Source: a virus. From it: a stretch of 64,000 nucleotides of DNA. Made by a program: the position numbers and the translations under genes. The stretch is taken from the UHGV virus genome UHGV-0112973; one strand, given 5' to 3'. This document shows, piece by piece, positions 1 through 64,000 of the stretch (positions within the stretch are counted from its first letter, which is position 1; every line of letters begins with the position of its first letter). The notes beneath the pieces are model-generated. The model was not told the origin of the DNA, made no database searches, and worked only from the letters and a program-made list of their open reading frames with translations.

Positions 1-146
1 CTATGTTGCGGTCGTCATACCGCGACAGAGGATATTGCCGGGGGCTTTGGGTTGTAGTGATTGATGTAGCCATAGTCAGCCTGCCAGAAATAGATGATGG
101 TGATTCTACCGCTAGTCATTTGTTGATTATTTAACTCAATAAAAGA

Positions 147-163
147 AAATTATTAGTGCAATT
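147..163 (-). promoter_or_regulatory. C1 repressor operator-like site (AAAATTATTAGTGCAAT, 15/17 to consensus complement)
   Basis: Matches the 17-bp P1 C1 operator consensus ATTGCTCTAATAAATTT in reverse orientation; upstream of ORF 220-465. Confidence 0.45.
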
Positions 164-219
164 TTGATTGTGAAATGTATCATTCTGCCCTTAAGTAGGT
201 TCTTCACGAGGAAACAAAA

Positions 220-465
220 TTGGCAGAACGTGTTGATGATGCAGAGCTGAGCATGAATCAGTTAGAAGCTCTCAAAGACATGGCCATCGATAACATCAGA
301 AAGCAGGCACAGGTCGTGAGCCAGGTATTTACAGGGAAGTGTCGTTACTGCAATGAATCGATTGAATCAGGCATTTATTGTGACGCTGAATGTGCGCAAT
401 GGCACAGGGAAGAGCAGGCTGCAAAACAGCGTAAATATGGCATGCGACCGGCAGGATTTGACTGA
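220..465 (+). CDS. small C4 zinc-finger protein, TraR/DksA-like (tentative)
   Basis: 81-aa ORF with paired cysteines CRYC...CDAEC near C-terminus; TTG start; stop overlaps start of next gene. Confidence 0.35.
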   Translation: MAERVDDAELSMNQLEALKDMAIDNIRKQAQVVSQVFTGKCRYCNESIESGIYCDAECAQWHREEQAAKQRKYGMRPAGFD

Positions 466-467
466 TT

Positions 468-1046
468 ATGTTGCGCTTTACTGAGGAAGAGTTTCAGGCT
501 TTTAGTGAGCGTCGAAATAAGGGGCGGTCCAGGCCAAAAACCAAAAAGGATCCATTCTTATCGCTTGCGCCGGTAAAAGAAGTTTCTCCACATGCGAAGG
601 CACTTGCAGCACTGGCAAAGAACCCCGACCTGCGCGACGGAAATTGCGAGCACTTCGAGCAGGTTTTCATTTTTGATTACTTCGAACGCAAGCACCCTGA
701 CATCTATGAGCTGTTGCATGCAACGCCTAACGGAGGGAAACGTTCAAAAGCAACCGCCGGGAAAATGAAGGCTGAAGGGCAGAAAAAAGGTTATCCGGAC
801 ATGAGTCTCGATAAAGCATGCGGTATTTATCACGGCATGCGAATTGAGCTTAAAGAACCAAATGGTAAAGCCCCGACGAAAGAGCAGATCGCCTGGATGC
901 GCAGGCTTAGAGAGGAAGGTTACTACGTCGTTCTTGCGTATGGTGCAGAACAAGCGATAACCGCCATCCTGGAATACATGAACCTTAAAAAGGGTGAGGC
1001 TATTGAGCATGTATTGAACGGTGATAAGTGGGTGTACGCTACGTGA
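468..1046 (+). CDS. VRR-NUC domain nuclease
   Basis: 192 aa; motif block ATPNGGKRSK...GQKKGYPD typical of VRR-NUC (PD-(D/E)xK-type) nucleases. Confidence 0.55.
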   Translation: MLRFTEEEFQAFSERRNKGRSRPKTKKDPFLSLAPVKEVSPHAKALAALAKNPDLRDGNCEHFEQVFIFDYFERKHPDIYELLHATPNGGKRSKATAGKMKAEGQKKGYPDMSLDKACGIYHGMRIELKEPNGKAPTKEQIAWMRRLREEGYYVVLAYGAEQAITAILEYMNLKKGEAIEHVLNGDKWVYAT

Positions 1047-1052
1047 AATAAT

Positions 1053-1068
1053 AAATTAATTAGTGCAT
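1053..1068 (-). promoter_or_regulatory. weak C1 operator-like site (AAATTAATTAGTGCAT)
   Basis: About 13/17 match to operator consensus complement, one gap. Confidence 0.3.
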
Positions 1069-1112
1069 GTGTGCTCTTTGATATAGCGCACATTAACATC
1101 GGGAGAATAATC

Positions 1113-1268
1113 GTGTCATCCAAGGCTAATTATGAATCGCTGGCATCGATCATGCCGCGTAATGAACAGGAAACAGATGCTGTAGTGGACCCTGTAATCG
1201 CTGAAATGAATGCTCGCCTGGAGGCTGAATTTGCAGCTGAGAATGAACATACCACGCAGGGCGACTAG
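1113..1268 (+). CDS. small hypothetical protein
   Basis: GTG start after GGGAGA RBS-like sequence; 51 codons; overlaps start of next gene. Confidence 0.2.
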   Translation: MSSKANYESLASIMPRNEQETDAVVDPVIAEMNARLEAEFAAENEHTTQGD

Positions 1269-1872
1269 GACTGTTTTTTGTGTCGGTAGCGGTCCGTCAC
1301 TCACTCGTGAGGACTGTGCTGCTATAGAAAAAACTGGCTGTTCAATCATCGCGGTTAACAATTCCTGGCAGATGTTCGATGACATTTATGCCTTATACGC
1401 CGGTGATTTGTCATGGTGGAAGCAATACGGATCCACCATACCGGGAGGGAGATTCCGCAAAGTGACAGCCAACCTGGCGGCGGCGAAATCATTTTCGTTG
1501 GAGTACAGGCGATATTGTGGACCGGCGGAAGGGGTAAATAGCGGCGCGCAGGCTATCAGTCTGGCTGCTGAATCAGGGGCTGAAGTAGTGGTATTAGTCG
1601 GCTATGACTGTTCTCTGCAAAACGGCCTTCATTGGCATGGCGCGCACCCTCAAGCCCTACGGAATCCAACGCAGGTTTCTATTTCAAAATGGCAACAGCA
1701 GTTCCTGGATACCCGCAAAAAACACGCAGATTTACATATTTTGAATGCAAGTAGGAGCAGTGCAATTCAATGTTTCCCAAGAATAAATTTAGAGGCAGTG
1801 ATCGCGTTATTATCGTCGGCAGTGGCCCAAGCGCCGCAAACTTTGTTGCGCCGCGCGGAGTGCCGATTATAG
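1243..1872 (+). CDS. GSGPS-motif Rossmann-like protein, paralog 1
   Basis: N-terminal VFCVGSGPS...IIAVNN motif shared with the next ORF (VIIVGSGPS...IIAVNG); start at internal ATG chosen. Confidence 0.4.
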   Translation: MNIPRRATRTVFCVGSGPSLTREDCAAIEKTGCSIIAVNNSWQMFDDIYALYAGDLSWWKQYGSTIPGGRFRKVTANLAAAKSFSLEYRRYCGPAEGVNSGAQAISLAAESGAEVVVLVGYDCSLQNGLHWHGAHPQALRNPTQVSISKWQQQFLDTRKKHADLHILNASRSSAIQCFPRINLEAVIALLSSAVAQAPQTLLRRAECRL

Positions 1873-2396
1873 CGGTCAATGGGGCCATCGACTGGCTGAA
1901 CCGCGCTTCTTATTTTTTCACACTTGATCCATCGCCAGACAATATGCGGCGCGTTGGTCGTGGCCGCCGTCGCCGTGGTGTTTGTTATTGCATGGCACTA
2001 CCCGATGTTAAAGAACGTGAAGTCAGAGACGGCGTTCTGTGCTTCCGTCGTGTGGCTGAACGTGGCATGGAGCCAAAAAATACGAATTCTCCCGAGTGGT
2101 GGGCGTGGCGCTGGTCCGCACATTTCGGACTTTGCGAAGATGAGAATGAAATTGCCAGCGGCAATAGTGCATATGGCGCTCTGAACCTGGCTTTCCATAT
2201 CGGATTCAAACATGTCGCCCTGGTGGGCGTTGACGCTACACAAGAACCACGCGTTCACTCCGGCGGCACGCCAAAAAATCTAAGTCACCTGCCTTTGTTA
2301 TTCCAGTCTGCGCGTGAACGGATTGACGTTGTTTCATGCGGGAAAATGGGAGGTATTCCGCAGATGACTCTTAAAGAATGGCTGAAGAATACATGA
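1770..2396 (+). CDS. GSGPS-motif Rossmann-like protein, paralog 2
   Basis: 208 aa; paralogous to previous ORF; ATGA overlap with the downstream phosphatase gene. Confidence 0.45.
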
Positions 2397-3070
2397 TGGC
2401 ACCCACAATTTATCACCGTATCGACGGTACCAAATACAGGAATGTCTGGGTTGTTGGTGATCTGCATGGTTGCTACACCAGACTGATGTCCGAACTCCAT
2501 CGTGTGGATTTTGACCCGGCGCAGGATTTACTGATATCGGTCGGCGACCTTATCGATCGCGGTACTGAAAATGTCGAATGTCTGGAACTATTGCAGATGC
2601 CCTGGTTCAGGGCAGTGATGGGGAACCATGAGCGGCTGATGATTGATGCGTTAAGTCCAGATGGCAACGTGAATAACTGGCTAATGAATGGCGGACAATG
2701 GTTCTTCATGCTGGACACTGATCAGGAAATATTAGCCTGGGCGCTGGTGGAGCTGGTAAAGCGTCTGCCCTATATCATTGAGTTGAACACGGGGCAAGAA
2801 ACTATCGTTATAGCCCATGCCGACTATCCGGATAATGAATACCAATTCGGTAAGGAGGTGCCGCTTTTCAACGTTGTCTGGGCGCGCGAGCGTATCAGTG
2901 ATTCGATGGATGATATTGGTGGCGAAATTTTGGGCGCAGATCGTTTTATCTTTGGTCACACTCCGGTGAAAAGCCCGAAGACATTCTGGAATCAGCAGTA
3001 TATCGACACTGGTGCCGTATTTTGCGGAAACCTGACATTGATGAAAGTGAAAGGTGATGGTGCAGCATGA
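2393..3070 (+). CDS. Ser/Thr protein phosphatase (calcineurin-like metallophosphoesterase)
   Basis: Motifs GDLHG, GDLIDRG and GNHE in the canonical order and spacing of lambda-PPase-type phosphatases. Confidence 0.7.
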
Positions 3071-3768
3071 AGATTGCTTTAGTTTTTCGCTCTGGTGGTG
3101 ACTATAACGCTTCCGATGTGCAGTGGCTGGTTAATCAACTGCCAAAAGGCTATGAAATTATTTGCCTGACAGACCTGAAGCGTTTACATGTACCTGGCGT
3201 CAAAGTTGTCCCATTGATCAACCAGTGGCAAAAGTGCCGTGGCTGGTGGGCGAAAATCGAGTTGTTCCGACCGGATATAACCGATGATCTGTTCTATCTG
3301 GATTTGGACACGGTTATTGCCGGTGATATACGCCCAATCCTAGAGCATCCACCAACCAGCTTCACCATGCTTAGGGATTTTTACCATCCACAATATCGTG
3401 GCAGCGGTGCCCTGTGGATACCAAATAGTGTTAAAGCGCATATCTGGAGTTCATTCTGGCAAGATCCGGAAGGTTGGATTTCTCGTTGTGTCACTACTGA
3501 GTGCTGGGGTGACCAGGGGTTCTTACGAAAGGTTATGGGCGATGATACACCAGCATTTCAGGATCTGTATCCAGGATGGTTTGTAAGTTACAAGGCCGAT
3601 GTTGTGGAACCTGGTTCAAAATATGCGAGCGCGCGTTACTCCAGGGGGAATGGGGCATTACCAAAAGACTGCCGAATAATCTTTTTCCACGGCAAACCGC
3701 GACCTCGCGAAGTGTCAGAGGATTGGCTTCCCCTTATCAGCTCATTTTTTGAGCGAGAATCAGAATAA
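3067..3768 (+). CDS. hypothetical protein with DxD-like motif (possible nucleotide-sugar transferase)
   Basis: 233 aa; YLDLDTVI segment; ATGA overlap with upstream phosphatase gene; no firm family assignment. Confidence 0.3.
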
Positions 3769-3769
3769 T

Positions 3770-3786
3770 ATTGCTCTAATAATTCC
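3770..3786 (+). promoter_or_regulatory. C1 operator-like site (ATTGCTCTAATAATTCC)
   Basis: Core ATTGCTCTAAT exact; forms an inverted pair with site at 3819-3835. Confidence 0.55.
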
Positions 3787-3818
3787 ATATTTTTAAAGCG
3801 TGATGTACACTCATCGCG

Positions 3819-3835
3819 TTTTTTATTAGAGCAAT
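3819..3835 (-). promoter_or_regulatory. C1 operator-like site (TTTTTTATTAGAGCAAT)
   Basis: Reverse-orientation operator 32 bp from the previous one; just upstream of ORF starting at 3850. Confidence 0.55.
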
Positions 3836-3849
3836 CTACAAGGTGCACT

Positions 3850-4068
3850 ATGTGGCCATTCCGACGGAAATATCACTACTGGCTGATCGCCTTTGTTACG
3901 CCGACCGGCGGTATCAGGCATGTCATCACCAGGTATCGCAACAAGAGACTCACCTTAGCCAGAATTTTACAGGCTGCCATAGGTGAGGGACTGGATACAA
4001 ATTGCGTAGTCCTTCCTCCTTCATACTTAGGAAAAATGACCGAAGCACAAGCTAATACGGAACTTTGA
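3850..4068 (+). CDS. small hypothetical protein
   Basis: 72 aa; ATG preceded by AAGGTG; first gene after the operator pair. Confidence 0.3.
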   Translation: MWPFRRKYHYWLIAFVTPTGGIRHVITRYRNKRLTLARILQAAIGEGLDTNCVVLPPSYLGKMTEAQANTEL

Positions 4069-4069
4069 A

Positions 4070-5332
4070 ATGAGCACTTCAGCACAAAACCAATCAATCG
4101 AAAATGTATGTATCCCTGATGTCCTGAATGCCGGTATCCCGGCCATTATCCAGAACATCCGGGCCGCGCAACGCCGCGTTAGTTGTGATGACCTCACAGC
4201 ACGTTTTTTTGATAATGCGGTTCAGTCAGCGGAGATGCTTCACGCACAGCTTATTGATGTTTATAACGCAGAAGCTGATAGCCATAACTCCCTGGTAGAT
4301 GCAGCTGAAAATATGCAGTTGGATCTCGGTCTGAAGGGTAAAGAAATTGAAGAGCTTCAGCTGGAAATTGAACATTTGAAACGCCAGCAACAGGACGCGA
4401 TCGACGATGCGACGCATGACGCCAACCAGCGTGCTGATAATGCCGAACGTATAAGCATTGAGCTGGAAACAAAACTCAATGAAATGACCGCGATGGTTGA
4501 ACTGCGGAACTCACAGATTTCAACGCTAAAATCTCAATATAAAGAGATCATGAAACTTGATCCTTTTAACCTTGAGAAACGCTATAACAAAGCTAAAAGC
4601 GAGCGACAGGAACTGCGTAAGCAAGTCGCCGACCTTAACCAACAGCTCAAAAAAACTATTAAAGATGCAAGCGAGGCGCGCGTGGCATTTGCTAATAAAA
4701 AAGCAGAGGTTACCGCGCTGGTTAATGAGAATGCCAAATTTGCGACGCTCAAGAAGGAAATGTATGGCATTACTGAGCGCCGTTTCCCTGCAAGCAAACT
4801 TCATCCGACGTTAGGGCAAATCTCCTTCTTCCCGCGCCTCCTGGCTTATGGGATCTCATCGCCTAAAGAGTTCAATAACGAGCGTCCTTATATCGTTTCT
4901 AAGCTGGACTTTGCTTATCAGTTCTGCTGCGACATGGGCTATGCCATTGATATCCGGATCAACGAATGGTTGATGCCAAACTTCCAGCCGTTGGCCATTT
5001 TCCGCGAGTTCCAGCCGGAAGGTTGGGTAGAGTTCTTCCATGAATTGATCTGTAAAGAGATGGAAAGCCGCCGCCCGGAACTGGTCCGTCGTGTCGAGTG
5101 GGCGCAAGAGGTTATGTTGGCAGATGCAGAGCTACCGTTCGAACCGGAATTTATTGATGAACTGGCAACTAAAGGGTTGCATACCCTGTTTGATGTGGTT
5201 ACCCGCCGTCATGAGCAGTTGGTTGTCGAATTGGGTTTAGAGGAAACAGCGGCAAGAAGACTTCTCGATGTTTGCTATGCACGTAGCGATGCATGGGAAA
5301 AAGAGAACGGCGGCACTATTTACGTCCGCTGA
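4070..5332 (+). CDS. hypothetical coiled-coil protein
   Basis: 420 aa; long heptad-like central region (LQLEIEHLKRQQQD...); followed by a hairpin terminator. Confidence 0.45.
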   Translation: MSTSAQNQSIENVCIPDVLNAGIPAIIQNIRAAQRRVSCDDLTARFFDNAVQSAEMLHAQLIDVYNAEADSHNSLVDAAENMQLDLGLKGKEIEELQLEIEHLKRQQQDAIDDATHDANQRADNAERISIELETKLNEMTAMVELRNSQISTLKSQYKEIMKLDPFNLEKRYNKAKSERQELRKQVADLNQQLKKTIKDASEARVAFANKKAEVTALVNENAKFATLKKEMYGITERRFPASKLHPTLGQISFFPRLLAYGISSPKEFNNERPYIVSKLDFAYQFCCDMGYAIDIRINEWLMPNFQPLAIFREFQPEGWVEFFHELICKEMESRRPELVRRVEWAQEVMLADAELPFEPEFIDELATKGLHTLFDVVTRRHEQLVVELGLEETAARRLLDVCYARSDAWEKENGGTIYVR

Positions 5333-5365
5333 TAGTTACAGTGTCACTTTTAATGCTGGTGGAGT

Positions 5366-5397
5366 GCGCCTACCAGCATTTTTTTTCGTCCAATGAG
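5366..5397 (+). terminator. rho-independent terminator (hairpin GCTGGTGG...CTACCAGC + T-run)
   Basis: GC-rich stem followed by TTTTTTTT immediately after the 4070-5332 ORF. Confidence 0.55.
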
Positions 5398-5405
5398 GAG
5401 GGCAT

Positions 5406-5912
5406 TTGAGTATTTTCAATAAACACGCACACCAGGAACGTCCGTATATCGTCATAGTCGATATTGATGGAACAATATCAGAGGCAACTGAAGACAGACT
5501 GCATTTGCTTCCGCCACTAGGTAAAGGTGCATTAACAAAGGACTGGAACGAGTTTAATCTCGCCTGTGACACCGATACTCCCATCACTCCAGTTATTGAT
5601 ATGGTGCGCCAGTTATTTAACGTTTACACGGTCTGGTTTGTAACCGGGCGCTGTGAGATCGCAAGGGATAAAACACGAGTCTGGCTGCGGAAGTACGTAA
5701 CAAACGGGGCTGAGCCTTTGCTATCTATGCGTCCTGCCACCGATGACAGAAATGACGGCCCAGCAAAGATTGATCTCCTTAAGAAAATTGGTCTAAGTAA
5801 AATCGCGTTCGCGCTGGAAGATAAGATTGAAGTGGCGCGTGTTTTCAGGAGGCACGGCGTGCTTACGTTAATGGTCAGGGAGTATGAAAATGCGCTTCTT
5901 CATCAACAATAA
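5406..5912 (+). CDS. HAD-superfamily phosphatase-like protein
   Basis: 168 aa; N-terminal VIVDIDGT (HAD motif I DxDGT); TTG start after GAGGAG. Confidence 0.45.
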   Translation: MSIFNKHAHQERPYIVIVDIDGTISEATEDRLHLLPPLGKGALTKDWNEFNLACDTDTPITPVIDMVRQLFNVYTVWFVTGRCEIARDKTRVWLRKYVTNGAEPLLSMRPATDDRNDGPAKIDLLKKIGLSKIAFALEDKIEVARVFRRHGVLTLMVREYENALLHQQ

Positions 5913-5928
5913 TTGCTCTAATAAATCT
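5912..5928 (+). promoter_or_regulatory. C1 operator-like site (ATTGCTCTAATAAATCT, 16/17)
   Basis: Near-consensus operator upstream of ORF 6107. Confidence 0.6.
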
Positions 5929-6106
5929 TGATTTTTAAAACAGGGAAAGTGAAAATAAAAACATGCCGCAAGGCGCGGCATGTATCCAATCAATCACAGG
6001 AGCTGAAAATATGAACACGGCATTCAAAATCATTATGGCCGCGATCTATTTCTGGCTGTTCTCTATCACTTTTGGCGGCATCGTCGCGCATGGGTAAGGG
6101 GGATGC

Positions 6107-6685
6107 ATGAAAGGCGAAGTGAAAGAGCGCGGCATGATTTTCAACGATGAGATGGTCCGGGCAATTCTTGGCGGGAATAAAACACAGACTCGCAGGATTG
6201 TTGAAGAAAAATTCTATGGACGGGCAGTGGCCGCAGAGTTGCTTGCTAAGCATTGTCCATATGGTCAACCGGGCGATCGTATTTGGGTTCGCGAAACCTA
6301 CCGGGTACATGGCAAAGCGACGGACGTCGCAACGCTGGTTTATCGCGCAAGCGTGCGTAACTCCTGGACAGAACAAACGCACCGGGTTCCGGTCGAGGTT
6401 TGTAATAAACCAGTATCAGAAAAGTGGACGCCATCAATTCACATGCCGCGCTGGGCATCGCGCATTCTTCTGGAAATTACCGACGTGCGTGTGGAACGGC
6501 TGCGTGATATGAGCGAGGCAGATGCTAAAGCAGAAGGCGCATCTCCGGCGATGTACAAAATTACGCCGCCGGAAGCTGTTTATCGCGTTGGTTTTGGTGA
6601 TATCTGGCGCAGTATTTACGGGCAGGATAACTGGCTATCTAACCCGTGGGTATGGGTAATCGAGTTTAAGCGCATTCAGGAATAA
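6107..6685 (+). CDS. ASCH-like (PUA-fold) domain protein
   Basis: 192 aa; N-terminal EMVRAILGGNKTQTRR block typical of prophage ASCH-domain proteins. Confidence 0.45.
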   Translation: MKGEVKERGMIFNDEMVRAILGGNKTQTRRIVEEKFYGRAVAAELLAKHCPYGQPGDRIWVRETYRVHGKATDVATLVYRASVRNSWTEQTHRVPVEVCNKPVSEKWTPSIHMPRWASRILLEITDVRVERLRDMSEADAKAEGASPAMYKITPPEAVYRVGFGDIWRSIYGQDNWLSNPWVWVIEFKRIQE

Positions 6686-6768
6686 ACCGTGAGTATGCAT
6701 CAAATCGTCAGTTTTTCAGGTGGACGAGCATCGGCCTGTCTCGTTCATCTGTTCGAAGAGGTAGTGGC

Positions 6769-6972
6769 ATGACAATCGTAAAAACCCATACCGGCACCGT
6801 GATCACCAAAGACGGTCCGCAGGTAAAAAAACTGCACCAAACAGAGCGGATGTGGGTCGTCGGCAAAAATGAGTTTTACCACAAAGATACCGGACGCCGC
6901 CATTTTGCAGAAAATACGCGCCGCCGACTGCTGTTAGACACCATCAAGCCTATCGAGGTGAAGCATGTTTAA
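6769..6972 (+). CDS. hypothetical protein
   Basis: 67-aa ORF, ATG start, tightly packed with the next gene. Confidence 0.3.
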   Translation: MTIVKTHTGTVITKDGPQVKKLHQTERMWVVGKNEFYHKDTGRRHFAENTRRRLLLDTIKPIEVKHV

Positions 6973-7204
6973 ACAGAACGAAAAAGCTATCGCTCAAATT
7001 GCTGATTATATCCCGCGTGCGTGCCGGGGTATGCAGTTGCAGGAAGCCAAAGCGCGCCTGGAGAAAAAAATTGCGCTCTATATTGATGACGGCTGTGATG
7101 CCGCCGTTCTTAACGCGGCGTTCGCACCAGCTCTTAACTGTCACACTCGGGAGTCTTTTTTTTCATGCATCGAAGCGCAACTCCGCAAAGGAGGCAACCA
7201 GTGA
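6965..7204 (+). CDS. hypothetical protein
   Basis: 79-aa ORF; start overlaps stop of previous ORF. Confidence 0.3.
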   Translation: MFKQNEKAIAQIADYIPRACRGMQLQEAKARLEKKIALYIDDGCDAAVLNAAFAPALNCHTRESFFSCIEAQLRKGGNQ

Positions 7205-7926
7205 GCCAGATTGATTATCAAAAGCTTCGTGAAATCGCTGAAAAAACAAAAATTGCCGGTGAAGCACCTGTAATGCCTTTCGATCAGCGAATTAATGCGC
7301 TTAACGATTTTATGAAGCACTTTTCGCCAGATATCGCGCTGGCATTGTTGGATGAACGGGAAAGAAACCAGCAATACATCAAACGCCGCGACCAGGAGAA
7401 CGAGGATATTGCGCTTACGGTTGGGAGGCTGCGCGTTGAGCTGGAAGGCAAAGACAGCAAAATAGCCAATCTTACCGCCGAACGCGATGCTCTTCGCGAA
7501 GGTGAGATAGGCGACGCCAGGCATAGCAACACACGGGCCGCAGCTGATATCTACTTCCAACTGGTCGAGGAGTGCGAAATTCCTGCTGGCGGATCTCTGG
7601 TCGAGTACGTTGACGATATGCGCGAGAAGCTGGAAGCCGCAGAGAAGCGCATTGCAGAACTGGAAGCACGGGAAATAAAACCAGCCAAAGGCGAAGTTCT
7701 TGTCGTTGTCTCTGGTTTTACTGGTTGCGGGAAAAGCGCCATTGCCGGGGAAATAGAAATTGCGATGAAAGCTATTGGTGTGCCGGTTCAATGGACTAAT
7801 GGCGATGCAGAAAAGCATATGACCGGCGCTGACTGGCTGACAGCGATTGAGATGTACAAACCAACTGTGCGCATCGTGGAAGTTAATGTGCCACGCGCCG
7901 CTGGCATTCGCATCAAAGGAGAGTGA
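7201..7926 (+). CDS. coiled-coil protein with C-terminal P-loop-like motif
   Basis: GTG start 9 nt after GGAGG; coiled-coil centre; SGFTGCGKSA resembles Walker A (GxxxxGKS). Confidence 0.35.
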   Translation: MSQIDYQKLREIAEKTKIAGEAPVMPFDQRINALNDFMKHFSPDIALALLDERERNQQYIKRRDQENEDIALTVGRLRVELEGKDSKIANLTAERDALREGEIGDARHSNTRAAADIYFQLVEECEIPAGGSLVEYVDDMREKLEAAEKRIAELEAREIKPAKGEVLVVVSGFTGCGKSAIAGEIEIAMKAIGVPVQWTNGDAEKHMTGADWLTAIEMYKPTVRIVEVNVPRAAGIRIKGE

Positions 7927-7927
7927 T

Positions 7928-8137
7928 ATGGCTATTGCCGCAAGTTACACCATGCATCTCTATTGTGACTGCCGCCAGTGTACGGAAGGTGTATATCCAG
8001 TGCCAGACTTCGGTGAGTATATCGGTACGTCATGGTCTGGTTGTGCAAAAGAGGCGCGCAAGGATGGCTGGCGAATAAGCAAAGACAAAACGCGTGCTTT
8101 TGCGCCCGGGCATAAAGTTTTGAGGATTAACAAATGA
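7928..8137 (+). CDS. small Cys-containing hypothetical protein
   Basis: ATG after AAGGAGAG RBS; about 69 aa; stop overlaps next gene start. Confidence 0.3.
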   Translation: MAIAASYTMHLYCDCRQCTEGVYPVPDFGEYIGTSWSGCAKEARKDGWRISKDKTRAFAPGHKVLRINK

Positions 8138-8976
8138 CCACTATTACCAAAGAGCGACTGCTGACAATCAAGCAGTGGCGCGAAACATACGGACCTGGTA
8201 GCAACGTTGTACTGCCAGCAGAAGAAGCGGAAGAACTGGCACGGATTGCTCTGGCAGCGCTGGAAGCTGAACCTGTTCTGTATCAGTCCTGCACTCGCCC
8301 CACTTGGAATAGCGGTGTTCCGTGGACGGAATGGAAAGAACGTAGTCGTGAGGGCTACGAAAACGATTTGCGCTTTACAGACACGCCTGACCATGCCGGT
8401 TGGATAAACAAATGCCGAAAACTATATACCACTCCGCCAGTTCCTGTAATACAGGCTGATGTCGCGCAGGCAATTGAAAAACTCAAACGGAAATTAGTGG
8501 AATGCAATCGCTATAACTACTGCGCAGATGCAGTTAAGGGCGTTGAGTATGCCTGCCACGCTGCCATGCTTCAGGGTAGCCAACCTGTAAGCCAAACTTA
8601 CAAGTTTCCAGTTAATACACCTTGCCAGGATGCGCCAGCCCATATCTGGCTGCAAACAGCTGGAGTATGGCCAGAAGATGGCGAGTTAAGCGAATTAACG
8701 TGGTGCAGCCACAATCAGCACCATGATGACACGCTATATGTTCGAGCTGACCTTGTGAATGGCAACTATCCGGTAACTCCGGATGGTTGGATAAGCTGTA
8801 GTGAGCGAATGCCCGCTCAAGATGATTGGATTTTAATTTATTCAAAGCACGGTGAGTATATGGCAGGACAGGTGCAAGGGGAATACGTGGAGTTGAGCGA
8901 CGGCACTTTATCGTGGTTAGGGAACGCCTTGTTCTGGATGCTGCTACCAGAACCTCCCCAGGAGGCAGGTCAATGA
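8134..8976 (+). CDS. DUF551 domain protein
   Basis: 280 aa; C-terminal ...WISCSERMP...FWMLLPEPP matches the DUF551 hallmark (W..LPEPP). Confidence 0.5.
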   Translation: MTTITKERLLTIKQWRETYGPGSNVVLPAEEAEELARIALAALEAEPVLYQSCTRPTWNSGVPWTEWKERSREGYENDLRFTDTPDHAGWINKCRKLYTTPPVPVIQADVAQAIEKLKRKLVECNRYNYCADAVKGVEYACHAAMLQGSQPVSQTYKFPVNTPCQDAPAHIWLQTAGVWPEDGELSELTWCSHNQHHDDTLYVRADLVNGNYPVTPDGWISCSERMPAQDDWILIYSKHGEYMAGQVQGEYVELSDGTLSWLGNALFWMLLPEPPQEAGQ

Positions 8977-9058
8977 GCTGGCCTGAAGCATTCGCAACGG
9001 TAGGAATTGTGATGGCGGCAGCACTGGGTTTGTATTCAATTTGTCGCTGGTGGTAACG

Positions 9059-9292
9059 ATGGGGAAATTAACTTTTGTAGTCGAATTTGAGGATGGTAAA
9101 GAGCCACCTGTTAGCGCCAATCTTGATGTTGCTGGTGGCAGGCTTGTTTCGGTTCTATTTGGTGACTACCGAGATGACTTCTTCCAACCAGAAGAAGTTG
9201 ATGTAGTGCGAGAGGCATTAAACGAGTTAAGTGTTGACAACGATGATGCTCATGCGGAAATCATCGAAAAAATGGAACTGCTAACTCACTAA
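9059..9292 (+). CDS. hypothetical acidic protein
   Basis: 77 aa from internal ATG of track ORF 9041-9292. Confidence 0.3.
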   Translation: MGKLTFVVEFEDGKEPPVSANLDVAGGRLVSVLFGDYRDDFFQPEEVDVVREALNELSVDNDDAHAEIIEKMELLTH

Positions 9293-9340
9293 ATTAGAAA
9301 TTATGGTGCTATCACCTACGGCAACGAGAGAAATTTTATA

Positions 9341-9463
9341 ATGTCAAAAGTAAATGTTTTGATTTTTTCAGTAATTGTAGGTTTTGGTTTTTCTGCTGGA
9401 GTGCATATTTATATTACGTGGGGAAAAATCATCAACTACGTATGGAGTTGTTTTATTAAGTGA
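9341..9463 (+). CDS. small hydrophobic peptide (40 aa)
   Basis: MSKVNVLIFSVIVGFGFSAGVHIYITW..., one predicted TM helix; AT-rich context; below the ORF-track size cutoff. Confidence 0.25.
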   Translation: MSKVNVLIFSVIVGFGFSAGVHIYITWGKIINYVWSCFIK

Positions 9464-9470
9464 GGTAAGT

Positions 9471-9764
9471 ATGTGGAGAGGTAATAGTCATGGCAAAAGC
9501 CAGATGATACTTACCGAATATCAGTTTGACCATAAAACCAATAAATCACGTTCAGTATATTTGCTTCGGCACAATAGCCGCGTAAGGAATACCGTGCTGG
9601 AGCAAAATCTGACTGTTGAAATGGATAATTACGGGGGCTTCAAGCCAACAATTTCGCTTGATGATTTTCCTCGTGGTTTAAGCGAAAGAGAAGCAATGCT
9701 GAAATTAGCAGAATGGCTACAAAGATTAAGCATTGCTATTGAAGATAACTGGTCTGAACCTTAA
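9471..9764 (+). CDS. hypothetical protein
   Basis: 97 aa from internal ATG of track ORF 9384-9764; AT-rich island. Confidence 0.3.
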   Translation: MWRGNSHGKSQMILTEYQFDHKTNKSRSVYLLRHNSRVRNTVLEQNLTVEMDNYGGFKPTISLDDFPRGLSEREAMLKLAEWLQRLSIAIEDNWSEP

Positions 9765-9770
9765 ATTTAT

Positions 9771-10145
9771 ATGATGACACTAAAACATTTTCTTGACCGC
9801 CCATTATGGGCGGCAGCCGCAGGCTATGACTTTAATTATATGGATTGCATGTCTTATACCGCCAATGCATACGACCATTCCTTCAGTCTGCTGTTTAATT
9901 CTTTAAGAATATTGCCGCAAACAGAAGTTGGAGAGCTTCATTTATGGCTATTGGGCTTTATCGCGGCTGGAGTTGGTATTGCTGTATGGCCTTTTATTTT
10001 CTGGCTGGTGGCTGTTGTAGTGTGGTTTAAGTGCAAGACGTACCGGAAAAAGTATTTCTTAGGTGATGGAATGACTGATATTGCCAAAATGAACATTGAA
10101 AAATGGACTAAGGAATGTGAAAAGAAATGGCGCAAAAAGAAATGA
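9771..10145 (+). CDS. small membrane protein (two predicted TM helices)
   Basis: 124 aa; hydrophobic stretch LWLLGFIAAGVGIAVWPFIFWLVAVVVWF; lysine-rich C-terminus. Confidence 0.35.
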   Translation: MMTLKHFLDRPLWAAAAGYDFNYMDCMSYTANAYDHSFSLLFNSLRILPQTEVGELHLWLLGFIAAGVGIAVWPFIFWLVAVVVWFKCKTYRKKYFLGDGMTDIAKMNIEKWTKECEKKWRKKK

Positions 10146-10786
10146 CTACTCTAACGACAGCATACTTACAGCAATTGGTATTTTTTGCAGGCGAGGCTAC
10201 TTGTCATCCTGACGCAAACTATTTATTGGAATTTGAGAGGTTAGCGTCACCCGGTATCGTTCTGGAACTGGCCCAACAGGTGCTGGCCTTAAGACAAAAA
10301 GAGCAACATGAAAGTAATACGTGTAGATTGAACTTTGAGCAGTGGCTGGAACAGCAACGCGGAAAAATCGATGTGGACTGTGGTTGTGTGTCTACTGAAA
10401 CATTCATGCACTGGCTGCGGGTAGCTTACGAGGCTGGCAACTATCCGGATATTCCGGATAGTTCGGTGCCAGGGCCAGGAAAGGGCGTCACCGGTGAACG
10501 TATCCGCATTAAGCCGCATGTTTATCGCGAACTGGTTAACCGTCTCCACGATACAGCGATCAAGTGTGCTGGCACCCAGCAATTACGAGAAAGAATTAGC
10601 CGTGTTTTGGGCGACGTTATTAAGCCAGACCATCATAAACAAGCCGAGAAAAGTGGCCTGGAAAGGTGTCACCTTGAGGCGGCATTAAACATTAACCCGG
10701 GGCATACGCTTGGCATTATTGATGCACTATTGGTTCATAAGATGGCCAGGGCTTTATTGCCGCTGGTAGGGGGCAATGACAACTAG
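10127..10786 (+). CDS. hypothetical protein
   Basis: 219 aa; overlaps end of previous gene; no recognised domain. Confidence 0.35.
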   Translation: MAQKEMTTLTTAYLQQLVFFAGEATCHPDANYLLEFERLASPGIVLELAQQVLALRQKEQHESNTCRLNFEQWLEQQRGKIDVDCGCVSTETFMHWLRVAYEAGNYPDIPDSSVPGPGKGVTGERIRIKPHVYRELVNRLHDTAIKCAGTQQLRERISRVLGDVIKPDHHKQAEKSGLERCHLEAALNINPGHTLGIIDALLVHKMARALLPLVGGNDN

Positions 10787-10870
10787 GAAAAAATCGCATT
10801 ACTGGTGGCAAAGCCATAACTACTGATACAATATTTCTAGGTTAAAGATCTGGCATTAGGTAGAGATAGC

Positions 10871-11335
10871 ATGTTTCTTCATATCAATCCCGATTGGGCA
10901 TCAGCTATTGCGGCATTTGGGTCAGCAATAGCTGCTTTTATTAGTTTGCGCACAAGTAAAAATCTTGGATTATTCGATAAGGAAAAATTTTATAGTGAAG
11001 CATTGATAAACTTTGCTGATAGGGCAAATAAAATAGCAACAGGAAAAGCTGGATCAGACTGGGATGTTAATGACGCAAGTAATATAATTCTTTCACTAAA
11101 TGCCGCAAAAGAAACTATTGAAAGTGCGCCAAAACCTATTCGAGAGAAACTAAAACAATATTACAAACATAATCTTTGCCATGAGATCATAACTGAATTA
11201 GAGGCTCACTCTCCCCCAGATTCAGTAATTGTAAGAGAACCATCAGAGTATGAAGGCAAGATCATGGGATTGTGGGATGAGATTAAAATATTTCTGGGTT
11301 ATACAGTGGTATCAGAAGCAGACCTTGAAGATTAA
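10871..11335 (+). CDS. hypothetical protein with N-terminal TM segment
   Basis: 154 aa; N-terminal WASAIAAFGSAIAAFISL hydrophobic helix; directly upstream of phd-doc. Confidence 0.35.
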   Translation: MFLHINPDWASAIAAFGSAIAAFISLRTSKNLGLFDKEKFYSEALINFADRANKIATGKAGSDWDVNDASNIILSLNAAKETIESAPKPIREKLKQYYKHNLCHEIITELEAHSPPDSVIVREPSEYEGKIMGLWDEIKIFLGYTVVSEADLED

Positions 11336-11479
11336 AGTTTGGTGTGACCACATCATTTCATCAATGATGCCCGAAGTGGGGAGTTTGACGATTGTCCGGT
11401 GATTTAAGCTGCAAAGTGCTGGTGCTTTATGCTTGTGAAGTTTATAATTGTGTACACATAACGAGTACACGAGGTGTTT

Positions 11480-11701
11480 ATGCAATCCATTAACTTCCGT
11501 ACCGCGCGCGGCAACCTTAGCGAAGTGCTCAATAATGTTGAAGCAGGGGAAGAGGTTGAAATCACCCGCAGAGGCCGTGAGCCAGCAGTAATTGTCAGCA
11601 AGGCTACTTTTGAAACCTACAAAAAAGCGGCGCTGGATGCTGAATTTGCATCCCTGTTTGACACCCTGGACTCCACCAACAAGGAACTGGTTAACCGATA
11701 A
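11480..11701 (+). CDS. phd: Phd antitoxin (prevent host death)
   Basis: 73 aa [39 protein letters not shown]... recognised as P1 Phd; ATGA overlap with doc. Confidence 0.9.
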
Positions 11702-12081
11702 TGAGGCATATATCACCGGAAGAACTTATTGCGCTTCATGATGCGAATATAAACCGCTACGGCGGCCTGCCGGGAATGTCAGATCCGGGTAGGGCTGAGG
11801 CCATTATCGGGAGAGTTCAGGCCAGAGTTGCCTACGAAGAGATCACCGACCTTTTCGAAGTCTCCGCCACCTACCTGGTGGCTACAGCGAGAGGGCATAT
11901 ATTCAATGATGCCAATAAGCGTACCGCGCTAAACAGTGCGCTGCTATTTCTACGCCGTAACGGGGTGCAGGTATTTGATTCACCAGAACTGGCAGACCTT
12001 ACCGTAGGGGCTGCGACCGGAGAGATATCTGTATCTACTGTCGCCGCCACGTTACGTAGATTGTATGGTTCTGCGGAGTAG
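11701..12081 (+). CDS. doc: Doc toxin (death on curing; Fic-fold kinase)
   Basis: 126 aa [22 protein letters not shown]...; length and sequence as recalled for P1 Doc; follows phd. Confidence 0.9.
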
Positions 12082-12265
12082 ATTAATGGCACGTAAATAC
12101 AACAAATTGTCCCGTAGAGCGTTAAAGATGCTTCTTGATGGCGTGAGTCGCCGCGAGGTAAAGCAATACCTGGTTGGTAAGCAAATTGGTGCCAGGACCG
12201 CTATTGCTGTGTTATGCCGTCAGGAAATGGTTGTGCTTAAACAGAAAATGCCGGGCAGCAGATAA
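12065..12265 (+). CDS. small basic protein downstream of doc
   Basis: 66 aa ORF overlapping doc 3-prime end. Confidence 0.3.
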
Positions 12266-12292
12266 AGCCAAATCAGTGATGAAAGGTGTGAT

Positions 12293-13336
12293 GTGAAAGC
12301 CGTAATTACTCCCTTTGTACAAAAAGAGCTTGGCGTCGCCACATTCAAAGTGGATCAGGAAGTCAGAAAGCTGGTGGAGGCTGGCCGTAAATTTATTATG
12401 GAGCCGGTGCCGCGTGAGTTAATCGAGCACATGGACGACGGCCTCGTTGTTTCCGAGCAAACTATGGCAACAAATGAGGCGTTGCAGCCGTTTTTTAACA
12501 GCGATGAACTGTTTCGCCGTATTGGTGGAATTGACGCGCTGGTGGCGTGGTTGCGCAGGAAAGAGGGGCAATGCCAGGCCGCAGATCGTAGCTGGTGTGA
12601 CAACCATATTGTCCACGCTGAACGAGACAACAGCGCGGTGTTGTTGTGCTGGCATCACGATAATCATTACCGGATGCGTGGTTTTAATGAGCTGAAAGAA
12701 ACGCTGCATAATAATCGCGTTAACTGGATACTGGATGTCGCTCGTCAGGAAATGGGCCTTTCTGATGGTCATGATTTAAGTATTCAGGAGCTGTGCTGGT
12801 GGGCTTTCATGCGCAACATGATCCACCTCATGCCGGAAGAAGTCTGCCGTATATCAATAAATAAGGTGAGGGCTGCAACGCAGGATAGCGGACCCCTGAA
12901 AGAGGCGGATATTCGCCCGTATGACGATCGCGCTACAGCATATGTTCAGATGATGGAAGAACGCGCCGCGCCGATGCGTGCAAAAGTATGCCCTGTGGAT
13001 GTTGACTCCGACCCTGGCATGGCGCATTTCAAAATACCAAAACTGCAATCGCTAAAATTACCTGAGTACATGGACTTTGTTGCTTCCCGTCCATGCTGTG
13101 GGTGTGGAGCTGCGGGAGCTGGCGCTCACATTACGCCTTATATCGTTCGTCATAGTCGATTATGCGCGCATGACATTTACGCAATTCCTCTGTGCCAGTC
13201 ATGCCAGCGTGATATTGAGCGTGACCGCGATAATTGGGAGAAGACGCACGGCAGGCTGGCGATGCATCAACGATTGTTCTTTGATTACGCGCTTGGAGTC
13301 GGCGTTATCACAAGTCACTCGTCGAGCGTTAGATAA
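12293..13336 (+). CDS. Cys-rich hypothetical protein downstream of doc
   Basis: 347 aa; several Cys pairs (CCGCGAAG...C..C); GTG start. Confidence 0.4.
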
Positions 13337-13337
13337 A

Positions 13338-13354
13338 ATTGCTCTAATGTATTG
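13338..13354 (+). promoter_or_regulatory. C1 operator-like site (ATTGCTCTAATGTATTG)
   Basis: Operator core upstream of lpa-like gene, as expected for C1 control of the late activator. Confidence 0.5.
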
Positions 13355-13424
13355 CTATTTCTTTAATCGAGGGTATTATATTCGTCGTTGATTAGTTGAC
13401 ATGGGCTAATCAGTAGGTGACAGG

Positions 13425-13877
13425 ATGTTACTTAACTGGCAGGGACGCCACTTCATGGAAATAAATCACTCACGAATTACATCGTATGAGATTGCGGATT
13501 ACATGATCCGCACTAAATCTCTTCTATCAGCGAAAGAACTCGCAGCAATCCTTGAAAAGGAATACCCGCATCTGGATGTCGATAAGCGCGATGTTTATCT
13601 GCGCTTAAAGGCTATCGCTGTGTCTAAGTATTCGTCTGTTTTGATTGATGACAGTACACGCCCACGTAGATTTCAGATCCACTCTCTGAATCCTGAATTC
13701 TTTCGCCGCAGCCGCGCTCCGCGCCGGTTTGATGAAAAACTCCAGAACGAACTCTATATGACGCAGGACGAAAAGGAACGCCGGGAGCACCAGCCTTGGG
13801 TAATGGCGCGTCAACTTTTCAATAAGGTGGCCCGTCAGCACCGTCATTACGGTAATGCCACATCCGCACGTATCTGA
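13425..13877 (+). CDS. lpa: late promoter activator Lpa-like protein
   Basis: 150-aa ORF between a C1 operator and pacA, the position of lpa (gene 10) in P1. Confidence 0.5.
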   Translation: MLLNWQGRHFMEINHSRITSYEIADYMIRTKSLLSAKELAAILEKEYPHLDVDKRDVYLRLKAIAVSKYSSVLIDDSTRPRRFQIHSLNPEFFRRSRAPRRFDEKLQNELYMTQDEKERREHQPWVMARQLFNKVARQHRHYGNATSARI

Positions 13878-13962
13878 TTGATTGCTTGCCCGTTCCGGGC
13901 CTTTTGACATGTGACTTTCGTTACCCTCGCGTCAAAAAGAGTTTTTACGAAAGGAAGCATAA

Positions 13963-15156
13963 GTGACCTGGGACGATCACAAGAAGAATTTTGCTCGCCT
14001 GGCGCGAGATGGTGGTTACACCATCGCACAGTATGCCGCCGAGTTTAATCTTAACCCTAATACCGCACGTCGTTATCTCCGTGCCTTCAAAGAAGACACC
14101 AGGACAGCGGACAGCCGCAAGCCAAATAAGCCAGTCAGGAAGCCACTAAAAAGCATGATCATTGATCACTCTAATGATCAACATTCCGGTGATCACATTG
14201 CGGCTGAAATAGCAGAAAAACAAAGGGTTAATGCCATTGTCAGTGTCGCAGTCGAGAATGCGAAGCGCCAAAATAAGCGCATAAATGATCGTTCTGATGA
14301 TCATGACGTGATCACCCGTGCCCACCGGACCTTGCGTGATCGCCTGGAACGCGACACCCTGGATGATGATGGTGAACGCTTTGAATTCGAAGCTGGCGAT
14401 TACCTGATAGATAACGTTGAAGCGCGGAAGGCCGCGCGCGCTATGTTGCGTCGGTCCGGGGCCGATGTTCTGGAAACCACTCTTCTGGAAAAGTCTCTTT
14501 CTCATCTCCTTATGCTGGAGAACGCCAGGGATACGTGTATTCGCCTGGTGCAGGAAATGCGCGATCAGCAAAAAGCCGATGATGAAGGTACTCCGCCTGA
14601 ATACCGTATCGCGAGCATGCTAAACAGCTGTTCCGCGCAGATAAGCAGTCTGATCAACACCATTTACAGCATCCGGAATAACTATCGAAAAGAAAGCCGG
14701 GAGGCGGAAAAGCACGCTTTGTCTATGGGGCAAGCTGGCATTGTTAAGCTGGCATACGAACGAAAGCGTGAAAATAACTGGTCAGTGCTGGAAGCAGCTG
14801 AATTTATCGAGGCGCATGGCGGGAAAGTGCCGCCCCTGATGCTGGAGCAAATCAAAGCCGATCTGCGTGCTCCTAAGACCAATACCGATGATGAGGAAAG
14901 GCAAACTGCCGTCGGTGGTCCTTCTCTTGAAGATCTGGACAAAGTTGCGCGAGAACGGGCCGCCAACCGCCGCGCCGATGCCGCATTGTGGATTGAGCAG
15001 CGTAGGGAAGAAATCGCCGATATCGTTGATACAGGCGGTTATGGAGATGTTGATACTGAAGGTGTATCAAACGACCCATGGCTGGAACAAGACCTGGACG
15101 AAGACGAGGAGGAAGACGAAGAAGTTACCCGCAAGCTATACGGGGATGATGATTAA
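13963..15156 (+). CDS. pacA: terminase small subunit PacA
   Basis: 397 aa [30 protein letters not shown]...; contains pac-like GATC cluster; acidic C-terminus. Confidence 0.85.
14156..14314. other. pac packaging site (two clusters, 4 + 3, of TGATCA/G hexamers with Dam GATC sites)
   Basis: TGATCA x4 at about 14156-14195 and TGATC(G/A) x3 at about 14286-14314 inside pacA, matching the known P1 pac architecture. Confidence 0.7.
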
Positions 15157-16640
15157 TGGCCAGAAGTTGCGTAACGGATCCACGTTGGCGCGAGCTGGTG
15201 GCGCTATATCGTTATGACTGGATTGCTGCCGCTGATGTTTTGTTCGGCAAAACACCTACCTGGCAGCAGGATCTGATTATTGAGTCTGTGCAGGAACAGG
15301 GTAGCAAGACATCTGTTTCGTCTGGTCACGGTACCGGGAAATCAGACATGACTTCTATCATGATCATGTTGTTCATAATCATGTATCCAGGTGCCCGTGC
15401 CATTATCGTTGCGAACAAAATTCAGCAGGTAATGACCGGTATATTCAAGTACATCAAGATAAACTGGGCTACTGCCACCAGCCGTTTCCCATGGCTTGCT
15501 GATTATTTTGTTCTGACAGAAACCGCTTTCTATGAGATTACTGGTAAAGGTGTATGGACTGTAGTACCGAAGGGCTTTCGTCTGGGAAGTGAAGAAGCTC
15601 TCGCCGGTGAACACGCAGATCATCTTCTGTATATTATCGATGAAGCCTCCGGTGTCAGTGATAGAGCTTTCGGTATCATCACCGGTGCTCTTACCGGACA
15701 GGATAACCGCATCTTATTGCTGTCACAGCCTACACGCCCAAGCGGCTATTTCTACGATACACACCATAAACTGGCCAAGCGTCCTGGTAACCCTGATGGC
15801 GTTTATACGGCGATCACGCTTAACAGTGAGGAATCACCGTTGGTAACGCCAGCATTTATCAAAATGAAGCTGGCGGAGTACGGCGGGCGTGATAACCCTA
15901 TGTACATGATTAAGGTACGCGGCCTATTCCCTAAATCACAGGATGGCTTCCTTCTTGGACGTGATGAGGTTGAACGTGCAACGCGGCGGAAAGTCAAGAT
16001 TGCCAAAGGATGGGGCTGGCTTGCATGTGTGGACGTTGCTGGTGGTACGGGACGGGATAAGTCCGTTATCAATATCATGATGGTGTCCGGCCAGCGAAAT
16101 AAACGCCGTGTAATCAACTATCGAATGCTGGAATACACAGACGTTACAGAAACGCAGCTTGCCGCCAAAATTTTCGCAGAATGTAATCCTGAGCGATTCC
16201 CCAATATCACCATAGCGATAGACGGCGATGGCCTGGGTAAAGCAACGGCGGATCTGATGTACGAGTATTATGGTATTACCGTACAGCGTATACGCTGGGG
16301 TAAAAAGATGCATAGCCGTGAAGATAAGAGCCTGTACTTTGATAAACGTGCTTATGCCAATGTTCAAGCCGCAGAGGCCGTAAAATCTGGTCGTATGAGA
16401 CTGGATAAGGGTAATGAAACTATTGAGGAAGCGTCGAAAATCCCTGTAGGGATTAACTCCGCAGGTCAATGGAAGGTGATGAGTAAGGAGGATATGAAGA
16501 AAAAACTCAACCTGCACTCACCAGACCATTGGGATACATATTGTTTCGCTATGCTGGCGGATTATGTTCCCCAGGATGAAGTGCTTAGCGTCGAAGACGA
16601 AGCGCAGGTTGATGAAGCTCTGGCATGGCTTAATGAATGA
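15156..16640 (+). CDS. pacB: terminase large subunit PacB
   Basis: 494 aa; ATGA-coupled to pacA; length and position as in P1. Confidence 0.85.
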
Positions 16641-16643
16641 ATA

Positions 16644-16660
16644 TTTGCTCTAATAAATTG
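16644..16660 (+). promoter_or_regulatory. C1 operator-like site (TTTGCTCTAATAAATTG)
   Basis: 15/17 consensus; immediately after pacB stop, ahead of the c4-like/icd/ant-like module. Confidence 0.6.
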
Positions 16661-16791
16661 TGTTTTTTAGCTACCGATGTTACATTGAACCTGACCTCTT
16701 GCGCCTTGTGGCATTTTCGGTTTATGCTTATCAGGCACCTCATTAAAACGGGTGCCGGGATTGGCCTCCCGCTTAAGTCTAAGGCGATACA

Positions 16792-16813
16792 GACGCCGCT
16801 CGCGTCTTTTTTT
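16792..16813 (+). terminator. terminator-like hairpin (GACGCCGCTCGCGTC + T7)
   Basis: Short GC stem followed by TTTTTTT in the leader of the icd/ant-like module. Confidence 0.35.
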
Positions 16814-16829
16814 GTATCGGCGTACACGC

Positions 16830-16930
16830 ACACCTCTACAATGGTGGGCTGTATGGGGCTACCTTCGGGTAGGCTGGTTACCTTGGACGCCAGTAAGGCC
16901 AACTCCGTACAGTCCACCGCCAGCAAGATT
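16830..16930 (+). ncRNA. c4-like antisense RNA candidate (copy 1)
   Basis: Block ATGGTGGGCTGTATGGGGCTACCTTCGGGTAGGCTGG alignable to copy at 61064 with compensatory stem changes around a TTCG loop. Confidence 0.3.
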
Positions 16931-16978
16931 GGTCTCTTCTGCGGTGGTTACATACCAACGTCTAAGGAGGCTGCCAAT

Positions 16979-17200
16979 ATGGCTACTATCCCTACCCCAA
17001 CTCATCCTGAATTTATCTGGCGCTTTTACTCCTGCCAAAAACGTCACTATCACTTCGTTATTGCACCGACAGAAGATGAGGCACGTTCTCAGCTTCCTGA
17101 CGCCCCATGTATTTTCTCTGCCCGTTTTTCCACTGATTCACGCAATTCTCTCAGTTACTGGTGCCTCCCTGTTAACGCTTCTGCTCAGGAGGGACTATGA
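16979..17200 (+). CDS. Icd-like small protein (copy 1)
   Basis: 73 aa after AAGGAGG RBS; about 70 percent identical to the icd-like ORF at 61193; ATGA overlap with ant-like gene. Confidence 0.55.
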   Translation: MATIPTPTHPEFIWRFYSCQKRHYHFVIAPTEDEARSQLPDAPCIFSARFSTDSRNSLSYWCLPVNASAQEGL

Positions 17201-18309
17201 GAACATCGTTAGTTACCCGTGAAGAGATGATCGAGGCAATTGAACAGCACACTGCCTGTATCAGTACCAGGGATATACCTGGCGTTATTGCCAACTACTT
17301 CATGATCACCAAACAACTTTACCGGAGAAAGGACAAACACGCGGTTCACCGCATTCTGCTAACCGATATCCGTGAATACCTGCTCGAACAGGGTCATCTA
17401 AATTACGCAACCGTCGCAGCCGAAGCACGCAAGGAGGCACACAGAATGAAAGCAACTAACGTTAAATCAGAAAAAATTTATGCACCTTCAGTTCAGGAAT
17501 CGGAACTGGTGGTTGTTCAGAATCAGCCGGATGAAATTCCCGTTCTGGAATGGCAGGGAGTACGTGTCGTGACAACCGAAACTCTTGCTAGAGGGTATGG
17601 GGTCGATGAAGCCAATATTCGCAACAATTTGTCTCGCAACCTTGACCGCTTTGAAGAAGGTAAGCATTACTTTCTTCTAACTGGTTTAAAATTAAGAGAA
17701 TTTAAGAACAGAGTAACCGGAAGTTACTCTGTTGGTAAGAACGCCAGAAGCCTTACACTCTGGACAGAGCGCGGCGCTGCACGCATGTCTAAGATCGTGG
17801 ACACAAATGAAGCATGGGCATTCTTTGAAAAACTGGAAGACAGCTACTTCCGGCAAAAAGAACAGCAACCGGTTGCAATCCCCCAAACATTACCAGAAGC
17901 CCTACGCCTGGCTGCCGAACTGGCTGAACAAAAGCAGCTTCTGGAACAGAAAGCCCACCAGCTAAATCAGCAGCTGGTGGCCGCCGCTCCTAAAGTCGAT
18001 TTTGCCGACCGGGTATCAGTAGCTAAAGGGATCCTGATTGGGAATTTTGCAAAGGTTGTTGGACTTAAGCAAAACGCGCTGTTTGCCTGGTTACGGGAGA
18101 ACGGCATCCTGATAGCGTCCGGTGGACGTAAAAATGTGCCGTTCCAGCAGTACATCAATGCGGGGTATTTCACGGTGAAAGAAGTGGTGCTGGATGATGA
18201 AGATGGCTACCAGATACGGTTGACGCCTCAATTAACGGGTAAAGGCCAGCAGTGGTTGACGCGTAAACTGCTCGATGCTGGCTTGTTAAAACCGGTGGCG
18301 GCTGAATAA
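17197..18309 (+). CDS. antirepressor-like protein (Ant/KilA-C family, copy 1)
   Basis: 370 aa; N-terminus and C-terminal about 135 aa closely match the Ant at 61411 and KilA at 62619; different central domain. Confidence 0.65.
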   Translation: MRTSLVTREEMIEAIEQHTACISTRDIPGVIANYFMITKQLYRRKDKHAVHRILLTDIREYLLEQGHLNYATVAAEARKEAHRMKATNVKSEKIYAPSVQESELVVVQNQPDEIPVLEWQGVRVVTTETLARGYGVDEANIRNNLSRNLDRFEEGKHYFLLTGLKLREFKNRVTGSYSVGKNARSLTLWTERGAARMSKIVDTNEAWAFFEKLEDSYFRQKEQQPVAIPQTLPEALRLAAELAEQKQLLEQKAHQLNQQLVAAAPKVDFADRVSVAKGILIGNFAKVVGLKQNALFAWLRENGILIASGGRKNVPFQQYINAGYFTVKEVVLDDEDGYQIRLTPQLTGKGQQWLTRKLLDAGLLKPVAAE

Positions 18310-18341
18310 TGGAAGAATGCCCGGTTGATGCCGGGCATAAT

Positions 18342-19193
18342 TTATTGCGCGCTTTCGGGGTTGTCGTTTACTGGCTGCCCCTTCTTGGTTTTACGGCTGC
18401 GCGTAACTGATGCGGCTGATTTGACCTTTTTCTCTTCGCGAGTGATGGCAATTTGTTTTTTTACATTTTCAATATCTGCCAGGCGATATATTTTTGCCTG
18501 CGGCCAGCGGTCGCAGATGATCGGTTCTATAGAGTCATAAAGGCTAAATTTTGCTTTTTCGAATTCACCGTTGATGATGATTCCATCACGGAGAGTTTCA
18601 TCGCAGATAAACACGCCACACAGCGGTACATGGTAACTAACTGATTTACCATCATTGTAGTTAGGGCTACTGGAGATGTAGTGGACGCGCAGCATTGTTT
18701 CGCTAAAGCCGTGTACACGCATACGGAATTTTTCATCCTCCGGGTACTGCCTCATTAGCTCTTTTGTTGCTTCCAGGTTCTCTATGTATTTCGCACTGTG
18801 CTCATTGATCCCCGCGCTTTTTTGGATGCGAATGTCCTTATCAATCAGATGAATAATGCGGCCAGCGGTCATGTTGACGCTGTTCACAGCTTCTGTCTGA
18901 TAAGTTGTAACCTTGCGCACACCGCGAAGGATGTTAGGCACTGGATATAAAATAGTCTTTGGGATATTGAGGTCTGGGTACTGTTCCAGTTCCCGCGCCA
19001 TTAAAGTCCATTTATCAATTTCAGCCTGAATGCTGTCAGTTTCTTTGAACGGTAGAACGACAACCGGGCGTACAGGACGACCGTCGCTGGCTGTATCAAC
19101 GTGTTGGGCGCGTGCAACAGCTTTTTTTAGAAAGAGATCCCTGAAGCTGACGAACTCCTGGTACAGTTGTTCGCCGTAGACATAATTTATCAT
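18342..19193 (-). CDS. c1: C1 repressor of lysis
   Basis: 283 aa MINYVYGEQLYQEFVSFRDLFLKKAVARAQ... recognised as P1 C1; position next to coi and loxP. Confidence 0.9.
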   Translation of the reverse strand: MINYVYGEQLYQEFVSFRDLFLKKAVARAQHVDTASDGRPVRPVVVLPFKETDSIQAEIDKWTLMARELEQYPDLNIPKTILYPVPNILRGVRKVTTYQTEAVNSVNMTAGRIIHLIDKDIRIQKSAGINEHSAKYIENLEATKELMRQYPEDEKFRMRVHGFSETMLRVHYISSSPNYNDGKSVSYHVPLCGVFICDETLRDGIIINGEFEKAKFSLYDSIEPIICDRWPQAKIYRLADIENVKKQIAITREEKKVKSAASVTRSRKTKKGQPVNDNPESAQ

Positions 19194-19287
19194 TGATCCT
19201 CCTCCAGAATTGACATGGTCAATAACGCCCGGCTGAGAAAACCGGTCATTACTGACCTATATTATAGAGGGATCAAACAAAAATAAT

Positions 19288-19304
19288 AGATTTATTAGTG
19301 CATT
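19288..19304 (-). promoter_or_regulatory. C1 operator-like site (AGATTTATTAGTGCATT)
   Basis: 14/17; between coi stop and c1 start, consistent with c1 autoregulation. Confidence 0.45.
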
Positions 19305-19513
19305 TATTGTGAGTCCAACTGGTTAGTTGCCATGAGATATTCGATTGTGTCAGTGAGGTCATCCAGGTCGTCTTGGGTGATGCGGTACTCCTGATTGGAT
19401 ATCTTTGAGTAGTGTTCAGCAATGGCGCGGGCAGCGTCGGTTTCGGCAGGGTCTACAGATAAAGCGTTAGAGCAATGTCTAACGTCGTCGATGGTTGGTT
19501 GAATGAAAGCCAT
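19304..19513 (-). CDS. coi: Coi (C1 inactivator)
   Basis: 69-aa ORF immediately upstream of c1 on the same strand. Confidence 0.7.
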   Translation of the reverse strand: MAFIQPTIDDVRHCSNALSVDPAETDAARAIAEHYSKISNQEYRITQDDLDDLTDTIEYLMATNQLDSQ

Positions 19514-19751
19514 AATTATGCCTCACTGTATTGACAACACAGAGCCTGAAGCTCTGACCTACTGTTTCACCCATGATCCATGCTGGGGTAATCTAACAAC
19601 ATTGCGCTGTGTGTAAGATGAGCAATGCATAGCTGTAATGCCGTTGTATAAGGTTTCCCTGTTTGCTCATTTCCTTCTGAGCCGCTCTACAACGCTGAAG
19701 ACACATTAAATAGTGAATCCAAAGTCGTATTACGTAACGTCGGCAAAACTA

Positions 19752-19768
19752 TAATTTATTAGAGCAAT
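19752..19768 (-). promoter_or_regulatory. C1 operator (TAATTTATTAGAGCAAT, 16/17)
   Basis: Near-perfect operator between coi and loxP. Confidence 0.6.
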
Positions 19769-19834
19769 TGTCAAACAACTATGAAAAACAATCCAGTTTT
19801 TAGCTGGTGGAGTGGGATTTTTCTCTCAAAATTT

Positions 19835-19851
19835 ATTGCTCTAATAATTCT
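19835..19851 (+). promoter_or_regulatory. C1 operator (ATTGCTCTAATAATTCT) with overlapping inverted half
   Basis: AAATTTATTGCTCTAATAATT: overlapping operator halves next to loxP. Confidence 0.55.
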
Positions 19852-19894
19852 TGATTTTTATGCGCAGCTGGACGTAAACTCCTCTTCAGACCTA

Positions 19895-19928
19895 ATAACT
19901 TCGTATAGCATACATTATACGAAGTTAC
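19895..19928. other. loxP: loxP recombination site (ATAACTTCGTATA-GCATACAT-TATACGAAGTTAC)
   Basis: 13-bp inverted arms around the 8-bp GCATACAT spacer; outermost base of the right arm is C instead of canonical T. Confidence 0.9.
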
Positions 19929-20346
19929 CTTAAGGGTTATTGAACATGATCAATTTACCTGTAAATCCATACAGTTCAATACCTTATCAGGTCAAATAGT
20001 GATCACTTGATCATTTGATCAAGGTTGCGCTACGTAAAATCTGCGAAATGTTGGCAGTGTTAGTGCTCCAGATTTCGCGTAGCGCACTTAGCACCACCAA
20101 TCAATCAGAGGTGAAAAATGGGATATTCAGCTGCTAAAGTGTCCACTCATATTGAGCTTGAGAAAAACCGTGGTTACTGGCGGGCAAAAGGGTTTGATCG
20201 TGATAGTTGTCAACTGTCATTATCGCGCGGTGAAGAGAAAATAGAACGCACGCGCGGTCGCTGGCGTTTCTATGACGAGAACCATAAACAGGTAAAGGCA
20301 GAGCCGATCCTGTACACTTTACTTAAAACCATTATCTGAGTGTTAA

Positions 20347-21378
20347 ATGTCCAATTTACTGACCGTACACCAAAATTTGCCTGCATTACCGGTCGATGCA
20401 ACGAGTGATGAGGTTCGCAAGAACCTGATGGACATGTTCAGGGATCGCCAGGCGTTTTCTGAGCATACCTGGAAAATGCTTCTGTCCGTTTGCCGGTCGT
20501 GGGCGGCATGGTGCAAGTTGAATAACCGGAAATGGTTTCCCGCAGAACCTGAAGATGTTCGCGATTATCTTCTATATCTTCAGGCGCGCGGTCTGGCAGT
20601 AAAAACTATCCAGCAACATTTGGGCCAGCTAAACATGCTTCATCGTCGGTCCGGGCTGCCACGACCAAGTGACAGCAATGCTGTTTCACTGGTTATGCGG
20701 CGGATCCGAAAAGAAAACGTTGATGCCGGTGAACGTGCAAAACAGGCTCTAGCGTTCGAACGCACTGATTTCGACCAGGTTCGTTCACTCATGGGAAATA
20801 GCGATCGCTGCCAGGATATACGTAATCTGGCATTTCTGGGGATTGCTTATAACACCCTGTTACGTATAGCCGAAATTGCCAGGATCAGGGTTAAAGATAT
20901 CTCACGTACTGACGGTGGGAGAATGTTAATCCATATTGGCAGAACGAAAACGCTGGTTAGCACCGCAGGTGTAGAGAAGGCACTTAGCCTGGGGGTAACT
21001 AAACTGGTCGAGCGATGGATTTCCGTCTCTGGTGTAGCTGATGATCCGAATAACTACCTGTTTTGCCGGGTCAGAAAAAATGGTGTTGCCGCGCCATCTG
21101 CCACCAGCCAGCTATCAACTCGCGCCCTGGAAGGGATTTTTGAAGCAACTCATCGATTGATTTACGGCGCTAAGGATGACTCTGGTCAGAGATACCTGGC
21201 CTGGTCTGGACACAGTGCCCGTGTCGGAGCCGCGCGAGATATGGCTCGTGCCGGAGTTTCAATACCGGAGATCATGCAAGCTGGTGGCTGGACCAACGTA
21301 AATATTGTCATGAACTATATCCGTAACCTGGATAGTGAAACAGGGGCAATGGTGCGCCTGCTGGAAGATGGCGATTAG
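20347..21378 (+). CDS. cre: Cre tyrosine recombinase
   Basis: 343 aa MSNLLTVHQNLPALPVDATSDEVRKNLMDMFRDRQAFSEHTWKMLLSVCRSWAAWCKLNNRKWFPAEPEDVRDYLLYLQARGLAVKTIQQHL...; about 420 bp from loxP. Confidence 0.95.
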   Translation: MSNLLTVHQNLPALPVDATSDEVRKNLMDMFRDRQAFSEHTWKMLLSVCRSWAAWCKLNNRKWFPAEPEDVRDYLLYLQARGLAVKTIQQHLGQLNMLHRRSGLPRPSDSNAVSLVMRRIRKENVDAGERAKQALAFERTDFDQVRSLMGNSDRCQDIRNLAFLGIAYNTLLRIAEIARIRVKDISRTDGGRMLIHIGRTKTLVSTAGVEKALSLGVTKLVERWISVSGVADDPNNYLFCRVRKNGVAAPSATSQLSTRALEGIFEATHRLIYGAKDDSGQRYLAWSGHSARVGAARDMARAGVSIPEIMQAGGWTNVNIVMNYIRNLDSETGAMVRLLEDGD

Positions 21379-21395
21379 CCATTAACGCGTAAATG

Positions 21396-21412
21396 ATTGC
21401 TCTAATTCTTTG
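21396..21412 (+). promoter_or_regulatory. C1 operator-like site (ATTGCTCTAATTCTTTG)
   Basis: Operator core exact, 3-prime half divergent; downstream of cre. Confidence 0.4.
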
Positions 21413-21428
21413 ATATTTATGGTGACAT

Positions 21429-21740
21429 ATGAGAAAGGATTTCAACATCGACGGAAAATATGTAGTGCTGTCTGTAAGCACTAATATTCAGTCGCCAGCC
21501 GTCATTGTCACTGTAAAGCTGAGCGATAGAATGCCTGATATTGATTCAATATCCGTTGCGTTCCCTGTCAAAAGTATGCGTGGTGCTGAACATTTCGTGA
21601 TGAATGCCACCGAGGGAGAAGCACGGCGCGGTTTTGCTAAAGTGATGTCTGAGTTTGGCGAATTTTTGGGGCACGTTGACAAAGCCCTCTCAATCAGTTC
21701 AGCAAGGTCCAAAGCGTTAACAGCTTCCATGATGAAATAA
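21429..21740 (+). CDS. hypothetical protein (position of P1 cra)
   Basis: 103-aa ORF between cre and ref; function unknown. Confidence 0.35.
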   Translation: MRKDFNIDGKYVVLSVSTNIQSPAVIVTVKLSDRMPDIDSISVAFPVKSMRGAEHFVMNATEGEARRGFAKVMSEFGEFLGHVDKALSISSARSKALTASMMK

Positions 21741-21746
21741 AAAAAA

Positions 21747-21765
21747 GCCTGGCAAGGAGCCAGGC
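21747..21765. terminator. hairpin GCCTGGCAAGGAGCCAGGC flanked by an A-run (terminator on the minus strand)
   Basis: Perfect 7-bp stem; A8 upstream on plus strand gives a T-run on the minus strand. Confidence 0.4.
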
Positions 21766-21871
21766 TGCACAAAAGAGCGGGTTTGTATTCCGCATCCAAT
21801 CAATCAAGAAGGAGTATAGCACACAGGTACTGAAGTGAAAAAATGTGATTCGCGATAAATAAACAACTTTA

Positions 21872-21888
21872 ATTGCTCTAATTTGTTG
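21872..21888 (+). promoter_or_regulatory. C1 operator-like site (ATTGCTCTAATTTGTTG) overlapping a TATAAT -10
   Basis: Operator followed by GCTATAATTGAG; upstream of ref. Confidence 0.5.
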
Positions 21889-21954
21889 CTATAATTGAGT
21901 CGCAGTTTTTGTCAACTACGAAGACGTTGCCATTACTTCACTCCTTGACATCAT

Positions 21955-21980
21955 AGGCGGCCATTAGGCCGCCTTTTTTT
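21955..21980 (+). terminator. terminator-like hairpin in ref leader (GGCGGCCATTAGGCCGCC + T8)
   Basis: Perfect 7-bp GC stem followed by TTTTTTTT ending 8 nt before the ref start codon. Confidence 0.5.
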
Positions 21981-21987
21981 TGACCAT

Positions 21988-22548
21988 ATGAAAACAATCG
22001 AACAAAAAATTGAACAGTGCCGCAAGTGGCAGAAGGCAGCCAGAGAACGAGCGATCGCTCGGCAACGGGAGAAGTTGGCTGATCCGGTCTGGCGAGAATC
22101 TCAATATCAGAAAATGCGGGATACTATCGACCGCCGTATCGCTAAACAGAAAGAGCGCCCACCAGCCAGCAAAACGCGGAAAAGCGCGGTAAAAATAAAA
22201 TCTCGTGGCTTGAAGGGGAGAACACCAACGGCGGAGGAACGGCGCATCGCCAATGCTCTTGGCACTCTCCCCTGCATTGCCTGCTATATGCATGGAGTAA
22301 TATCTAATGAGGTGTCTCTGCACCATATCGCCGGTCGTACCGCGCCGGGTTGTCATAAAAAGCAATTGCCACTTTGTAGATGGCACCACCAGCATGCAGC
22401 ACCGGCTGAAGTAAGAGCAAAATACCCCTGGCTGGTCCCTGTTCATGCCGATGGTGTGGTTGGAGGCAAGAAAGAATTCACCCTGCTGAACAAGTCAGAG
22501 ATGGAGTTACTGGCTGACGCCTATGAGATGGCAAACATCATGCACTAA
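21988..22548 (+). CDS. ref: Ref (recombination enhancement function, HNH-type endonuclease)
   Basis: 186 aa; Cys/His motif CIACYMHG...HHIAGR...CHKKQLPLCRWHHQ; position after cre. Confidence 0.75.
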   Translation: MKTIEQKIEQCRKWQKAARERAIARQREKLADPVWRESQYQKMRDTIDRRIAKQKERPPASKTRKSAVKIKSRGLKGRTPTAEERRIANALGTLPCIACYMHGVISNEVSLHHIAGRTAPGCHKKQLPLCRWHHQHAAPAEVRAKYPWLVPVHADGVVGGKKEFTLLNKSEMELLADAYEMANIMH

Positions 22549-22737
22549 TAAATATATTATTTTTAATGATAAATGATTGACAACTGACAAGTGACTTCAG
22601 TCAGAATCATCACATGCCCGGTACGGATGGATCCCTTTTCAAATATTCCATGGACGGCACAGTCTGAGTACCGGGCGCTACCTTCAGTTGTATTGCTAAG
22701 CCGCCGCTGGTGGCTTTTCTTTTTTGTAGGGGGCGCT

Positions 22738-23379
22738 ATGGATAAGAAAATATGCGTTGTTTCGATGAGCGTCGGCAAACCGGCGTCAATGACTGCTGCA
22801 TGGATCAATAACGAGCTGATAATGGCTGAGCGGACCAGCTACCCTGAACGCCGCCGCGATATGGAACTCCAGCTGCTGCGCGAATTGCGAGAAAAAGAGG
22901 AAAAGGGTTTTATCGTGCTGGTGGAAGAGGAAAACAGCTTTATTACTGGTCGAGTTGGCCAGCGTGTAAGGTTGCGCGATCCCTTCATGAACGGCAGGCC
23001 GGTACTGATTGAAGCAATGCAGATTTACAAGGAGCTGGAACGCCAGAAAGCGATCAAGTTACCGCGCAAGGAATCCGGCAAATACATCCTCCACCAAAGC
23101 ATCTTCGATTCCGAACACGATAAAAAAGGCGATGAATTTTTCAACATCAACTGGAGCGAAATAACGACAGAGCATGTTCTGACGTTACTATGTTGCTTTG
23201 CGACGGAATACAACAACGTTGCCAGCGCCGACTACATCAGGGCAATGGCTGGAGAAGTTGAAGCCCGCCAGGAACCATCGTTACTAAGTCCACTTATTAA
23301 CATAATTCTGGGTACCCAGACACTGGAACAAAAAAAAGTGCCGAAAGGGGTATTAACAGGCAAGCATAATTATTTCTAA
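22738..23379 (+). CDS. hypothetical protein (position of P1 mat)
   Basis: 213 aa from ATG after AGGGGG; track ORF extends to 22591; no recognised domain. Confidence 0.35.
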   Translation: MDKKICVVSMSVGKPASMTAAWINNELIMAERTSYPERRRDMELQLLRELREKEEKGFIVLVEEENSFITGRVGQRVRLRDPFMNGRPVLIEAMQIYKELERQKAIKLPRKESGKYILHQSIFDSEHDKKGDEFFNINWSEITTEHVLTLLCCFATEYNNVASADYIRAMAGEVEARQEPSLLSPLINIILGTQTLEQKKVPKGVLTGKHNYF

Positions 23380-23577
23380 TAATTTATAGTGGGGACTTTT
23401 GATGGTGTAAAACCCCATGAATTATTATTTTTTAGTTTTTTGATTCTATTTTTTTTGCATTACCCGTCATAAAAATGAGCTTGCTTACATAATAGAAAAT
23501 TATTTTATCAACACTATTACAACAAACGATTATCACTGATAACATGAGTCCTTTGAAAACAAAGGACTCACCATACT

Positions 23578-24186
23578 ATGTCTAATACCTCGGCAAATGA
23601 AATTGTACCGCACTTACCGCTAATTTTCGAAAATGAAGCTAATGGGATTCTTCAGGATCTGGCCTATACTCCATCGCTTATGGGGTTGATGATGTTCCCG
23701 ACAGAAGAGGAGCTGAAAGCAGCGAGAAGCTACATAATTAACGTTTTTGAAGAGTGTTACCGAGCCGGTCATTTGCGCATTATGGGCTTTACTAATGAAG
23801 AAAACTTGTTCGGATACGCCTTAATCTTCGGACATCCATCGGGAAATTTTCCGTTGTACTGTCATAAAATATATGTATATGAGCAATATCGTGGTAATGG
23901 ACTTGGAAGTAATATACTGGCAGAAATACTTGCATTTCCAAATGAGGTCGCTTTGATTTGCCAGTCTGATTTGGTTCCTTTTTATGAATCAGCCGGAATG
24001 CACTTTAAAGGAAATTACACCACTCCATCAGTCGCCAATTTCAAAAAAACTCGCGGCATGTATGAGGGGCTTTGTTTGATGAGCACTGAAAAAAATGCAA
24101 ACTCTAATGGTGTACCTATATTCATGCTGAACGATAACGATATTGATAACATCATACAGGCTATCGCATCATCGGCACCACGATAA
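23578..24186 (+). CDS. GNAT-family N-acetyltransferase
   Basis: 202 aa; acetyl-CoA-binding-like segment YVYEQYRGNGLGSNILAEIL; AT-rich flanks. Confidence 0.55.
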   Translation: MSNTSANEIVPHLPLIFENEANGILQDLAYTPSLMGLMMFPTEEELKAARSYIINVFEECYRAGHLRIMGFTNEENLFGYALIFGHPSGNFPLYCHKIYVYEQYRGNGLGSNILAEILAFPNEVALICQSDLVPFYESAGMHFKGNYTTPSVANFKKTRGMYEGLCLMSTEKNANSNGVPIFMLNDNDIDNIIQAIASSAPR

Positions 24187-24268
24187 TATTAATAATTCAT
24201 CTCGCCGCAGGAACTACAAACCAGTTGATTGTTTGTGAAACGCCCGGTGCAAACCGGGCCAACAAAAC

Positions 24269-24517
24269 TCAATCAGCATTGAGAAGCAATGCATTATCTA
24301 TGATGATCTGCTCCCATTCTTCGAATGCCCGGTCGCGGACGCCCTGGGGAACACTGTTAGTTTTGAAATCGACGACCGTACGCCATTTCCCGTCCGGACG
24401 GTACATGCGCAGAGCTTTACTTCCCCCTTCCCTGCGCACCTCAACGTTATGCTTATCAGCAAACTCTTGTAATGCTCGTAGCGTCCCATGCTTTACTGTG
24501 TAGTATCGCTTTTTCAA
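24269..24517 (-). CDS. lxc: Lxc-like (Bof) C1 co-repressor
   Basis: 82-codon ORF (TTG start) immediately downstream of the ulx-like gene in the darB operon direction. Confidence 0.5.
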   Translation of the reverse strand: MKKRYYTVKHGTLRALQEFADKHNVEVRREGGSKALRMYRPDGKWRTVVDFKTNSVPQGVRDRAFEEWEQIIIDNALLLNAD

Positions 24518-24954
24518 GTTTTCTCTCCAGCCTGTGCCAAGGCTTCAACTTCCAAATCGTAAGACTCAAACTCATAGTCCTGGTCGTCAACTTCTTCAGG
24601 CACTGGCAGTAAATGCCAGGCTGAGTATATCTGACCATTATCAAAACGCTCCTGGCTGTAGAGCGTCGCGGCTATGAGTGTTAGCGCCGGGCGGTCATAA
24701 CGGTAAATTTTGCGAACGTCACGGTCAACGAGACGACCGAAATTACCATAACCGCGCTCCAGTAATAATTTTTTAATTTCCGGCCAGTATGGACCATAGC
24801 TGCGGTACAGGCGGGGATTTTTCAGTAATCGCCCGCGTAGCCCTGACAGGAAGAAATCAACGTATTCGTCTTCTGTCTTTCCTAACAACGCTGTACGGAG
24901 TACCGCCTCAAGATATGTTTTATTCGGTTTTATTGTATCAGATAGTGTGGCCAT
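24514..24954 (-). CDS. ulx: Ulx-like protein
   Basis: 146 aa; between darB and lxc. Confidence 0.5.
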   Translation of the reverse strand: MATLSDTIKPNKTYLEAVLRTALLGKTEDEYVDFFLSGLRGRLLKNPRLYRSYGPYWPEIKKLLLERGYGNFGRLVDRDVRKIYRYDRPALTLIAATLYSQERFDNGQIYSAWHLLPVPEEVDDQDYEFESYDLEVEALAQAGEKT

Positions 24955-24987
24955 ATTATGCGACGCCCGGCGAACCGGGCGCTCCTG

Positions 24988-27900
24988 TTATGCGTATTGT
25001 TGGATGACGGCCAGAACGTCCGCCACGTTGTGTTTTGTCTCGATAATCCACCAGTTACCCGGGAAATCGCTGTTCTTCGCCTTCGCTGGCAGCCAGCGAG
25101 CGCCGAATTTCGCCTTGATTGCGTCTTTCGCACGGAAAAGAACGCCTTTCATGCCTGAGGCTTCCTGAAGCCCAAATACCTCGCCAGCGGCGAATTTTGG
25201 TGCGTACATCATCTTCAGGTCGGCGGTGGATACGCGATAATTCAGACCAAGAGACTGAGCTATGCTGGTGGCATCACCCTGTATTGATGATAACTCTTCT
25301 TGTTTCTCGTTTCTGGCGGCAATCTCTTCCTCCGTGATGTTGCCAAGGGCCAGGTTTATCCGATCAGCGTCGGCCTGTTTCTCTTCATCGGTGCGCCCGG
25401 CAAGAACCGTGTTAATTCTCTGCAATATCTCCACATGATTCTTGCGCATGCTGAGCAATTCCGGCGTAACCTCGTTAAGATCCACCAGCCCAAGGATGGC
25501 AAGGTCGGAAAACATTGATACCAGGTTGTAGGTCATGCGATAGCTGAGTTGACCATAGGCTGATGGCAACTTCACCGCATCCATTTGATAGGCATCCATA
25601 AATTTAGAGCCGTCGTTTACGACATCCGCTATTGCAGGTGTGATTTTCCCTGTGGTGGCGGCCTCCCTGATTGCTGTTACCCACGATTGAGTCAGCGCGG
25701 CGACTGCATGATTCAGATTGGCTTCCCGTTCTGCTGCGATGCGCGCGCTTGCTGCGTCCATTGCCTGCTTGATCTCGGCTTTATTGCTGTAAATGCCAAT
25801 GGTGCCAAACTGTGCTGTGGTGATCTCATAATCTGACGCCCGGAACTCATTGGTACCGAAAATGGCATTGGTGACTTCAAGTTCAGAATCCCCGTTACGA
25901 GTAGCCCCCTGGCTTGTTTTCTCCGGCATTCTGGCGATCGCATCCGCTATTTTCTCCTGAATTGCTTCAGGGGATAGCGTATCTCCGTATGACGCGATTA
26001 CATCGCCATAATTGGAGCCAAACAGTTCAACCAGGAATGCTTCTGCCGAACGGATCTGGCGGTTATTCCCTTCCGACATCATACCAAGCACCCATTTTGC
26101 AATTGACGACTTCAGCGCGCCGTCACGGCGATCCGGGTAAACCGCATGCTTCAGTGGGTCCGTATAGGTACCAACAAAATCAATGCTATAGCCTGACTCT
26201 GTAGTCTGAACGCCGTATGAGTCAGTGATTTTGATCATGCCGCGCTGCTGGAAACGGTAGAAATCGTCACAGGAAACGATGTCGTTAATCCCGGCGATGG
26301 AGACGCCACCACTGATTTTCTGCATAACAGCATCTTCATCGGGAGTTACATCAACCTGTTTATCCAGCGTCTTCACATCCCAGTTACCAGATTTGGTGCC
26401 TTTGAAGGTGAAGATGATCTCCACGTCTGCGCGCTGGCTGTCGAAGTCCAGCGACTTAATGCGAACGATATCACCGGCACAATCGTAGTATTGGCCTACA
26501 CGCCATGAGCGATCGCCGATAACAAGGAACTCACTCGCATGGTTAACCAGGTCAGGATCAACATCCAGAATGCCTTTATTTAATGCATCCTCCACCAGCG
26601 GGCGCAGGCGTTTGATATCCGTCGCGGCCTTCTGAGTACGGTTCAATAATTTCTCATAGCGGGAGATGGCCTGAGAGATATTAGCCTTGCGCTGAATGGC
26701 GCTTTTCAACGACGCGCGATACTGTGCTAACAACATACGGTCTGTGTGATGGACGCTACCCCAGCGGGCTTTCCAGTCTGCGTTATCAGCTGCTTTGGCC
26801 ATTACCGCCTGTTTGAATTTAGCTACCTCGGCGGTGGTCTTTTCAAGTTCCGCTTTGCTTCGCTCCAATTCAGCGGTAAGTACCTCCACATCCTCACCAG
26901 CTGCGTGCTGCGCCTTGATGTAGTTCTGAAGGTCGATAGTAGCCTGTTCTTTCTGGCGAGCGCGTTTCGCAGCTTTCGCCTTATCCATTTGAACCTGCAT
27001 CATTGCCAGACGTTCGCCGTCATCCTTCGCGGTATACATCTGCATTTCGATCATATCGTTGGCGTCGGCGTTCTCCATTTCTGACTTATCTGAACGGAGG
27101 ATATCGGAGATCCAGCCTGCTTTACGCTTCAGCGTCTTCAGTCGGTATTCATCGAAAGACCCCTTGCCGCAGTAGTAGTGAACGCGAACGCTTGCACGGT
27201 TGGAGCCAACTCGGGCACCGCGACCGTTTCGTTGCGCAATACTGGCTGGAGTCCATGGCAACGTCAGATGATGGATGTCAGTCGTTCCTCGATGCAGGTT
27301 GATACCCACCTCTGCCTTTTTGTTGCAGATGATGATCGGAGTCCGGCCCTCCTGGAAGTCGGCTGCAATCTTTTCCAGACCGCCCAACGACATTTCATTT
27401 TGCTGCGCGATATAGGCGTCATACAGAGCCATTTGCTCGTTGTATTTCGCTATCTGTGCATCTGTTGGTTCATCCGGTAACTCTTTCGGCGGTTTAACCG
27501 CTTTCAGTTTCTTACCGGTTTTACCTGCCTCGGCAACCGTCTGAGCATTCAGTATCCCCACCTTTGAAGGTTCAAGGTTAAGAGCATTGCAGATAATGCG
27601 TTTGAGCTTCTGGTGCTGCGTTTTTTCATCGGTGAAGATGATTTGCTTACCTTCCGGGAAAAACTCCTTCAGCGTGGCAATCAGCTTCGCGTATTTGGGC
27701 GTAACGGGGTGAGTTACGGTCTGTTCGTCAATGCCAAACCTGGCCAGGCGCTTATTCACTTCCTGCTCGAACGCTTCCGGAACCTGCAACTGAATAAACT
27801 CGCCCTTATCTATCAGGGAGTATTGCGATTGCTGCGTGATTGAATCATCACTGTCGTCGTCTTCACTGGTGGCTTGTTTAGGCAAACTGTCCGCCAGCTG

Positions 27901-30900
27901 CTGCACCGCATCGGCGTACTCCGGCAGGAAACGATAGGTGATCCGGCGATAGTACAGGTCCATGTCAGTACATACGCGGTCCATATCCCTGATTATTGAG
28001 AAGATCGGACGGGCTTTCTCGTGCTCAATCACGCCGTCTTCATTGACCGAGGTCGTTACGCCATTGTTGGCTTTGGCCGCCGCTTCCGCCTGCTGACGCA
28101 ATTCTTCATACGCCGCCAGTTGTTCTTCAGTAAGTGGTGCATCCTGCTGGTGTTCGTCCAGCTCCGGGATCTCCACGGTATCCTTAACGTCTTCCGCCGT
28201 TTTAAGCGTTACCCAGCGATGGAATATACCGCGCAGCGCATCAAGGTTTTCAAAGCCCACCAGCGCCATTTTTTCTTCAACTTCACCGCTAATTTTCTGT
28301 ACCGTTTCCAGCCTGGTCTTGCCGAAGAATTTAACGAAGTCATCAGGACCGTAGATCCCCATGTTCTGCCAGTATTCCTTCGGCAGAACATGAGAAAGCA
28401 TGTTGTATGCATCGATCGGGGTGTTAACGACTGGCGTTGCAGTCAGGAGAACCGGGCCGCGCCCACCATTCTTTTTAATCAGGTACGCGTTTTTAATTGC
28501 CATATCTCGCGCCGATTGCGCCACCGCGCTGGTGGGCAGATAGGCCAGTTGTGACGCTTCGCGACCATTTTTATAGCTATTGCGGTAGTTGTGACCTTCG
28601 TCAGCGATCACACTATCGAAGCCCATATCCTCAAAGTACGGATACTTCTCTGCTTTTTCGGTGCCGGTATCTGAATACTCCGACAATACCCGGCGACGCG
28701 CGGCCTCTTTGCGGTGGGAGTCGGAGTCCATTGCGCTGGCTACGCGTCCGGCGGCAACGAAGTCATAAAGCATATCCTGTGCATGCTCATCTACGGTGTC
28801 ATCACGTAGCGGAATGCGGGCGTATTGTTCTTTGGTAAACACGACTGCACGGTAATTTGAGTGCGGGATCGCGTTCATCCGCGCCGTGATAGTGGCTTCA
28901 TCTGCCAGCTTAAGAGCATCGCGCATAACTGGAGTGCCATCAGTACCAAGAACAGGTTTACCGTTCTCATCGAGCACCTGCACCTGGCGAATCTGATCGC
29001 CATCCATCAGCACATCAAGACCGACGAACAGGTAGTTACTGAATGCCTCTTCACTCAGGAATTCTTTTGCTTCGTAATACCAGTTTTCCAGCACTGATTT
29101 AGGCACTACATACGCAGTACGGGTGGAGCGACCGTTCTCATAGTTGAACGCCTCAAGCGCCAGCGCGGTCGTGGTTTTACCCAGCCCGGTGCCGAAGCCC
29201 AGGATGCCGCGCCCATCTTCGGACAGTCGGCGCACCTCGCTATTCTGGTAATCAAATGGCTGGCGCTTACCGCTTAATCCCTTCAACCCAAGCGGATCGC
29301 CAGAGTGTTCATACGGGATATTGCTATTGAACACATCGTTGTATTTGGCAACCAGCTCATCGTAGCGATCGTGCGTCTTGATCCACTTATTGAACTGGTC
29401 CTCAAGCAGTGCCATCTGCTCGCGGTAGCCGTTCGCCGTCGCGCTATCTTTGCCACCGATACGCGCACCATTGAGATACTTTTCCAGCTGTGCCGGGAAC
29501 CCGGTCGCGTTTTCACCTGATTTACGGTCCCACTCGTAGCGAATCTCACCTGTTTCTTTATCCTTGCGCTGGACGACACCGTATCGGTGCCCGACGAACA
29601 GACCATCACCACCGTGATAGGTGTCAGAAACCATTTCGTCGCCTTCCAGCTGCACTGACTGCACATAGCGCAGATCCGGATAACCGTTTTCCTGCAAAAA
29701 TTCCAGAATGACGGAACGGTCGAACCAACGGCTATTGAGCTTAAACCGGATATTCTCTGCTGGCGTCTTGATGCGCTTCTCTTCGATAGCTGCCAGCTGA
29801 TTAAGGACGTTGTTCTTTACTGGACCGTCGGGGAGTGTGGCGAGGAATTCCTGTTTTGGAGCCACTATCTCGTTAATGTCGCCGCTGGTGGCGCGGGCGA
29901 ACGGAACAATCCCGCCATACGGTGAAACCGCAATACCAGGGGTGCTGGCCAATAAATTAAGCAACTCTTCATCACTGGCTGGCAGTTCGCCGGTAAACGC
30001 AAGGCGGAAATCATCGAGCTGGATTGGATCGCGGGTGAGATCGCTATAGAGATAACGCAGGGTGTCCTGATAGCTGGTGGAGTCATAACTTGCGCTGGAA
30101 TCATGCGTAACCAGCTTCCCTGTCAGCTCGTCAGAAATAGTGCCATCCAGCTTAATTGCACCACGGAAAGCAAACCAGGCGCGCGCACCGCTCCCCGACA
30201 ATTTCGCTATCGGACCGCGACCGGGGTTACCAAAACGGTCAATCTCTGCCTGCAAACGGGATACCAGAGAAAGGCGCTGCTGTTCGATTTGTTCAGCACT
30301 ATGCCCGGCGGCCTTCATGTCCTGATATTCAATTAACATCCGGCCAATCATCGCCCCGCGATACAAGCGTTCACGGTATTTTTCAGGCTGGCTGTTAATC
30401 CAGTCCACCAGTTGCACCATATCGTCGCTGATTGATGTGGTGTACTTATCGCGGACATTTGCCATCTGGGTAAATGTCATGCCGAGACGGCCTTCTGTTG
30501 TAGTCAGGTTACGCTGAAGAGCCTCCCAGCTATCCGCGCCATAACTGGCAGCATCGATCTTAAGTTCCTTCCCGGCATCAGCTTCAATCCAGCGACCACC
30601 AGCATATTTTTGCCATACGCCATTAATCAGGCGCATTTCCCCTTCACCAACAACGTCTGCGGTCGGTGACGGTTCAGCCATATCGAGCAAAGACCAGTCG
30701 ATACGGCTTTCGAAACGATGAATCAGCTTCGCTTTAAGAGCCTGGTTATCAATCTGACCGTCGGCACGAACCTCAATACGCCCCTGGAAGCCCTTTTCCT
30801 GGGTGCCATGAACAAACCGGCGGCCGTCCTTTTCAAACCACTTGCCAGAAATAAACGTTGGCCAAAGCACATTTGCCGATTCGAGAGTGCTTTCATCCAC

Positions 30901-31755
30901 CAGGGGGATTTTCTCAGCCATCTCTGCCGGATGTTTGCGCATCAGCACCACATCAACAACTGTACTGGTCCCGTTTGCGTCAAAAGTACCGGTAGGCAAG
31001 CGGTGGGCACCAAGAAATTCAGCTTTCCGTGATAGGCGCAGGCGTAACCGCTTCATGTTTGAACCTGAAACAATGGACGGCGGCACAATCACGCACATGA
31101 ATCCGCCTGGCTTTATCTTGTCCAGCATGCGGAGCATGAAGTAAGAACCCATGTCCGTTTCTTCTGCGTAAGGCTTATCGATGTTGCGTGTGTTATCACG
31201 ACCACCGAACGGAACGTTACCCACAACATGGTCGAATGAATCGTTAGGCGTGCTTACAGCCAGTTGTTCGAACGGAGAAATCTGTACGCTGTCTTCCGGG
31301 TGCAACAGCTGGTTTATACGACCGGAAACACTGCTGATCTCAGTCGCGGTCATCACCGTACCAACCGGTTTTGTCTCATTAAAAACGCCGGTTCCCGCCG
31401 ATGGTTCCAGAGTGTTACCTACGTCCGCGCCGTAGAGCTTCATGATCTCCCAGACACCTTCAGCGATCGGCTTTGGTGTGTAATATTCGGAGACGGACCC
31501 GCCAATGCCGCCTTCACCGGTGTACCCAGCCAGGATCTGGCGCTGTTCATCTGTCAGTGTCGCGCCGTCCACCAGCGAATTAAGCAAATCTATCGCCTTC
31601 TGATTCGCCTCACGGCGCAGTCGGTCATAGCTTTTGCCTTCCACCTTTTCCACGCCGTATTTAATCGGCGCTCGGTGAGATGTTATTGCCCTAATGTATT
31701 TCAATATTTCGCTGACACTTGAACAGCGAAACACCCCCATAGATAGCTTGTTCAT
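24988..31755 (-). CDS. darB: DarB-like antirestriction protein (methyltransferase/helicase)
   Basis: 2255 aa, the length recalled for P1 DarB; helicase motifs IADEGHNY and LLTATPVVN; N-terminal NVPFGG region. Confidence 0.85.
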   Translation of the reverse strand: MNKLSMGVFRCSSVSEILKYIRAITSHRAPIKYGVEKVEGKSYDRLRREANQKAIDLLNSLVDGATLTDEQRQILAGYTGEGGIGGSVSEYYTPKPIAEGVWEIMKLYGADVGNTLEPSAGTGVFNETKPVGTVMTATEISSVSGRINQLLHPEDSVQISPFEQLAVSTPNDSFDHVVGNVPFGGRDNTRNIDKPYAEETDMGSYFMLRMLDKIKPGGFMCVIVPPSIVSGSNMKRLRLRLSRKAEFLGAHRLPTGTFDANGTSTVVDVVLMRKHPAEMAEKIPLVDESTLESANVLWPTFISGKWFEKDGRRFVHGTQEKGFQGRIEVRADGQIDNQALKAKLIHRFESRIDWSLLDMAEPSPTADVVGEGEMRLINGVWQKYAGGRWIEADAGKELKIDAASYGADSWEALQRNLTTTEGRLGMTFTQMANVRDKYTTSISDDMVQLVDWINSQPEKYRERLYRGAMIGRMLIEYQDMKAAGHSAEQIEQQRLSLVSRLQAEIDRFGNPGRGPIAKLSGSGARAWFAFRGAIKLDGTISDELTGKLVTHDSSASYDSTSYQDTLRYLYSDLTRDPIQLDDFRLAFTGELPASDEELLNLLASTPGIAVSPYGGIVPFARATSGDINEIVAPKQEFLATLPDGPVKNNVLNQLAAIEEKRIKTPAENIRFKLNSRWFDRSVILEFLQENGYPDLRYVQSVQLEGDEMVSDTYHGGDGLFVGHRYGVVQRKDKETGEIRYEWDRKSGENATGFPAQLEKYLNGARIGGKDSATANGYREQMALLEDQFNKWIKTHDRYDELVAKYNDVFNSNIPYEHSGDPLGLKGLSGKRQPFDYQNSEVRRLSEDGRGILGFGTGLGKTTTALALEAFNYENGRSTRTAYVVPKSVLENWYYEAKEFLSEEAFSNYLFVGLDVLMDGDQIRQVQVLDENGKPVLGTDGTPVMRDALKLADEATITARMNAIPHSNYRAVVFTKEQYARIPLRDDTVDEHAQDMLYDFVAAGRVASAMDSDSHRKEAARRRVLSEYSDTGTEKAEKYPYFEDMGFDSVIADEGHNYRNSYKNGREASQLAYLPTSAVAQSARDMAIKNAYLIKKNGGRGPVLLTATPVVNTPIDAYNMLSHVLPKEYWQNMGIYGPDDFVKFFGKTRLETVQKISGEVEEKMALVGFENLDALRGIFHRWVTLKTAEDVKDTVEIPELDEHQQDAPLTEEQLAAYEELRQQAEAAAKANNGVTTSVNEDGVIEHEKARPIFSIIRDMDRVCTDMDLYYRRITYRFLPEYADAVQQLADSLPKQATSEDDDSDDSITQQSQYSLIDKGEFIQLQVPEAFEQEVNKRLARFGIDEQTVTHPVTPKYAKLIATLKEFFPEGKQIIFTDEKTQHQKLKRIICNALNLEPSKVGILNAQTVAEAGKTGKKLKAVKPPKELPDEPTDAQIAKYNEQMALYDAYIAQQNEMSLGGLEKIAADFQEGRTPIIICNKKAEVGINLHRGTTDIHHLTLPWTPASIAQRNGRGARVGSNRASVRVHYYCGKGSFDEYRLKTLKRKAGWISDILRSDKSEMENADANDMIEMQMYTAKDDGERLAMMQVQMDKAKAAKRARQKEQATIDLQNYIKAQHAAGEDVEVLTAELERSKAELEKTTAEVAKFKQAVMAKAADNADWKARWGSVHHTDRMLLAQYRASLKSAIQRKANISQAISRYEKLLNRTQKAATDIKRLRPLVEDALNKGILDVDPDLVNHASEFLVIGDRSWRVGQYYDCAGDIVRIKSLDFDSQRADVEIIFTFKGTKSGNWDVKTLDKQVDVTPDEDAVMQKISGGVSIAGINDIVSCDDFYRFQQRGMIKITDSYGVQTTESGYSIDFVGTYTDPLKHAVYPDRRDGALKSSIAKWVLGMMSEGNNRQIRSAEAFLVELFGSNYGDVIASYGDTLSPEAIQEKIADAIARMPEKTSQGATRNGDSELEVTNAIFGTNEFRASDYEITTAQFGTIGIYSNKAEIKQAMDAASARIAAEREANLNHAVAALTQSWVTAIREAATTGKITPAIADVVNDGSKFMDAYQMDAVKLPSAYGQLSYRMTYNLVSMFSDLAILGLVDLNEVTPELLSMRKNHVEILQRINTVLAGRTDEEKQADADRINLALGNITEEEIAARNEKQEELSSIQGDATSIAQSLGLNYRVSTADLKMMYAPKFAAGEVFGLQEASGMKGVLFRAKDAIKAKFGARWLPAKAKNSDFPGNWWIIETKHNVADVLAVIQQYA

Positions 31756-31766
31756 TGGTAATCCTT

Positions 31767-31787
31767 AACAAGTGACTAGTGTTAAAT
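31767..31787 (+). promoter_or_regulatory. candidate late (Lpa-dependent) promoter: AACAAGTGACTA + TTAAAT
   Basis: Motif AACAAGTGACTA recurs upstream of lyz and the tail operon with a -10-like hexamer 4 bp downstream. Confidence 0.3.
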
Positions 31788-31822
31788 TTCCGTTCAAACA
31801 CGATGCGAATTATTCTAATTAA

Positions 31823-34553
<2,731 letters not shown>

Positions 34554-34565
34554 CCACCAAAAATA

Positions 34566-34587
34566 ACCCCGGCAGCTGCCGGGGTTC
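34566..34587. terminator. bidirectional hairpin terminator (AACCCCGGCAGCTGCCGGGGTT)
   Basis: Perfect 9-bp stem between convergent pro (+) and the lyz operon (-). Confidence 0.5.
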
Positions 34588-34600
34588 TCGTTAACTATTA

Positions 34601-34852
34601 TCACCTTCGCCTGCGTGCCATATATTTGCGCACCGCGCGGCCTGGACAATCTGAAGCTGTTTCTTTCTGCTGCATCAATCTTGCAGCCATGCTCAAAAAT
34701 GTCAGGCACAGCCGAAGCCCGGCATACAATAGCGGTTCCAGTGGCCACGTCTCATTGAGCACATATACCGCCATGAAAATCGAGTCGAAAACTATCGCCG
34801 CCAGCGATAACTTCATTGTCGAAAGTCGGCGGAGCAGCCTGAGTTTATTCAT
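34601..34852 (-). CDS. small membrane protein downstream of lyz (lysis accessory candidate)
   Basis: 83 aa with two hydrophobic helices; start overlaps lyz stop. Confidence 0.3.
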   Translation of the reverse strand: MNKLRLLRRLSTMKLSLAAIVFDSIFMAVYVLNETWPLEPLLYAGLRLCLTFLSMAARLMQQKETASDCPGRAVRKYMARRRR

Positions 34853-35402
34853 TGACCAGCCCCGTCAGGCAAAGCTGGCGTTCTTTTTCACGGCGAATCT
34901 TTAAACCTCGCAAGGGCACGCCGTTACTGTTCACGAAATCAGGGAGATGGTTACACATATTCACCCATTCCCCTTTCTGCGCCCACTTGTGGATGGACGT
35001 TTCGACTCGCATGCCTCGCGCTTTGCTGTAGTAGGTCCGTAAACTATTGCATCCCATATTGAATGCCGCGCTTGTCATTGCACTGAAGGCATTATCGGGC
35101 ATGTCTTTGCCCCGGAAGTGCTGATTAATACAGCGTTCAGCGATCAGGATATTCTTTTCCCAATCAGCGGCGATTTGCTGGTCTGTTTTTCGCACACCCG
35201 GCGTTACCCCGTGTGTATTACCGATCCCGTCAGTCCATACCCCTGCCGGGCACATGTATGGATCACGTCGGCAACCTTCAGCGTTACCAATCAGCTCAAG
35301 CCCCGCCTGGTTGGTTCGCACATTGCCATTACCCATCACGATGGTAATCATCACCGCGATAGCGCAAATTGCACCGCCTCCTGCGGCTGTTTTTCCCTTC
35401 AT
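34845..35402 (-). CDS. lyz: SAR-type endolysin (lysozyme)
   Basis: 185 aa from MKGKTAAGGGAICAIAVMITIVMG (N-terminal signal-anchor-release helix) with T4-lysozyme-like body. Confidence 0.75.
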   Translation of the reverse strand: MKGKTAAGGGAICAIAVMITIVMGNGNVRTNQAGLELIGNAEGCRRDPYMCPAGVWTDGIGNTHGVTPGVRKTDQQIAADWEKNILIAERCINQHFRGKDMPDNAFSAMTSAAFNMGCNSLRTYYSKARGMRVETSIHKWAQKGEWVNMCNHLPDFVNSNGVPLRGLKIRREKERQLCLTGLVNE

Positions 35403-35492
35403 AAAGACCTCATAAGCGAATTTTTTACGCTCCAGGACAAACACCCATTCACAGCCAATACCGACTGACTCGATCCCTTTAGAAGGCACAGG

Positions 35493-35513
35493 ATAATGCA
35501 AATCACTTGTTAG
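35493..35513 (-). promoter_or_regulatory. candidate late promoter upstream of lyz (AACAAGTGATT + CATTAT)
   Basis: Same motif as at 31767 and 59341 in minus-strand sense, about 90 nt upstream of the lyz start. Confidence 0.3.
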
Positions 35514-35535
35514 CTACGTTTCAAAGATATACATT

Positions 35536-35552
35536 ATTGCTCTAATTAATTT
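35536..35552 (+). promoter_or_regulatory. C1 operator (ATTGCTCTAATTAATTT, 16/17)
   Basis: Near-consensus operator 20 bp upstream of ssb. Confidence 0.6.
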
Positions 35553-35571
35553 ATTTTATTAGGTAAGATAA

Positions 35572-36060
35572 GTGGCACAACGCGGTGTAAACAAAGTCAT
35601 CCTGATTGGTACCCTGGGGCAAGACCCGGAGATCAGGTATATACCAAATGGCGGAGCGGTCGGAAGACTCAGCATCGCAACGAATGAATCATGGCGCGAC
35701 AAGCAAACGGGCCAACAGAAAGAGCAAACAGAATGGCATAAAGTCGTTTTGTTCGGAAAACTTGCTGAAATTGCGAGTGAGTATTTACGAAAAGGTTCTC
35801 AGGTCTACATCGAAGGGAAACTTAAAACCCGTAAGTGGACAGATGACGCCGGTGTAGAACGTTACACGACGGAAATTATCGTCAGCCAGGGCGGCACCAT
35901 GCAAATGATCGGCGCTCGCCGTGACGATTCACAGTCCTCAAATGGCTGGGGGCAATCAAACCAACCTCAAAACCACCAGCAATACAGTGGTGGCGGTAAA
36001 CCTCAGAGCAACGCCAATAACGAACCTCCAATGGACTTTGACGACGATATTCCGTTTTGA
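35572..36060 (+). CDS. ssb: single-stranded DNA-binding protein
   Basis: 162 aa; OB-fold N-terminus, Gly/Gln-rich linker and C-terminal DFDDDIPF acidic tip. Confidence 0.9.
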
Positions 36061-36257
36061 ATGTGTAAAAAACGACTGAAAGAAAAGCGGTGGTCCAGAC
36101 GCCGACAAAAGCACGAACTCGCAAACAAACGCCAAAGTTGGCAATGGCACGCGCTTTTCACGAAAAGAACACCCCGAGATATTGCGTTCGCTGGTGGGAA
36201 AACATTCCTGACCCACCTGAAGGCGCAATACATCAGGTTTTAAGCAGAGGAAAGACT

Positions 36258-36935
36258 ATGAATAACATGACAACGAAAGAGCTTTTTACGGCACTTCCAA
36301 AATACAAAAGCCATAAAACAGTTCGCGCCTCAAAAATCAAAGATATCGAAATTATCGCCCTAATGGATGTGGTCCTTTTTTGCAACATCGAAGTCGTTGA
36401 GCCAGAAGGGGTAAAAGTCCATGTTGATAAAATATTTTTGCAAAAACACCGACCAGAAATTGGCGGATATCTGGTCGCTTATGAGGACGGATCTCTGTCC
36501 TATTCACCAGAAAAAACATTTGAAGAAGGCTTTAGTCGGACTAACGACTTCTTCGAAAATGGGGTATCGCTCAGCATTGAAGGTCACAATGGGGTGACAT
36601 TCATTACAGCCAGGGACGTAACTATTTCTGCTGGCGGTATCGCTACTCTACAAGAAGAAATCGACCTTGAAGCAGCCGACTTTTCTGACGCGCTGATGTG
36701 GCTGAAGGATGGCAAGAAAGTTGCCCGACGCGGGTGGAACGGCGAAAACCAATTCTGCTGGCTGGTTCCTGAAGGACAGTACCCGGCACGAATGGAAGCC
36801 ATTAAGGGATATTTCCCCGGCGACCTCGTTCCGTATGGTGCTTATTTCGCCTTAAAAAATGCACAAGGTGTAGTTGTTCCGTGGGTTCCTTCTGTAGGCG
36901 ACTTACTGGCATGTGACTGGTTTGTAGTGGAGTGA
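36258..36935 (+). CDS. DUF2829 (Tad2-like) domain protein with N-terminal extension
   Basis: C-terminal ALMWLKDGKKVARRGWNG...VVPWVPSVGDLLACDWFVV matches the DUF2829 hallmark; ATG after AGAGGAAAG RBS. Confidence 0.5.
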   Translation: MNNMTTKELFTALPKYKSHKTVRASKIKDIEIIALMDVVLFCNIEVVEPEGVKVHVDKIFLQKHRPEIGGYLVAYEDGSLSYSPEKTFEEGFSRTNDFFENGVSLSIEGHNGVTFITARDVTISAGGIATLQEEIDLEAADFSDALMWLKDGKKVARRGWNGENQFCWLVPEGQYPARMEAIKGYFPGDLVPYGAYFALKNAQGVVVPWVPSVGDLLACDWFVVE

Positions 36936-36941
36936 TTTAAC

Positions 36942-37724
36942 GTGGAAAATACTAAAGCAATTCAATACCGCCTGCGTAATGGTCAGAGTGTCGAAGTGAC
37001 CATCAATAATGATGGAGTACCTGGCGAAAAAGTTTCTATCTCTGATCTGGCTATCGAAAAAACCATCATGTGCCACCTTGGCTTTACTGAAGAAGTGAGC
37101 AAAAAGCATGGTGTAGCAATCTGGAGCGCAATGGATACTGGTATGCGCAAATTCATTACTGCTCGTACCCCAGGGATGACCATGATGGACCTCATGCAGA
37201 TTGCGCCGCTGTTTGAATGTGAGCCTTTAGATGTATTCAGCAATCCAGCTATCTGCCAGCAGTTATATGGTGAGATGAAACTCGCGGTTACCCCCATTGT
37301 GCTGCATGAAGGATCGCTTGCTGGCGTGTGGAAAGTAGAGCGTATTTCAAGCTACATGCCTTTCCATGTCAACGGCGTAATCACTGGTGAAAATCAACCT
37401 GTTTCCGTTATAAAGTCAGACCTCAAGCGCGCAATTCTTGAAGCAAGTTGTCGAGTTGTCGGGCTGGGCAAACAGTCTTATGTTTCCTTCCCGGCTGGCC
37501 CTGAAGGCCCGGCAGAAATTCTGATTATGGATGCCGATCTGCTCTGGCAAATACAGTTTCTGATTGGCAAAAGCATCATCCGCGCTGAAGAACTCGATCA
37601 GTACATTACCTGCACGATGACGGATGAAGTCAAAAGTGTGGCTATAGCCAATGCCCGGAACCTATGTCGTGCTGCATTAACAGAACTGCAAGAAAACACC
37701 ACGGAAGAAGTGGAAAGCGATTAA
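36942..37724 (+). CDS. hypothetical protein
   Basis: 260 aa; GTG start; followed by a bidirectional terminator. Confidence 0.35.
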   Translation: MENTKAIQYRLRNGQSVEVTINNDGVPGEKVSISDLAIEKTIMCHLGFTEEVSKKHGVAIWSAMDTGMRKFITARTPGMTMMDLMQIAPLFECEPLDVFSNPAICQQLYGEMKLAVTPIVLHEGSLAGVWKVERISSYMPFHVNGVITGENQPVSVIKSDLKRAILEASCRVVGLGKQSYVSFPAGPEGPAEILIMDADLLWQIQFLIGKSIIRAEELDQYITCTMTDEVKSVAIANARNLCRAALTELQENTTEEVESD

Positions 37725-37726
37725 AA

Positions 37727-37750
37727 AAAATCCCGCCGACTGGCGGGATT
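37727..37750. terminator. bidirectional hairpin terminator (AAATCCCGCCGACTGGCGGGATTT)
   Basis: Perfect 10-bp stem flanked by an A-run and a T-rich run between convergent genes. Confidence 0.6.
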
Positions 37751-37753
37751 TCT

Positions 37754-38065
37754 TCAATATACGATCTGGTCTACATGATCACCAAAATCATCGTCGTCGT
37801 CGTCCTCATCGCCACCATCTACTGCTGGCCAATCAACAAACCAGCCAGCGTAAAGATGCAGCGTTCGGAGAACATCACTTGCGGGAGCATCAAGGGTGTT
37901 AACGAATCCCATATAGCTATTGGGATTTGCCCCAGCTATGGCTTCAGCGATCATGTCCTCGGTAATGTCACCGGAGATAATGCTTAAACGCCCGGAAACT
38001 TCTTCATTATCATCAAATTCGATAATGGCATCTCCACCTAATGGCGCTGCGATTTTAATCTGCAT
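37754..38065 (-). CDS. small highly acidic protein, last gene of the darA operon
   Basis: 103 aa; C-terminal DGGDEDDDDDDFGD; start overlaps ddrB stop by about 11 nt. Confidence 0.4.
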   Translation of the reverse strand: MQIKIAAPLGGDAIIEFDDNEEVSGRLSIISGDITEDMIAEAIAGANPNSYMGFVNTLDAPASDVLRTLHLYAGWFVDWPAVDGGDEDDDDDDFGDHVDQIVY

Positions 38066-41042
38066 TATTTAGCTCCTTTGCCACACCTAATAACAGTTCC
38101 AGCAATCCGTCACCATTCATCAGTGATGCGGCAGCGGCCTCTTTGTCATGATACAACTGAAGAGCCATAGAGAATACTTCCGTTGCTGACGTTTTGGAAA
38201 TAGTCGGTGATTTCTGCCGAATTTTCCCGGTGTTACTTACTGAGGCTGGCGGGTATACCTTCGCCATATAAATATTACTCAATCGAGATCTGAAGCACCA
38301 TTCAGGCTTGCCACGCCCACCGATATTGACGAAAGATGGCTTATCCCCTTCAACATTGGCCTTCAGGAATGACCGGGCTTTCTCTAACAAACCAGGGTTA
38401 CTGTACTCAAGATGATGACCCAGCTCGTGCCACAGTGCACTTGCATTTTCATCGTTCAAATTGACAGCAACAACACCATTTAGATTTGCATATGCCCTTC
38501 CCTGGTGGTGAACTACCTTTGATAAGGTCGATATTTTCCCGCCGGTCAGGCGATAAATATCAGCAAGTTCCTTGCGCAGGTCTATCCCACCATTCTGTCC
38601 AGCGCGAGCTTCTTCCACTTCTTCCGTGATAAAAGAGTCGGCCCACTCAAGAGCTTTTTCTTCAGATACGGATGAGTTTGCGATCGCACTGTTCATGGCA
38701 GATAACACTTTCTCGTGGACCGAACCCATACTTCGCTGATTCATTTGCCAGCGTGTCTGCGGGTTATATGAGAATCGCTTAAGTAGTTGGTCAAGCTGCT
38801 CAAGTTCTTCTTCACTGACATACTTTTTAGCCTCACCAATAATGCCAGGGAGAATATTGCCGTTAGGATTAAACGCTCGCGAAAGGAAGAGTTTCAGCGC
38901 CCCCATGCCCTCCGATGCTTCAATATCACCAATAACACGGTTAACAATGGCCGCACTCTTCGGATTAGCATCCGCCAACGCTCTGGCTACGATTTGCAGG
39001 GACGATACGACCTCACGCTGCATATCCGTCCTGATCTCATCAATAAACTCTGGCGTTATGCCGTGCTCTTTAAGGATATCCCTGCCTTCCGCCGTTACCC
39101 CATCGATATCACCGACATGTTTATTAACCTGACTTTGCAATGCCTTAAATGCCTTCAGAATTCCACGGGCATCATCAGCTTTACTAACGGCCTTCCTGAA
39201 TGCTGGCAAGAAGTCAGAGTTAACCTCATTTTGTTGATCGGCCCACTGAATGGAGGCTTCTTTCATCTCGTCCAGAGTCAGATCACCCAACGCGGTATGG
39301 TCTGTGAATATGAGCGACAACCTCTGAACCATTTCTGCCAATGGTGATGCCGAATGCGCCGCGCTAAGGAATGCTTTCACCCTGGTTGGGCGAATGGAAA
39401 ACCAGTCAATAGCTGGTGGCATATCTCCGTTTTTTATCGCCTGCGCTATCTCGTCAAAGCCATCGCGCCCAAGGGAGGATGCGTGATTTAACAAGCCGCG
39501 AAGTAACGAATTGCTGATACCGAATAATCGGCACCATTTTTTCACGTCGGCAACAGGCATTCGAACAAAATGCGCAAGCACTTGTACAAGCTGTTCATCC
39601 TGGGGATCTGTGCGGGAAAGCAGCCTGATCAGATGAATAATGTCTTTGATGCCGGATGCCCGATGTAATAGCAAACTGGTATACGGAGCAACACCGTTGT
39701 AACTACCGCCGGAAACGGACTCGAAAAGACCGCCGGATATCCCTTGCATGCCTTCGTTTTCCAGTTCCTGAGACACCTGGCGAAGGATATCCTGTAACGA
39801 CACATCACCACCGCCAAACATATCCCCCAGCGCCTGGCCCTGGTGCTGTAACTCATCATTGATACGTTGAGCCATCAATTTAAAGGCGGTGGCCATACGC
39901 TTCGCGCTACGGTTATTCGCGACGATGAACAACGCGAGCGCTTTCACTTCCGGGGCTGTTTCGCTGAACATATCCCCCTGAGCAATAACATCGATAATAT
40001 GTTGGCCTGACTCCTTCGATTGCCTTACCAGGTCTACCGCATCTTTCAATGCCGCCAGCGCCTTTTTATCGAGACTATCCGCTGTCTCAATACCATCAAC
40101 AATAGTTGTCACAGCCTGCTTGTGCGCTTCTCCTGATAAAGCCTGCATCTGGACAAAATCATTGGCTGCCGCATTAAGCGCCGTCAGAACATTACGCATA
40201 TCCGGATCAGGTTCTTCTGCAACCATCCTTACCAGGCGCGCATCCTTATATGCCTTGGCAAAGATCGCGTTTTGTATACGGTCTACAAGTTGCCGTGTTG
40301 GTCGCCCATCTTCCGTTACAAGGCCAGCAGCCTGTGTGGCACCAACTTGCGTCATGAATCCGCGAATAAACGCGTCATTACTGCGGCTAAGCAGATCTCC
40401 GCTTTCTGATGGGTTAAACAGCGCCATCATCGCCGGAGTTATGCTGTCAGCATCAACAAAAGCCTTTTCACTGGCTGCCATTTCCTGAAGATCAGAAATA
40501 TTTGAGTCCTTGGCAAACTGAACGCGGTCAACCTTAGTTAACCGGCGGCGCACCAGTACCGGAGCCGCCATTGATTCAACCTTTTCAGGTCGTATGCCGA
40601 ATTCGGTCGCATGATCAATCAGGTACTCACGATACCGATCCGCATTGCCGTCCTGATAGGCTTTGATGATCCCCATGGTCCGTCCATTACCTGACTCAAC
40701 GGCATTGTCCTCACCAATTATCGGCGCGCCATGGCTGGATAAACCGGAATCGGTAAGCTGGGCAGGACGCAAATCCTTGGATATCTGGTTGACCTGAAGA
40801 AGACTGGATGCGCGGGTCCGGTCGCGCGGCTGAAGTTCCTGGGGATAGTCAGGGTTAATTTTCCCGTCCAGAGTATTGGATACCAAAAGAGCTGAGGCAT
40901 CGACGATATCAAACGCTGTTTTTACCTCGTCTCCCTTCGCTGTCACCACATACGAAACCCGCCCGTAATTGGGCAGGTTTTTTAGCAGCTCGATCAGCGT
41001 TTCTATGCTGGTGGCCATTACCACCTGATCGCTTAAGCTCAT
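38055..41042 (-). CDS. ddrB: DdrB-like protein with HExxH motif
   Basis: 995 aa; follows ddrA/darA; C-terminal region contains WHELGHHLEY. Confidence 0.6.
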   Translation of the reverse strand: MSLSDQVVMATSIETLIELLKNLPNYGRVSYVVTAKGDEVKTAFDIVDASALLVSNTLDGKINPDYPQELQPRDRTRASSLLQVNQISKDLRPAQLTDSGLSSHGAPIIGEDNAVESGNGRTMGIIKAYQDGNADRYREYLIDHATEFGIRPEKVESMAAPVLVRRRLTKVDRVQFAKDSNISDLQEMAASEKAFVDADSITPAMMALFNPSESGDLLSRSNDAFIRGFMTQVGATQAAGLVTEDGRPTRQLVDRIQNAIFAKAYKDARLVRMVAEEPDPDMRNVLTALNAAANDFVQMQALSGEAHKQAVTTIVDGIETADSLDKKALAALKDAVDLVRQSKESGQHIIDVIAQGDMFSETAPEVKALALFIVANNRSAKRMATAFKLMAQRINDELQHQGQALGDMFGGGDVSLQDILRQVSQELENEGMQGISGGLFESVSGGSYNGVAPYTSLLLHRASGIKDIIHLIRLLSRTDPQDEQLVQVLAHFVRMPVADVKKWCRLFGISNSLLRGLLNHASSLGRDGFDEIAQAIKNGDMPPAIDWFSIRPTRVKAFLSAAHSASPLAEMVQRLSLIFTDHTALGDLTLDEMKEASIQWADQQNEVNSDFLPAFRKAVSKADDARGILKAFKALQSQVNKHVGDIDGVTAEGRDILKEHGITPEFIDEIRTDMQREVVSSLQIVARALADANPKSAAIVNRVIGDIEASEGMGALKLFLSRAFNPNGNILPGIIGEAKKYVSEEELEQLDQLLKRFSYNPQTRWQMNQRSMGSVHEKVLSAMNSAIANSSVSEEKALEWADSFITEEVEEARAGQNGGIDLRKELADIYRLTGGKISTLSKVVHHQGRAYANLNGVVAVNLNDENASALWHELGHHLEYSNPGLLEKARSFLKANVEGDKPSFVNIGGRGKPEWCFRSRLSNIYMAKVYPPASVSNTGKIRQKSPTISKTSATEVFSMALQLYHDKEAAAASLMNGDGLLELLLGVAKELNNAD

Positions 41043-41054
41043 CCCTGTTACGCC

Positions 41055-41420
41055 TTACTCTGCCTCTTTAATGTTGGCGGCTATCCATGCCGCCGTGTGC
41101 TGTTTAACCTGGTCCAGATCGATGTATGTGCCAACATATTGACTCAAGTCCTGCAACGTACCGATAAATGCATCGGTGCTCTGATCGACGAATTTATCAG
41201 CCAGGAAATCAGCAACCAGTTTTGGCACACCATCATGTACCGAAGGTTGTTTTTCCTCGCCACTACTGCCGCCGGACACACCGTACCCCATCTGTTGCAT
41301 GATCTGGTCAATTTCATCGCTGATATCCAGCAACTCCATGCCACTCGCGGTAGCCGCTTTGGACATCAGAGCATCCAACTTATCGCTGAGATCCATTAAC
41401 TCAATAGCTGATAGTGTCAT
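41055..41420 (-). CDS. ddrA: DdrA-like protein
   Basis: 121 aa; translationally coupled downstream of darA. Confidence 0.5.
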   Translation of the reverse strand: MTLSAIELMDLSDKLDALMSKAATASGMELLDISDEIDQIMQQMGYGVSGGSSGEEKQPSVHDGVPKLVADFLADKFVDQSTDAFIGTLQDLSQYVGTYIDLDQVKQHTAAWIAANIKEAE

Positions 41421-43336
41421 GCCGCTACCCCCGCTTTCTGGATTGCTACCAACAGATCAGCCAGGTGGCGAGCTGCGCCGTTAACCAGCTCTTCGTTTTC
41501 CTCAAAACGTCCGGCAGCCTGAAGGGCTGCAATCGCTTCCCGGACATTGCCCCGGGCGTTACGGATCTCCGCCATGTCAGTGCTTTGTATATCCATCACG
41601 TTATTGAGATATTCAATGGCTTTATTAGCCTCTGCATCTGCTTCGCTAACCGTTTCATCAGGCTGTGCCGGGGCCGGTTCTGGCTGAGTAATCTCACCGA
41701 CTTCGGCCTGCAATGCATTGATCATGCTCTGCACCATTTTCTCGGTGCCAGCGCCCCCAGGAAACGCAATATTGGGGAAAGTTTTTTGAAACTGAGTTTT
41801 CAGCATTACGCGGAACTCGTCTGGTGAGCTGGTGGCCAGCTCCAGAGCTTTTTGTGCATATTTGCCAAACGGACCATTAGTAAGTGTCTTCGCCAGGAAG
41901 TCGAAAGAATCCTCGCGAGGCAATAACTTCAGGTCGTACTCACTCATTTGCTGATCAGAAAGCGGGGTATCGTAAGTAGCAATGCCGTAGCGTGCATATT
42001 CATAATACGGGTCACCTTCATCAGGGCGCGGCAGAATTGCTTTGTTACCTTCAGGTATTGCGCCAGGGGCCGCCGGACGCATTTGCAGGGCATATCGATA
42101 TGCACCTACAGAGACTTCTGGTTCAGGCGAAGAGCTACCGGTATCCTCCGCTGGTTCAGGTTCGACGTTTTCCGGTTTATGTTCTTCTGGTTGGACCAGG
42201 TATTCCGATACATTACCCGCTTTATAGGCTTTAAACAGCTTGCCGATCGCATCTGCCATGTCCACACCCTGTATGGATTTAGCCTTGATCATGTATACGC
42301 TGCCATCCGGATCGGTTAACTGGATATACCCTTCGCCGCCCCCAATGAATTGCTTCATTGATGCTCCATTACTGAGCGTCACTTCCCCGTTCATATGCAT
42401 ACGATTTTTGATACTGGCAAGGCGATCCGTCAGCGCGCGCGAGTGCCCACCAGTCATCCCCGCTGGATCAATGGTATCGCGCCCACCTGTGCGATTGAGC
42501 TGATCAATCTCCGTCTGCAAACGCTCATTCTCTTCATAAAGAGAATCCGCTTCCGATGCAACAGCGTTAATTTTCTGCTCCAGATCTACCTTCTGCCCTT
42601 CTACCGCTGCCACCTGATCCGCGAGGTCGCTCATGGCATCCTCTTTCTGGTCACTGTCAGCCTGTAGTTGGGTTATTTCATCAACCAGGGCTTTTTTCTT
42701 CTTCTGCGCACGCTGGAATTTTGCCGAGTTTTTCTCTGCAAGGTTGGCAAGTTTCATGGTGACCTGCGCCAGCGTCATATCACGTCCACTCATCGGAGCA
42801 ACGGTGTGAGTAACGTCTTTTTTATTCAGTAAGAACTGGAAAGCAACCAGCGTATCGCTATTGGTGATCCGGTTTTCCGCTGTCGGGCTATGAAACAGAA
42901 TGCTGATAGTCTGACCATCACTGAGCGGAATAATGGCTGGCAGGACCGGCAGCCCGTTAACGTTACGTGCCCGGCCAATTTCAGCACCGCCGATCGCGCG
43001 CGCGCCGCTCTGGGCCACCTCCCCCGTTTTATCACTCCCCGCAGAGATTCCGGTACCATTCAGCTTCTGGTTCAATGCCCGGACAAATGCCTGCATGGTC
43101 CGGTGTAACTGCAAACGAGTAGAACTAATCGCCTCCAGTAAATCCGTAGCACACCAGTGGATCGGCGTGTCATAGAAGAACGTAGCCTCGATTTCCTCCA
43201 GGGTGTTGGATTCCGTCATCAGATAGCGGTCCTCACCGGCCATTAATGCGCGATATTCATCATCAGTCACTGGCGGGGGAAGCACGTCAAGCCCAGGCTT
43301 GATCGTCACCCCTTTATTGATATTTAACTGTTCCAT
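41417..43336 (-). CDS. darA: DarA-like internal head/antirestriction protein
   Basis: 639 aa; position between hdf and ddrA; coiled-coil central region. Confidence 0.65.
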   Translation of the reverse strand: MEQLNINKGVTIKPGLDVLPPPVTDDEYRALMAGEDRYLMTESNTLEEIEATFFYDTPIHWCATDLLEAISSTRLQLHRTMQAFVRALNQKLNGTGISAGSDKTGEVAQSGARAIGGAEIGRARNVNGLPVLPAIIPLSDGQTISILFHSPTAENRITNSDTLVAFQFLLNKKDVTHTVAPMSGRDMTLAQVTMKLANLAEKNSAKFQRAQKKKKALVDEITQLQADSDQKEDAMSDLADQVAAVEGQKVDLEQKINAVASEADSLYEENERLQTEIDQLNRTGGRDTIDPAGMTGGHSRALTDRLASIKNRMHMNGEVTLSNGASMKQFIGGGEGYIQLTDPDGSVYMIKAKSIQGVDMADAIGKLFKAYKAGNVSEYLVQPEEHKPENVEPEPAEDTGSSSPEPEVSVGAYRYALQMRPAAPGAIPEGNKAILPRPDEGDPYYEYARYGIATYDTPLSDQQMSEYDLKLLPREDSFDFLAKTLTNGPFGKYAQKALELATSSPDEFRVMLKTQFQKTFPNIAFPGGAGTEKMVQSMINALQAEVGEITQPEPAPAQPDETVSEADAEANKAIEYLNNVMDIQSTDMAEIRNARGNVREAIAALQAAGRFEENEELVNGAARHLADLLVAIQKAGVAA

Positions 43337-43337
43337 G

Positions 43338-43940
43338 TTAATTTCCTGCTTTCAGTTGCTTAAGACGACGTTTGAGTTCGCCATTCCGTGCCTTTTCGTT
43401 ATTGAGTCGGCCCGTCTCCTTATCCAGCTTCGCCCGCAAATCAGTGATCTGCTGTTGATTGAAAGACACCGAATTCTGCGCGGACTTATAAGCGGCAACC
43501 ACCTGAGCATTCCGCTGTTTTGCTTCTTGCAGGCGCTGAAAGTTGGATTTAACTGCCGGTTTCTTGTCTACCGGATTGGCAACACGCTTCGCTTTGGCGA
43601 TCAGTGATTTCTGGAATTTTGCGGAGTTTTTGCGGGCCGCCTGTCCCATGACGGTACCAAGCGTCTTGATATCCGGCGACTGAGCGTTAGGAATAGCTTT
43701 TCCATTCAGTTTCACAGACGATATATCGCCAGTATCGTTTACCTGTATGGCAAGAATTTGTCCGTCGTTAAGAACCAGCTTTGCGGTTTTAACTTTAACG
43801 CCATCTTTCGTTGTTGCGCGGTTGCTGGAGTCAACCTCAATTACCGTAACACCGGTTTTATTGATCGCCGCGATAAGGGATTTCAGCCCCTTTTCATTAA
43901 CCTGGTCAAAATCGACCGTTGCATACTTATTTTTCGTCAT
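43338..43940 (-). CDS. hdf: Hdf-like protein
   Basis: About 200 aa basic protein immediately upstream of darA. Confidence 0.5.
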   Translation of the reverse strand: MTKNKYATVDFDQVNEKGLKSLIAAINKTGVTVIEVDSSNRATTKDGVKVKTAKLVLNDGQILAIQVNDTGDISSVKLNGKAIPNAQSPDIKTLGTVMGQAARKNSAKFQKSLIAKAKRVANPVDKKPAVKSNFQRLQEAKQRNAQVVAAYKSAQNSVSFNQQQITDLRAKLDKETGRLNNEKARNGELKRRLKQLKAGN

Positions 43941-44370
43941 CTGACACATCCTGTGCGAGATTTATTACGTAACTTCTGCGGATTTGCTGAGTAACAGGGA
44001 AAATCCGATACAACGGGTTAATGAACGAGTCGCCATGCGTAACCATGATGTTGAAATGCCACAGTCGCTCTCCTTTACCCATATATTCAGTGGGTATGTA
44101 CAACCATTCACTGTTTTCGCCCTGTTCAGCCGACGTCAGACAACGTTGTTCACCTTCAATCACTGTCGTCGGCTTCTGAACATCGCGGATCCAATATCTG
44201 ACCGTTGCGCCGCGCAAAAACGGGAATTTAGACCGGTACTTGAACGGCACCCGGATGAAACCCGGTTTAATTTCCACATCACCAAGTTCTAAATGCGTGA
44301 TGTCCTTGCGTTTTAGCAAATAGCGATCGGCTAAGGCTAACGCAAGAACGCATACACCCCAGCCAATCAT
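43927..44370 (-). CDS. lydB: LydB-like antiholin
   Basis: 147 aa; coupled to the lydA-like holin gene. Confidence 0.45.
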   Translation of the reverse strand: MIGWGVCVLALALADRYLLKRKDITHLELGDVEIKPGFIRVPFKYRSKFPFLRGATVRYWIRDVQKPTTVIEGEQRCLTSAEQGENSEWLYIPTEYMGKGERLWHFNIMVTHGDSFINPLYRIFPVTQQIRRSYVINLAQDVSDDEK

Positions 44371-44696
44371 TTCCCGCCTCCCTTTTTCACCAAACTTGTA
44401 AGAACATTCAGAATGCTATCGATATTCACTCGTTTCATCCCTGAAATCACCTCATGACCGTTATTGCTGGCTATCGTTACCATTAAGTACGTAATTGATA
44501 ACTCCCAGCCCTCGTGTTGCCCCAATAGGTACGCCACCGCGCCAGCTGTCACTGCAACAAAGATCTCCGTAACCAATCCCAACAAATTGCCAGACTGGCG
44601 ACCGTCTCGGACATCCATCAGGAACGTGCCTATCCCACCAATTACTGAAAGCAGGAGCGCAATAGCAACTGGAGCTAATTCCTGTGTGTCAAGCAC
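44367..44696 (-). CDS. lydA: LydA-like holin
   Basis: 109 aa with hydrophobic helices (LAPVAIALLLSVIGGIGTFL..., FVAVTAGAVAYLLG). Confidence 0.5.
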   Translation of the reverse strand: MLDTQELAPVAIALLLSVIGGIGTFLMDVRDGRQSGNLLGLVTEIFVAVTAGAVAYLLGQHEGWELSITYLMVTIASNNGHEVISGMKRVNIDSILNVLTSLVKKGGGK

Positions 44697-44763
44697 AAGT
44701 TCCCTCCTACGTTGTCAGGAGGTAATGGTATGCAAAGTAACTTCTCAACCGGTCATTTGTTGC

Positions 44764-45045
44764 TTAAGAGGCATTTCTATTGAGGTACGAATCGATAATC
44801 CTTTGTAACTTTTCAAGAATGAGCCTGTTATTGATGCTGCAAATAATAGTCACGCAATTCTGAAGACTTTCATCCATACCCTTATATTCCGCGAAATACA
44901 TGCCTATAAAGCCTGCAAGTACGGCAGCAATACACTCGGCCATCAATTGCCTGCATGACGCTTCGTAACGTTTTTCACGAACCCCATTCAGAAACGAATG
45001 CACCCCGCCAAGGATGGAGAGGAGCATTATTGTGAAATCACACAT
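44764..45045 (-). CDS. holin-like small membrane protein
   Basis: 93 aa with two hydrophobic segments; upstream of lydA. Confidence 0.35.
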   Translation of the reverse strand: MCDFTIMLLSILGGVHSFLNGVREKRYEASCRQLMAECIAAVLAGFIGMYFAEYKGMDESLQNCVTIICSINNRLILEKLQRIIDSYLNRNAS

Positions 45046-45172
45046 AACTATTTCCTTAATAGTGAATTAAATATCATTGGGAAACGGTATGTACTTTGTG
45101 ATTTCCACACATACTGGTTTTTGTTAATTAAAATCCGCAGCTTGCTATAAATAACGATAGTGAGCAGAAAAT

Positions 45173-45307
45173 ATGCTAATAGGCTATGTACGCGTATCAA
45201 CAAATGAACAAAACACTGCTTTACAACGAAACGCTCTTGAAAGCGCAGGATGTGAGCTAATTTTTGAGGACAAGGCGAGTGGAAAAAAGGCTGAACGACC
45301 AGAGTGA
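45173..45307 (+). pseudogene. cin: truncated serine invertase gene (cin remnant, 44 codons)
   Basis: [44 protein letters not shown]-stop matches the N-terminus of Cin/Gin/Hin invertases including catalytic Ser. Confidence 0.75.
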
Positions 45308-45480
45308 AAAAGGCTTTTGATAGGTAAACTCTGGTCGTATGAAAGTTAAATTTGCGTGGGTGCAGCATGCGCTCACTCTTGAGGCATGAACGGTAATCAT
45401 CTGATAACTTGTAGCTCGATTATCCGGACGCACTGGAACCAGTCGATGCTTCCAGCGATCCAGATATTTCATTAAATGGA

Positions 45481-45891
45481 CTACGCCTCCGGGAACGCTG
45501 GCCAATTGACATCTGGTGCAGTGCTGGTATCCGTTGCGGTCACCGCATCGATATAATCCAGCACAGCGTTAAGACGGGTGGTTTCAGCCTGCGTAAGATT
45601 CCGCCCGGCCTGTAATTTCAGTTGAATAAGACTAATGGAAGCCATTGCGGTATCAATCAGCGACTGTTTTTTCTGTTCAGCGTCAGCTACCAGTTCATCA
45701 TGAGAACGTTCCGGAGTGGGTGGCGCAGTAAATCCCCCGTCTGAATACACCCAGCCGATTCCGGGCTGCTCACTGATATCAGAAATATTAATGAGCTGCT
45801 GATTATCCGGCACAGTGAATTCATCCTCGCCATCCCAGACAATGACATTCACAACCATCCCATTTTCAATAACTGCATATGACGCATTCAT
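45481..45891 (-). CDS. U: tail fibre assembly protein (U/Tfa-like)
   Basis: ATG overlapping S stop (TAATG); C-terminal ...VDWPAFPEA typical of Tfa chaperones. Confidence 0.7.
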   Translation of the reverse strand: MNASYAVIENGMVVNVIVWDGEDEFTVPDNQQLINISDISEQPGIGWVYSDGGFTAPPTPERSHDELVADAEQKKQSLIDTAMASISLIQLKLQAGRNLTQAETTRLNAVLDYIDAVTATDTSTAPDVNWPAFPEA

Positions 45892-48800
45892 TATGCAAAC
45901 TCCTCGATAATACAAACCCCATCAGCACCTTTCCCGCCCGTCATACTGGTTCCGCTATAACCTGCATCGTATGCACCACCTCCGCCTGAACCAAATGCCC
46001 TGCCTCTAACGCCACCGCCAGCGCCTGCACGTCCACCGCCTCCCCAGTACGATGCACCGCCTTCACCGCTGACACTGATATTCCCGGACTGACCGTCGCC
46101 TCCATCTCCACCAGTGATGCGGATATCGCCAATATTCGGTACGCCTCCGTTACCGCCGTTTGTGTTTGTGACTCCTACTTTTCCGCCGCCTTCACCACCA
46201 GGGGCTATTACCGATCCGAACGAGCTATCACCGCCCTTGAGGCCGTTCGTCGCACCAACGCCGCCGGCCCCACCTGCGCCGATAGTGACAGGATAACTAT
46301 TCTGTGTCGGGGTCAGTATGGTGATTACTGTCCCTCCGGCCCCACCGCCAGCACCGAAAAACGTTTCGTTACTGGATATAGCCTGGCAGCCACCCCCTCC
46401 GCCACCGCCGCCCGTTATTGTGACCCTGATCCGTTTTGTTCCTGGGGTTGGGGTATACGTACCTGATGAAGTGAAAACCTGGGTATTCACCAAACGCCCA
46501 ACATATCCGCTTGAATCGCTCAGGCCAAGGTTAGCAGCAGTTAAAGTAATATTTGCAGAACCATCAAACTTAACACCGTTGATAGTGCGTGCAGTCTGTA
46601 GTTTCGTTGCGGTTGCGGCATTACCGGTAGTGCTCTGATTACCTGCTTTATTCACGCCCGGCAGGTCGATATTGGCACTACCATCAAATGACACCCCGCC
46701 GATTGTGCGTACTGTTTGCAGTTTTGTTGCAGTTGCAGCATTACCGTTCAAACTACCATTGATGCCGCCAGTAACATTGAGTCCATTACCGATCGTAACA
46801 GTACCATTGGCATTGTTAATGATAAGCGGCCTTAAATTATTATAGGTTCCCAGGCTGTTACCCGAATTGGTCAACATGAAATATGTGTTTGAACCATCGT
46901 TTCGGATAAAGAATCCGTAGTTTCCGTAGGCAATGCGCAGACCATTCGCCGATTTTGAAATGATCTCACCAGTAGCCGTTAAACCGCCGTTGAGATTTCC
47001 TCCGGTTATTGGTAATGCGCCGACATCCGTGGCGGTCGGTTTAATGTGCGAACTGTAAATTACATATACAGTTCCATCTGTCAGGCCTGTTGGTTTATTC
47101 GCTGTATAAGATGGTGATGTATGAATCGTTACGCTGGCGTTACTGGTATAATCCCACTGAATATTAACACGTGTGGTGTAATTACCTATTTCAACATAAA
47201 CATCATAGGTATCACCGGATGTATTCACCCATGCAAAATTAGTAAATCCAACCGATGTCCGTCGCCATAACGCACCAGTAAGACCTTTTGGATTCCCATT
47301 TCCCGCACGAAGAACAAGTTCAGATATACCAGCCTGCATAGGGGAGTTAACATTATATCCAGAACCACCAATCAGGCTTATGTAAACCACGGAACTGGAC
47401 TGTGGCATGGTTACAGTTGCCAGCTTGAACCATCCAGTACCACCACTAAAAGACATTGTTGTTGAGTTGATCGTGCCTATAGACCTTGGAGTTAGCTCAA
47501 TGTTTTTAGAACCGTCAAACAACACCCCATTTATAGTTCTAGCGGTTTGTAACTTGGTCGCTGTCGCTGCATTACCGGATGTATTCTGATTACCCGCAAC
47601 GTTAACACCAGGTAAATTAATATTCGCAGTACCATCAAAGCTAACTCCGCCGATAGTTCTTGCCGTCTGTAGTTTTGTAGCAGTTGCTGCATTGCCAGTT
47701 GTATTCTGATTGCCAGTGGCATTCACACCAGGAATGGAGTCCCTTGATGTATATACCTGCGCCCACGCTGACCATGCCGCATCAGTGTGATCTCTTCGGG
47801 AGCGAATGAAAACCGGCGCATGTGCACCGCTCGTACCACTCCAGCCAATAAGCAACTCGCCCTCACCAGCAGCACTCGCACCTTTCATGTGCAATACGTT
47901 GCCATACGCGGTCGGGTAGCTATTGTTGTACGCCTCATACATCTGCAATCCAGTAGAAGCACCTTGTGTTGTATCGGTGAGCGCAGTAACACGCCCTCTG
48001 GACGCAATTGTTGGTATCGAAATGTTCGCAGAACCATCAAACTTAACACCGTTGATTGTGCGTGCTGTTTGCAGTTTTGTTGCAGTTGCGGCATTACCGG
48101 TAGTGCTCTGATTACCTGCTGTATTCACACCTGGCAGGTCGATATTGGCACTACCATCGAATGACACTCCGCCTATTGTGCGTGCTGTTTGCAGTTTTGT
48201 TGCAGTTGCAGCATTACCGGTAGTGCTCTGATTACCTGCTTTATTCACGCCCGGCAGGTCGATATTGGCACTACCATCGAACGACACTCCGCCGATTGTG
48301 CGTGCTGTTTGCAGTTTTGTGGCGGTGGATGCATTACCTGTCAAAGATCCACTAAGAGCCACGGCACTAAGAGACTTAACACTTACATCCTGACCCCATC
48401 CGGAAACAACAACCTGACTCCACGCTGCCCAGCTTCCATTAACAACAAAGCGAACGTATATACGTTTTGTGTCGTTGCTGATCAGCGTTTGCATGTTCGC
48501 ATAATCCGAAGCAGAAACTTTGCGAGTCGACTCTACACGGAGCAAAAAGTTACCGTTTACGCCGTCAGGCTTGTTGGTGATATTTGCACCACCTCCAAAG
48601 GTTGGACAATAATAATATTTAATTGCCCCGACATCTGAGCTGATGGTCAGGTTGTTAAGATCAACCGTCTGGCCGCCAATTTTTTCCGGCTCGATGGCTC
48701 CTGCTATCCCGGCACTGAATGTAGCAGCAGCTGAAAACGCTGTCTTACCTTTGAAAGTCTGTTGAGAACTCCAGGTATTAGCTGTGCTCAACAGGGGGAT

Positions 48801-50195
48801 CTTTTCGCCGCTGGTTCCGATTTCTCTTAAACCAAGGTATTGGATAACAGCCAGTGTGCTTGTTTTAGCCAGGATATCGCGACCGACTGACGTTAAATCA
48901 GTCTGGGAAACAGTGTCTGTACCGGTAAAGTACGGCAATTTATTTGCGCCTGTCGCAAGACCAGCAAGCGCGGTTAAAGTTGCATCCAGAGGCTGTTTGC
49001 CTGCCAGCGCATTTGTCATTGTTGTCGCAAAGTTCGGGTCATTGCCCAGTGCTGCTGCAAGCTCATTCAGGGTATCAAGAGCTTCAGGTGATGAGCCGAC
49101 CAATGCAGAGATAGCAGCTCTTACATAAGCGGTCGTAGCAATCTGCGTGTTATTCGTACCCTGTGCAGCGGTAGGCGCAGTAGGTATTCCCGTTAATGCA
49201 GGACTTGCTAAAGGAGCTTTAAGAGCCAGAGCATTGTTGATAGTTGTGCTGAAATTCGGGTCGTTATTGATCGCAGCAGCTATTTCTTTAAGCGTATCCA
49301 GAGTGCCAGGTGCACCGTTGATAAGTGCCGTTATAGCTGCCTTAACAAAGGCTGTATTTGCGATCTGCGTGCTGTTTGTACCTTGCGCTGCCGTCGGCGC
49401 GGTTGGCGTTCCTGTCAGACTCGGGCTTTCTATTGGCGCTTTGGTATCAGCCAGCTCTTTTACAGACTTAACGGCTTTAGGGGTAGCCGCCATTGTTTCG
49501 CTGTCGCTGTTAGTTGCGCTACTGAGCTGAACTAATCCCTTTTGTGTTGTGCTTGCATCCTGCGCCGTATACTTGCTTTTAGCCAGATCGTAGGCTTTTT
49601 TAACCGCCAGCGAACTTGCAGCGACATCACTTCTGGTACTGGTTACAGAGTCGGAAATTTCAATGCCTATCGCGAGATCGATGCGGTCGGATACATCTAT
49701 CATTTCCTTAGTAATAGCAGATACGCCAGCAGGGATATTCACCGTACAAACAAGCAGTTCTCCATCTCCTAACTGATATGAATCGGTATAGGTTCTGGCA
49801 ACAAATTCAGCCGCATGAATATGTGACGCGGTATTAACCTGATAAGAATCTTCTCCAAGGAGGTATCTTCCCTTCAGCACAATTGCATATTTCTTACCTG
49901 CGCTAAGTGCAAGAGAAATATCCTTACGCTGCTGAATAGTTACCTGGTAGAATTCACCAATATTCACTGACGCCGCGCCAGCGGTTTTATCACCATCCAC
50001 TGAGGTGATTAACAGGTTCATCCCACCGCCAGGCTTAGGAAAAAAACCGGCATAAAATCCAGGGTCAACAATTCCCCTGAATTTTCGGTTTAGCGCGGCT
50101 GACAGATATGGTTCGTGGTATTGCACATCAGCCACCAGAGCCAACGACTCGGGTGATGGGTAAGTAACCGATGTGACAACTGTAACGTCATTCAT
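45891..50195 (-). CDS. S: tail fibre protein S (long, repeat-containing, Gly-rich tip)
   Basis: About 1434 aa from MNDVTVVTSVTYPSPESLALV; T4-like fibre repeats; 7 copies of a 39-aa repeat; Gly-rich C-terminal 170 aa. Confidence 0.8.
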   Translation of the reverse strand: MNDVTVVTSVTYPSPESLALVADVQYHEPYLSAALNRKFRGIVDPGFYAGFFPKPGGGMNLLITSVDGDKTAGAASVNIGEFYQVTIQQRKDISLALSAGKKYAIVLKGRYLLGEDSYQVNTASHIHAAEFVARTYTDSYQLGDGELLVCTVNIPAGVSAITKEMIDVSDRIDLAIGIEISDSVTSTRSDVAASSLAVKKAYDLAKSKYTAQDASTTQKGLVQLSSATNSDSETMAATPKAVKSVKELADTKAPIESPSLTGTPTAPTAAQGTNSTQIANTAFVKAAITALINGAPGTLDTLKEIAAAINNDPNFSTTINNALALKAPLASPALTGIPTAPTAAQGTNNTQIATTAYVRAAISALVGSSPEALDTLNELAAALGNDPNFATTMTNALAGKQPLDATLTALAGLATGANKLPYFTGTDTVSQTDLTSVGRDILAKTSTLAVIQYLGLREIGTSGEKIPLLSTANTWSSQQTFKGKTAFSAAATFSAGIAGAIEPEKIGGQTVDLNNLTISSDVGAIKYYYCPTFGGGANITNKPDGVNGNFLLRVESTRKVSASDYANMQTLISNDTKRIYVRFVVNGSWAAWSQVVVSGWGQDVSVKSLSAVALSGSLTGNASTATKLQTARTIGGVSFDGSANIDLPGVNKAGNQSTTGNAATATKLQTARTIGGVSFDGSANIDLPGVNTAGNQSTTGNAATATKLQTARTINGVKFDGSANISIPTIASRGRVTALTDTTQGASTGLQMYEAYNNSYPTAYGNVLHMKGASAAGEGELLIGWSGTSGAHAPVFIRSRRDHTDAAWSAWAQVYTSRDSIPGVNATGNQNTTGNAATATKLQTARTIGGVSFDGTANINLPGVNVAGNQNTSGNAATATKLQTARTINGVLFDGSKNIELTPRSIGTINSTTMSFSGGTGWFKLATVTMPQSSSVVYISLIGGSGYNVNSPMQAGISELVLRAGNGNPKGLTGALWRRTSVGFTNFAWVNTSGDTYDVYVEIGNYTTRVNIQWDYTSNASVTIHTSPSYTANKPTGLTDGTVYVIYSSHIKPTATDVGALPITGGNLNGGLTATGEIISKSANGLRIAYGNYGFFIRNDGSNTYFMLTNSGNSLGTYNNLRPLIINNANGTVTIGNGLNVTGGINGSLNGNAATATKLQTVRTIGGVSFDGSANIDLPGVNKAGNQSTTGNAATATKLQTARTINGVKFDGSANITLTAANLGLSDSSGYVGRLVNTQVFTSSGTYTPTPGTKRIRVTITGGGGGGGGCQAISSNETFFGAGGGAGGTVITILTPTQNSYPVTIGAGGAGGVGATNGLKGGDSSFGSVIAPGGEGGGKVGVTNTNGGNGGVPNIGDIRITGGDGGDGQSGNISVSGEGGASYWGGGGRAGAGGGVRGRAFGSGGGGAYDAGYSGTSMTGGKGADGVCIIEEFA
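46550..48340 (-). repeat. in-frame coding repeats within S (7 copies of about 117 bp in 3 clusters)
   Basis: Near-identical DNA units encoding GNAATATKLQTARTIGGVSFDGSANIDLPGVN... Confidence 0.8.
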
Positions 50196-50206
50196 CAAGC
50201 ATATCC

Positions 50207-50641
50207 TTATGCTGTAGTCGTGTTTATGGCCATAACTGCGGTATATGTTTTGCCCACATACAGCGAGTCTTCCTGGACACAAATAATGGCGATTGGCTTG
50301 TTCTCGTTATCCAGAACAACCAGAGTGTTGAATGGGTAGTTTTTCCCTTTCTGCAACTGGCTTTGATCAAGGTCCATTCGGACAGTAATTATCCCGCCTG
50401 AGTAGGTTGGGACGAGGTTGATGGTGCAAAATTTACTGGTCAGTTCTGCCAGCTCGAAAGCCTTTGGCAGTTCTCCAATCTCATAAGTGCCATCTCCTTT
50501 CTTAGTAACCAGTGAACTGGTACCGAAAACGGCCTTGCTGATTAAAAATCGAGAGCCTTTGTTAATGGACGATTCAGCGCGCCGCTGATAGTAATAGTCC
50601 AACAACTGACTCTTATAGAGGTTTGTTGAGACGTCAGACAT
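50207..50641 (-). CDS. tail fibre-associated structural protein (R-like)
   Basis: 144 aa immediately upstream of and overlapping the S start. Confidence 0.45.
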   Translation of the reverse strand: MSDVSTNLYKSQLLDYYYQRRAESSINKGSRFLISKAVFGTSSLVTKKGDGTYEIGELPKAFELAELTSKFCTINLVPTYSGGIITVRMDLDQSQLQKGKNYPFNTLVVLDNENKPIAIICVQEDSLYVGKTYTAVMAINTTTA

Positions 50642-50719
50642 GATTTTCCCTAATCAATGTTGTGAAGCCTCATTGTAAGAGAAGTAACTTGTCACCCCGC
50701 CCTGCGGACGGGGTGATTG

Positions 50720-51556
50720 TCAGGCGTCGCTATCCAGCAACAAATCATCTGCGCGTGTGCGATCAAACGTAGGTGTCGCTTTCACAATAGTGCCACCAGG
50801 CGTTGCGGTGATCGGGGCGCTAATCGACGTAACTCCAGTAAGCGAAGTTGTATCCGAAGTTTCAAACCAGCAGTACGCTTTTTCGGTATCAGAAATCTCG
50901 TTCAAAGTGATCATGTCGGCCTGTTCATTCACAACAACCGACAAATAGAGCGTAAGCCCATCAAACACTATATGCAGTGGCAGTAGAGGCTTTACGAACT
51001 GATTAAACTTTCTGAGAATTTCTTCTGTAATTGCGGACTGATCTATCGTGCCAGTAATACCCATTGTCCGGGCCAGGTCGTTTATGGGAATACTGATCAT
51101 CCCTCTGGAAGTCAGAAACATCTCACCGAATGTGCCGCCGGTAGTTTCCAGTGTGCTTTCTGGTATTAGAACTGTGCCATAGGGATGACGTTCAAGGTCC
51201 ACCGGTGCATATATCGGATCCCATAAAACAGAAATACCATTAAATTCGCGGTAAATTGTCTGGTTTATAGGGCGTTCAGTCCCCTTAAAGTGAATCTCAT
51301 CAAGCCGCTGTTGTAACAACATCGGAACGGAAGATGAGTTTGAGGTTCTGATAGTAAAGAACTGGCCAAGTTCATTTGTCCTGGTCTCCAGATCCTCCTT
51401 GCTCATGGAAAAAATAGACTTCCGGTTGGTAATTCGCTCCAACCATGGGTCAACAAAGGTGTCCATCATTGACTGAACCAAATCAGCCAATGATTTATAG
51501 AGCAATGACTTTTGCTTAGCTGATGTAAGCCGATTATTAAACCAGGAACGTTGCAT
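50720..51556 (-). CDS. baseplate/tail structural protein
   Basis: About 278 aa; ATG after GGAGGA; coupled (TGATG) to upstream baseplate gene. Confidence 0.4.
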   Translation of the reverse strand: MQRSWFNNRLTSAKQKSLLYKSLADLVQSMMDTFVDPWLERITNRKSIFSMSKEDLETRTNELGQFFTIRTSNSSSVPMLLQQRLDEIHFKGTERPINQTIYREFNGISVLWDPIYAPVDLERHPYGTVLIPESTLETTGGTFGEMFLTSRGMISIPINDLARTMGITGTIDQSAITEEILRKFNQFVKPLLPLHIVFDGLTLYLSVVVNEQADMITLNEISDTEKAYCWFETSDTTSLTGVTSISAPITATPGGTIVKATPTFDRTRADDLLLDSDA

Positions 51557-62489: not shown

Positions 62490-62532
62490 TCTGAGCAGAT
62501 CGTCCAACCCGATCTGGATCGAGTCAGAAAAA

Positions 62533-62549
62533 TTTGCTCTAATAAATTT
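62533..62549 (+). promoter_or_regulatory. C1 operator (TTTGCTCTAATAAATTT, 16/17)
   Basis: Operator upstream of kilA-repL, as expected for C1 control of lytic replication. Confidence 0.6.
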
Positions 62550-62618
62550 CGTTTTCTAAGTGCAAAGAATCACCATTTCGAGCTGGTGATTGAAGGTTGA
62601 TGCAAATTTGGAGAAAAA

Positions 62619-63419
62619 ATGCAACAAACATTCAATGCGGATATGAATATATCAAGCCTTCATCAAAATGTCGATCCTTCAACCACTCTGCCCGTTATTT
62701 GTGGTGTTGAAATTACGACCGACCGCGCTGGCCGTTACAACCTTAATGCTCTACACAGAGCGAGCGGACTCGGTGCCCATAAAGCGCCAGCTCAATGGCT
62801 AAGAACGCTGTCAGCTAAACAGCTCATCGAAGAGCTTGAAAAAGAAACTATGCAGAATTGCATAGTTTCGTTCGAAGGCCGTGGCGGCGGCACTTTTGCC
62901 CATGAATTGCTCGCAGTGGAGTACGCTGGTTGGATTTCTCCCGCGTTTCGGCTGAAGGTAAACCAGACATTTATCGACTATCGAGCTGGAAGATTACAAC
63001 CTGCTATTCCGAAGAGCCTCCCAGAAGCTCTCCGTTTGGCTGCCGACCTGGCAGAGCAAAAGCAACGGCTGGAGCAAAAAATGCTGATGGATGCACCTAA
63101 AGTCGAATTCGCCGAACGCGTTGCTACCGCCAGCGGGGTTCTAATCGGCAACTATGCCAAAGTGCTCGGCCTGGGCCAAAACTATCTCTTCACCTGGTTG
63201 CGTGATAACGGAATTCTGATCGCAACCGGTGAACGCAGGAACGTCCCCAAACAAGAATACATATCCCGTGGGTATTTCACCCTTAAAGAAACCGTGATCG
63301 ATACAAGCAATGGAAGCAGGATTTCTTTCACGACTCGTATAACCGGCAAAGGTCAGCAGTGGCTGATGAAGCGATTGCTTGATGCTGGTGTGCTGGTACC
63401 TGTCGCGGCAACGCGCTAA
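62619..63419 (+). CDS. kilA: KilA
   Basis: 266 aa; C-terminal domain shared with Ant; followed by repL-like gene. Confidence 0.8.
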   Translation: MQQTFNADMNISSLHQNVDPSTTLPVICGVEITTDRAGRYNLNALHRASGLGAHKAPAQWLRTLSAKQLIEELEKETMQNCIVSFEGRGGGTFAHELLAVEYAGWISPAFRLKVNQTFIDYRAGRLQPAIPKSLPEALRLAADLAEQKQRLEQKMLMDAPKVEFAERVATASGVLIGNYAKVLGLGQNYLFTWLRDNGILIATGERRNVPKQEYISRGYFTLKETVIDTSNGSRISFTTRITGKGQQWLMKRLLDAGVLVPVAATR

Positions 63420-63448
63420 CAGACGTAGTAAGAACCACCAGCATTGTA

Positions 63449-63973
63449 ATGCTGGCTAAAGTCACTTTCCTGAGCTGTATAACGATGAGCGATTTTACTT
63501 TTTCTGGCTATGAATTGGCCTGCTTTGTAACACACTCCGGTCTATCCCGTAGCGCCGGGCATATCCTGTCGCAATGTGCAAATCTAGCGGCAACAACCAG
63601 TGAATACTTCATTCACAAGCCTCACCGCCTGATCGCGGCAGAAACTGGTTATAGCCAATCAACCGTCGTTCGTGCATTCCGTGAAGCTGTAAACAAAGGA
63701 ATTCTGTCTGTAGAGATTGTTATCGGCGATCACCGTGAACGTCGCGCTAACCTGTACCGGTTTACGCCATCCTTTTTGGCCTTCGCACAACAAGCCAAAA
63801 ATGCGCTGATTGAAAGCAAATTAAAGATCTCTTCAGCGGCAACCAAGGTTAAAGCTGTTCTCGCTAAGACATTGGCTTTATTTAATTTTTTATCCACACC
63901 CCCATGTCAAAATGATACCCCCTCCCCCTGTCAGGATGACGTGGCAGGTGATGCTGCCAACTTACTGATTTAG
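63449..63973 (+). CDS. repL: RepL-like lytic replication initiator (possibly shorter than P1 RepL)
   Basis: 174-aa ORF directly after kilA; recalled P1 RepL is longer, so a frameshift or variant C-terminus is possible. Confidence 0.45.
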   Translation: MLAKVTFLSCITMSDFTFSGYELACFVTHSGLSRSAGHILSQCANLAATTSEYFIHKPHRLIAAETGYSQSTVVRAFREAVNKGILSVEIVIGDHRERRANLYRFTPSFLAFAQQAKNALIESKLKISSAATKVKAVLAKTLALFNFLSTPPCQNDTPSPCQDDVAGDAANLLI

Positions 63974-64000
63974 TGTATGATGGTGTTTTTGAGGTGCTCC

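What the first reader, a model, noticed from the sequence alone, without database searches (positions are those of the whole stretch)
9341..11335. AT-rich island of small membrane and unknown proteins upstream of phd-doc
About 2 kb of visibly lower GC content encodes five tightly packed plus-strand ORFs: a 40-aa TM peptide, a 97-aa protein, a 124-aa two-TM protein with Lys-rich tail, and 219-aa and 154-aa proteins, the last with an N-terminal TM helix. None has a domain I can name and no C1 operator precedes them, so they may be expressed in the lysogen. This is the architecture of superinfection-exclusion or abortive-infection cargo. From recollection P1 has humD, lxr and hot here; no UmuD-like or theta-like protein is present.
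Basis: partly seen in the sequence, partly recalled or inferred. Interest (0 to 1): 0.6.

Follow-up and report, generated by a model that had tools for sequence, protein, structure and literature searches.

The report
Mosaic accessory genes in P1 hotspot
The "island" is the tail end of an already-described swap-prone region of P1-like phage-plasmids: four common, uncharacterised early-operon genes, plus one rare inserted gene for a membrane-anchored protein that replaced the usual DNA-repair genes; nothing links any of them to a known phage-defence system.

Summary
The five plus-strand ORFs exist as described, and humD, lxr and hot are absent. The region's GC is 0.41 against 0.48 for the window, but this comes from two low-GC blocks split by an average-GC gene.

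It is not one island. It lies in the published hot-spot of P1-like phage-plasmids (RD-5, variable region 8).

**ORFs A–D (9341–10786)** end a tightly packed array that starts at the PpmgT promoters and a C1 operator at 5912–5928. They are probably repressed in the lysogen and expressed early in lytic growth. The B–C block occurs in about 40% of P1-like plasmids, and D's C-terminus is P1 PmgU. Relatives of B and C sit in early operons of other phages.

**ORF E (10871–11335)** is different:
- It lies on a 570-bp cassette found in about 1.3% of P1-like plasmids.
- The cassette replaced pmgV through humD and left a humD remnant.
- E belongs to a small family of N-out/C-in membrane-anchored helical proteins with moron-like features in lambdoid prophages.
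- Two family members sit next to known defence genes.

No protein matches Pfam, PADLOC or a specific solved fold.

The defence reading is unsupported for A–D and only circumstantial for E. Interest is modest.

The parts
5912..5928 (+). C1 repressor operator (homologue of P1 OpmgT/Op88) overlapping the PpmgT promoters, at the head of the plus-strand array that ends with A-D
   Evidence: 16/17 match to ATTGCTCTAATAAATTT. Window 5801-6198 is 96.5% identical to the P1 segment annotated with OpmgT and P1/P2pmgT.
6011..9292 (+). Upstream part of the same array: tiny TM ORF (6011-6097), PmgT homologue (6107-6685), two small ORFs, Ead/Ea22 (7165-7926), 7928-8137, DUF551 protein (8134-8976), tiny TM ORF (8973-9056), acidic 77-aa ORF (9059-9292)
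   Evidence: ORF lists, Pfam and PHROG hits, BLASTP to P1 PmgT at 44%, PGAP annotation of the identical plasmid.
9341..9463 (+). A: 40-aa single-TM peptide, GC 0.30
   Evidence: phrog_5525, E 8e-21. TM at residues 3-26. Annotated as a CDS in phage vB_EcoM-813R1 and in E. albertii p06-3542. The g9059-A block is in about 220 plasmids.
9471..9764 (+). B: 97-aa soluble protein, four-stranded sheet plus C-terminal helix
9771..10145 (+). C: 124-aa membrane protein with a hydrophobic hairpin (53-89) and a Lys-rich C-terminal tail
   Evidence: phrog_2638, E 3e-63. Hydropathy. Homologues lie in early, replication and nin arrays of Yersinia, Klebsiella, Proteus and Morganella phages. Replaced by a 58-aa two-TM ORF in E. 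albertii and E. marmotae plasmids.
10127..10786 (+). D: 219-aa mosaic protein; residues 114-219 are P1 PmgU, the N-terminal part is a phrog_60/924 module
   Evidence: BLASTP 88.7% to PmgU residues 1-106. PHROG hits. 96.9% DNA identity to RCS47, where it is annotated 'putative morphogenetic protein'.
10768..11337 (+). 570-bp low-GC replacement cassette carrying E; it supplies the last 6 codons of D, an 84-bp spacer and E
   Evidence: Identical breakpoints against P1, RCS47 and vB_EcoM-813R1. Found in 9 of 72,556 plasmids and 10 of 5,426 E. coli genomes, always on P1-like plasmids. GC 0.37.
10805..10832 (+). Promoter-like site upstream of E (GTGGCA, 16-nt spacer, TGaTACAAT extended -10)
   Evidence: The number of promoter-like sites in the region is not above the shuffled expectation, so this is a lead only.
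10871..11335 (+). E: 154-aa protein with an N-terminal Ala-rich membrane anchor (N-out/C-in), a cytoplasmic all-helical domain and an acidic C-terminal DLxD tail
   Evidence: phrog_1779. 21 representative clusters in 1.84 billion proteins. Alignment A1. AF2 pLDDT 86.7. Anchor and positive-inside pattern family-wide. No fold or sequence match.
11338..11406 (+). 3' remnant of humD with a 1-bp frameshift
   Evidence: Aligns to the end of P1 humD and translates to FGVTT... then, in the next frame...INDARSGEFDDCPVI*, against P1 HumD ...FGVITHVINDARSGEFDDCPVI*.
11474..12081 (+). phd-doc addiction module (context; conserved right flank)

Best explanation
The finding covers two unrelated things inside the known exchange hot-spot of P1-like phage-plasmids (pap to humD).

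(1) A, B, C and D are the last four genes of a 13-ORF plus-strand array. The array is transcribed from the PpmgT promoters, which the C1 operator at 5912-5928 overlaps. In the lysogen C1 keeps them off. After induction or infection they are made early, together with lambdoid-type 'ea/nin'-like accessory genes (Ead/Ea22, DUF551). They are dispensable accessory genes for early lytic growth, such as host takeover or counter-defence. Two of them (A, C) act at the inner membrane.

(2) E is a moron-type cassette. It replaced pmgV-upfMNO-hot-lxr-humD by recombination inside the 3' ends of the pmgU-like gene and of humD. It probably has its own extended -10 promoter and no operator, so it can be made in the lysogen as well as by read-through. 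The protein is tethered to the inner membrane by an N-out/C-in anchor. It presents a cytoplasmic helical bundle with a conserved acidic C-terminal peptide. My best guess is that it holds a host or phage partner at the membrane as a lysogenic-conversion or exclusion function.

Shown: anatomy, homologies, junctions, distribution and predicted topology. Inferred: the transcription pattern and all functions.
For: Hot-spot:
- Published as RD-5 (pap-lxr, low G+C) and as variable region 8 (pmgT...humD).
- At least four different cargos follow a near-identical A-D block.

A-D as part of the operon:
- C1 operator at 5912-5928, with the P1 PpmgT segment 96.5% conserved.
- Continuous co-directional ORFs with gaps of at most 7 bp or overlaps, except gaps of 83 and 48 bp.
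- No plus-strand promoter-like site or terminator between 6500 and 10233.
- No LexA box or late-promoter palindrome nearby.
- B homologues overlap their neighbours in early prophage operons. C homologues lie among exonuclease, helicase, primase and nin genes.
- The corresponding P1 genes pmgT to humD are non-essential.

E as a cassette:
- Identical breakpoints against three relatives, and a humD remnant.
- GC 0.36 and GC3 0.24 against flanks at 0.48.
- Rare: 9 of about 660-680 pmgS-positive plasmids.
- 99% identical in E. albertii and E. marmotae plasmids whose flanks are 96-97% identical.
- Promoter-like site in its own spacer.

E-family moron traits:
- GC is lower than the flanks in 10 of 11 loci.
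- Spacers lie on both sides of the gene.
- A hairpin plus T-run terminator follows directly in L008, L010, L019 and L021.
- Family members neighbour Abi_2 and PD-lambda-1/SNIPE in the P-nin hot-spot.

Topology: a 19-26-residue uncharged segment with 0-1 K/R before it and 2-6 after it, across the family. The helical model is confident.
Against: - No transcription data exist. The promoter-like site upstream of E is a consensus match in a region where such matches are not enriched (8 found, 9.4 expected).
- E has no terminator in the window and is co-oriented with the C1-controlled array. It could be just another early gene.
- E homologues are always co-oriented with early operons.
- E's own anchor is the weakest in its family (KD19 1.49).
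- No homology supports any specific function.
- An internal promoter for A-D cannot be excluded by a consensus scan.
Confidence: 0.55

Rival explanations
1. One reading: the whole 2-kb block is lysogen-expressed superinfection-exclusion or abortive-infection cargo built from small membrane proteins.
For: Three of the five products have hydrophobic segments. GC is low. The region is a cargo hot-spot next to a toxin-antitoxin module. There is no operator within the block itself.
Against: - A C1 operator and the PpmgT promoters head the same uninterrupted array, and no promoter-like site precedes A-C.
- A-D are not one unit. Blocks g9059-A-B-C, B-C-D and E have different distributions, and C is swapped independently.
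- Relatives of B and C are in early lytic operons.
- There are no PADLOC hits for the window proteins. For the E family there are only stray single-member hits at E of about 0.002-0.008, each to a different model. No PHROG family with an annotated function is hit.
Confidence: 0.1
2. E is not a moron. It is one more early-lytic accessory gene, transcribed only by read-through from PpmgT. It acts on the host replication or SOS machinery, functionally replacing hot, lxr and humD.
For: - E is co-oriented with the array, and no terminator separates D from E or follows E.
- Family members are always co-oriented inside pL- or pR-type operons. They recur next to theta homologues (L011-L013, L019), DinI (L023), a LexA-DNA-binding-domain protein (L006) and Dam methylases (L006, L010).
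- In the window E occupies exactly the hot-lxr-humD slot.
- The conserved acidic C-terminal peptide could be a docking motif.
Against: - The consistent compositional contrast, the spacers on both sides and the immediate intrinsic terminators in four loci are unusual for coupled early genes.
- A membrane anchor is not expected for a replisome or SOS modulator.
- Adjacency to theta or DinI may only reflect a shared hot-spot.
Confidence: 0.28
3. The ORFs, especially the 40-aa A and the AT-rich E, are non-functional or decaying sequence in a recombination scar.
For: PGAP does not call A in the identical plasmid pS51_2. The cassette junctions cut through genes and leave a frameshifted humD remnant. 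There are too few substitutions to measure selection on E: 3-4 nonsynonymous against 1-2 synonymous.
Against: - Every ORF matches a PHROG family end to end, with E-values from 8e-21 to 3e-63.
- The E family keeps an invariant Trp, conserved motifs and a confident fold at 28-41% identity.
- B has 22 invariant columns across 27 sequences.
- A is annotated elsewhere.
Confidence: 0.04

Closest known systems
P1-like phage-plasmid variable region 8 (pmgT-pmgU-pmgV-upfMNO-hot-lxr-humD), also called RD-5 (pap-lxr)
   Same: Same position between pap and phd-doc, the same association with low G+C, and the same behaviour of alternative gene sets between conserved flanks.
   Different: This particular content has not been described. 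A long lambdoid-like array is followed by a single-gene cassette in place of the whole pmgV-humD segment. The papers treat the region only at the level of gene presence and absence.
Phage RCS47, SJ46 and vB_EcoM-813R1 (Punavirus) versions of the same region
   Same: B-C-D is 96.9% identical to RCS47. g9059-A-B-C is 97.5% identical to 813R1.
   Different: Those phages keep hot and/or humD after D. The window has E instead.
Morons of lambdoid phages (an extra gene with its own promoter and terminator and atypical composition, inserted between conserved genes; Hendrix/Juhala definition, from my own knowledge)
   Same: E is present or absent between conserved flanks, has GC3 of 0.24, has a spacer with a promoter-like site, and its family members carry their own terminators.
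   Different: There is no terminator in the window copy. Promoter activity and lysogenic expression are untested.
Single-gene membrane exclusion proteins of temperate phages (P22 SieA, lambda SieB, HK97 gp15, P1 Sim; from my own knowledge)
   Same: A small, membrane-anchored, accessory, prophage-borne protein. Family members lie beside Abi_2 and PD-lambda-1/SNIPE.
   Different: No sequence similarity to any annotated PHROG or PADLOC family. The predicted bulk of the protein is cytoplasmic. No phenotype is known.
P1 PmgU / PmgT ('putative morphogenetic function')
   Same: D residues 114-219 are 89% identical to PmgU. g6107 is 44% identical to PmgT.
   Different: D has an extra 113-residue N-terminal module. 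In P1 the pmgT/pmgU overlap looks like a deletion scar of a longer array. The 'morphogenetic' label is only putative, and both genes are non-essential.

Membership tests
P1-like variable region 8 / RD-5 | Lies between pap and phd-doc on a P1-like backbone | tested here: met
   pap homologue ends at 5912 and phd starts at 11474. Flanks are 96-97% identical to P1. Definitions are in PMC9603915 and PMC6906374.
P1-like variable region 8 / RD-5 | Alternative gene contents between conserved flanks, associated with low G+C | tested here: met
   Four different cargos in the D-phd slot. GC is 0.37-0.38 in two blocks.
C1-controlled PpmgT operon (A-D) | C1 operator overlapping the promoter at the head of the transcription unit | tested here: met
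   16/17 operator match at 5912-5928, homologous to annotated OpmgT and P1/P2pmgT.
C1-controlled PpmgT operon (A-D) | A-D are co-transcribed from that promoter, with no internal promoter or terminator | tested here: inconclusive
   Contiguous co-directional ORFs, and no consensus promoter or terminator on the plus strand between 6500 and 10233. Consensus scans cannot prove co-transcription.
Moron (E) | Extra gene present in some related genomes and absent in others, between conserved neighbours | tested here: met
Moron (E) | Nucleotide composition distinct from the flanks | tested here: met
   GC 0.36 and GC3 0.24 against 0.48. The same trend holds in 10 of 11 family loci.
Moron (E) | Own promoter | tested here: inconclusive
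   An extended -10-like site at 10805-10832, which is not above chance. Upstream -10-like hexamers occur in 7 of 11 family loci (8 of 11 counting extended -10 matches), but these are AT-rich spacers.
Moron (E) | Own terminator | tested here: not met
   No hairpin plus T-run between 11336 and 11473. The cassette ends 2 bp after the stop codon. Terminators are present after homologues in L008, L010, L019 and L021.
Moron (E) | Expressed from the repressed prophage | not testable with these tools
   Needs RNA-seq or reporter fusions in a lysogen.
Known anti-phage defence or Abi systems (PADLOC-DB v2) | Significant match to a defence-protein HMM | tested here: not met
   No hit at E <= 1 for A-E. 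Among the 21 E-family members there are only stray single-member hits at E of about 0.002-0.008 to different models.
Superinfection-exclusion proteins (SieA, SieB, gp15, Sim, Imm) | Sequence or profile similarity to a characterised exclusion protein | tested here: not met
   All PHROG hits are to 'unknown function' families. There are no Pfam or NCBIfam hits and no fold match in PDB or BFVD.
Superinfection-exclusion proteins (SieA, SieB, gp15, Sim, Imm) | Inner-membrane location | tested here: inconclusive
   Predicted anchors only: A 3-26, C 53-89, E 7-26 (KD 1.49; family 1.45-2.49).
Superinfection-exclusion proteins (SieA, SieB, gp15, Sim, Imm) | Blocks infection by other phages when expressed | not testable with these tools
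   Needs a phage challenge of cells carrying the cloned genes.
P1 PmgU (D) | Full-length homology to PmgU | tested here: met
   D residues 114-219 against PmgU residues 1-106 of 111, 88.7% identity. D carries an additional N-terminal module.

The most novel reading that the evidence does not exclude
E founds an uncharacterised family of single-gene lysogenic-conversion factors shared between lambdoid prophage hot-spots and the humD slot of P1-like phage-plasmids. It would be a membrane-tethered cytoplasmic helical protein whose conserved acidic C-terminal peptide captures a phage or host factor at the membrane, giving exclusion of, or defence against, other phages. This would be a new defence or exclusion gene family absent from current catalogues.
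Probability: 0.2. Interest if true: 0.55.

Novelty: new member of a known kind. Interest (0 to 1): 0.3.

Why it matters
P1-like phage-plasmids are common in Escherichia and Salmonella and move resistance genes, so knowing what their hot-spots carry is useful.

- **Regulation.** Most of the flagged block is ordinary, widely shared early-operon cargo under C1 control. The absence of a local operator should not be read as lysogenic expression.
- **Loss of SOS input.** A minority lineage has lost the SOS and replisome module (hot, lxr, humD and its LexA box) in exchange for one membrane-anchored protein of unknown function. This changes how these plasmids could respond to DNA damage.
- **A candidate to test.** E's small family has moron traits and sits beside Abi_2 and SNIPE in lambdoid hot-spots. 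That makes it a cheap single-gene candidate for a defence or exclusion screen. The payoff would be an incremental addition to a crowded field.

Tried and rejected
- **HMM libraries.** Pfam, NCBIfam, PHROGs and PADLOC scans of all five proteins and three neighbours gave only 'unknown function' PHROGs. Per-member scans of the E family gave nothing consistent.
- **PDB sequence searches.** Profile or sequence searches for the E family, the B family, C and D found nothing.
- **A B-E gene pair.** I asked whether the 97-99-aa ORFs preceding E homologues are B relatives. They are not.
- **Regulatory and RNA signals.** No LexA box, no late-promoter -22 palindrome and no Rfam family in the island. Repeats there are only short chance-level matches.
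- **Profile-based locus search.** It failed for the E alignment because no stretch is conserved enough.
- **dN/dS on E.** Only 5-6 substitutions are available, which is uninformative.
- **Literature.** No mention of the RefSeq accessions or PHROG ids, none in the DefensePredictor supplements, and Brenes & Laub 2025 is not held.
- **Holin-like reading of C.** A TM plus a basic tail suggested it. I rejected it because C relatives lie in early replication arrays and match no annotated holin family.
Full report

The window is a P1-like phage-plasmid. Region 9000-11500 is 100% identical to several ~93-99-kb E. coli plasmids, such as pS51_2 (NZ_CP015997). Parts of it match Punavirus genomes at 95-97%.

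The five plus-strand ORFs exist at the stated coordinates:
- A, 9341-9463, 40 aa
- B, 9471-9764, 97 aa
- C, 9771-10145, 124 aa
- D, 10127-10786, 219 aa
- E, 10871-11335, 154 aa

phd (11474-11701) and doc (11701-12081) follow.

GC of 9341-11335 is 0.412 against 0.481 for the window, in the lowest 3.1% of same-size windows. The dip is not uniform. Two low-GC blocks (9293-10126 at 0.381; 10768-11337 at 0.370) flank gene D, which is at 0.483.

Hydropathy confirms a TM in A and a 37-residue hydrophobic hairpin plus a Lys-rich tail in C. E's N-terminal helix is borderline on its own.

No UmuD-like or theta-like protein is present.

**2. Where it sits**

P1 has pap, then OpmgT/PpmgT, pmgT, pmgU, pmgV, upfM/N/O, hot, lxr, humD, phd and doc.

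Two papers already define this stretch as a recombination hot-spot of P1-like elements tied to low G+C. They call it RD-5 (pap-lxr; PMC6906374) and variable region 8 (pmgT...humD; PMC9603915). A CRISPRi screen scored every tested P1 gene from pmgT to humD as non-essential; upfM was not tested (PMC10695390).

Plasmids with an almost identical A-D block carry at least four different cargos between D and phd:
- the P1-type pmgV/theta/lxr/humD set
- a six-ORF set with a DNA-binding protein
- a toprim-containing set
- the single gene E

**3. The block is a mosaic of three histories**

Pairwise BLAST shows:
- 8760-10146 (g9059, A, B, C) is 97.5% identical to phage vB_EcoM-813R1.
- 9465-10767 (B, C, D) is 96.9% identical to RCS47.
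- P1 itself shares only 10426-10767 and everything from 11338 on.

In PLSDB about 660-680 plasmids carry the conserved P1 gene pmgS. Of these:
- 254-310 carry B-C.
- About 220 carry g9059-A.
- Only 9 carry the E cassette. In complete E. coli genomes it is in 10 of 5,426, always on a plasmid and never on a chromosome.

C can be swapped independently. In E. albertii and E. marmotae plasmids a 58-aa two-TM ORF takes its place while B, D and E remain.

**4. A-D are the end of a C1-controlled early array**

A 16/17 match to the C1 operator lies at 5912-5928, directly after pap. It sits in a segment 96.5% identical to the P1 DNA annotated with OpmgT (Op88) and the two PpmgT promoters.

From there to 10786 the plus strand is filled with 13 ORFs. 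Junctions are overlaps or gaps of at most 7 bp, except two gaps of 83 and 48 bp. The array holds:
- a PmgT homologue (44% identity)
- Ead/Ea22 and DUF551 proteins
- two tiny unannotated TM ORFs

The consensus scan finds no plus-strand promoter-like site or terminator between 6500 and 10233. No LexA box or late-promoter palindrome lies nearby.

So 'no C1 operator precedes them' holds only locally. The simplest reading is that A-D are repressed in the lysogen and expressed early.

Context elsewhere agrees:
- B homologues (128 clusters, all 'hypothetical') overlap their neighbours by 4 bp inside early prophage operons. These lie beside a dNTP pyrophosphohydrolase and an exonuclease, or after the replication genes.
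- C homologues lie between exonuclease, helicase, primase or nin genes of Yersinia, Klebsiella and Proteus phages.

D is not novel. Residues 114-219 are 89% identical to P1 PmgU, and its N-terminal part shares PHROG modules with the DUF551 protein.

The B model is a four-stranded sheet plus a helix (pLDDT 81.9). It has only weak NTF2/cystatin-like resemblance.

**5. E is a separate replacement cassette**

Against P1, RCS47 and 813R1 the homology stops at 10767 and resumes at 11338.

- The left junction is 19 nt before D's stop codon.
- The right junction is inside humD. Window 11338-11406 still encodes the HumD C-terminus (...INDARSGEFDDCPVI*) with a 1-bp frameshift.

A humD-bearing ancestor therefore lost pmgV-upfMNO-hot-lxr-humD(5'), together with its LexA box, and gained 570 bp.

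The cassette has GC 0.37 and E has GC3 0.24. It is 99% identical in plasmids whose flanks are 96-97% identical. This is consistent with recent spread through the conserved flanks.

Its 84-bp spacer contains GTGGCA, a 16-nt spacer and TGaTACAAT. This is a plausible extended -10 promoter, but such matches are not enriched in the region. There is no terminator after E.

**6. What E is**

The word-indexed search found only its own cluster. The exhaustive HMMER search of 1.84 billion representatives found 21 clusters, at most 41% identical apart from its own.

The family is about 165 aa and has:
- an Ala-rich N-terminal hydrophobic segment
- an invariant Trp
- a 'RAN...DW.F..AANI' core
- a conserved PD
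- in most members, an acidic C-terminal D/E-x-DL-x-D tail

Across the family the hydrophobic segment is 19-26 uncharged residues, with 0-1 K/R before it and 2-6 after it. This indicates an N-out/C-in anchor with the bulk of the protein in the cytoplasm.

AlphaFold gives a confident all-helical model (pLDDT 86.7, pTM 0.73). It has no specific match:
- Foldseek against BFVD: nothing at E <= 0.001
- PDB profile search: nothing
- Pfam and PADLOC scans of all members: nothing consistent

**7. Context of the E family**

Ten independent loci are nearly all lambdoid-type prophage early regions, and the gene is co-oriented with them (L010 carries a Mu Gp12-like gene):
- after Ead/Ea22 (L008)
- between a Dam methylase and RusA/DUF968/Q (L006)
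- between P and NinB, directly upstream of a theta homologue (L011-L013)
- near theta in an early-left operon (L019)
- between DndB-containing early genes and MT-A70, Exc and Int (L021)
- after O-P (L014)
- next to an oppositely oriented Abi_2 gene, DinI and a colicin (L023)
- next to PD-lambda-1, now called SNIPE, and Rha (L004)

Unlike B, the E-family genes have spacers on both sides and lower GC than the flanks in 10 of 11 loci. In four loci a canonical hairpin plus T-run terminator follows immediately. These are moron traits.

**8. Judgement**

The evolutionary and anatomical account is well supported. Function is not.

- For A-D, I favour C1-repressed, early-lytic accessory roles.
- For E, I favour an autonomously expressed, membrane-tethered lysogenic-conversion or exclusion factor. 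A purely early-lytic role, perhaps linked to replication or SOS given its recurrent neighbours and the slot it occupies, remains a strong rival.

No literature or catalogue mentions these proteins. The one paper most likely to have tested a relative could not be read.

Overall this is a new member of a known kind of feature, namely hot-spot cargo or a moron in a described variable region. It has one modestly interesting orphan family.

Noticed in passing
window 11338-11406: Frameshifted 3' remnant of humD (the last ~23 codons). It shows the direction of the replacement event. The associated LexA box of P1 is gone, and no LexA-box match lies near the island.
   Followed up: yes
window 6011-6097 and 8973-9056: Two tiny ORFs (28 aa and 27 aa). 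The second is a clear single TM; the first is visibly hydrophobic but its hydropathy was not scored because of a frame error. Both lie inside the same array and are not annotated in the identical RefSeq plasmid. Together with A, C and the 58-aa ORF in E. albertii, small membrane peptides are recurrent in this array.
   Followed up: partly
L001 (P1) 3807-4876 versus window 6107-6685 and 10127-10786: P1's overlapping pmgT/pmgU pair looks like a deletion scar. PmgT is the homologue of g6107, and PmgU is the C-terminal two-thirds of a D-like gene whose N-terminus P1 has lost. The ~3.7 kb between them in this window is absent from P1.
   Followed up: partly
L011-L013 (6567-6824 / 907-1164), L019 4028-4270, L023 5760-5993: E-family genes in lambdoid prophages recur next to DNA pol III theta (hot-like) homologues and DinI. 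These are the same kind of SOS and replisome accessory genes that E replaced in the P1-like backbone.
   Followed up: partly
alignment A1, C-termini; window 11315-11335: A conserved acidic extreme C-terminus (e.g. SEADLED, TDEDLAD, RDSDLED) in most E-family members, possibly a docking peptide.
   Followed up: no
L032 493-669 (E. albertii p06-3542): A 58-aa two-TM ORF occupies the slot of C between B and the D-like gene, while the E cassette is retained with the same junctions.
   Followed up: partly
window 23276-23971 and 59201-61046: Two other stretches with 570-bp GC <= 0.37. The second is the lowest-GC region of the window. They are probably other P1 variable regions.
   Followed up: no
window-wide (e.g. 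146, 3770, 3819, 5912, 13338, 16644, 19288, 19752, 19835, 31685, 35536, 60862, 62533): Thirteen matches to the C1 operator consensus with at most 3 mismatches, against 0.22 expected. This fits a complete P1-type immunity regulon.
   Followed up: no
PLSDB typing of pS51_2 and relatives: These P1-like plasmids are typed 'IncHI1B' by MOB-suite in PLSDB, although the literature classes P1-like replicons as IncY or p0111. This is probably a naming artefact.
   Followed up: no

Follow-up and report, generated by a model that had tools for sequence, protein, structure and literature searches.

The textbook picture of P1 immunity comes from phages with a single immI operon. The locus described here raises the question of what a second, complete set of immI-like elements is doing between pacB and c1 in a genome that carries the canonical operon elsewhere. 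In the window, i.e., the whole 64,000-nt stretch of DNA that was analysed, pacB ends at 16640, the end of c1 (minus strand, convergent with ant) lies at 18342, and the module (16641-18341) occupies the whole gap between both genes. In the P1 reference, the pacB stop codon (93206) and the end of c1 (93231) leave a gap of only 24 bp without any genes inside, which bears out the adjacency of the two genes that the initial annotation had given for the P1 map. The 1.7 kb found here is therefore without counterpart in P1 and P7, and alignment to both references indeed showed the module to be absent from either. Its designation as an insertion holds insofar as the module is extra relative to P1; a gain in this lineage and a loss in P1 are both compatible with this. 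An origin as a transposon or insertion sequence was rejected, since neither a transposase nor terminal repeats were found at the module junctions, which lie exactly at the stop codons of pacB and c1. The observation as such is confirmed: a complete immI-like unit lies between pacB and c1, and each element that had been listed for it was located at, or a few bases from, its assigned position. The elements of the module are the following:

16644-16660, plus strand: C1 operator-like site TTTGCTCTAATAAATTG, with 15 of 17 matches to the 17-bp P1 operator consensus
16658-16686, plus strand: putative upstream promoter, TTGTGT-17-TACATT
16699-16728, plus strand: putative downstream promoter, TTGCGC-18-TATGCT
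16735-16813, plus strand: IsrK-type leader RNA
16735-16755, plus strand: hairpin 1 of the leader
16756-16771, plus strand: hairpin 2 of the leader, with a1 (TTGGCCT, 16761-16767) in its loop
16777-16784, plus strand: b1, GTCTAAGG, in the leader
16791-16813, plus strand: intrinsic terminator, a hairpin (16791-16807) followed by seven T
16843-16921, plus strand: C4-type antisense RNA, predicted mature form
16881-16888, plus strand: b' loop of this C4, CCUUGGAC
16896-16902, plus strand: a' joiner of this C4, AGGCCAA
16929-16935, plus strand: a2, TTGGTCT, C4 target in the icd leader
16960-16967, plus strand: b2, GTCTAAGG, C4 target in the icd leader
16979-17200, plus strand: icd-like gene, 73 aa, with Shine-Dalgarno sequence AAGGAGG at 16964-16970
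17197-18309, plus strand: ant1-like gene, 370 aa, its ATG overlapping the icd TGA (ATGA, 17197-17200)
17446-18309, plus strand: predicted in-frame ant2-like product, 287 aa, from an internal ATG after AAGGAGG (17431-17437)
18317-18338, no strand assigned: GC-rich terminator-like hairpin between the convergent ant and c1, 9 pairs (6 of them G-C), T tract weak on both strands

The canonical unit, placed upstream of kilA and repL by the initial annotation, was confirmed there with these parts:

60862-62454, plus strand: canonical immI operon (operator, leader, C4, icd, ant1/2), followed by kilA and repL
60939-61033, plus strand: a1/b1 leader, with Rfam c4-a1b1 at 60939-60991
61066-61142, plus strand: C4, with an Rfam C4 match at 61060-61145
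61193-61414, plus strand: icd
61411-62454, plus strand: ant1/2

The C4 RNA of this copy and all four of its target sites are identical to those of P7 (P7-type). Because the module sits between pacB and c1 while the canonical copy fills the sim-kilA position, the module is a paralogue of the immI operon at another locus and not the immI locus itself. Judged by its sequence, it is probably a functional second immI-type antirepressor operon, i.e., a diverged paralogue of the c4-icd-ant1/2 operon of P1 and P7.

Control by C1 is predicted from the head of the operon. The C1 operator first annotated at 16644 is one of 13 operator-like sites in the whole window, where 0.22 would be expected by chance; it is conserved in related loci, corresponds in relative position to Oc4/Op51 of P1 and has the same spacing to the leader as Oc4. 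The entire control region is collinear with Oc4/P2c4/P1c4 of P1, and hairpin 1 of the leader begins 91 nt past the operator start (90 nt in the canonical copy). Both promoters are proposed solely by this collinearity with the P1 annotation: a sigma-70 scan of the plus strand upstream of the RNAs returned no promoter, and both candidates fall under its 9-of-12 threshold. The putative upstream promoter, whose -35 element overlaps the operator, is collinear with the annotated P2c4 (TTGTAT-17-TATCTT). The putative downstream promoter is a weak match to the consensus, is not covered by the operator and takes the position of the annotated P1c4 (TTGACC-17-TATAGT), with a predicted start where the isrK-like RNA begins. 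Should C1 repress the operator-linked promoter in lysogens, the supply of C4 in these cells would rest on this weak, putative second promoter.

Two structured RNAs follow the control region. The terminator-like hairpin noted previously is present with its T run and belongs to an IsrK-type leader carrying a1 and b1, which had gone unrecognised: Rfam isrK (RF01394) matches 16735-16812 at full length (model positions 1-77 of 77) with 60.8 bits, the gathering cut-off being 50. The structured RNA candidate downstream of it is identified by Rfam C4 (RF01695) at 16837-16924 (75.9 bits, cut-off 45), a call obtained for both copies. The predicted mature form in the module folds with -41.8 kcal/mol (z = -4.06 relative to shuffles), and the three-helix fold is common to all 14 distinct C4 homologues, each sequence folded singly. 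Compensatory changes, first seen between the two RNA candidates of this genome, extend to 11 of the 23 consensus pairs, which are altered on both sides among 10 distinct C4 sequences. RNAalifold missed the helix of hairpin 2, owing to a one-column shift in the MAFFT alignment of C4 at this position; the helix was checked by folding the sequences one by one.

The four sites a1, b1, a2 and b2 are all complementary to the a' joiner or the b' loop of the module C4, with 7 pairs at a1 and a2, 8 pairs at b1 and b2, and one G.U pair each at a2, b1 and b2; when the two flanking leaders were shuffled 20,000 times, all four together did not recur once. The b2 site, which overlaps the Shine-Dalgarno sequence of icd, pairs with b' at a calculated -13.9 kcal/mol. 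The recognition loops of the canonical C4 (b' CACAAUC, a' CUGCUAA) are wholly different from those of the module. When the pairing of both RNAs with the icd-ant leaders was calculated, the b sites favoured the cognate leader, each C4 reaching -8.7 to -13.9 kcal/mol with its own targets versus -5.4 to -6.9 kcal/mol with those of the other module. The a sites discriminate poorly in this simple duplex calculation, as a' of the module pairs at -9.2 kcal/mol with its own leader and at -8.8 to -9.4 kcal/mol with foreign leaders. The module C4 and the canonical, P7-type C4 are predicted to act orthogonally, which would equip the genome with two independent immunity keys. The initial suggestion of a second immI-like unit with a different antisense specificity is supported by the Rfam matches, the compensatory changes, the differing loops and the pairing energies.

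The protein-coding part was also described correctly, with a 73-aa Icd-like ORF behind a strong ribosome-binding site and a 370-aa Ant-like protein ATGA-coupled to it. Icd of the module is 73% identical to the canonical Icd of the same genome and 74% identical to P1 Icd, and matches NCBIfam phage_ICD_like and phrog_1426. Ant resembles P1 Ant1 at its N-terminus and continues with a central ORF6N domain and a C-terminal KilAC/ANT domain (Pfam ORF6N 2.5e-18, ANT 1.5e-31; phrog_63 anti-repressor Ant 1e-135). While phrog_63 takes in both Ants of this genome, which share 56% identity overall and about 90% in the C-terminal third, the canonical Ant receives a Pfam call for the KilAC/ANT domain only, in agreement with the different central domain noted before. 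The predicted ant2-like product starts from a Shine-Dalgarno-ATG arrangement that recurs at the corresponding codon in the canonical copy and in the annotated P1 ant2; translational coupling of icd and ant, with nested ant1 and ant2 starts, is predicted to be as in immI. Ant is intact and under purifying selection, with a length of 370-372 aa in 55 of 69 related loci and a pN/pS of 0-0.22 across relatives. C1 of this genome is practically P1 C1 (3 differences in 283 aa). Since the ORF6N central domain is unlike that of P1 Ant, C1 is a putative target of the module Ant.

The module is present at the same pacB-c1 site in 277 PLSDB plasmids and in four phage records, the phages including RCS47, JL22 and 673R5. 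As 314 PLSDB plasmids have the P1-type junction instead, nearly half of the sequenced P1-like plasmids have the module. Related loci were also sought in species-representative genomes (7 found) and in IMG/VR, the scan of which was a useful source. The RNA elements were typed with separate sequence patterns; the a' pattern was misplaced in 6 of 67 loci, and these were settled from the C4 sequences. The 67 isrK-type modules comprise five allele combinations drawn from 3 a alleles and 3 b alleles, and in each of them a1, a' and a2 change together, as do b1, b' and b2, with complementarity kept. The canonical locus has the same covariation pattern, with 2 a alleles and 5 b alleles. The allele of this genome differs from the GTCAAAGG allele by a single base in b, and the module is 98-100% identical to that of JL22 outside 16741-16990 versus 62-80% inside. 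The pacB-c1 site carries at least five specificity alleles in a hypervariable cassette of about 250 bp within near-identical flanks. Conservation is partly due to shared ancestry, since the sequences compared are close relatives, which does not account for the covariation; the three-way covariation of RNA and targets across five alleles requires selection on pairing.

Among known systems, immI of P1 and P7 is a close relative of the module. According to the GenBank annotation of P1, C4 targets a1/b1/a2/b2, icd is needed for ant expression, and Ant1, Ant2 and C1 form a complex; Ant1/Ant2 act as antirepressor, and Ant synthesis is repressed by the c4 RNA (PMC8546580). The module shares with immI the order of C1 operator, two promoter positions, a1/b1 leader with terminator-like hairpin, C4 and a2/b2, as well as the b2 site on the icd Shine-Dalgarno sequence, the 73-aa Icd (73-74% identity), the ATGA-coupled Ant with homologous N- and C-terminal parts, and the nested Ant2 start. 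It differs in its position (pacB-c1 instead of sim-kilA), in being a second copy beside the canonical operon, in the ORF6N central domain of Ant, and in a leader and C4 backbone of the isrK/Stx-phage type with recognition sequences unrelated to those of P1 or P7.

This RNA part points to another group of relatives, the isrK-orf45/STnc1160-anrP region of Gifsy-1 and the isrK-C4 cassettes of Stx-converting lambdoid phages, to which the module cassette is about 80% identical. Here as well, a full-length isrK with terminator is followed by a C4-type RNA and an antirepressor operon; for Gifsy-1, the likeness to C4 rests on the description in PMC4825925 and on Stx-phage records that annotate isrK and C4 side by side. 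In Gifsy-1, the short, Hfq-associated IsrK pairs with the region downstream of it and acts in trans to activate antirepressor translation, and a species of about 80 nt arises from read-through RNA by processing (PMC4825925). By analogy, and with a1/b1 complementary to the C4 loops, the short leader of the module may also act in trans. Unlike in Gifsy-1 and the Stx phages, the module opens with a P1 C1 operator and a promoter layout of the P1 type, and icd lies between the RNA and ant; moreover, the a and b specificities of the two Stx phages compared differ from those of the module. Even closer in sequence (85-89% identity) are the isrK/C4 cassettes of chromosomal P4-like satellites, with which the module has an a allele in common (TTGGCCT / AAGGCCAA). 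Immunity by the P4 CI RNA similarly involves a processed antisense RNA that pairs with repeated targets up- and downstream of itself, and Pfam Phage_ASH matches the same stretch. However, the satellites examined have other b alleles and lack a P1-type Ant, and for the P4 CI RNA the described mode of action is transcription termination (discussion of PMC4825925, which also raises a possible influence of C4 binding to a1/b1 on the leader terminator), whereas the model for the module is a block of the icd ribosome-binding site.

The proposed working of the operon, from its promoters, RNA processing and translational repression to the binding of Ant to C1 and an effect on superinfection immunity, is modelled on P1 immI and the Gifsy-1 IsrK system. 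Transcription would start from one or two promoters beside the C1 operator, and most transcripts would end at the leader terminator, giving a short IsrK-like RNA with a1 and b1, while processing of read-through transcripts would yield a C4-type RNA of about 79 nt. Pairing through its b' loop and a' joiner with b2 and a2 in the leader of icd, this RNA would mask the ribosome-binding site, and the block of icd translation would extend to the translationally coupled ant1/ant2. When C4 is absent or non-cognate, e.g., when the operon enters a lysogen in which the prophage supplies a different C4 type only, synthesis of Icd and Ant would proceed and Ant would inactivate C1. The short leader RNA may in turn titrate C4 via a1 and b1, and the cassette of about 250 bp that holds the key would move between P1-like plasmids, Stx phages and P4-like satellites.

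Other readings of the locus have to be weighed against a second P1 immunity operon. The operon could be functional and yet serve in conflict between elements rather than in P1 immunity, with Ant targeting repressors of other residents (lambdoid, Stx and Gifsy-type prophages, P4-like satellites) or with the RNAs cross-regulating those. The high identity of the cassette to those of Stx phages and satellites fits this idea, as do the ORF6N central domain, the first icd codons (MATIP), which are common to the antirepressor gene after the isrK-C4 cassette in Stx phages, and one strain that has the plasmid allele together with a satellite of the same a allele. We nevertheless regard it as rather unlikely: the operon starts with a C1 operator and a promoter arrangement as in P1, the N-terminus and the C-terminal third of Ant (the latter about 90% identical) are P1 Ant-like, and the satellites and Stx phages examined carry b alleles other than those of the plasmid. 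In addition, 9 canonical, kilA-linked loci have an ORF6N-type Ant in place of the P1-type one, which argues for one shared role of both Ant types and, along with homology, lends indirect support to the proposal that Ant1/Ant2 of the module bind and inactivate C1 and that the c4 type would set heteroimmunity.

Two further readings deny the RNAs or the operon a function, and both are very improbable. A decaying or silent immI duplicate, carried passively between pacB and c1, would agree with promoters that are weak by consensus and with the viability of P1 and P7 without the module; it is at odds with the intactness of all parts, the full-length and constrained Ant, the matched changes of RNA and targets across five alleles, and the retention of the module at its site in 277 plasmids. 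Alternatively, 16637-17200 might encode a protein, the RNA structure being incidental: a 187-aa ORF starts at 16637 and runs in frame into icd, Pfam Phage_ASH matches it with E = 2e-11, and RefSeq annotates an 'ash family protein' on this stretch in many records. Yet two Rfam covariance models match here at full length, and the homologous 'orf45' of Gifsy-1 is conserved in nucleotide sequence and variable in amino acids (PMC4825925). A conserved Ash protein is not supported as the product of this stretch, given that the frame is broken in other alleles (e.g., JL22 gp120 and gp121) and the allelic substitutions keep base pairs and target complementarity instead of amino acids. A functional second immI-type operon thus remains the preferred reading.

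Traces of the module exist in the literature. An "ant" insertion with an antirepressor gene and two short ORFs between pacB and c1 was reported in pTZ20_1P and RCS47 (Venturini 2019, PMC6906374), the RCS47 module being at the same site as here, and one sentence mentions a second c4/icd region in the D6-like plasmid prophage pYU39_89 (PMC6799933); these elements resemble the module in their ant insertion or second antisense-RNA/icd region. In the accessible parts of both sources, no mention was found of RNA genes between pacB and c1 or of what they target, nor of an allelic series or of orthogonality with respect to the canonical c4. Full-text literature searches on the module returned one-sentence mentions only, and a comparison of D6 and the P1 family (PMC5800970) and the P1 genome paper (PMC523184) might discuss it. 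The allele series and the Stx-phage/P4-like-satellite type of the cassette appear to be undescribed in the searchable literature.

Many P1-like plasmids spread antibiotic-resistance genes. A tentative but possible extension of the preferred reading is a two-locus, combinatorial RNA 'immunity barcode' in natural P1-like phage-plasmids, in which the pacB-c1 locus would supply an incoming phage with an antirepressor beyond the control of a resident prophage with a single C4 type and would confer an asymmetric superinfection advantage. If Stx phages and P4-like satellites draw on the same pool of specificity cassettes, C4/IsrK-like RNAs of unrelated co-residents could then silence or de-repress each other's antirepressors, with cross-immunity and cross-induction, possibly of Stx prophages, as a result. 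If the module is functional, three systems so far treated apart (P1 c4/a1b1, Salmonella IsrK/STnc1160, the P4-type 'ash' region) would join into one cassette family, and the unexplained a1/b1 sites would gain a possible role as a C4 decoy on the terminated leader RNA. The allelic series of the module with three-way matched changes would then be a natural set of orthogonal antisense RNA/target pairs, and heteroimmunity, superinfection outcome and prophage induction would be unpredictable from the P1/P7 model alone.

The window comes from a P1-like phage-plasmid. According to the gene calls, pacA and pacB extend up to position 16640 of the window and are followed by c1 (18342-19193), coi and cre. 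Between pacB and c1 lies a gap of 1.7 kb (16641-18341) with junctions exactly at both stop codons, whereas only 24 bp separate the pacB stop (93206) from the c1 end (93231) of reference P1, which lacks the module; relative to P1 it is an insertion, as suspected in the initial annotation. The C1 proteins of window and P1 differ at 3/283 residues. An Rfam scan of the whole window returned four matches above curated thresholds, which are listed here with the other RNA and control elements of this second immI-like unit (module 1) and with their counterparts in the canonical, kilA-linked immI operon (module 2).

Elements of module 1 and Rfam matches in the canonical immI region
16644-16660, C1 operator-like site, 15/17 consensus positions matched
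16735-16812, isrK RNA, Rfam 60.8 bits
16761-16767, a1, TTGGCCT, loop of the leader's second hairpin
16777-16784, b1, GTCTAAGG, leader
16791-16813, intrinsic terminator
16837-16924, C4 RNA of module 1, Rfam 75.9 bits
16929-16935, a2, TTGGTCT, icd leader
16960-16967, b2, GTCTAAGG, icd leader, overlapping the SD
60939-60991, c4-a1b1, canonical immI region, Rfam
61060-61145, C4 RNA, canonical immI region, Rfam

In total, the window holds 13 C1 operator-like sites (0.22 expected). Downstream of the RNAs, an ORF of 73 aa, preceded by AAGGAGG as ribosome-binding site, is 73-74% identical to Icd; its stop overlaps the start (ATGA) of a 370-aa protein assigned to phrog_63 (“anti-repressor Ant”) with an ORF6N centre and a KilAC/ANT C-terminal domain. 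This Ant and the canonical one have the N-terminal ~85 residues and the C-terminal third in common and differ in the central region; an internal SD-ATG (17431-17448) is the counterpart of the annotated P1 ant2 start. The Rfam, operator consensus, domain and identity evidence thus bears out what had been read from the sequence: an operator, a terminator hairpin, a C4-like RNA, an Icd-like ORF with a strong ribosome-binding site, and a coupled Ant with a different centre.

RefSeq labels the genes of the module as Icd-like, KilAC antirepressor and “ash family protein”. The last name, given to this type of stretch in many plasmids and chromosomes, corresponds to a 187-aa ORF (16637-17200, plus strand) that extends in one frame from the end of pacB across both RNA genes (isrK, C4) into icd and matches Pfam Phage_ASH (PF10554) across nt 16739-17014. 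In other alleles this frame is interrupted, while RNA pairing is kept by substitutions; the Phage_ASH call probably reflects a translated RNA region.

The P1 GenBank annotation names four C4 targets, a1 and b1 upstream of c4, and a2 and b2 in the icd leader, the latter pair with the effect “repression of icd ant translation”. In the C4 RNA of module 1, the matching segments are the loop of hairpin 2 (b', CCUUGGAC) and the 3' joiner (a', AGGCCAA). Each single site arose in 1.4-2.3% of shuffles of the two flanking segments, but all four together in 0/20,000. The canonical C4 and its four targets are identical to those of P7 (a TTAGCAG, b GATTGTG; P1: a TTGACAG, b GTTAGTG). The b loop of module 1 forms duplexes of -13.9 and -12.4 kcal/mol with its own b2 and b1, compared to -5.6 to -6.9 kcal/mol with P7- and P1-type b targets; for module 2, the values are -11.7 and -8.7 kcal/mol with its own b2 and b1, and -5.4 and -5.6 kcal/mol with the b targets of module 1. 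In this crude duplex calculation the a segment separates own from foreign targets less well than the b loop. The two C4 RNAs are therefore predicted, very probably, to be orthogonal, which supports the earlier suggestion of two antisense specificities in one genome.

Phages RCS47, JL22 and vB_EcoM-673R5 and 277 PLSDB plasmids (coverage at least 80%) carry the module at the identical place between pacB and c1, while a further 314 plasmids have the uninterrupted P1-type junction. Among 79 IMG/VR loci and 7 genome loci selected by Icd alignment, 53 have the module between pacB and c1, with an Ant of the ORF6N type. The isrK-type modules form five allele combinations from three a alleles (TTGGCCT, TTGAGAC, TTGGAAC) and three b alleles (GTCTAAGG, GTCAAAGG, GCAAAAGG); without exception, the a1/a'/a2 set shifts jointly with complementarity kept, and so does the b1/b'/b2 set. 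The same joint changes occur at the canonical locus (two a and five b alleles), where P1 and P7 are only two of the combinations. Both loci are present in ten genomes or contigs (window included), among which nine different two-locus combinations occur. Both-side changes affect 11/23 consensus pairs of the C4 stems (10 distinct sequences), and all 14 distinct C4 RNAs folded have the same three-helix shape. Between window and JL22, identity is 98-100% over module and flanks but 62-80% in 16741-16990, and their ant genes differ by nine synonymous and no non-synonymous changes; Ant measures 370-372 aa in 55/69 related loci, with a pN/pS of 0-0.22. The joint allele changes, the local divergence and the conservation of Ant indicate, at the level of sequence, that selection acts on RNA-target pairing and on Ant, and are incompatible with module 1 being a dead duplicate.

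Two variations were observed within the series. In the commonest GCAAAAGG-type b allele (JL22; L052, L054, L056, L059, L060, L062 and other loci), GTG replaces ATG as start codon of the icd-like gene (…GCCATTGTGGCT…). The Ant of RCS47 (L001) is 56-84% identical to that of the window in the central-domain part (window 17541-17840) and 94-100% in the flanks, a second mosaic segment inside the module.

In the window allele, the hypervariable cassette has ~80% identity to its isrK-C4 counterparts in Stx-converting lambdoid phages, in which a Rha/antirepressor gene follows that shares its first codons (MATIP) with the window icd-like gene, and 85-89% identity to cassettes of chromosomal P4-like satellites, with a common a allele and different b alleles. 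Upstream, 16644-16734 matches the P1 control region collinearly: the operator aligns, as do the positions of the two annotated promoters. Hairpin 1 lies 91 nt away in module 1 and 90 nt away in the canonical copy, and identity between the control regions is 60%. These likenesses argue that module 1 diverged from immI as a paralogue and exchanges its specificity cassette by recombination with a broader pool. The isrK model matches the canonical leader (60952-61033) over its full length (43.7 bits, under the cut-off), and the module 1 leader (16722-16775) weakly matches c4-a1b1 (20.5 bits). One and the same leader element thus appears to be described by isrK (RF01394, no clan) and by c4-a1b1 (RF03163, clan CL00128), and the P1/P7 leader, too, has a terminator-like hairpin, placed between b1 and c4. 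E. coli OkiPb01717 harbors the window cassette allele at 100% identity on a P1-like plasmid (NZ_AP042707.1, H115) and, on its chromosome (L096), a P4-like satellite C4 cassette with the same a allele (TTGGCCT / AAGGCCAA) and another b allele; partial RNA cross-talk between plasmid and satellite is conceivable.

The Ant centre also varies at the canonical kilA-linked locus (L076, L083, L089, L090 and others): it is of the ORF6N type in 9 loci and of the P1 type in 10, which suggests that the two types are interchangeable. Three IMG/VR loci have the order pacB - icd-ant module - kilA, one (L013) with an isrK-type cassette and a P1-type Ant centre, the other two with an ORF6N-type Ant; they look like products of recombination between two directly repeated modules. 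L019 carries two isrK+C4 pairs (2757-2946 and 4323-4512) 1566 bp apart, and module duplication may promote rearrangements or deletions. In 59508-61182, the canonical immI is of P7 type in C4 and targets, and upstream of it the minus strand carries three ORFs (270, 111 and 52 aa) that fit, as compared by size and order alone, P1 simC/simB/simA and not P7 upf50.0/upf50.5. The 270-aa ORF would be simC with one start upstream of that of P1 (264 aa), and P1 and P7 parts may be joined in a mosaic here.

A second antisense-RNA/icd region has been noted in a D6-like plasmid (PMC6799933); for the pacB-c1 site, the papers searched contain no analysis of the RNA genes, of their orthogonality or of the allele series. 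Module 1 adds a paralogous member to an already known type of system. By homology with P1 immI (GenBank annotation and PMC8546580), its C4 would block translation of icd and hence of the coupled ant1/ant2, and Ant would inactivate C1. In Salmonella Gifsy-1, a short leader RNA pairs with a downstream region and activates antirepressor translation in trans, and read-through RNA is processed to a ~80-nt species (PMC4825925). By homology, most module transcripts would stop at the leader terminator and yield a short RNA, on which a1/b1 could, given how the Gifsy-1 leader acts, plausibly serve as a decoy for C4. A possible consequence, predicted for carriers of the module, is an asymmetric advantage in superinfection.

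Follow-up and report, generated by a model that had tools for sequence, protein, structure and literature searches.

A solitary GNAT-family acetyltransferase gene in an exchangeable cassette between mat and lxc of a P1-like phage-plasmid

In phage P1 (NC_005856), the res and mod genes sit exactly between mat and lxc. The DNA analysed here, a stretch of 64,000 nucleotides (the window; UHGV virus genome UHGV-0112973), is a P1-like phage-plasmid with a single GNAT-family N-acetyltransferase gene at this position, which raises the question of what the gene is, how it came to be there and what it does for the element that carries it. A sequence-only reading had placed an orphan GNAT gene on an AT-rich islet at the res-mod position, and comparison with P1 and with the composition of the flanks bore out both the position and the islet. 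The features of the locus are as follows.

20347-21378: cre, followed by c8
21988-22548: ref
22738-23379, plus strand: mat (maturation control), which borders the slot on the left (RefSeq annotation of an identical locus, L001)
23380-24268: cargo cassette of 889 bp, bounded by the stop codons of mat and lxc (junction alignments and GC)
23380-23577, plus strand: AT-rich 5' spacer and leader, 28% GC (composition)
23578-24186, plus strand: GNAT-family N-acetyltransferase, 202 aa, pI 4.95
24242-24259: GC-rich hairpin (GCCCGG-tgcaaa-CCGGGC) where the GNAT and lxc genes converge (read from the sequence)
24269-24517, minus strand: lxc (modulator of C1), which borders the slot on the right; ulx and darB come next
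24988-31755, minus strand: darB

The whole cassette has 38.1% GC against 48.0% and 51.8% in its flanks, and 2% of the 889-bp windows across the 64 kb are equally AT-rich. The GC content of the gene is 40.4%, and that of the spacer, previously estimated at about 200 bp and measuring 198 bp, is 28.3%. In alignments with RCS47 and other occupants, similarity ended exactly at the mat stop codon on the left, and homology among all slot variants restarted exactly at the lxc stop codon on the right. Megablast homology to P1 stopped at window position 23325, the last ~55 nt of mat being divergent from P1. In RCS47 the gap between mat and lxc is only 39 bp, an empty site, and a distinct GC-rich hairpin lies immediately beyond the lxc stop codon in every slot variant, this empty one included. 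Since similarity is lost at the mat stop codon and regained at the lxc stop codon, with a separate hairpin in each variant, these results demonstrate that 23380-24268 is an exchangeable single-gene cassette in a recombination hotspot. It was probably swapped into the mat-lxc hotspot by homologous recombination within the conserved flanks. The hairpin at 24242-24259, which is without a T-run and was not called by the consensus terminator scan, is probably a terminator.

In the literature, the res-mod region is named RD-1 or variable region 1 and is described as a hotspot of low GC in P1-like elements (PMC6906374, PMC9603915). To survey the contents of the slot, plasmid records were searched with a mat-to-ulx query, which matched 703 of them. 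The GNAT version was found in 21 of the 703 (at least 80% coverage); other matching records had an empty slot (span 1504-1505 bp) or a RelA/SpoT, SIR2, PIN/DUF4935 or DUF2971 protein, and some carried larger inserts that split the match. These slot proteins gave the following PADLOC matches.

RelA/SpoT protein of SJ46: PDC-S33 (7e-87)
SIR2 protein: PDC-S25 and ThsA-type SIR2
PIN/DUF4935 protein: PDC-S34
DUF2971 protein: PDC-S31

The comparison across P1-like genomes that the sequence-only reading had called for thus found variable contents, and the majority of sampled occupants match defence or defence-candidate models. The RelA/SpoT slot protein of SJ46 is identical to that of PDB 7ZTB, which is CapRel-SJ46. 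CapRel-SJ46 of Salmonella phage SJ46 is a fused toxin-antitoxin with a known anti-phage function and trigger, and is a model for direct sensing of phage proteins. It resembles the GNAT gene in that it lies in the exact same slot, with the stop codons of mat and lxc as its borders, as a single gene co-oriented with mat and with its own terminator hairpin, but it is a RelA/SpoT pyrophosphokinase unrelated to GNAT. EcoP1I res-mod of P1 also shares the locus and its low-GC character of a recent acquisition (PMC6906374), whereas it comprises two genes of roughly 6 kb on the opposite strand, encodes a DNA-targeting type III system and bears no relation to the GNAT gene in sequence or mechanism. Type III restriction-modification and CapRel have been listed among the defence systems of P1-like elements (survey preprint 10.1101/2025.09.12.675607). 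At this slot, the GNAT gene is interchangeable with type III restriction-modification, CapRel, SIR2, PIN/DUF4935 and DUF2971. The slot is not purely defensive, given that an EAL-domain protein together with an AraC-type regulator occupies it in phage Ro157c2YLVW (and is IS1-disrupted in another plasmid), and this pair counts against reading the GNAT gene as defence cargo. In pHYEC7-mcr1, an ISApl1-mcr-1 unit interrupts the GNAT gene, indicating that the gene is dispensable for the element.

The GNAT gene itself is not a conserved P1 gene. It was present in 21 of the 703 matching plasmid records, and a tblastn search of 50,697 phage records (INPHARED, with P1, P7, RCS47 and SJ46 among them) found no relative. 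Its protein passed the Pfam gathering scores of two GNAT models, PF13673 (27.3 bits, cut-off 23.6) and PF00583 (25.6 bits, cut-off 20.7), and fell just under that of a third, PF13508 (25.3 bits, cut-off 27), in agreement with the first assignment as a single 202-aa GNAT gene. The AlphaFold2 model is confident (pLDDT 88); in it, three helices (residues 4-62) precede the GNAT core, and a conserved tail with a helix comes after it (residues 170-199, in a tail segment spanning residues 170-202). With the Pfam matches, motif A and the alpha/beta fold all present, the predicted protein is a member of the GNAT superfamily. Judging from the alignment and the model, the three-helix segment (residues 1-62) and the conserved C-terminal tail appear as family-specific additions to the core. 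The following residues mark its predicted active site.

23857-23868, plus strand: invariant Y94-C95-H96-K97 on strand beta4 (family alignment)
23890-23910, plus strand: motif A, R105-G-N-G-L-G-S111 (the R/Q-x-x-G-x-G/A acetyl-CoA pyrophosphate-binding loop, after beta4)
23980-23985, plus strand: invariant F135-Y136 in 'LVPFYESAG'

Within motif A, all 19 aligned family members have R105, G106, G108, G110 and S111. In phmmer alignments with serotonin N-acetyltransferase (1CJW, 1B6B), H96 aligns with the catalytic His122 and Y136 with the general-acid Tyr168. Pairwise dN/dS among eight alleles and homologues ranged from 0.09 to 0.41, all informative pairs lying between 0.1 and 0.26. These values demonstrate that the gene is under purifying selection, and with motif A and the catalytic His and Tyr intact it is not a pseudogene; its catalytic core is intact and it is predicted to encode an acetyl-CoA-dependent N-acetyltransferase. 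The best solved relatives in a profile search were AANAT (5e-5) and SSAT2/SSAT1 (3e-4 to 1e-3), matches that extend over ~75 residues and are too weak to place the protein among these enzymes; AANAT, SSAT1/2 and NATA1 together span E values of 5e-5 to 1e-3. Like these enzymes, the GNAT family is acidic, with a pI of 4.3-5.9 in 19 of 19 aligned members. The profile kinship with AANAT and SSAT and the acidic pI suggest an acceptor of the amine type, and because the surface is acidic and the catalytic residues resemble those of amine acetyltransferases, the likely acceptor is a cationic amine.

The function, which the sequence-only reading had left open, was sought in matches to known families. 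Against PADLOC-DB v2 the GNAT protein matched 0 families at E <= 1, a result that speaks against defence cargo. The gene's RefSeq annotation is generic, its PHROG match is phrog_10454, of unknown function, and the Pfam and PHROG matches listed comprise only GNAT or acetyltransferase models and that one PHROG. PDB entry 9S30, which has the generic name 'GNAT family N-acetyltransferase', is 100% identical over the 202 residues and has in addition a 30-residue tag. This entry was absent from the structure library, which held entries released up to 2026-04-08, and a full-text literature search found no paper on 9S30 or on this GNAT protein.

A cationic small molecule as the substrate would also suit lysogenic conversion by detoxification, in which the GNAT protein would inactivate an exogenous compound, such as an aminoglycoside-, streptothricin- or microcin-type antibiotic, a toxic amine or a polyamine, and would benefit the host in a way unrelated to phages. 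We regard this explanation as doubtful but worth keeping in mind. No NCBIfam resistance model came near its cut-off, the best being ArsN1a (12.4 bits against 170); the other leading NCBIfam hits, PRK10314 (13.4 against 171) and RimI (12.5 against 86.4), were equally far below theirs. In the P1 slot, the gene shows no association with an IS, an integron or a transposon and is exchanged in the manner of defence genes, and where a resistance gene did arrive on an IS, as ISApl1-mcr-1 did in pHYEC7, the GNAT gene was destroyed. The rarity of the family, with 8 loci in 185,579 species genomes, points in the same direction.

GNAT enzymes are also known as toxins. TacT, AtaT and ItaT acetylate aminoacyl-tRNA and stop translation. 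The GNAT gene shares with TacAT, AtaRT, ItaRT and KacAT the fold and the frequent carriage on mobile elements, but unlike them it encodes an acidic protein and has no adjacent antitoxin or conserved neighbour, and no preferential sequence or structural similarity to these toxins was found. Apart from a 92-aa plus-strand ORF that is mostly antisense to lxc, the remaining ORFs overlapping the cassette (minimum length 20 aa) span 21-50 aa, and no RHH antitoxin gene was found adjacent to the GNAT gene, whose flanking genes are mat and lxc. The earlier observation that no antitoxin-like partner is visible therefore stands. Upstream of the homologue in a Serratia phage-plasmid (L004), genes of 95 aa and 149 aa were considered as partners and rejected; they have no Pfam matches and are missing at other loci, and the call of the 95-aa gene overlaps a conserved leader that is non-coding elsewhere. 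Neither a specific relationship to TacT, AtaT, ItaT or KacT nor a basic tRNA-binding surface was found, and the locus is not a type II GNAT-RHH toxin-antitoxin pair. By analogy with CapRel-SJ46, the protein could instead be a solo toxin that acetylates aminoacyl-tRNA and is held in check by its N- or C-terminal segment as a built-in antitoxin until a phage triggers its release. The locus shared with a fused toxin-antitoxin, the family-specific three-helix N-terminus and conserved tail, and the tight translational masking described below for the P1 alleles, which hints at toxicity, are in line with this possibility, which we nonetheless consider quite improbable.

The relatives of the GNAT gene were then placed in their genomic contexts. 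The family comprises 23 clusters in a word-indexed search and 57 representatives at E <= 1e-10 among 1.84 billion. The exact allele is carried by 19 PLSDB plasmids and by 12 out of 5,426 complete genomes of E. coli, in every case on a P1-like plasmid, and an 85%-identical allele occupies the same slot in plasmids of E. albertii and other E. coli. In addition to the Serratia phage-plasmid, relatives were found on Klebsiella IncFII plasmids adjoining repA with McrBC nearby, in a lambdoid prophage of Raoultella, where the gene is inserted on the opposite strand and a related contig has HicA close by, in an Enterobacter island with NACHT ATPases and in a Pseudomonas element near HipBA. Further copies adjoin an IS3 element (Serratia), an EcoRII restriction-modification system with a resolvase, or T4SS genes, and one lies in a plasmid region that also contains SSB and a ParB-like gene. 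No neighbour gene was conserved across 15 homologous contexts, the GNAT gene always being solo. These results demonstrate that the family is small and restricted to mobile elements, namely phage-plasmids, conjugative plasmids, a prophage and genomic islands, and that it always occurs without a partner. The enterobacterial homologues share about 110 nt of 5' leader along with the gene, in support of an autonomous cassette. A leader core, GCTGNTAACATCAG, is conserved among homologues. Compared by eye and by search, this core did not fit the spacing of a LexA box, a Fur box, a sigma-54 promoter or a C1 operator, and it was rejected as an operator of these types.

Some of these contexts could equally be those of an anti-defence gene. 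AcrVA5 is a GNAT anti-CRISPR protein that acetylates and disables a host immune protein, and the GNAT protein might in the same way shield the phage-plasmid by acetylating a host immune protein or an immune signalling molecule. It adjoins the ulx-darB anti-restriction operon, it points in the same direction as the lytic gene mat, from which no evident terminator separates it, and its homologues in the SSB/ParB-like plasmid region and next to the T4SS genes lie in surroundings that fit anti-defence or plasmid-fitness roles as well as they fit defence. On the other hand, the GNAT gene lies on the opposite strand in the SSB plasmid region, the chromosomal copies are in islands with NACHT or restriction-modification genes, and the sampled alternatives in the slot mostly match defence or candidate models, none being a known anti-defence gene. 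Anti-defence genes are common in virulent phages, whereas the phage records searched, which include virulent phages, contained no relative. Taken together, we consider an anti-defence role improbable.

Next, the leader of the gene was analysed for signals that could govern its expression. Two overlapping features lie at and just upstream of the start codon.

23545-23570, plus strand: perfect 11-bp stem with an AAAA loop, TGAGTCCTTTG-AAAA-CAAAGGACTCA
23544-23585, plus strand: 13-codon upstream ORF, MSPLKTKDSPYYV and a stop codon, running through the hairpin (read from the sequence)

The hairpin had been described with a perfect 10-bp stem; this stem is present (23546-23555 and 23560-23569), but it extends by one pair to 11 bp. 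A probable Shine-Dalgarno (SD) sequence, AAGGA (23562-23566), lies within the 3' arm, 11 nt before the ATG. Perfect stems of 11 bp or longer that enclose a 3-8 nt loop number 6 in the window, whereas composition-preserving shuffles give an expectation of 0.17; loxP is one of the six, which suggests that such stems tend to be functional in this genome. The RNA from 23520 to 23610 (91 nt) folds at -20 kcal/mol (z = -3.9), and 15.7 kcal/mol is needed to expose the SD and start codon, the third highest value among 45 ORFs of the window (median 7.9). The NCCP15648 allele, which is 97% identical, has exactly this stem, and the other two alleles in the P1 slot mask the SD by different pairings (10.5 and 11.1 kcal/mol). 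Homologues outside the P1 slot require 3.6-9.3 kcal/mol, most of them 3.6-6.6 and mostly under the window median. SD sequestration was thus rejected as a family trait, since the initiation region is easily opened in most homologues, and it was retained for the P1-borne alleles only, in which masking is strong (15.7, 10.5 and 11.1 kcal/mol). The hairpin was also considered as a mat terminator, which is unlikely, as it has no T-run on either strand and was not called by the scan. The stop codon of the upstream ORF overlaps the GNAT start (ATGTCTAA); the ORF has no SD of its own, its ATG is missing in the E. albertii and NADC1036 alleles and in other homologues, and it may be fortuitous.

An SD-masking hairpin ahead of a GNAT-fold gene recalls com-mom of phage Mu, in which toxic expression is held down by such a hairpin. 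By this analogy, the GNAT-fold enzyme could have replaced the lost EcoP1I methylase and might, by modifying its bases, let the DNA of the element itself escape restriction. The fold, the hairpin and the position at which P1 carries its DNA modification genes agree with such a role by analogy alone. In contrast, the protein is acidic and has no nucleic-acid-binding features, the Pfam and PHROG matches listed above include no model of another kind, and the hairpin is not conserved across the family; we consider base modification very improbable.

The cassette also appears to stand apart from the known regulatory circuits of the element. C1 operator matches numbered 13 in the window, none of them inside the cassette, and no late-promoter -22 box was found in the cassette, the LPmat -22 box being located at 22589-22597. 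Upstream of the gene, the plus strand has only one sigma-70-like match (23399-23428), and the scan detected no clear terminator between mat and the GNAT gene. With no clear terminator there, both a promoter of its own in the AT-rich spacer and read-through from mat could drive the gene. Expression may thus be independent of the C1 and late-promoter circuits, but because the gene is co-oriented with mat, read-through from the lytic promoters of mat could equally occur, which counts against expression in the lysogen.

Considering these findings together, the explanation that we favour, at slightly less than even confidence, is that the GNAT gene is single-gene cargo that protects the lysogen, probably in defence, by acetylating a cationic target rather than tRNA or DNA. 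The protective role is suggested by the interchangeability of the gene with defence genes and by the island contexts of its relatives. Most likely, the protein would by itself defend the lysogen against other phages or mobile elements, and its cationic target, acetylated at a primary amine, would be a basic protein or a polyamine-like metabolite. In the allele studied here, the 11-bp hairpin would sequester the SD and throttle translation, as would be expected if too much of the product were harmful. A more specific and more speculative form of this explanation, modelled on CapRel-SJ46, seems rather unlikely: the gene could be the founding member of an acetyl-CoA-using family of one-protein anti-phage systems, in which the N- and C-terminal segments would sense a phage component and the core would acetylate a cationic host or phage target, thereby blocking or aborting infection.

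The locus is already known as a hotspot, and its GNAT occupant is uncharacterised and matches no known defence or resistance family. Since a structure of the identical protein (9S30) has been deposited, others are evidently working on it, and its novelty may be short-lived. In behaviour, the mat-lxc slot of the P1-like elements resembles the P2/P4 defence hotspots, and an uncharacterised occupant with a clear enzymatic fold, a very small family confined to mobile elements and no partner gene is an inexpensive, well-defined candidate for a new acetylation-based mechanism of immunity or counter-immunity. If the protein is a one-protein immune system, it would form an acetylation-based counterpart to CapRel-SJ46, the occupant of this locus in sister elements. 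Clinical and livestock E. coli and Salmonella frequently contain P1-like elements, whose cargo also includes resistance genes; if the GNAT protein is instead a detoxifying enzyme, it would represent an unrecognised resistance determinant moving on transducing phage-plasmids.

In the region of about 110 nt upstream of the start of the GNAT acetyltransferase gene, a leader is kept across enterobacterial homologues that lie in unrelated contexts. When the window was compared with six related loci (L004, L007, L011, L013, L023 and L024), the conserved core was found to be GCTG(A/C)TAACATCAG, and its counterpart at 23530-23547 of the window, TTATCACTGATAACAT, forms the palindrome TTATCA-C-TGATAA. 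LexA, Fur, sigma-54 and C1 sites were each considered for this core, and it fitted none of them. The leader core could act as an operator, or as an element at the RNA level.

Perfect hairpins other than that of the GNAT gene were also observed in the window. In four of them a stem of 11 bp or more encloses a loop of 3-5 nt, a count far above chance expectation, and a fifth is the loxP core:
10439-10463, perfect hairpin
17707-17733, perfect hairpin
62465-62490, perfect hairpin
62844-62869, perfect hairpin
19897-19926, perfect hairpin, the loxP core upstream of cre

The translation-initiation region is still more structured than at GNAT in two further ORFs, each 150 aa or longer:
58733-59299, minus strand, ORF with an opening energy of 19.0 kcal/mol
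63449-63973, plus strand, ORF with an opening energy of 17.6 kcal/mol

For each of them, either translation begins elsewhere than at the first ATG, or the gene is subject to translational masking or coupling.

With up to 3 mismatches allowed to the P1 C1-operator consensus ATTGCTCTAATAAATTT, the window contained 13 matches (146-62549, for example at 5912, 19752, 35536, 60862 and 62533), compared with 0.22 expected. At the same threshold, the sites upstream of ref and mat that correspond to P1 Oref and Omat gave no match. In Serratia, four contigs of 81-114 kb (L004-L006 and L023) combine a P7/P1 C1-type repressor and ParM-like StbA partition genes with a GNAT homologue; these elements look like a separate phage-plasmid lineage that has the GNAT cargo gene in common.

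In the P1-like plasmid pHYEC7-mcr1 (NZ_KX518745.1; L037, 3279-6446), an ISApl1-mcr-1-pap2 insertion interrupts the same GNAT gene after roughly 96 codons. Since this colistin-resistance unit landed within the GNAT cassette, the plasmid shows that GNAT is not needed for plasmid maintenance.

The last 55-90 nt of mat (window 23300-23379, compared with L019-L022, L002 and L003) vary among lineages with different cargo in the mat-lxc slot, and similarity of the window to P1 stops at 23325, within mat. The recombination breakpoints therefore fall within mat, at its 3' end, and the C-terminus of Mat varies together with the slot cargo. The ref-mat interval is a second variable slot, occupied by a 184-aa hypothetical gene in E. 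albertii pESA138_1 (L002) and by a DUF4145 protein gene in pNADC1036IncYphage (L003, 4318-5040). Downstream of ulx, pESA138_1 carries other genes in place of darB, among them DsbA and an F18-type fimbrial operon; L002 5254-12629 covers both this region and the second slot.

The mat-lxc slot of phage vB_EcoM-Ro157c2YLVW (L022, 1486-3060) holds genes for an EAL-domain protein, which is c-di-GMP phosphodiesterase-like, and an AraC-type regulator, and an IS1-disrupted copy of this pair occupies the slot at a further locus (L035, 1037-2429). The cargo of the mat-lxc hotspot is therefore not limited to defence genes.

Follow-up and report, generated by a model that had tools for sequence, protein, structure and literature searches.

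An OB-fold domain fused to Tad2 in the ssb operon of a P1-like phage-plasmid: a candidate two-module counter-defence protein

Background

Between ssb and the dar/ddr anti-restriction region of a P1-like phage-plasmid stands a gene that P1 itself lacks, which raises the questions of what its product does, how the gene came to be there, and what each half of the protein contributes. The window analysed here is the whole 64,000-nucleotide stretch of virus genome UHGV-0112973. It derives from a P1-like (SJ46-type) phage-plasmid, sharing 99.5% identity with Salmonella phage SJ46 over positions 35500-38100 and collinearity with it over ~17 kb around the locus. Our reading, to which we assign a probability of about 0.7 from its sequence and context, is that the gene would encode a counter-defence protein of two modules, made early, in which the Tad2 domain captures a TIR-type signal.

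The locus and the start of the gene

The features of the locus are collected in Table 1. An initial annotation had placed the open reading frame in the gap between ssb and ddrB and beside counter-defence genes, and both statements hold: ssb lies upstream, isaA, hxr and ddrB (38055-41042, minus strand) lie downstream, and the adjoining dar/ddr region continues with ddrA, darA and hdf in the same order as in SJ46.

Table 1. Features of the OB-Tad2 locus, with positions in the window
Feature	Position	Strand	Basis or remarks
ssb promoters P2ssb and P1ssb, with C1 operator Op21/Ossb (35536-35552, ATTGCTCTAATTAATTT)	35507-35569	+	P1 annotation
ssb, first gene of the operon	35572-36060	+	ORF list; 99% identity to P1 and SJ46 ssb
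Conserved 197-nt spacer, ssb to OB-Tad2 ORF	36061-36257	+	Carries GAGGA
OB-Tad2 ORF	36258-36935	+	ATG 36258; TGA 36933-36935; 225 aa
Dec-like OB-fold domain, N-terminal	36258-36548	+	aa 1-97; folded core ~aa 13-97
Beta-prone linker	36549-36665	+	aa 98-136; two allelic forms in the family, GVSLSIEGHNGVTFITARDVTISAGG and GTTVIITDDNGVMINLTGSVTISAGG
Tad2 (DUF2829) sponge domain and stop codon	36666-36935	+	aa 137-225
isaA homologue	36942-37724	+	GTG start 7 nt past the Tad2 stop
hxr and ddrB, start of the dar/ddr anti-restriction region	37754-41042	-	ORFs; P1/SJ46 annotation

The start codon needs some care, as the spacer upstream of the gene is open in frame with it and is annotated as coding, from GTG 36090, in both P1 (isaA) and SJ46 (J46_0048). 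This spacer is 99% identical to its counterparts in P1 and in Escherichia albertii plasmid pEA4_97, and identity drops to 66-78% in the adjoining gene. Copies of the gene in the context of D6-type plasmids lack the spacer apart from its last 21 nt, so that homology begins 21 nt 5' of the ATG, and PGAP calls genes of 678 nt, i.e. with the shorter ATG start, in related plasmids. These two observations favour ATG 36258, which is preceded at a distance of six bases by a Shine-Dalgarno sequence (GAGGA, 36247-36251). To judge from the alignments, translation is very unlikely to begin at GTG 36090, and the lack of nearly all of the spacer in the D6-context copies suggests that this spacer is probably non-coding. 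Neither the spacer nor the operon has an Rfam match above noise, and the RNA fold z-score of the spacer is only -2.1. The annotation of P1 isaA and of SJ46 J46_0048 can be corrected to match: their GTG start very likely adds a non-coding leader of 56 codons.

With respect to expression, positions 35495-35580 are 100% identical to the annotated promoter and operator region of P1, and no terminator-like or promoter-like site was found on the plus strand from ssb to the ORF. The identity of the control region and the absence of consensus signals before the ORF together suggest that the gene and ssb probably share a transcript that starts at the C1-repressed promoter. It would thus be silent in the plasmid-prophage state, and its product would be made early after infection or induction, which is when a sponge must accumulate according to Yirmiya et al.

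Two differences from SJ46 were observed elsewhere. The window does not have the IS605 transposase gene insQ that separates ddrB from ddrA in SJ46; the two SJ46 alignment blocks abut at 41057. At positions 23381-24271, SJ46 carries the RelA/SpoT-family gene J46_0058, which we take to be a CapRel defence gene, and the window instead contains an ORF of 202 aa (23578-24186, plus strand) with a match to phrog_10454, weak matches to acetyltransferase PHROGs and a GNAT-like motif. Lying between lxc and the maturation-control gene, this site has the look of a variable slot for accessory or defence genes.

Relationship to isaA and isaB of P1

Where did the gene come from? The initial annotation proposed that it is the uninterrupted ancestor of a gene that IS1 split into isaA and isaB of P1, and suggested aligning the two to its halves. 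What speaks for this reading is position, all three lying in the same ssb-hxr interval. The alignment (tblastn) gives a different picture. P1 IsaA, which as annotated consists of the 56-residue leader plus a body, matches the next ORF downstream (36945-37721) with 94% identity over residues 60-320, and IsaB has no match above noise anywhere in the 64-kb window. The upstream spacer, annotated as coding in P1, is the only sequence besides the start codon that the ORF shares with P1 isaA, and neither IsaA nor IsaB is homologous to the body of the ORF.

The DNA alignment tells the same story. Only 3 SNPs separate the window from P1 from ssb through the 197-nt spacer, ATG 36258 included; the two sequences part right after this ATG and rejoin at ~36946. 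Collinearity up to the ATG and again from ~36946 indicates that the Tad2 gene is an extra cassette and not a gene split by IS1. On this alignment, the OB-Tad2 ORF is best described as a cassette of ~690 bp inserted between the start codon and the body of isaA, and P1 is without it. The tblastn and junction alignments rule out the two halves hypothesis, leaving practically no chance that the ORF is an intact ancestor. In the window, OB-Tad2 takes over the ribosome-binding site and start codon that serve isaA in P1, and isaA is shifted to GTG 36942.

In D6-type plasmids, the cassette unit is found behind the dUTPase gene (dut) in place of ssb. The unit common to this context (36237-36982) runs from 21 nt before the ORF, at the end of the spacer, to ~40 nt into isaA. 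A homologue of isaA is always the next gene after OB-Tad2, both in the P1 context (after ssb) and in the D6 context (after dut), its start lying 7 nt past the OB-Tad2 stop, and it may be functionally linked to the cassette. The family is narrow, with 20 clusters confined to P1-like and D6-like elements. The isaA product matches phrog_2326, whose function is unknown, and it has no match in Pfam and no sequence match in the PDB. Its AlphaFold2 model is poor (mean pLDDT 50.6, with only residues 35-110 confident), having been built from an alignment of 10 close sequences.

The Tad2 domain

The C-terminal domain can be identified with confidence, and here the initial annotation, which had recognised DUF2829/Tad2 and called for a Pfam search and a structural comparison, is borne out. 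Pfam family PF11195 (Tad2-like, formerly DUF2829) matches residues 141-224 with an E value of 1.7e-22 and 80.1 bits, against a gathering cutoff of 25 bits, and the match covers profile positions 2-73 of 73. In the PDB, the sequence matches are all to Tad2 proteins, namely ModTad2 (9EIB/8V3E, E ~1e-20; 6e-20 for 9eib), HgmTad2/AcrIIA7 (8kbi), SPO1 Tad2 (8sme) and SptTad2. The elements of the Tad2 fold, i.e. the alpha1 helix, the antiparallel sheet and the beta2-beta5 insertion, are all present.

The crystal structures define the residues that bind gcADPR: W25, N26, W73, S76, T78 and D79 in SPO1 Tad2, and W21, N22, G23, W87, S90, T92 and D93 in HgmTad2. The equivalent positions here, by alignment, are W160, N161, G162, W209, S212, G214 and D215. 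The core of the pocket (W160, N161, G162, W209, S212, D215) is thus kept, as is the fold, in common with SPO1 Tad2 and HgmTad2 (8SME-G, 8KBI-M), both of which are single-domain proteins with ~33-35% identity to the window protein in Foldseek. Gly214 replaces the threonine of these two proteins (SPO1 T78, HgmTad2 T92), and the residues on the adenine side differ as well, which means that ligand specificity is not readable from sequence.

The nearest characterised relative is ModTad2 (also MoTad2) from a Myroides odoratus prophage, with 42-49% identity to the Tad2 domain. ModTad2 inhibits type II Thoeris, its structure has been solved with His-ADPR, and it binds cUMP and cCMP in a second pocket; it blocks Pycsar and rescues phage P1 from the Pycsar system of E. 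coli E831. It is a stand-alone protein of 89 aa, whereas the window protein has ~136 extra N-terminal residues, and it has Ser before the conserved Asp where the window protein has Gly; binding of His-ADPR and of cUMP/cCMP has been demonstrated for ModTad2 only. The beta2-beta5 insertion also places the two together. At ~25 residues, that of the window protein is of the medium, ModTad2 class, intermediate between the 35-41 aa of HgmTad2, whose longer insertion forms a pocket that binds cyclic dinucleotides, and the short, occluded insertion of SPO1 Tad2. The equivalent interface in ModTad2 is the proposed cUMP site, based on an AlphaFold3 model and point mutations. With ModTad2 as its nearest characterised relative, the Tad2 domain most likely acts as a sponge that takes up a TIR signal derived from ADPR, and it may have a second pocket. 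In the literature, we found no report of signal binding by the window protein or of relief from Thoeris, CBASS or Pycsar.

A different function is implied by the label 'AcrIIA7' attached to DUF2829 proteins in DefenseFinder and the PDB, namely that of an anti-CRISPR. This reading draws on the homology to AcrIIA7/HgmTad2 and on the DefenseFinder name 'Tad2 AcrIIA7', and we consider it highly improbable. Neither E. coli nor Salmonella is known for carrying type II-A CRISPR-Cas. Moreover, Li et al. failed to reproduce inhibition of Cas9 by HgmTad2 or other Tad2 proteins, in vitro or in vivo, and showed sponge activity; it is on these published negative Cas9 data that we reject the anti-CRISPR reading.

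The N-terminal OB-fold domain

The initial annotation described the N-terminal part as a domain of about 140 aa of unknown function. The fusion of ~136 aa is real and has no Pfam or NCBIfam match, but the region is recognisable as an OB fold resembling the Dec protein, followed by a beta-prone linker. In the monomer model, residues ~13-97 form a small beta-barrel with two helices (pLDDT ~90), and the pLDDT of linker residues 98-136 is below 50. No named family was found for the N-terminal region in Pfam, NCBIfam or PHROGs; the PHROG families that matched are without assigned function. The closest solved structure is the capsid decoration protein Dec of phage L (Foldseek E 1.2e-3, 27% identity). 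An OB profile run against PDB sequences recovers Dec at E 0.005-0.01, and hhalign of a 43-member OB profile against Dec (6E3C) gives 94.2% probability and E 1.2e-7 over Dec residues 9-91, including the core KPEVGGYL...Y.S..FE..Y.

It might be supposed that the N-terminal half works as Dec does, with the OB domain binding the capsid or coat protein and the linker forming a trimeric beta-helix stalk, so that the protein would decorate the virion or tether Tad2 to the capsid. In Dec, the OB fold (residues 12-89) precedes a tail of 45 residues, disordered as long as the protein is monomeric, from which a trimeric beta-helix is built on the capsid; the layout of the window protein is similar, its OB fold being succeeded by ~40 aa that lack structure in the monomer. 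The low-pLDDT, beta-prone linker also bears a weak resemblance to the beta-helices of VgrG and tail fibres; these matches (E 0.76 to the VgrG beta-helix in the PDB, E 0.11 to a tail-fibre PHROG) are, however, non-significant, and the alignment of the linker is shallow. Other observations also argue against a Dec-like role. Dec is made late, as a structural protein, and attaches to capsids in trimeric form, whereas the present gene lies in the early C1-controlled ssb operon behind Op21, away from any late structural cluster, and its product ends in Tad2. P1 virions have been reported to be without decoration proteins. The motifs CHK, KH.P and DGY.S.SP, conserved and specific to the OB family, are missing from Dec, and stand-alone OB genes lie beside capsid genes in none of six contexts. 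Finally, anything bound to the outer face of the capsid would stay out of the cell, and a trimer would clash with a Tad2 tetramer. A Dec-like role is therefore quite unlikely.

The most conserved residues of the OB family are H19, K20, K26, K63, H64, Y71, Y75, D77, Y79, S81, S83, F88, E89 and Y92, a set that Dec does not share. The allele in the window has Ser at Tyr79, a position conserved in 98% of the family, and Phe at Tyr92.

The OB family and its fusions

To place this domain, the OB profile was searched against 1.84 billion representative proteins. The search gave 3197 clusters at E<=1e-3 and 505 at E<=1e-10, a family of at least 3,200 clusters at 50% identity; a second OB search gave 3299 clusters of 90% identity at E<=1e-5. 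Members are mostly stand-alone proteins of 85-105 aa labelled as hypothetical. In the six long contigs with stand-alone OB genes, these genes are found either within arrays of small genes of unknown function or close to early and replication genes, with neighbours that include DNA polymerase A, GIY-YIG, NinG and Lar/DUF551, and no capsid gene adjoins any of them. On one metagenomic phage contig (L005), stand-alone Tad2 and OB genes (791-1054 and 6001-6303) lie 5 kb apart in one small-gene array that adjoins an nSTAND3/AAA gene.

Fusions were scored by Pfam among 75 multidomain representatives of the OB family. Tad2 (PF11195) is fused to the OB domain in four members, three in the order OB-Tad2 (P0075, P0090, P0099) and one reversed as Tad2-OB (P0196). 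Phage_gp49_66 (PF13876, Acb4) and crAss001_48 (PF21825, Sequestin) account for five members each, and single members carry the Acb2/Tad1 hairpin (PF24729; P0166), the T7 Gp5.9 RecBCD inhibitor (PF25708; P0177) and DUF551 (PF04448). One protein of 300 aa (P0152) combines the OB domain with both Acb4 and Sequestin. In ~60 further multidomain members the partner regions have no Pfam match and may hide more anti-defence domains. Two giant proteins (P0072 and P0074) were set aside: their 9-11 apparent OB stretches are spurious, and both are adhesins with Big_9/cadherin repeats.

This pattern has a precedent. Tal et al. (2025, bioRxiv 10.1101/2025.07.12.664507) identified PF13876 as the Acb4 sponge and PF21825 as a new sponge family, Sequestin, a discovery that rested on the frequent fusion of sponges to one another. 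Their screen used Pfam families only, and the OB domain, having no Pfam model, would have been invisible to it. In the sponge-sponge fusions that they describe (Acb4-Tad2 of Pasteurella phage Pm86, Tad2-Sequestin and Sequestin-Acb4), Tad2 is linked to a second small phage domain, and the OB domain similarly also occurs alone and fuses promiscuously to several sponge families. The partner here differs in being a Dec-like OB fold without a Pfam model and not a known sponge; of the two fused domains only Tad2 qualifies as a demonstrated sponge. Fusion to several sponge families, as seen with Sequestin, marks the OB family as a candidate counter-defence module, possibly a sponge, although this is an association and not a proof. 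Our literature search found no paper tying an OB fold to sponges or to Tad2, nor one that describes the Dec-like OB module, the family to which it belongs or the pattern of its fusions. Lockin was considered as the identity of the family and discarded, since its published description (a hexameric cog, absent from INPHARED phages) does not fit and no such PDB match was obtained.

Alleles, evolution and distribution

The Enterobacteriaceae protein is a three-part mosaic of several OB variants, two linker variants and three Tad2 variants, the last differing chiefly in the pocket insertion, which is short, medium or long. Two comparisons illustrate this. Aligned with E. albertii pEA4_97, another copy in the P1 context, the window is almost unchanged in ssb (99.2% nucleotide identity) and the spacer (99.0%) and somewhat less similar in isaA (93.5%), whereas within the gene itself the OB segment stands at 77.0%, the linker at 65.8% and the Tad2 segment at 77.6%. 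In the comparison with a D6-context plasmid, identity reaches 99.6% for the Tad2 segment while the OB segment and the linker are at 74.9% and 67.5%. The gene is a mosaic hot spot of divergence, set in nearly identical flanking DNA, whose domains have recombined independently.

Deletions point in a similar direction. The D6 allele (2384-2824 of locus L007; orf114 of phage D6) has lost the OB domain in frame and keeps residues 1-20, the linker and Tad2, and P0038 retains the OB domain and linker, ends in FVVE and is missing Tad2. The linker is thus present in both of these truncated forms. As far as sequence can tell, mosaicism and deletions fit an arms-race gene whose modules can act separately.

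It could also be argued that Tad2 alone matters, the OB domain and linker being a passive or decaying passenger of recombination in this lineage. The allele without the OB domain is the common form in D6-type plasmids, and the window allele is substituted at two nearly invariant OB positions (Tyr79 and Tyr92); the OB module may accordingly be dispensable or decaying here. On the other hand, the OB frame is intact in most of 229 plasmid copies, with 52-99% protein identity and conserved motifs; P0038 lost Tad2 instead; and distant lineages have paired OB with Tad2 independently, in either order. We therefore regard a mere passenger role as unlikely.

Copies of the gene are present in 229 plasmids of PLSDB, almost all of which are non-mobilisable and ~90-100 kb in size, and in 213 of 5426 complete E. 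coli genomes (~4%). In phage RCS47 (FO818745.1), where an ISSod13-family transposase is annotated at this point, the match begins only at position 1199 of the query; a different IS seems to have interrupted the cassette there. It should be noted that the presence of Tad2 in P1 and D6 phage-plasmids is already annotated and is not new: PGAP labels the product 'DUF2829 domain-containing protein', UniRef 'Thoeris anti-defense Tad2 family protein', and a 2025 phage-plasmid preprint lists the DefenseFinder call 'Tad2 AcrIIA7 (anti-Thoeris)' in 93% of D6-type and 56% of P1-type elements.

Proposed function and implications

Returning to the reading of the gene as an early two-module counter-defence protein, the following mechanism is proposed. 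The Tad2 domain would most likely form the usual homotetramer, in which the pockets lie where protomers meet, and sequester an ADP-ribose-derived TIR signal, most likely of the His-ADPR or cADPR type, and its medium, ModTad2-like insertion might also bind a cyclic mono- or dinucleotide. A Thoeris-type effector, possibly also one of Pycsar or CBASS, would be kept inactive in this way. The OB domain would be a separate, widespread phage accessory module that has been joined recurrently to anti-defence domains. That it adds a second anti-defence activity is our leading guess from the fusion pattern, a tentative one that we hold at less than even odds. By the same token, and just as tentatively, the OB family itself may be a new immune-signal sponge or another anti-defence module, which would make the P1-like protein a natural two-pronged inhibitor. 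A more speculative variant is that the OB domain, like Dec, binds the coat protein and hides the capsid trigger that signalling defences respond to, with Tad2 mopping up the signal.

For the Tad2 half, these results add little that is new: it is a probably early-expressed, fast-diversifying allele closest to ModTad2, which binds His-ADPR and cNMPs. As an allele carried by P1-like phage-plasmids, it is relevant to the persistence of these clinically common elements. Experiments would find ready-made controls in naturally matched alleles, namely the full-length form, the D6 form without the OB domain, P0038 without Tad2 and P1 without the gene. The larger value lies in the N-terminal OB family, which is found alone in phage early regions and fused to four sponge families and a RecBCD inhibitor, a fusion signature of the same kind as that which led to Sequestin.

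Follow-up and report, generated by a model that had tools for sequence, protein, structure and literature searches.

The acidic protein Hxr accompanies the HExxH module of DdrB in P1-like phage-plasmids and may be its dedicated partner

The Dar anti-restriction system of bacteriophage P1 has six named components, Hdf, DarA, DdrA, DdrB, Ulx and DarB, and Hxr is not among them (PMC9024508; PMC12810830). All six are listed in the P1 virion proteome, in which trypsin digestion and a threshold of at least two unique peptides gave 27 proteins, and Hxr is not on that list (PMC9024508). DdrB is needed for the incorporation of DarB and Ulx (PMC9024508, Table 1; PMC12810830), and it has been described as a "polyvalent" protein that combines an N-terminal DdrB-type ParB domain with a C-terminal zincin-like metallopeptidase (Iyer et al., 2017; PMC5512222). 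Reportedly, DdrB is trimmed to approximately 76 kDa ahead of packaging, and its own C-terminal peptidase is suspected of making the cut (PMC5512222). The P1 reference record contains hxr as P1_gp021 (YP_006490.1) and has labelled it "possible repressor; homolog of Xre" since 2004. Our literature searches turned up no study of Hxr function.

The window analysed here is a stretch of 64,000 nucleotides from UHGV virus genome UHGV-0112973. In comparisons with phage records by megablast and tblastn, the stretch shares 99.9% identity with Salmonella phage SJ46 and 97-99% with P1, P7, RCS47, JL22 and phi456. On its minus strand, at 37754-38065, lies a 103-aa ORF with an ATG start and a TGA stop, whose product has an Asp-rich C-terminus (...DGGDEDDDDDDFGDHVDQIVY), exactly as the initial annotation had described it. 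Judged by its sequence, this ORF is hxr, the orthologue of P1_gp021, in a P1/SJ46-like phage-plasmid: Hxr of P1 and its copies in P7, SJ46, RCS47, JL22 and phi456 are the same gene, with 98-100% protein identity, the same position after ddrB and the same overlap with it, and they do not differ in substance, the Asp run having six residues in the window allele and five in that of P1. The homolog downstream of ddrB that the initial annotation proposed to look for in P1 is present there and already bears the name hxr; as a gene, hxr is not new but known and annotated in P1. The features of the locus are as follows.

37723-37753, unstranded: intrinsic terminator hairpin (stem 37730-37737 / 37742-37749), flanked on opposite sides by A8 and by a T-rich run; closes both the darA operon and a convergent 260-aa ORF
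37754-38065, minus strand: hxr coding sequence, 103 aa plus TGA; annotated as hxr in P1, SJ46, RCS47, JL22 and phi456
37757-37825, minus strand: polyacidic tail of Hxr, residues 81-103, predicted to be disordered
37787-37804, minus strand: Asp run D88-D93, made of GAC/GAT repeats and length-polymorphic
37820-38065, minus strand: predicted folded alpha/beta domain of Hxr, residues 1-82
38055-38065, minus strand: 11-nt overlap of the ddrB end and the hxr start, a putative site of translational coupling
38073-38078, minus strand: Shine-Dalgarno sequence AAGGAG, 7 nt 5' of the hxr ATG
38055-41042, minus strand: ddrB, 995 aa, with an N-terminal DdrB-ParB domain (aa 36-167; 40542-40937) and a C-terminal HExxH module (HELGH at 38415-38429)
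41055-41420, minus strand: ddrA, cistron upstream of ddrB in the same operon
41417-43336, minus strand: darA, upstream cistron of the same operon
43338-43949, minus strand: hdf, upstream cistron of the same operon
43927-44370, minus strand: lydB, upstream cistron of the same operon
44367-44696, minus strand: lydA, upstream cistron of the same operon
44725-44743, minus strand: late promoter LPdar (-22 box and -10)

The operon reads LPdar-lydA-lydB-hdf-darA-ddrA-ddrB-hxr-terminator, with hxr as its seventh and last cistron, so that hxr shares a late operon and promoter with the P1 Dar system (Hdf, DarA, DdrA, DdrB, Ulx, DarB). LPdar in the window is an exact match to the P1 annotation, with 0 matches expected by chance, and the 995-aa ORF upstream of hxr is DdrB (Pfam ddrB-ParB, E 3e-39; phrog_2299; 98-99% identity to DdrB of P1 and SJ46). 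The earlier placement of the ORF as the last cistron of an antirestriction operon, here the late, capsid-related darA operon, holds, as does the claim that it starts inside the last codons of ddrB: the hxr ATG (38065-38063) lies 8 nt before the ddrB TAA stop (38057-38055), which creates the 11-nt overlap, and the AAGGAG upstream of it falls within the conserved Lys-Glu codons of the DdrB C-terminus. In four relatives whose Hxr is 30-45% identical (L004, L005, L006 and L008), hxr overlaps the ddrB stop by 11-14 nt, AAGGAG or AAGGAA occupies the same site, and a GC-rich hairpin follows the hxr stop; the gene beyond hxr and hairpin differs in each of these four distant elements (a MqsA/RelE pair, ssb, an Arc-like gene and a CHAP gene). 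The arrangement, whose possible absence from related phages the initial annotation had considered, is thus conserved in distant relatives.

Three nt past the hxr stop, the minus strand forms the hairpin AUCCCGCC-AGUC-GGCGGGAU followed by U8, with a folding energy of -21.6 kcal/mol (z -4.76; 0 of 200 shuffles as stable). This hairpin was not among the listings of a simple terminator scan. On the plus strand, UUUCUUC comes after the hairpin, which there terminates the convergent 260-aa ORF ending at 37724. What had been called a strong bidirectional terminator is indeed a hairpin at the end of the ORF for which activity in both directions is reasonable, the minus direction being the stronger of the two (U8 versus UUUCUUC). 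An antisense ORF of 107 aa (37664-37987, plus strand) crosses this hairpin and turns the Asp run into poly-Val; this ORF probably just shadows hxr rather than being a gene of its own. On the same strand, the window is without the IS1 that splits the P1 isaA/isaB region (L001 3324-5887), and two intact ORFs of 281 and 260 aa fill the IS1-free interval 36090-37724, as in SJ46. The 260-aa ORF matches phrog_2326, which has no assigned function. The 281-aa ORF (36090-36935, plus strand) has ssb on one side and the 260-aa ORF on the other; its product carries a Tad2-like domain at the C-terminus (Thoeris anti-defence 2-like, PF11195; residues 197-280, E 2.6e-22), which suggests that it is another candidate anti-defence gene beside the Dar operon.

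Several measures indicate that hxr is a real gene under purifying selection. The protein matches phrog_2292 over its full length (residues 1-103 versus profile positions 1-105; E 3.2e-60) and is 98.8-100% identical to proteins annotated as Hxr, the most remote homologues are approximately 30% identical, dN/dS by the Nei-Gojobori method is 0.14-0.33 for four pairs whose dS is about 1, and the frame is intact in 78 of 80 near-identical P1-like IMG/VR contigs despite the length-variable Asp run; for these reasons the ORF is more than a product of chance. An exhaustive HMMER search of 1.84 billion representatives, together with two profile searches, returned a family of proteins of 95-109 aa, all annotated as "hypothetical", whose genes lie on P1-like phage-plasmids (contigs of approximately 80-97 kb) from Escherichia, Klebsiella, Citrobacter, Cronobacter, Enterobacter, Rosenbergiella, Serratia, Pantoea and Salmonella. 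The extension of the Hxr family to several enterobacterial P1-like lineages is new here. Among domain fusions that might hint at a function, only tandem duplications of the Hxr domain were found, in proteins of 184 aa (P0015) and 187 aa (P0050); in P0015 the polyacidic tail is kept only by the second copy. We discarded three long repeat proteins recovered by the exhaustive search (P0021, P0024 and P0026) as apparent artefacts of composition or repeats. The most divergent P1-type hxr (P0010; L003 1-2688; 63% identity) has a TTG start and lies in a decayed prophage remnant, in which the last ddrB codons alone survive upstream of hxr and a DinI gene and transposase-like sequence are found nearby.

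Hxr contains 18 Asp, 6 Glu, 1 Lys and 2 Arg, so that 24 of its 103 residues are acidic and the net charge is -21 (pI of about 4.05), and its earlier description as a highly acidic small protein is borne out. Based on an alignment of 22 sequences, AlphaFold2 predicts that residues 1-82 fold into an alpha/beta domain of the topology strand-strand-strand-helix-helix-strand (block means of pLDDT 68-89; five consistent models at pLDDT 72-76), and an earlier model from five sequences agrees. The residues that are invariant in the alignment (G53, V65, L66, R67, W75, W79 and P80) are hydrophobic or aromatic, plus one Arg, and approximately six acidic columns are conserved within the fold. The tail (residues 81-103) is predicted to be disordered, with pLDDT below 50 at 83-86, 91-95 and 97-103; it has no Lys or Arg, accounts for 11 of the 21 net negative charges and ends I-V-Y. 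The Asp run within it varies from 4 to 8 residues among 78 IMG/VR P1-like contigs, always in frame, and a few hxr alleles swap the tail end for ...DEEGFSDETVNQLLY. Each of the 22 family members has a net charge between -11 and -22 and a tail of 20-25 residues after a W-x-x-x-W-P motif (net -7 to -14, no Lys or Arg), and most tails finish with a hydrophobic residue and Asn or Tyr (IVN, VVN, IVY). The composition of the tail is conserved, its sequence is not. A PDB sequence search with Hxr gave nothing at E <= 10 and a Foldseek search of the model against BFVD gave nothing at E <= 0.001, and the predicted fold has no match among solved structures.

These properties are at odds with the published label. 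The P1 record bases the label on 28% identity over approximately 58 residues to an Xre repressor, and the designation has since passed into the records of SJ46, RCS47, JL22 and others. A Pfam search of Hxr returned 0 families at E <= 0.1, and so no HTH_3, HTH_19 or HTH_31, and an NCBIfam search likewise returned 0 families; the model does not show the all-alpha five-helix fold and basic DNA-binding surface of an Xre-type protein. Because Hxr matches no HTH profile, is predicted to have a beta-rich fold and combines a mere three basic residues with a net charge of -21, we give virtually no credence to an Xre-like transcriptional repressor and conclude that the published Xre-homolog label on hxr is wrong, a point newly recognised here. 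P1 is a workhorse phage, and the wrong label has stood for two decades and spread through the annotations of P1-like phage-plasmids.

The comparison of related loci links Hxr to one particular part of DdrB. Hxr is present in 20 of 20 phage records with a full-length DdrB, and P1-like elements from Klebsiella, Cronobacter, Rosenbergiella, Citrobacter, Serratia and Pantoea retain hxr alongside hdf, darA, ddrA and ddrB. Phage D6 has kept hdf, darA and ddrA together with a ddrB of 454 aa, which corresponds to residues 1-454 or so, the highly conserved ParB half; it is without the C-terminal half of DdrB and without Hxr. In D6 (L010 4992-7416), the 454-aa ddrB is followed by orf24 (185 aa), by orf23, which encodes a basic 110-aa protein with a signal-peptide-like N-terminus, and then by the portal gene. 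We used the alignment of the DdrB C-terminus to scan one genome per species. An acidic ORF of 101-109 aa (net -14 to -20) was found to overlap or abut the stop of an HExxH-ending ORF in Serratia, Pantoea, Rosenbergiella and Chimaeribacter; the Serratia ORF is homologous to Hxr (hhalign E 9e-7, probability 91%). In 'Candidatus Pantoea alvi', the gene upstream encodes 530 aa, which align to DdrB residues 775-992 alone, without a ParB domain. In a Desulfovibrio MAG, the HExxH module (581 aa) and the ParB domain (591 aa) are encoded by separate genes, and it is the HExxH gene, rather than the ParB gene, that an acidic ORF of 119 aa (net -17; tail ...DDLSDFDADEEGDDEDSFSGEQRIY) abuts on the 3' side; similarity between this ORF and Hxr was not detectable. 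The Desulfovibrio locus (L020 330-7413) represents a Dar-like operon far outside Enterobacterales, with genes for hdf-like, darA-like (DarA_N + LPD3), 127-aa, 581-aa HExxH, 119-aa acidic, 110-aa and 591-aa DdrB-ParB proteins.

A distant alignment of the HExxH module led to a collection of 54 diverse IMG/VR loci, 49 of which have a co-directional ORF at the stop of the HExxH ORF, usually with an overlap of 1-23 nt. Small acidic ORFs (at most 150 aa, net charge of -10 or below) make up 18 of the 49 ORFs in this slot; among the other small genes, taken as background, 18 of 157 are of this kind (Fisher p 1.3e-4). Starting from the Hxr alignment, an HMM was iterated over the 4978 six-frame ORFs of the 54 loci and converged with 14 matches, all 14 directly 3' of an HExxH-module ORF. 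Hxr-family genes also stand behind ParB-less HExxH ORFs of 530-566 aa (L016, L116, L130, L132 and L145); a further Hxr-family locus, L019, lies on a cut contig and was left out of this count of ParB absence. The same coupled slot is used by another family, 19 distinct sequences of approximately 86-138 aa that are less acidic (net -2 to -16) and without a long tail, many of them ending ...SYDPGIPQGAVT; its members were found among L106-L156 (e.g. L126, L139 and L140) and have no Pfam or PHROG match. Homology between the Hxr family and this family (cluster 0) was not demonstrable (hhalign E 0.008, probability 5%). On this comparative evidence, we conclude that it is the C-terminal HExxH module of DdrB to which Hxr is linked, and neither the ParB domain nor the operon as a whole. 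The recognition of the Hxr family as a conserved, apparently translationally coupled companion of the DdrB peptidase module is new here.

In alignments of the DdrB C-terminus the motif WHExGHHxE is invariant. The module (residues 775-995, approximately; 38055-38720, minus strand) was not recognised by Pfam-A and PDB profiles, the only match being a weak one to Reprolysin (E 0.003) in one of six members, and it is without a structural or curated-family anchor; its assignment as a peptidase therefore rests on the earlier analysis (PMC5512222) and on the invariant motif. Electrostatic complementarity between Hxr and the module was considered and not found, the module being about neutral (pI 5.4-9.2).

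We propose, with a probability of roughly 45%, that Hxr is a dedicated binding partner of the C-terminal metallopeptidase module of DdrB, probably an inhibitor or a chaperone. Judging from the conserved overlap and the Shine-Dalgarno sequence, ribosomes that end ddrB would re-initiate on hxr and produce both proteins in roughly equal amounts. Hxr would bind the zincin-like WHExGHHxE module during the synthesis of DdrB and would act as a latency factor or chaperone, so that the protease module is restrained, or correctly folded, while DdrB is processed and loaded into the procapsid with the other Dar proteins. On this reading the polyanionic tail would be a lineage-specific extra, and Hxr would most likely stay with the cleaved C-terminal fragment of DdrB, outside the head. 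The overlap-coupled output, expected at approximately 1:1, the strict pairing with the module and a size of approximately 100 aa are all typical of a dedicated partner; it is from this association that we infer binding, inhibition or chaperoning, and the location of Hxr. Small cognate inhibitors encoded beside proteases are a familiar pattern, exemplified by staphopain and staphostatin and by serralysin with Inh/APRin. By analogy with these pairs, Hxr is likewise about 100 aa long, encoded immediately 3' of a protease module with which it would be co-expressed, and apparently dedicated to it across lineages. We saw no similarity between the Hxr model and known inhibitors of proteases. Since a family that is not demonstrably homologous occupies the same position elsewhere, the positional signal may in part stem from conservation of the slot itself and not of a single function.

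The absence of Hxr from the virion proteome would fit a partner that is not packaged, and the portion of the supplement of that study accessible to us does not name hxr (PMC9024508). This negative is weak owing to the few usable tryptic peptides: Hxr yields peptides of 4, 22, 41 and 36 residues only, the last of which is extremely acidic, and one is of convenient size. The peptide IAAPLGGDAIIEFDDNEEVSGR is a candidate target for parallel-reaction monitoring. The position of hxr in the operon, beside genes for packaged proteins, fits co-packaging of Hxr equally well.

The reading of the initial annotation takes Hxr for a polyanionic DNA mimic in the manner of Ocr or ArdA. On this view it travels in the capsid alongside the Dar proteins and, once injected into the new host, blocks type I or other restriction or DNA-binding defence proteins. 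Ocr (T7 gp0.3), ArdA and Hxr are all small, very acidic (pI of about 4) and derived from a mobile element with anti-restriction functions; acidity is a property of every family member, and hxr ends a late-promoter operon that encodes head-internal anti-restriction proteins. The likeness is one of negative-charge density; we detected no homology or fold similarity to Ocr, which is an all-alpha elongated dimer, to ArdA or to other solved mimics. Half of the charge of Hxr lies in a disordered tail that varies in sequence and length, few acidic positions of the fold are conserved, and it is hydrophobic and aromatic residues plus one Arg that are invariant. Hxr is also missing from the 27 virion proteins, for what this negative is worth, and hxr follows the HExxH module of DdrB through rearrangements, for which a free-standing mimic has no need; we therefore consider the mimic unlikely. 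Genetic data speak little to the issue. Strain BW25113 carries hsdR514 and does not restrict. The genome-wide CRISPRi screen that scores hxr as non-essential used plating on BW25113 and is consequently silent on anti-restriction (PMC10695390; that paper cites Piya et al., 2017, for hxr being non-essential). The same finding, that knock-down of hxr leaves P1 plating unaffected (PMC10695390), does count against a helper in head assembly or ejection, a transient scaffold-like polyanion of the procapsid that would aid the loading of DdrB, DarB and Ulx and then be displaced by DNA or degraded. Such a helper would be at home in a late operon with the head-size determinants Hdf and DarA, would accord with the need for DdrB in the incorporation of DarB and Ulx and with the absence of Hxr from mature virions (PMC9024508), and could be expelled by packaged DNA through its acidic disordered tail. 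Taken alone, a helper leaves the HExxH-specific position of hxr unexplained, and if it acted through the module it would merge with the binding-partner proposal; as a separate explanation it appears distinctly unlikely.

The tail also invites an explanation in which adjacency to ddrB is a mere expression slot and Hxr is a late cytoplasmic factor with a target unrelated to DdrB, its tail competing, for example, for a host protein that binds DNA or the SSB tail. Acidic tails with hydrophobic ends are a known type of protein-binding motif, as in the C-terminal tip of SSB. The Hxr tail is reminiscent of this type, the ssb product of the window itself ends DFDDDIPF, and a non-homologous family fills the post-HExxH slot elsewhere. 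Yet the sequence of the Hxr tail is unconserved and does not resemble the SSB tip, and the loss of Hxr with the C-terminal half of DdrB in D6, its retention beside HExxH-only genes and the conserved overlap geometry argue for a specific link, which makes an unrelated target very unlikely in our estimation. In SSB, T7 gp2.5 and HMGB1, acidic disordered C-terminal tails occupy DNA-binding sites and regulate the DNA-binding domain of the same protein. Like them, Hxr has an acidic tail that is conserved in composition, variable in sequence and hydrophobic at its end; unlike them, it is without a DNA-binding domain of its own, so that any target of its tail would be in trans. A broader and speculative extension, which we likewise hold to be unlikely, is that Hxr-like proteins form a widespread class, as yet unrecognised, of small trans-acting regulators of the metallopeptidase by which injected "polyvalent" phage proteins are processed, and that the polyacidic tail gained in the P1 lineage doubles as a nucleic-acid mimic, with Hxr entering the head together with DdrB and being released on injection against a DNA-binding host defence. 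Overall, the comparative data point to the metallopeptidase module of DdrB, and not to restriction enzymes, as the partner of Hxr.

The Dar system of P1 is a textbook case of capsid-delivered anti-restriction, and hxr is a conserved, uncharacterised cistron of its darA operon. If the regulator were also a mimic that enters the head, Hxr would be a seventh, overlooked Dar component with a new fold, and action of the acidic tail on host proteins would, if it occurs, bring a new fold into the anti-defence repertoire. For Hxr as a binding partner of DdrB, the tracking of the peptidase end of DdrB by hxr through split, truncated and rearranged forms of ddrB provides a concrete and cheap hypothesis for how the processing and loading of DdrB may be controlled; it also suggests that a small dedicated partner is a common companion of the metallopeptidase in "polyvalent" injected proteins.

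Follow-up and report, generated by a model that had tools for sequence, protein, structure and literature searches.

Between the holin-homologue gene and the tail-fibre genes of a viral genome lies an open reading frame of only 44 codons that begins as a serine invertase and then stops. This raises the question of what became of the host-range switch that an invertase in this position would operate, and of whether the fibre can still be changed. Phage P1 (AF234172) carries a cin/C-segment inversion system, which Iida and colleagues in 1982 and Hiestand-Nauer and Iida in 1983 are said to have described. The G segment of Mu, with its invertase gene gin, involves the same serine invertase family and the same alternative-tip logic, and the Mu switch still works. 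Fixed-fibre phages are common as well, an example being P2, whose H-G genes are naturally switch-less. We analysed a 64-kb stretch of DNA around the truncated reading frame, hereafter the window, together with complete plasmids related to it.

Genomic setting

Gene order and high nucleotide identity to P1 identify the window as part of a P1-like phage-plasmid and place it among the Punavirus-type elements. The order ddrB-ddrA-darA-hdf-lydB-lydA-lydC-cin'-U-S agrees with that of P1, with U and S on the minus strand, and P1 is collinear with window positions 44700-45279 at 99.7% identity. The left neighbour of cin is, as in P1, the holin homologue lydC (44764-45045, minus strand), an ORF that is 99.3% identical to P1 lydC. 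A megablast search with positions 44900-45950 matched P1 at 98% (98-99%) over the lydC-cin part and recovered 475 PLSDB plasmids, nearly all of them non-mobilizable and derived from E. coli. The whole query was covered by 34 of these 475 plasmids, at identities of 91-99%.

The window represents about two thirds of such a genome, and the remaining ~31 kb were checked by proxy in a complete relative, NZ_CP020522.1. This complete plasmid of 95,146 bp is collinear with the window, 100% identical to it across the junction described below, with ~99% identity over most of what the two have in common (~97-99%). Six window stretches (6162-6752, 7658-8934, 10146-11338, 16638-18343, 23318-24242 and 59351-60626) had no megablast alignment of at least 500 bp to NZ_CP020522.1 and are candidate variable or accessory regions.

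The cin remnant and its upstream region

The cin' ORF (45173-45307, plus strand) starts with ATG and runs for 44 codons to a TGA. Its product corresponds to residues 1-43 of P1 Cin, the sole difference being G44E directly before the stop (43 of 44 residues match), and it includes the catalytic serine, Ser9, within the N-terminal catalytic motif (Ser9/10) of the invertases (MLIGYVRVS...). The Pfam Resolvase profile (PF00239) matches this product with an E-value of 3e-11, over profile positions 2-51 of 145 only. At the nucleotide level, positions 45040-45279 agree with P1 at 100% and without gaps, far above chance. Because of this DNA and protein identity to P1 and the Resolvase match, we regard 45173-45307 as a genuine fragment of cin and not a chance match. 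The remnant falls short of a full catalytic domain, which has ~135 aa and contains the E-helix dimer interface, and a tblastn search for the C-terminal helix-turn-helix (Cin residues 75-186) found no match at the locus or elsewhere in the window. With neither the rest of the catalytic domain nor the helix-turn-helix, the remnant is therefore a pseudogene and not a functional member of the invertase family. In NZ_CP020522.1, RefSeq (PGAP) annotates the same stretch as a 'recombinase family protein' that is incomplete and missing its C-terminus.

The region immediately upstream (45051-45164, plus strand) is likewise 100% identical to P1. Positions transferred by offset from the P1 annotation (AF234172) place the predicted promoters P2cin at 45051-45077 and P1cin at 45102-45134 and the cin ribosome-binding site at 45162-45164, all on the plus strand. 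A promoter and terminator scan of 44900-45700 returned a number of sites not above that of shuffled controls. The predicted recombinational enhancer sis of Fis-dependent C inversion (45191-45262, plus strand; 31678-31749 in the P1 annotation) lies inside the remnant, within the first 90 nt of cin, and is intact and 100% identical to its P1 counterpart. On the strength of this match, the retained sis element may still function as an enhancer.

Homology to cin continues past the first stop. A decayed continuation (45308-45377, plus strand, codons ~45-73) carries a 12-nt deletion and single-base indels, and can be traced to about 45377, which corresponds to nt 217, or codon ~73, of P1 cin. Relative to P1, the sequence past the first 107 nt of the gene has 21 substitutions, the 12-nt deletion, one 1-nt deletion and one 1-nt insertion. 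Two of the changes are nonsense: L45*, which ends the ORF, and W61*, which is a second stop. Decayed cin is about 70-79% identical to intact cin genes, and most lesions of 45308-45377 are common to five diverged relatives. We considered whether this part derives from another intact invertase allele and rejected the idea: no phage or plasmid invertase gene was closer than about 72-79%, and the substitutions mix synonymous, non-synonymous and nonsense changes. Among intact PLSDB invertase genes, none was closer than about 72% to the decayed part, and no intact ancestor with the cin allele of this remnant was found.

These results revise the first-pass annotation of this DNA in part. Its invertase N-terminus with a catalytic serine, followed by a stop, is confirmed, and so is its view that cin has been reduced to a remnant. 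The extent of 44 codons is too short: homology runs on for ~70 bp, and the pseudogene measures about 205 bp, not 135 bp. The 170 bp after the stop, held to contain no invertase continuation in any frame, in fact contain the decayed part of cin to about 45377 and the beginning of a second relic at 45406-45509. The alignment with P1 proposed there for mapping the deletion endpoints yields identity to 45279 and loss of homology by about 45377.

Between the two relics lies a putative deletion junction (45378-45405), about 27 nt with no assigned source. Local alignment of the junction against the intact sibling plasmid pSBF45b gave no convincing match for these positions. An 18-nt segment at 45393-45410 (TGATAACTTGTAGCTCGA) is kept here and absent in CP119005, CP099080, CP063718, CP083706 and pSvP1. 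As it is these other remnant-bearing lineages that lack it, a secondary small deletion at their junction is indicated.

Tail-fibre genes and the inverted relic

The second relic (45406-45509, plus strand) is tfa'/U'-like. It corresponds to the 3'-terminal ~32 codons of a P2-type gene for tail-fibre assembly, in inverted orientation, and has an in-frame TAG and a frameshift. Its translation, NL*LDYPDALEPVDASSDPDI, compares with NLWLDYLDALELVDTSGAPDI in tfa' of a P2-like phage, and it is homologous to tfa' of P2-like phages and of some P1-like plasmids. The relic and the 3' end of U share 29 nt, the same overlap that intact convergent gene pairs show. Since the same relic lies directly downstream of an intact U' in pSBF45b, it must be older than the cin deletion.

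U (45481-45891, minus strand) is an ORF of 136 aa for a tail-fibre assembly protein. Its ATG overlaps the stop codon of S (TAATG), it is 98% identical among relatives, and its product matches Pfam Caudo_TAP (E = 3e-22) over profile positions 25-131 of 131. RefSeq treats the U homologue of NZ_CP020522.1 as a partial pseudogene missing the N-terminus; pSBF45b, however, has an ORF of equal length, and U probably encodes an authentic, short assembly protein whose N-terminal part is of another kind.

S (45891-50195, minus strand) is an intact tail-fibre gene encoding 1434 aa, with a P1-type Sc part, a non-P1 variable part, a glycine-rich C-terminal tip and the Pfam domains Phage_fiber_2, Gp34_trimer and Gly_rich_2. 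It is 93-94% identical to P1 and pSBF45b from 48748 toward the 5' end of the gene (higher coordinates), in comparisons that ran to the ends of the loci at 50152 (P1) and 50371 (pSBF45b); below 48748, matches to either consist of scattered repeats only. The variable part contains a tandem repeat at 48054-48338 (120-nt unit, 2.4 copies, 92% matches), and dispersed repeat copies occur within 46548-48341, the repeats encoding the motif GNAATATKLQTARTIGGVSFDGSANIDLPGVN. The longest S ORF in pSBF45b has 1106 aa, a length that is counted from an upstream TTG and exceeds the probable protein by about 29 aa.

The stretch comprising U and the glycine-rich tip of S (45481-46532) is 93.6% identical to a tail-fibre module in NZ_CP081794.1 (locus positions 4990-6022), an unrelated 43.7-kb plasmid prophage with gp47/baseplate J-family and YmfQ baseplate genes. 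Modules for the fibre tip are thus exchanged between P1-like elements and others of the myovirus type.

One crossover site and no invertase

An orphan cixR lies inside S at the Sc/Sv boundary (48825-48844, plus strand). It matches P1 cixR at 20 of 20 positions, where 0 such matches are expected by chance, and coincides with the boundary at which homology to P1 S ends; the site is exact in pSvP1, pSBF45b and P1 as well. Pattern searches for a cixL or quasi-cix partner in the window and in NZ_CP020522.1, allowing 3 and then 5 mismatches in 20, found cixR only, the sole partner-type match in the window being cixR itself on the opposite strand. Of the two inverted crossover sites of a working switch, cixL and cixR, only the latter is present.

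The remaining parts of a switch were sought in the same way. A tblastn search with P1 Cin against the 64-kb window and NZ_CP020522.1 matched only the remnant, which leaves the fibre genes with no functional invertase beside them. No inverted repeat longer than 19 nt that might mark a hidden invertible segment occurs in 44000-51000, where only chance-sized pairs of 16-19 nt were found. No full Sv' or U' lies between the cin remnant and U (45481-45891), and in place of two opposed Sv/U sets the locus has a single S/U set and the 32-codon tfa' relic. Inversion is impossible because there is no recombinase and only one crossover site; judged from sequence, a tail fibre fixed in one orientation is well supported.

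The first-pass annotation had likewise seen no inverted alternative tip (Sv'/U') between the remnant and U and had taken the fibre to be locked in one orientation. Both claims agree with the searches above, which found no invertase, one cix site and no long inverted repeat. The residual cix site that it suggested looking for in S exists, as the exact cixR, and no full-length invertase turned up elsewhere, in the window or in the complete relative, to unsettle its reading.

Comparison with related loci

The locus occupies the same position as in P1 (lydC, cin, ..., U, S). The sequence upstream of cin, the first 107 nt of the gene, the enhancer and cixR are identical to P1, and Sc is 93% identical. 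Unlike in P1, cin stops at codon 45 and cannot be recognised beyond about codon 73. The locus has no cixL, Sv' or U', its Sv and U belong to another type, S has a glycine-rich tip and 1434 aa, and inversion cannot take place.

The undeleted state is represented by pSBF45b (NZ_CP067234.1), a P1-like IncY plasmid. It shares with the window the module of U and glycine-rich S (89% identity across 45427-46541), the tfa' relic and an identical cixR, but it keeps a complete 186-aa Cin, cixL, a P1-type Sv' and U'.

A different outcome is seen in CP098993.1, a P1-like plasmid in which the original cin is also a 5' remnant beside lydC. At 4320-5232 of its locus this remnant, which has a TAG at codon 9, precedes a full-length P2-type invertase of 190 aa that is encoded in the reverse direction and accompanied by Sv'/tfa'. 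Intact tfa' copies are found in CP098993.1 and in the invertase modules of the P2-like phage 500465-2, whereas only the relic is found here. Going by its gene content, CP098993.1 probably still switches, with cin replaced and switching not lost. It was rejected as an ancestor of the present locus: its cin endpoint at codon ~59 and its lack of the 12-nt deletion mark an independent event. Remodelling of the cin locus is thus recurrent.

Origin of the truncated locus

Since pSBF45b carries the same U/S module together with an intact cin-cixL-Sv'-U' region, a single deletion of ~2.5 kb is the simplest history. We consider it very probable that a single old deletion struck the host-range switch for the tail fibre in a P1-like phage-plasmid and that the locus is its scar; the event was presumably a deletion and not a replacement. 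Unlike in Mu or in P2 H-G, a switch would have existed here and then been lost.

The ancestor would have resembled pSBF45b, with the order lydC, cin, cixL, Sv', U', short tfa' relic, U, Sv, cixR, Sc. From cin codon ~74 to the end of U', ~2.5 kb would have been lost by an illegitimate deletion that took cixL, Sv' and U' with it. It would have spared the promoter region of cin, its first ~73 codons with the internal enhancer, the older tfa' relic, U, S and one cixR. Each virion would then bear one fibre only, encoded by S with its glycine-rich tip and assembled with U, S and U presumably being expressed and sufficient. The cin remnant would have no function of its own, its 3' part would have decayed neutrally, and the 44-codon length of the ORF would reflect the chance position of the first nonsense change in this lineage. 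We also considered a deletion catalysed by Cin between two cix-type sites and set it aside: the hybrid cix site expected at the junction is absent, and the deletion was thus probably illegitimate. Two observations count against the deletion history: the ~27 nt at the junction were traced to no source, and the search for an intact ancestor with the remnant's own cin allele found none.

A foreign block made up of the tfa' relic, U and the glycine-rich Sv might instead have recombined into a P1-like genome, displacing cin, cixL, Sv' and U' in one step. The right crossover would have fallen in the conserved cixR/Sc region and the left, illegitimate one inside cin, and pSBF45b would have acquired the block independently behind its own U'. 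The mobility of the U/S tip module, evident from its copy in the unrelated prophage NZ_CP081794.1, speaks for such an exchange, as do the resemblance of the C-terminal part of U and of the tfa' relic to genes of P2-like phages and of phage SKA5 (Mu-type baseplate genes), the independent truncation of cin in CP098993 beside an imported, reversed P2-type invertase module, and the filler sequence at the junction. We nonetheless think a replacement unlikely, as it needs two acquisitions of the same relic-U-Sv block with the same left end where a deletion needs one event. Replacement is the less parsimonious of the two, and the fibre would end up locked under both. That the truncation is artificial, either a stop created by sequencing error, as the first-pass annotation had allowed, or an invertible region collapsed by the assembler, has a negligible chance of being correct. 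Invertible segments are often mis-assembled, and PGAP flags both the remnant and U as partial. However, about 2.5 kb are missing and not one base, several independent lesions are present in both relics, and at least 14 complete assemblies, made independently and from different hosts and countries, agree at 100% across the junction, with a diverged form in about 30 more.

Age and uneven decay of the scar

CP020522, CP119005, CP099080, CP063718, CP083706 and pSvP1 all have this junction together with the internal 12-nt deletion in cin, while frames and first-stop positions differ among the remnant-bearing lineages. Identity between lineages is about 85-87% for decayed cin and the relic, compared with 98% for U and 95-99% for lydC. 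A junction that is common to these lineages and yet has diverged since implies that the event is old and inherited. The faster divergence of decayed cin and the relic fits neutral decay of DNA that would have become non-functional after such an event.

Decay is uneven along the remnant. Over the first 107 nt there are 0 differences from P1, and identity among lineages is 96-98%, against 15-21 substitutions plus indels across lineages in the next ~110 nt. Even decay would be expected of a relic that is purely neutral, and the model therefore needs either recombination with intact plasmids or constraint. The few differences among lineages in the first 107 nt are almost all synonymous and fall at sites where intact alleles are also polymorphic (nt 9, 18, 60, 63 and 99). 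Their mosaic distribution points to homologous recombination with intact P1-like plasmids via the shared left flank, with selection on the promoter/enhancer or on the lydC upstream region as a weaker alternative explanation of the uneven decay.

Constraint might also mean that 5' cin (promoters, start codon, codons 1-36 and enhancer) is under selection for a new role, whether as a regulatory element for lydC, through antisense transcription into the convergent U-S operon or as a short peptide. The contrast between 0 differences from P1 in 107 nt and 21 substitutions plus 3 indels in the next 110 nt is what such a role would lead one to expect, and none of the 6 remnant-bearing sequences (the window, CP020522 and four diverged lineages) has a frameshift or stop in the first 107 nt. 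Against this, the 5' polymorphisms are the same as those of intact cin alleles and are mosaic across lineages, as recombination would give. The C-terminal end of the ORF varies: in CP119005 the frame shifts at about codon 39, and in pSvP1 the tail is longer. The independent CP098993 remnant has its TAG at codon 9. A fragment of 38-44 residues also has neither the dimerisation helix nor the DNA-binding domain of a serine invertase. A new role is, in our judgement, highly improbable. We give similarly little credence to the idea that the undecayed 5' part (45051-45279) and the perfect cixR are retained for a continuing function, either transcriptional control of lydC/U-S or as a docking point at which a trans-acting invertase from a co-resident prophage would capture fibre tips.

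Distribution and relevance

Seen as the scar of an old deletion, the locus is an ordinary pseudogene of a kind already known, with the remnant annotated as partial in RefSeq and one counterpart published. Venturini et al. (2019, Sci Rep 9:18861; PMC6906374) noted a 'partial invertase orf' in pSvP1 and inferred loss of the tail switch; according to these authors, none of their P1-like plasmids has a complete C segment, and the host-range switch has presumably been lost. Plasmid pSvP1 (NZ_MN510446.1) has the same cin'/tfa'-relic junction and internal cin deletion as the window. It differs in that its decayed part is about 85% identical, the 18-nt segment is absent and its ORF is a few codons longer, and it also has IS elements and an F-plasmid insertion elsewhere.

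In PLSDB, 44 plasmids have the decayed part at an identity of at least 80%, and another 213 records match it at 60-80%, nearly all of these, among the matches listed, being annotated recombinase genes. The wider importance of the locus is small. A sizeable P1-like subclade (44 of the 257 PLSDB plasmids with the homologous region), from E. coli of humans and livestock, appears to have given up the switch for a single fibre with a glycine-rich tip. This is relevant to host-range prediction for such elements, which include carriers of resistance or virulence genes. Annotations should record the 44-codon ORF as a pseudogene; the non-coding gap is accounted for by the tfa' relic and the orphan cixR.

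The junction was found in 16 of 5,426 complete RefSeq E. coli genomes. In one of the 16, NZ_CM148631.1, the identical junction lies at 4446528-4446758 of a 5.18-Mb chromosome record and not on a plasmid; either the P1-like element has integrated there or the assembler joined it to the chromosome.
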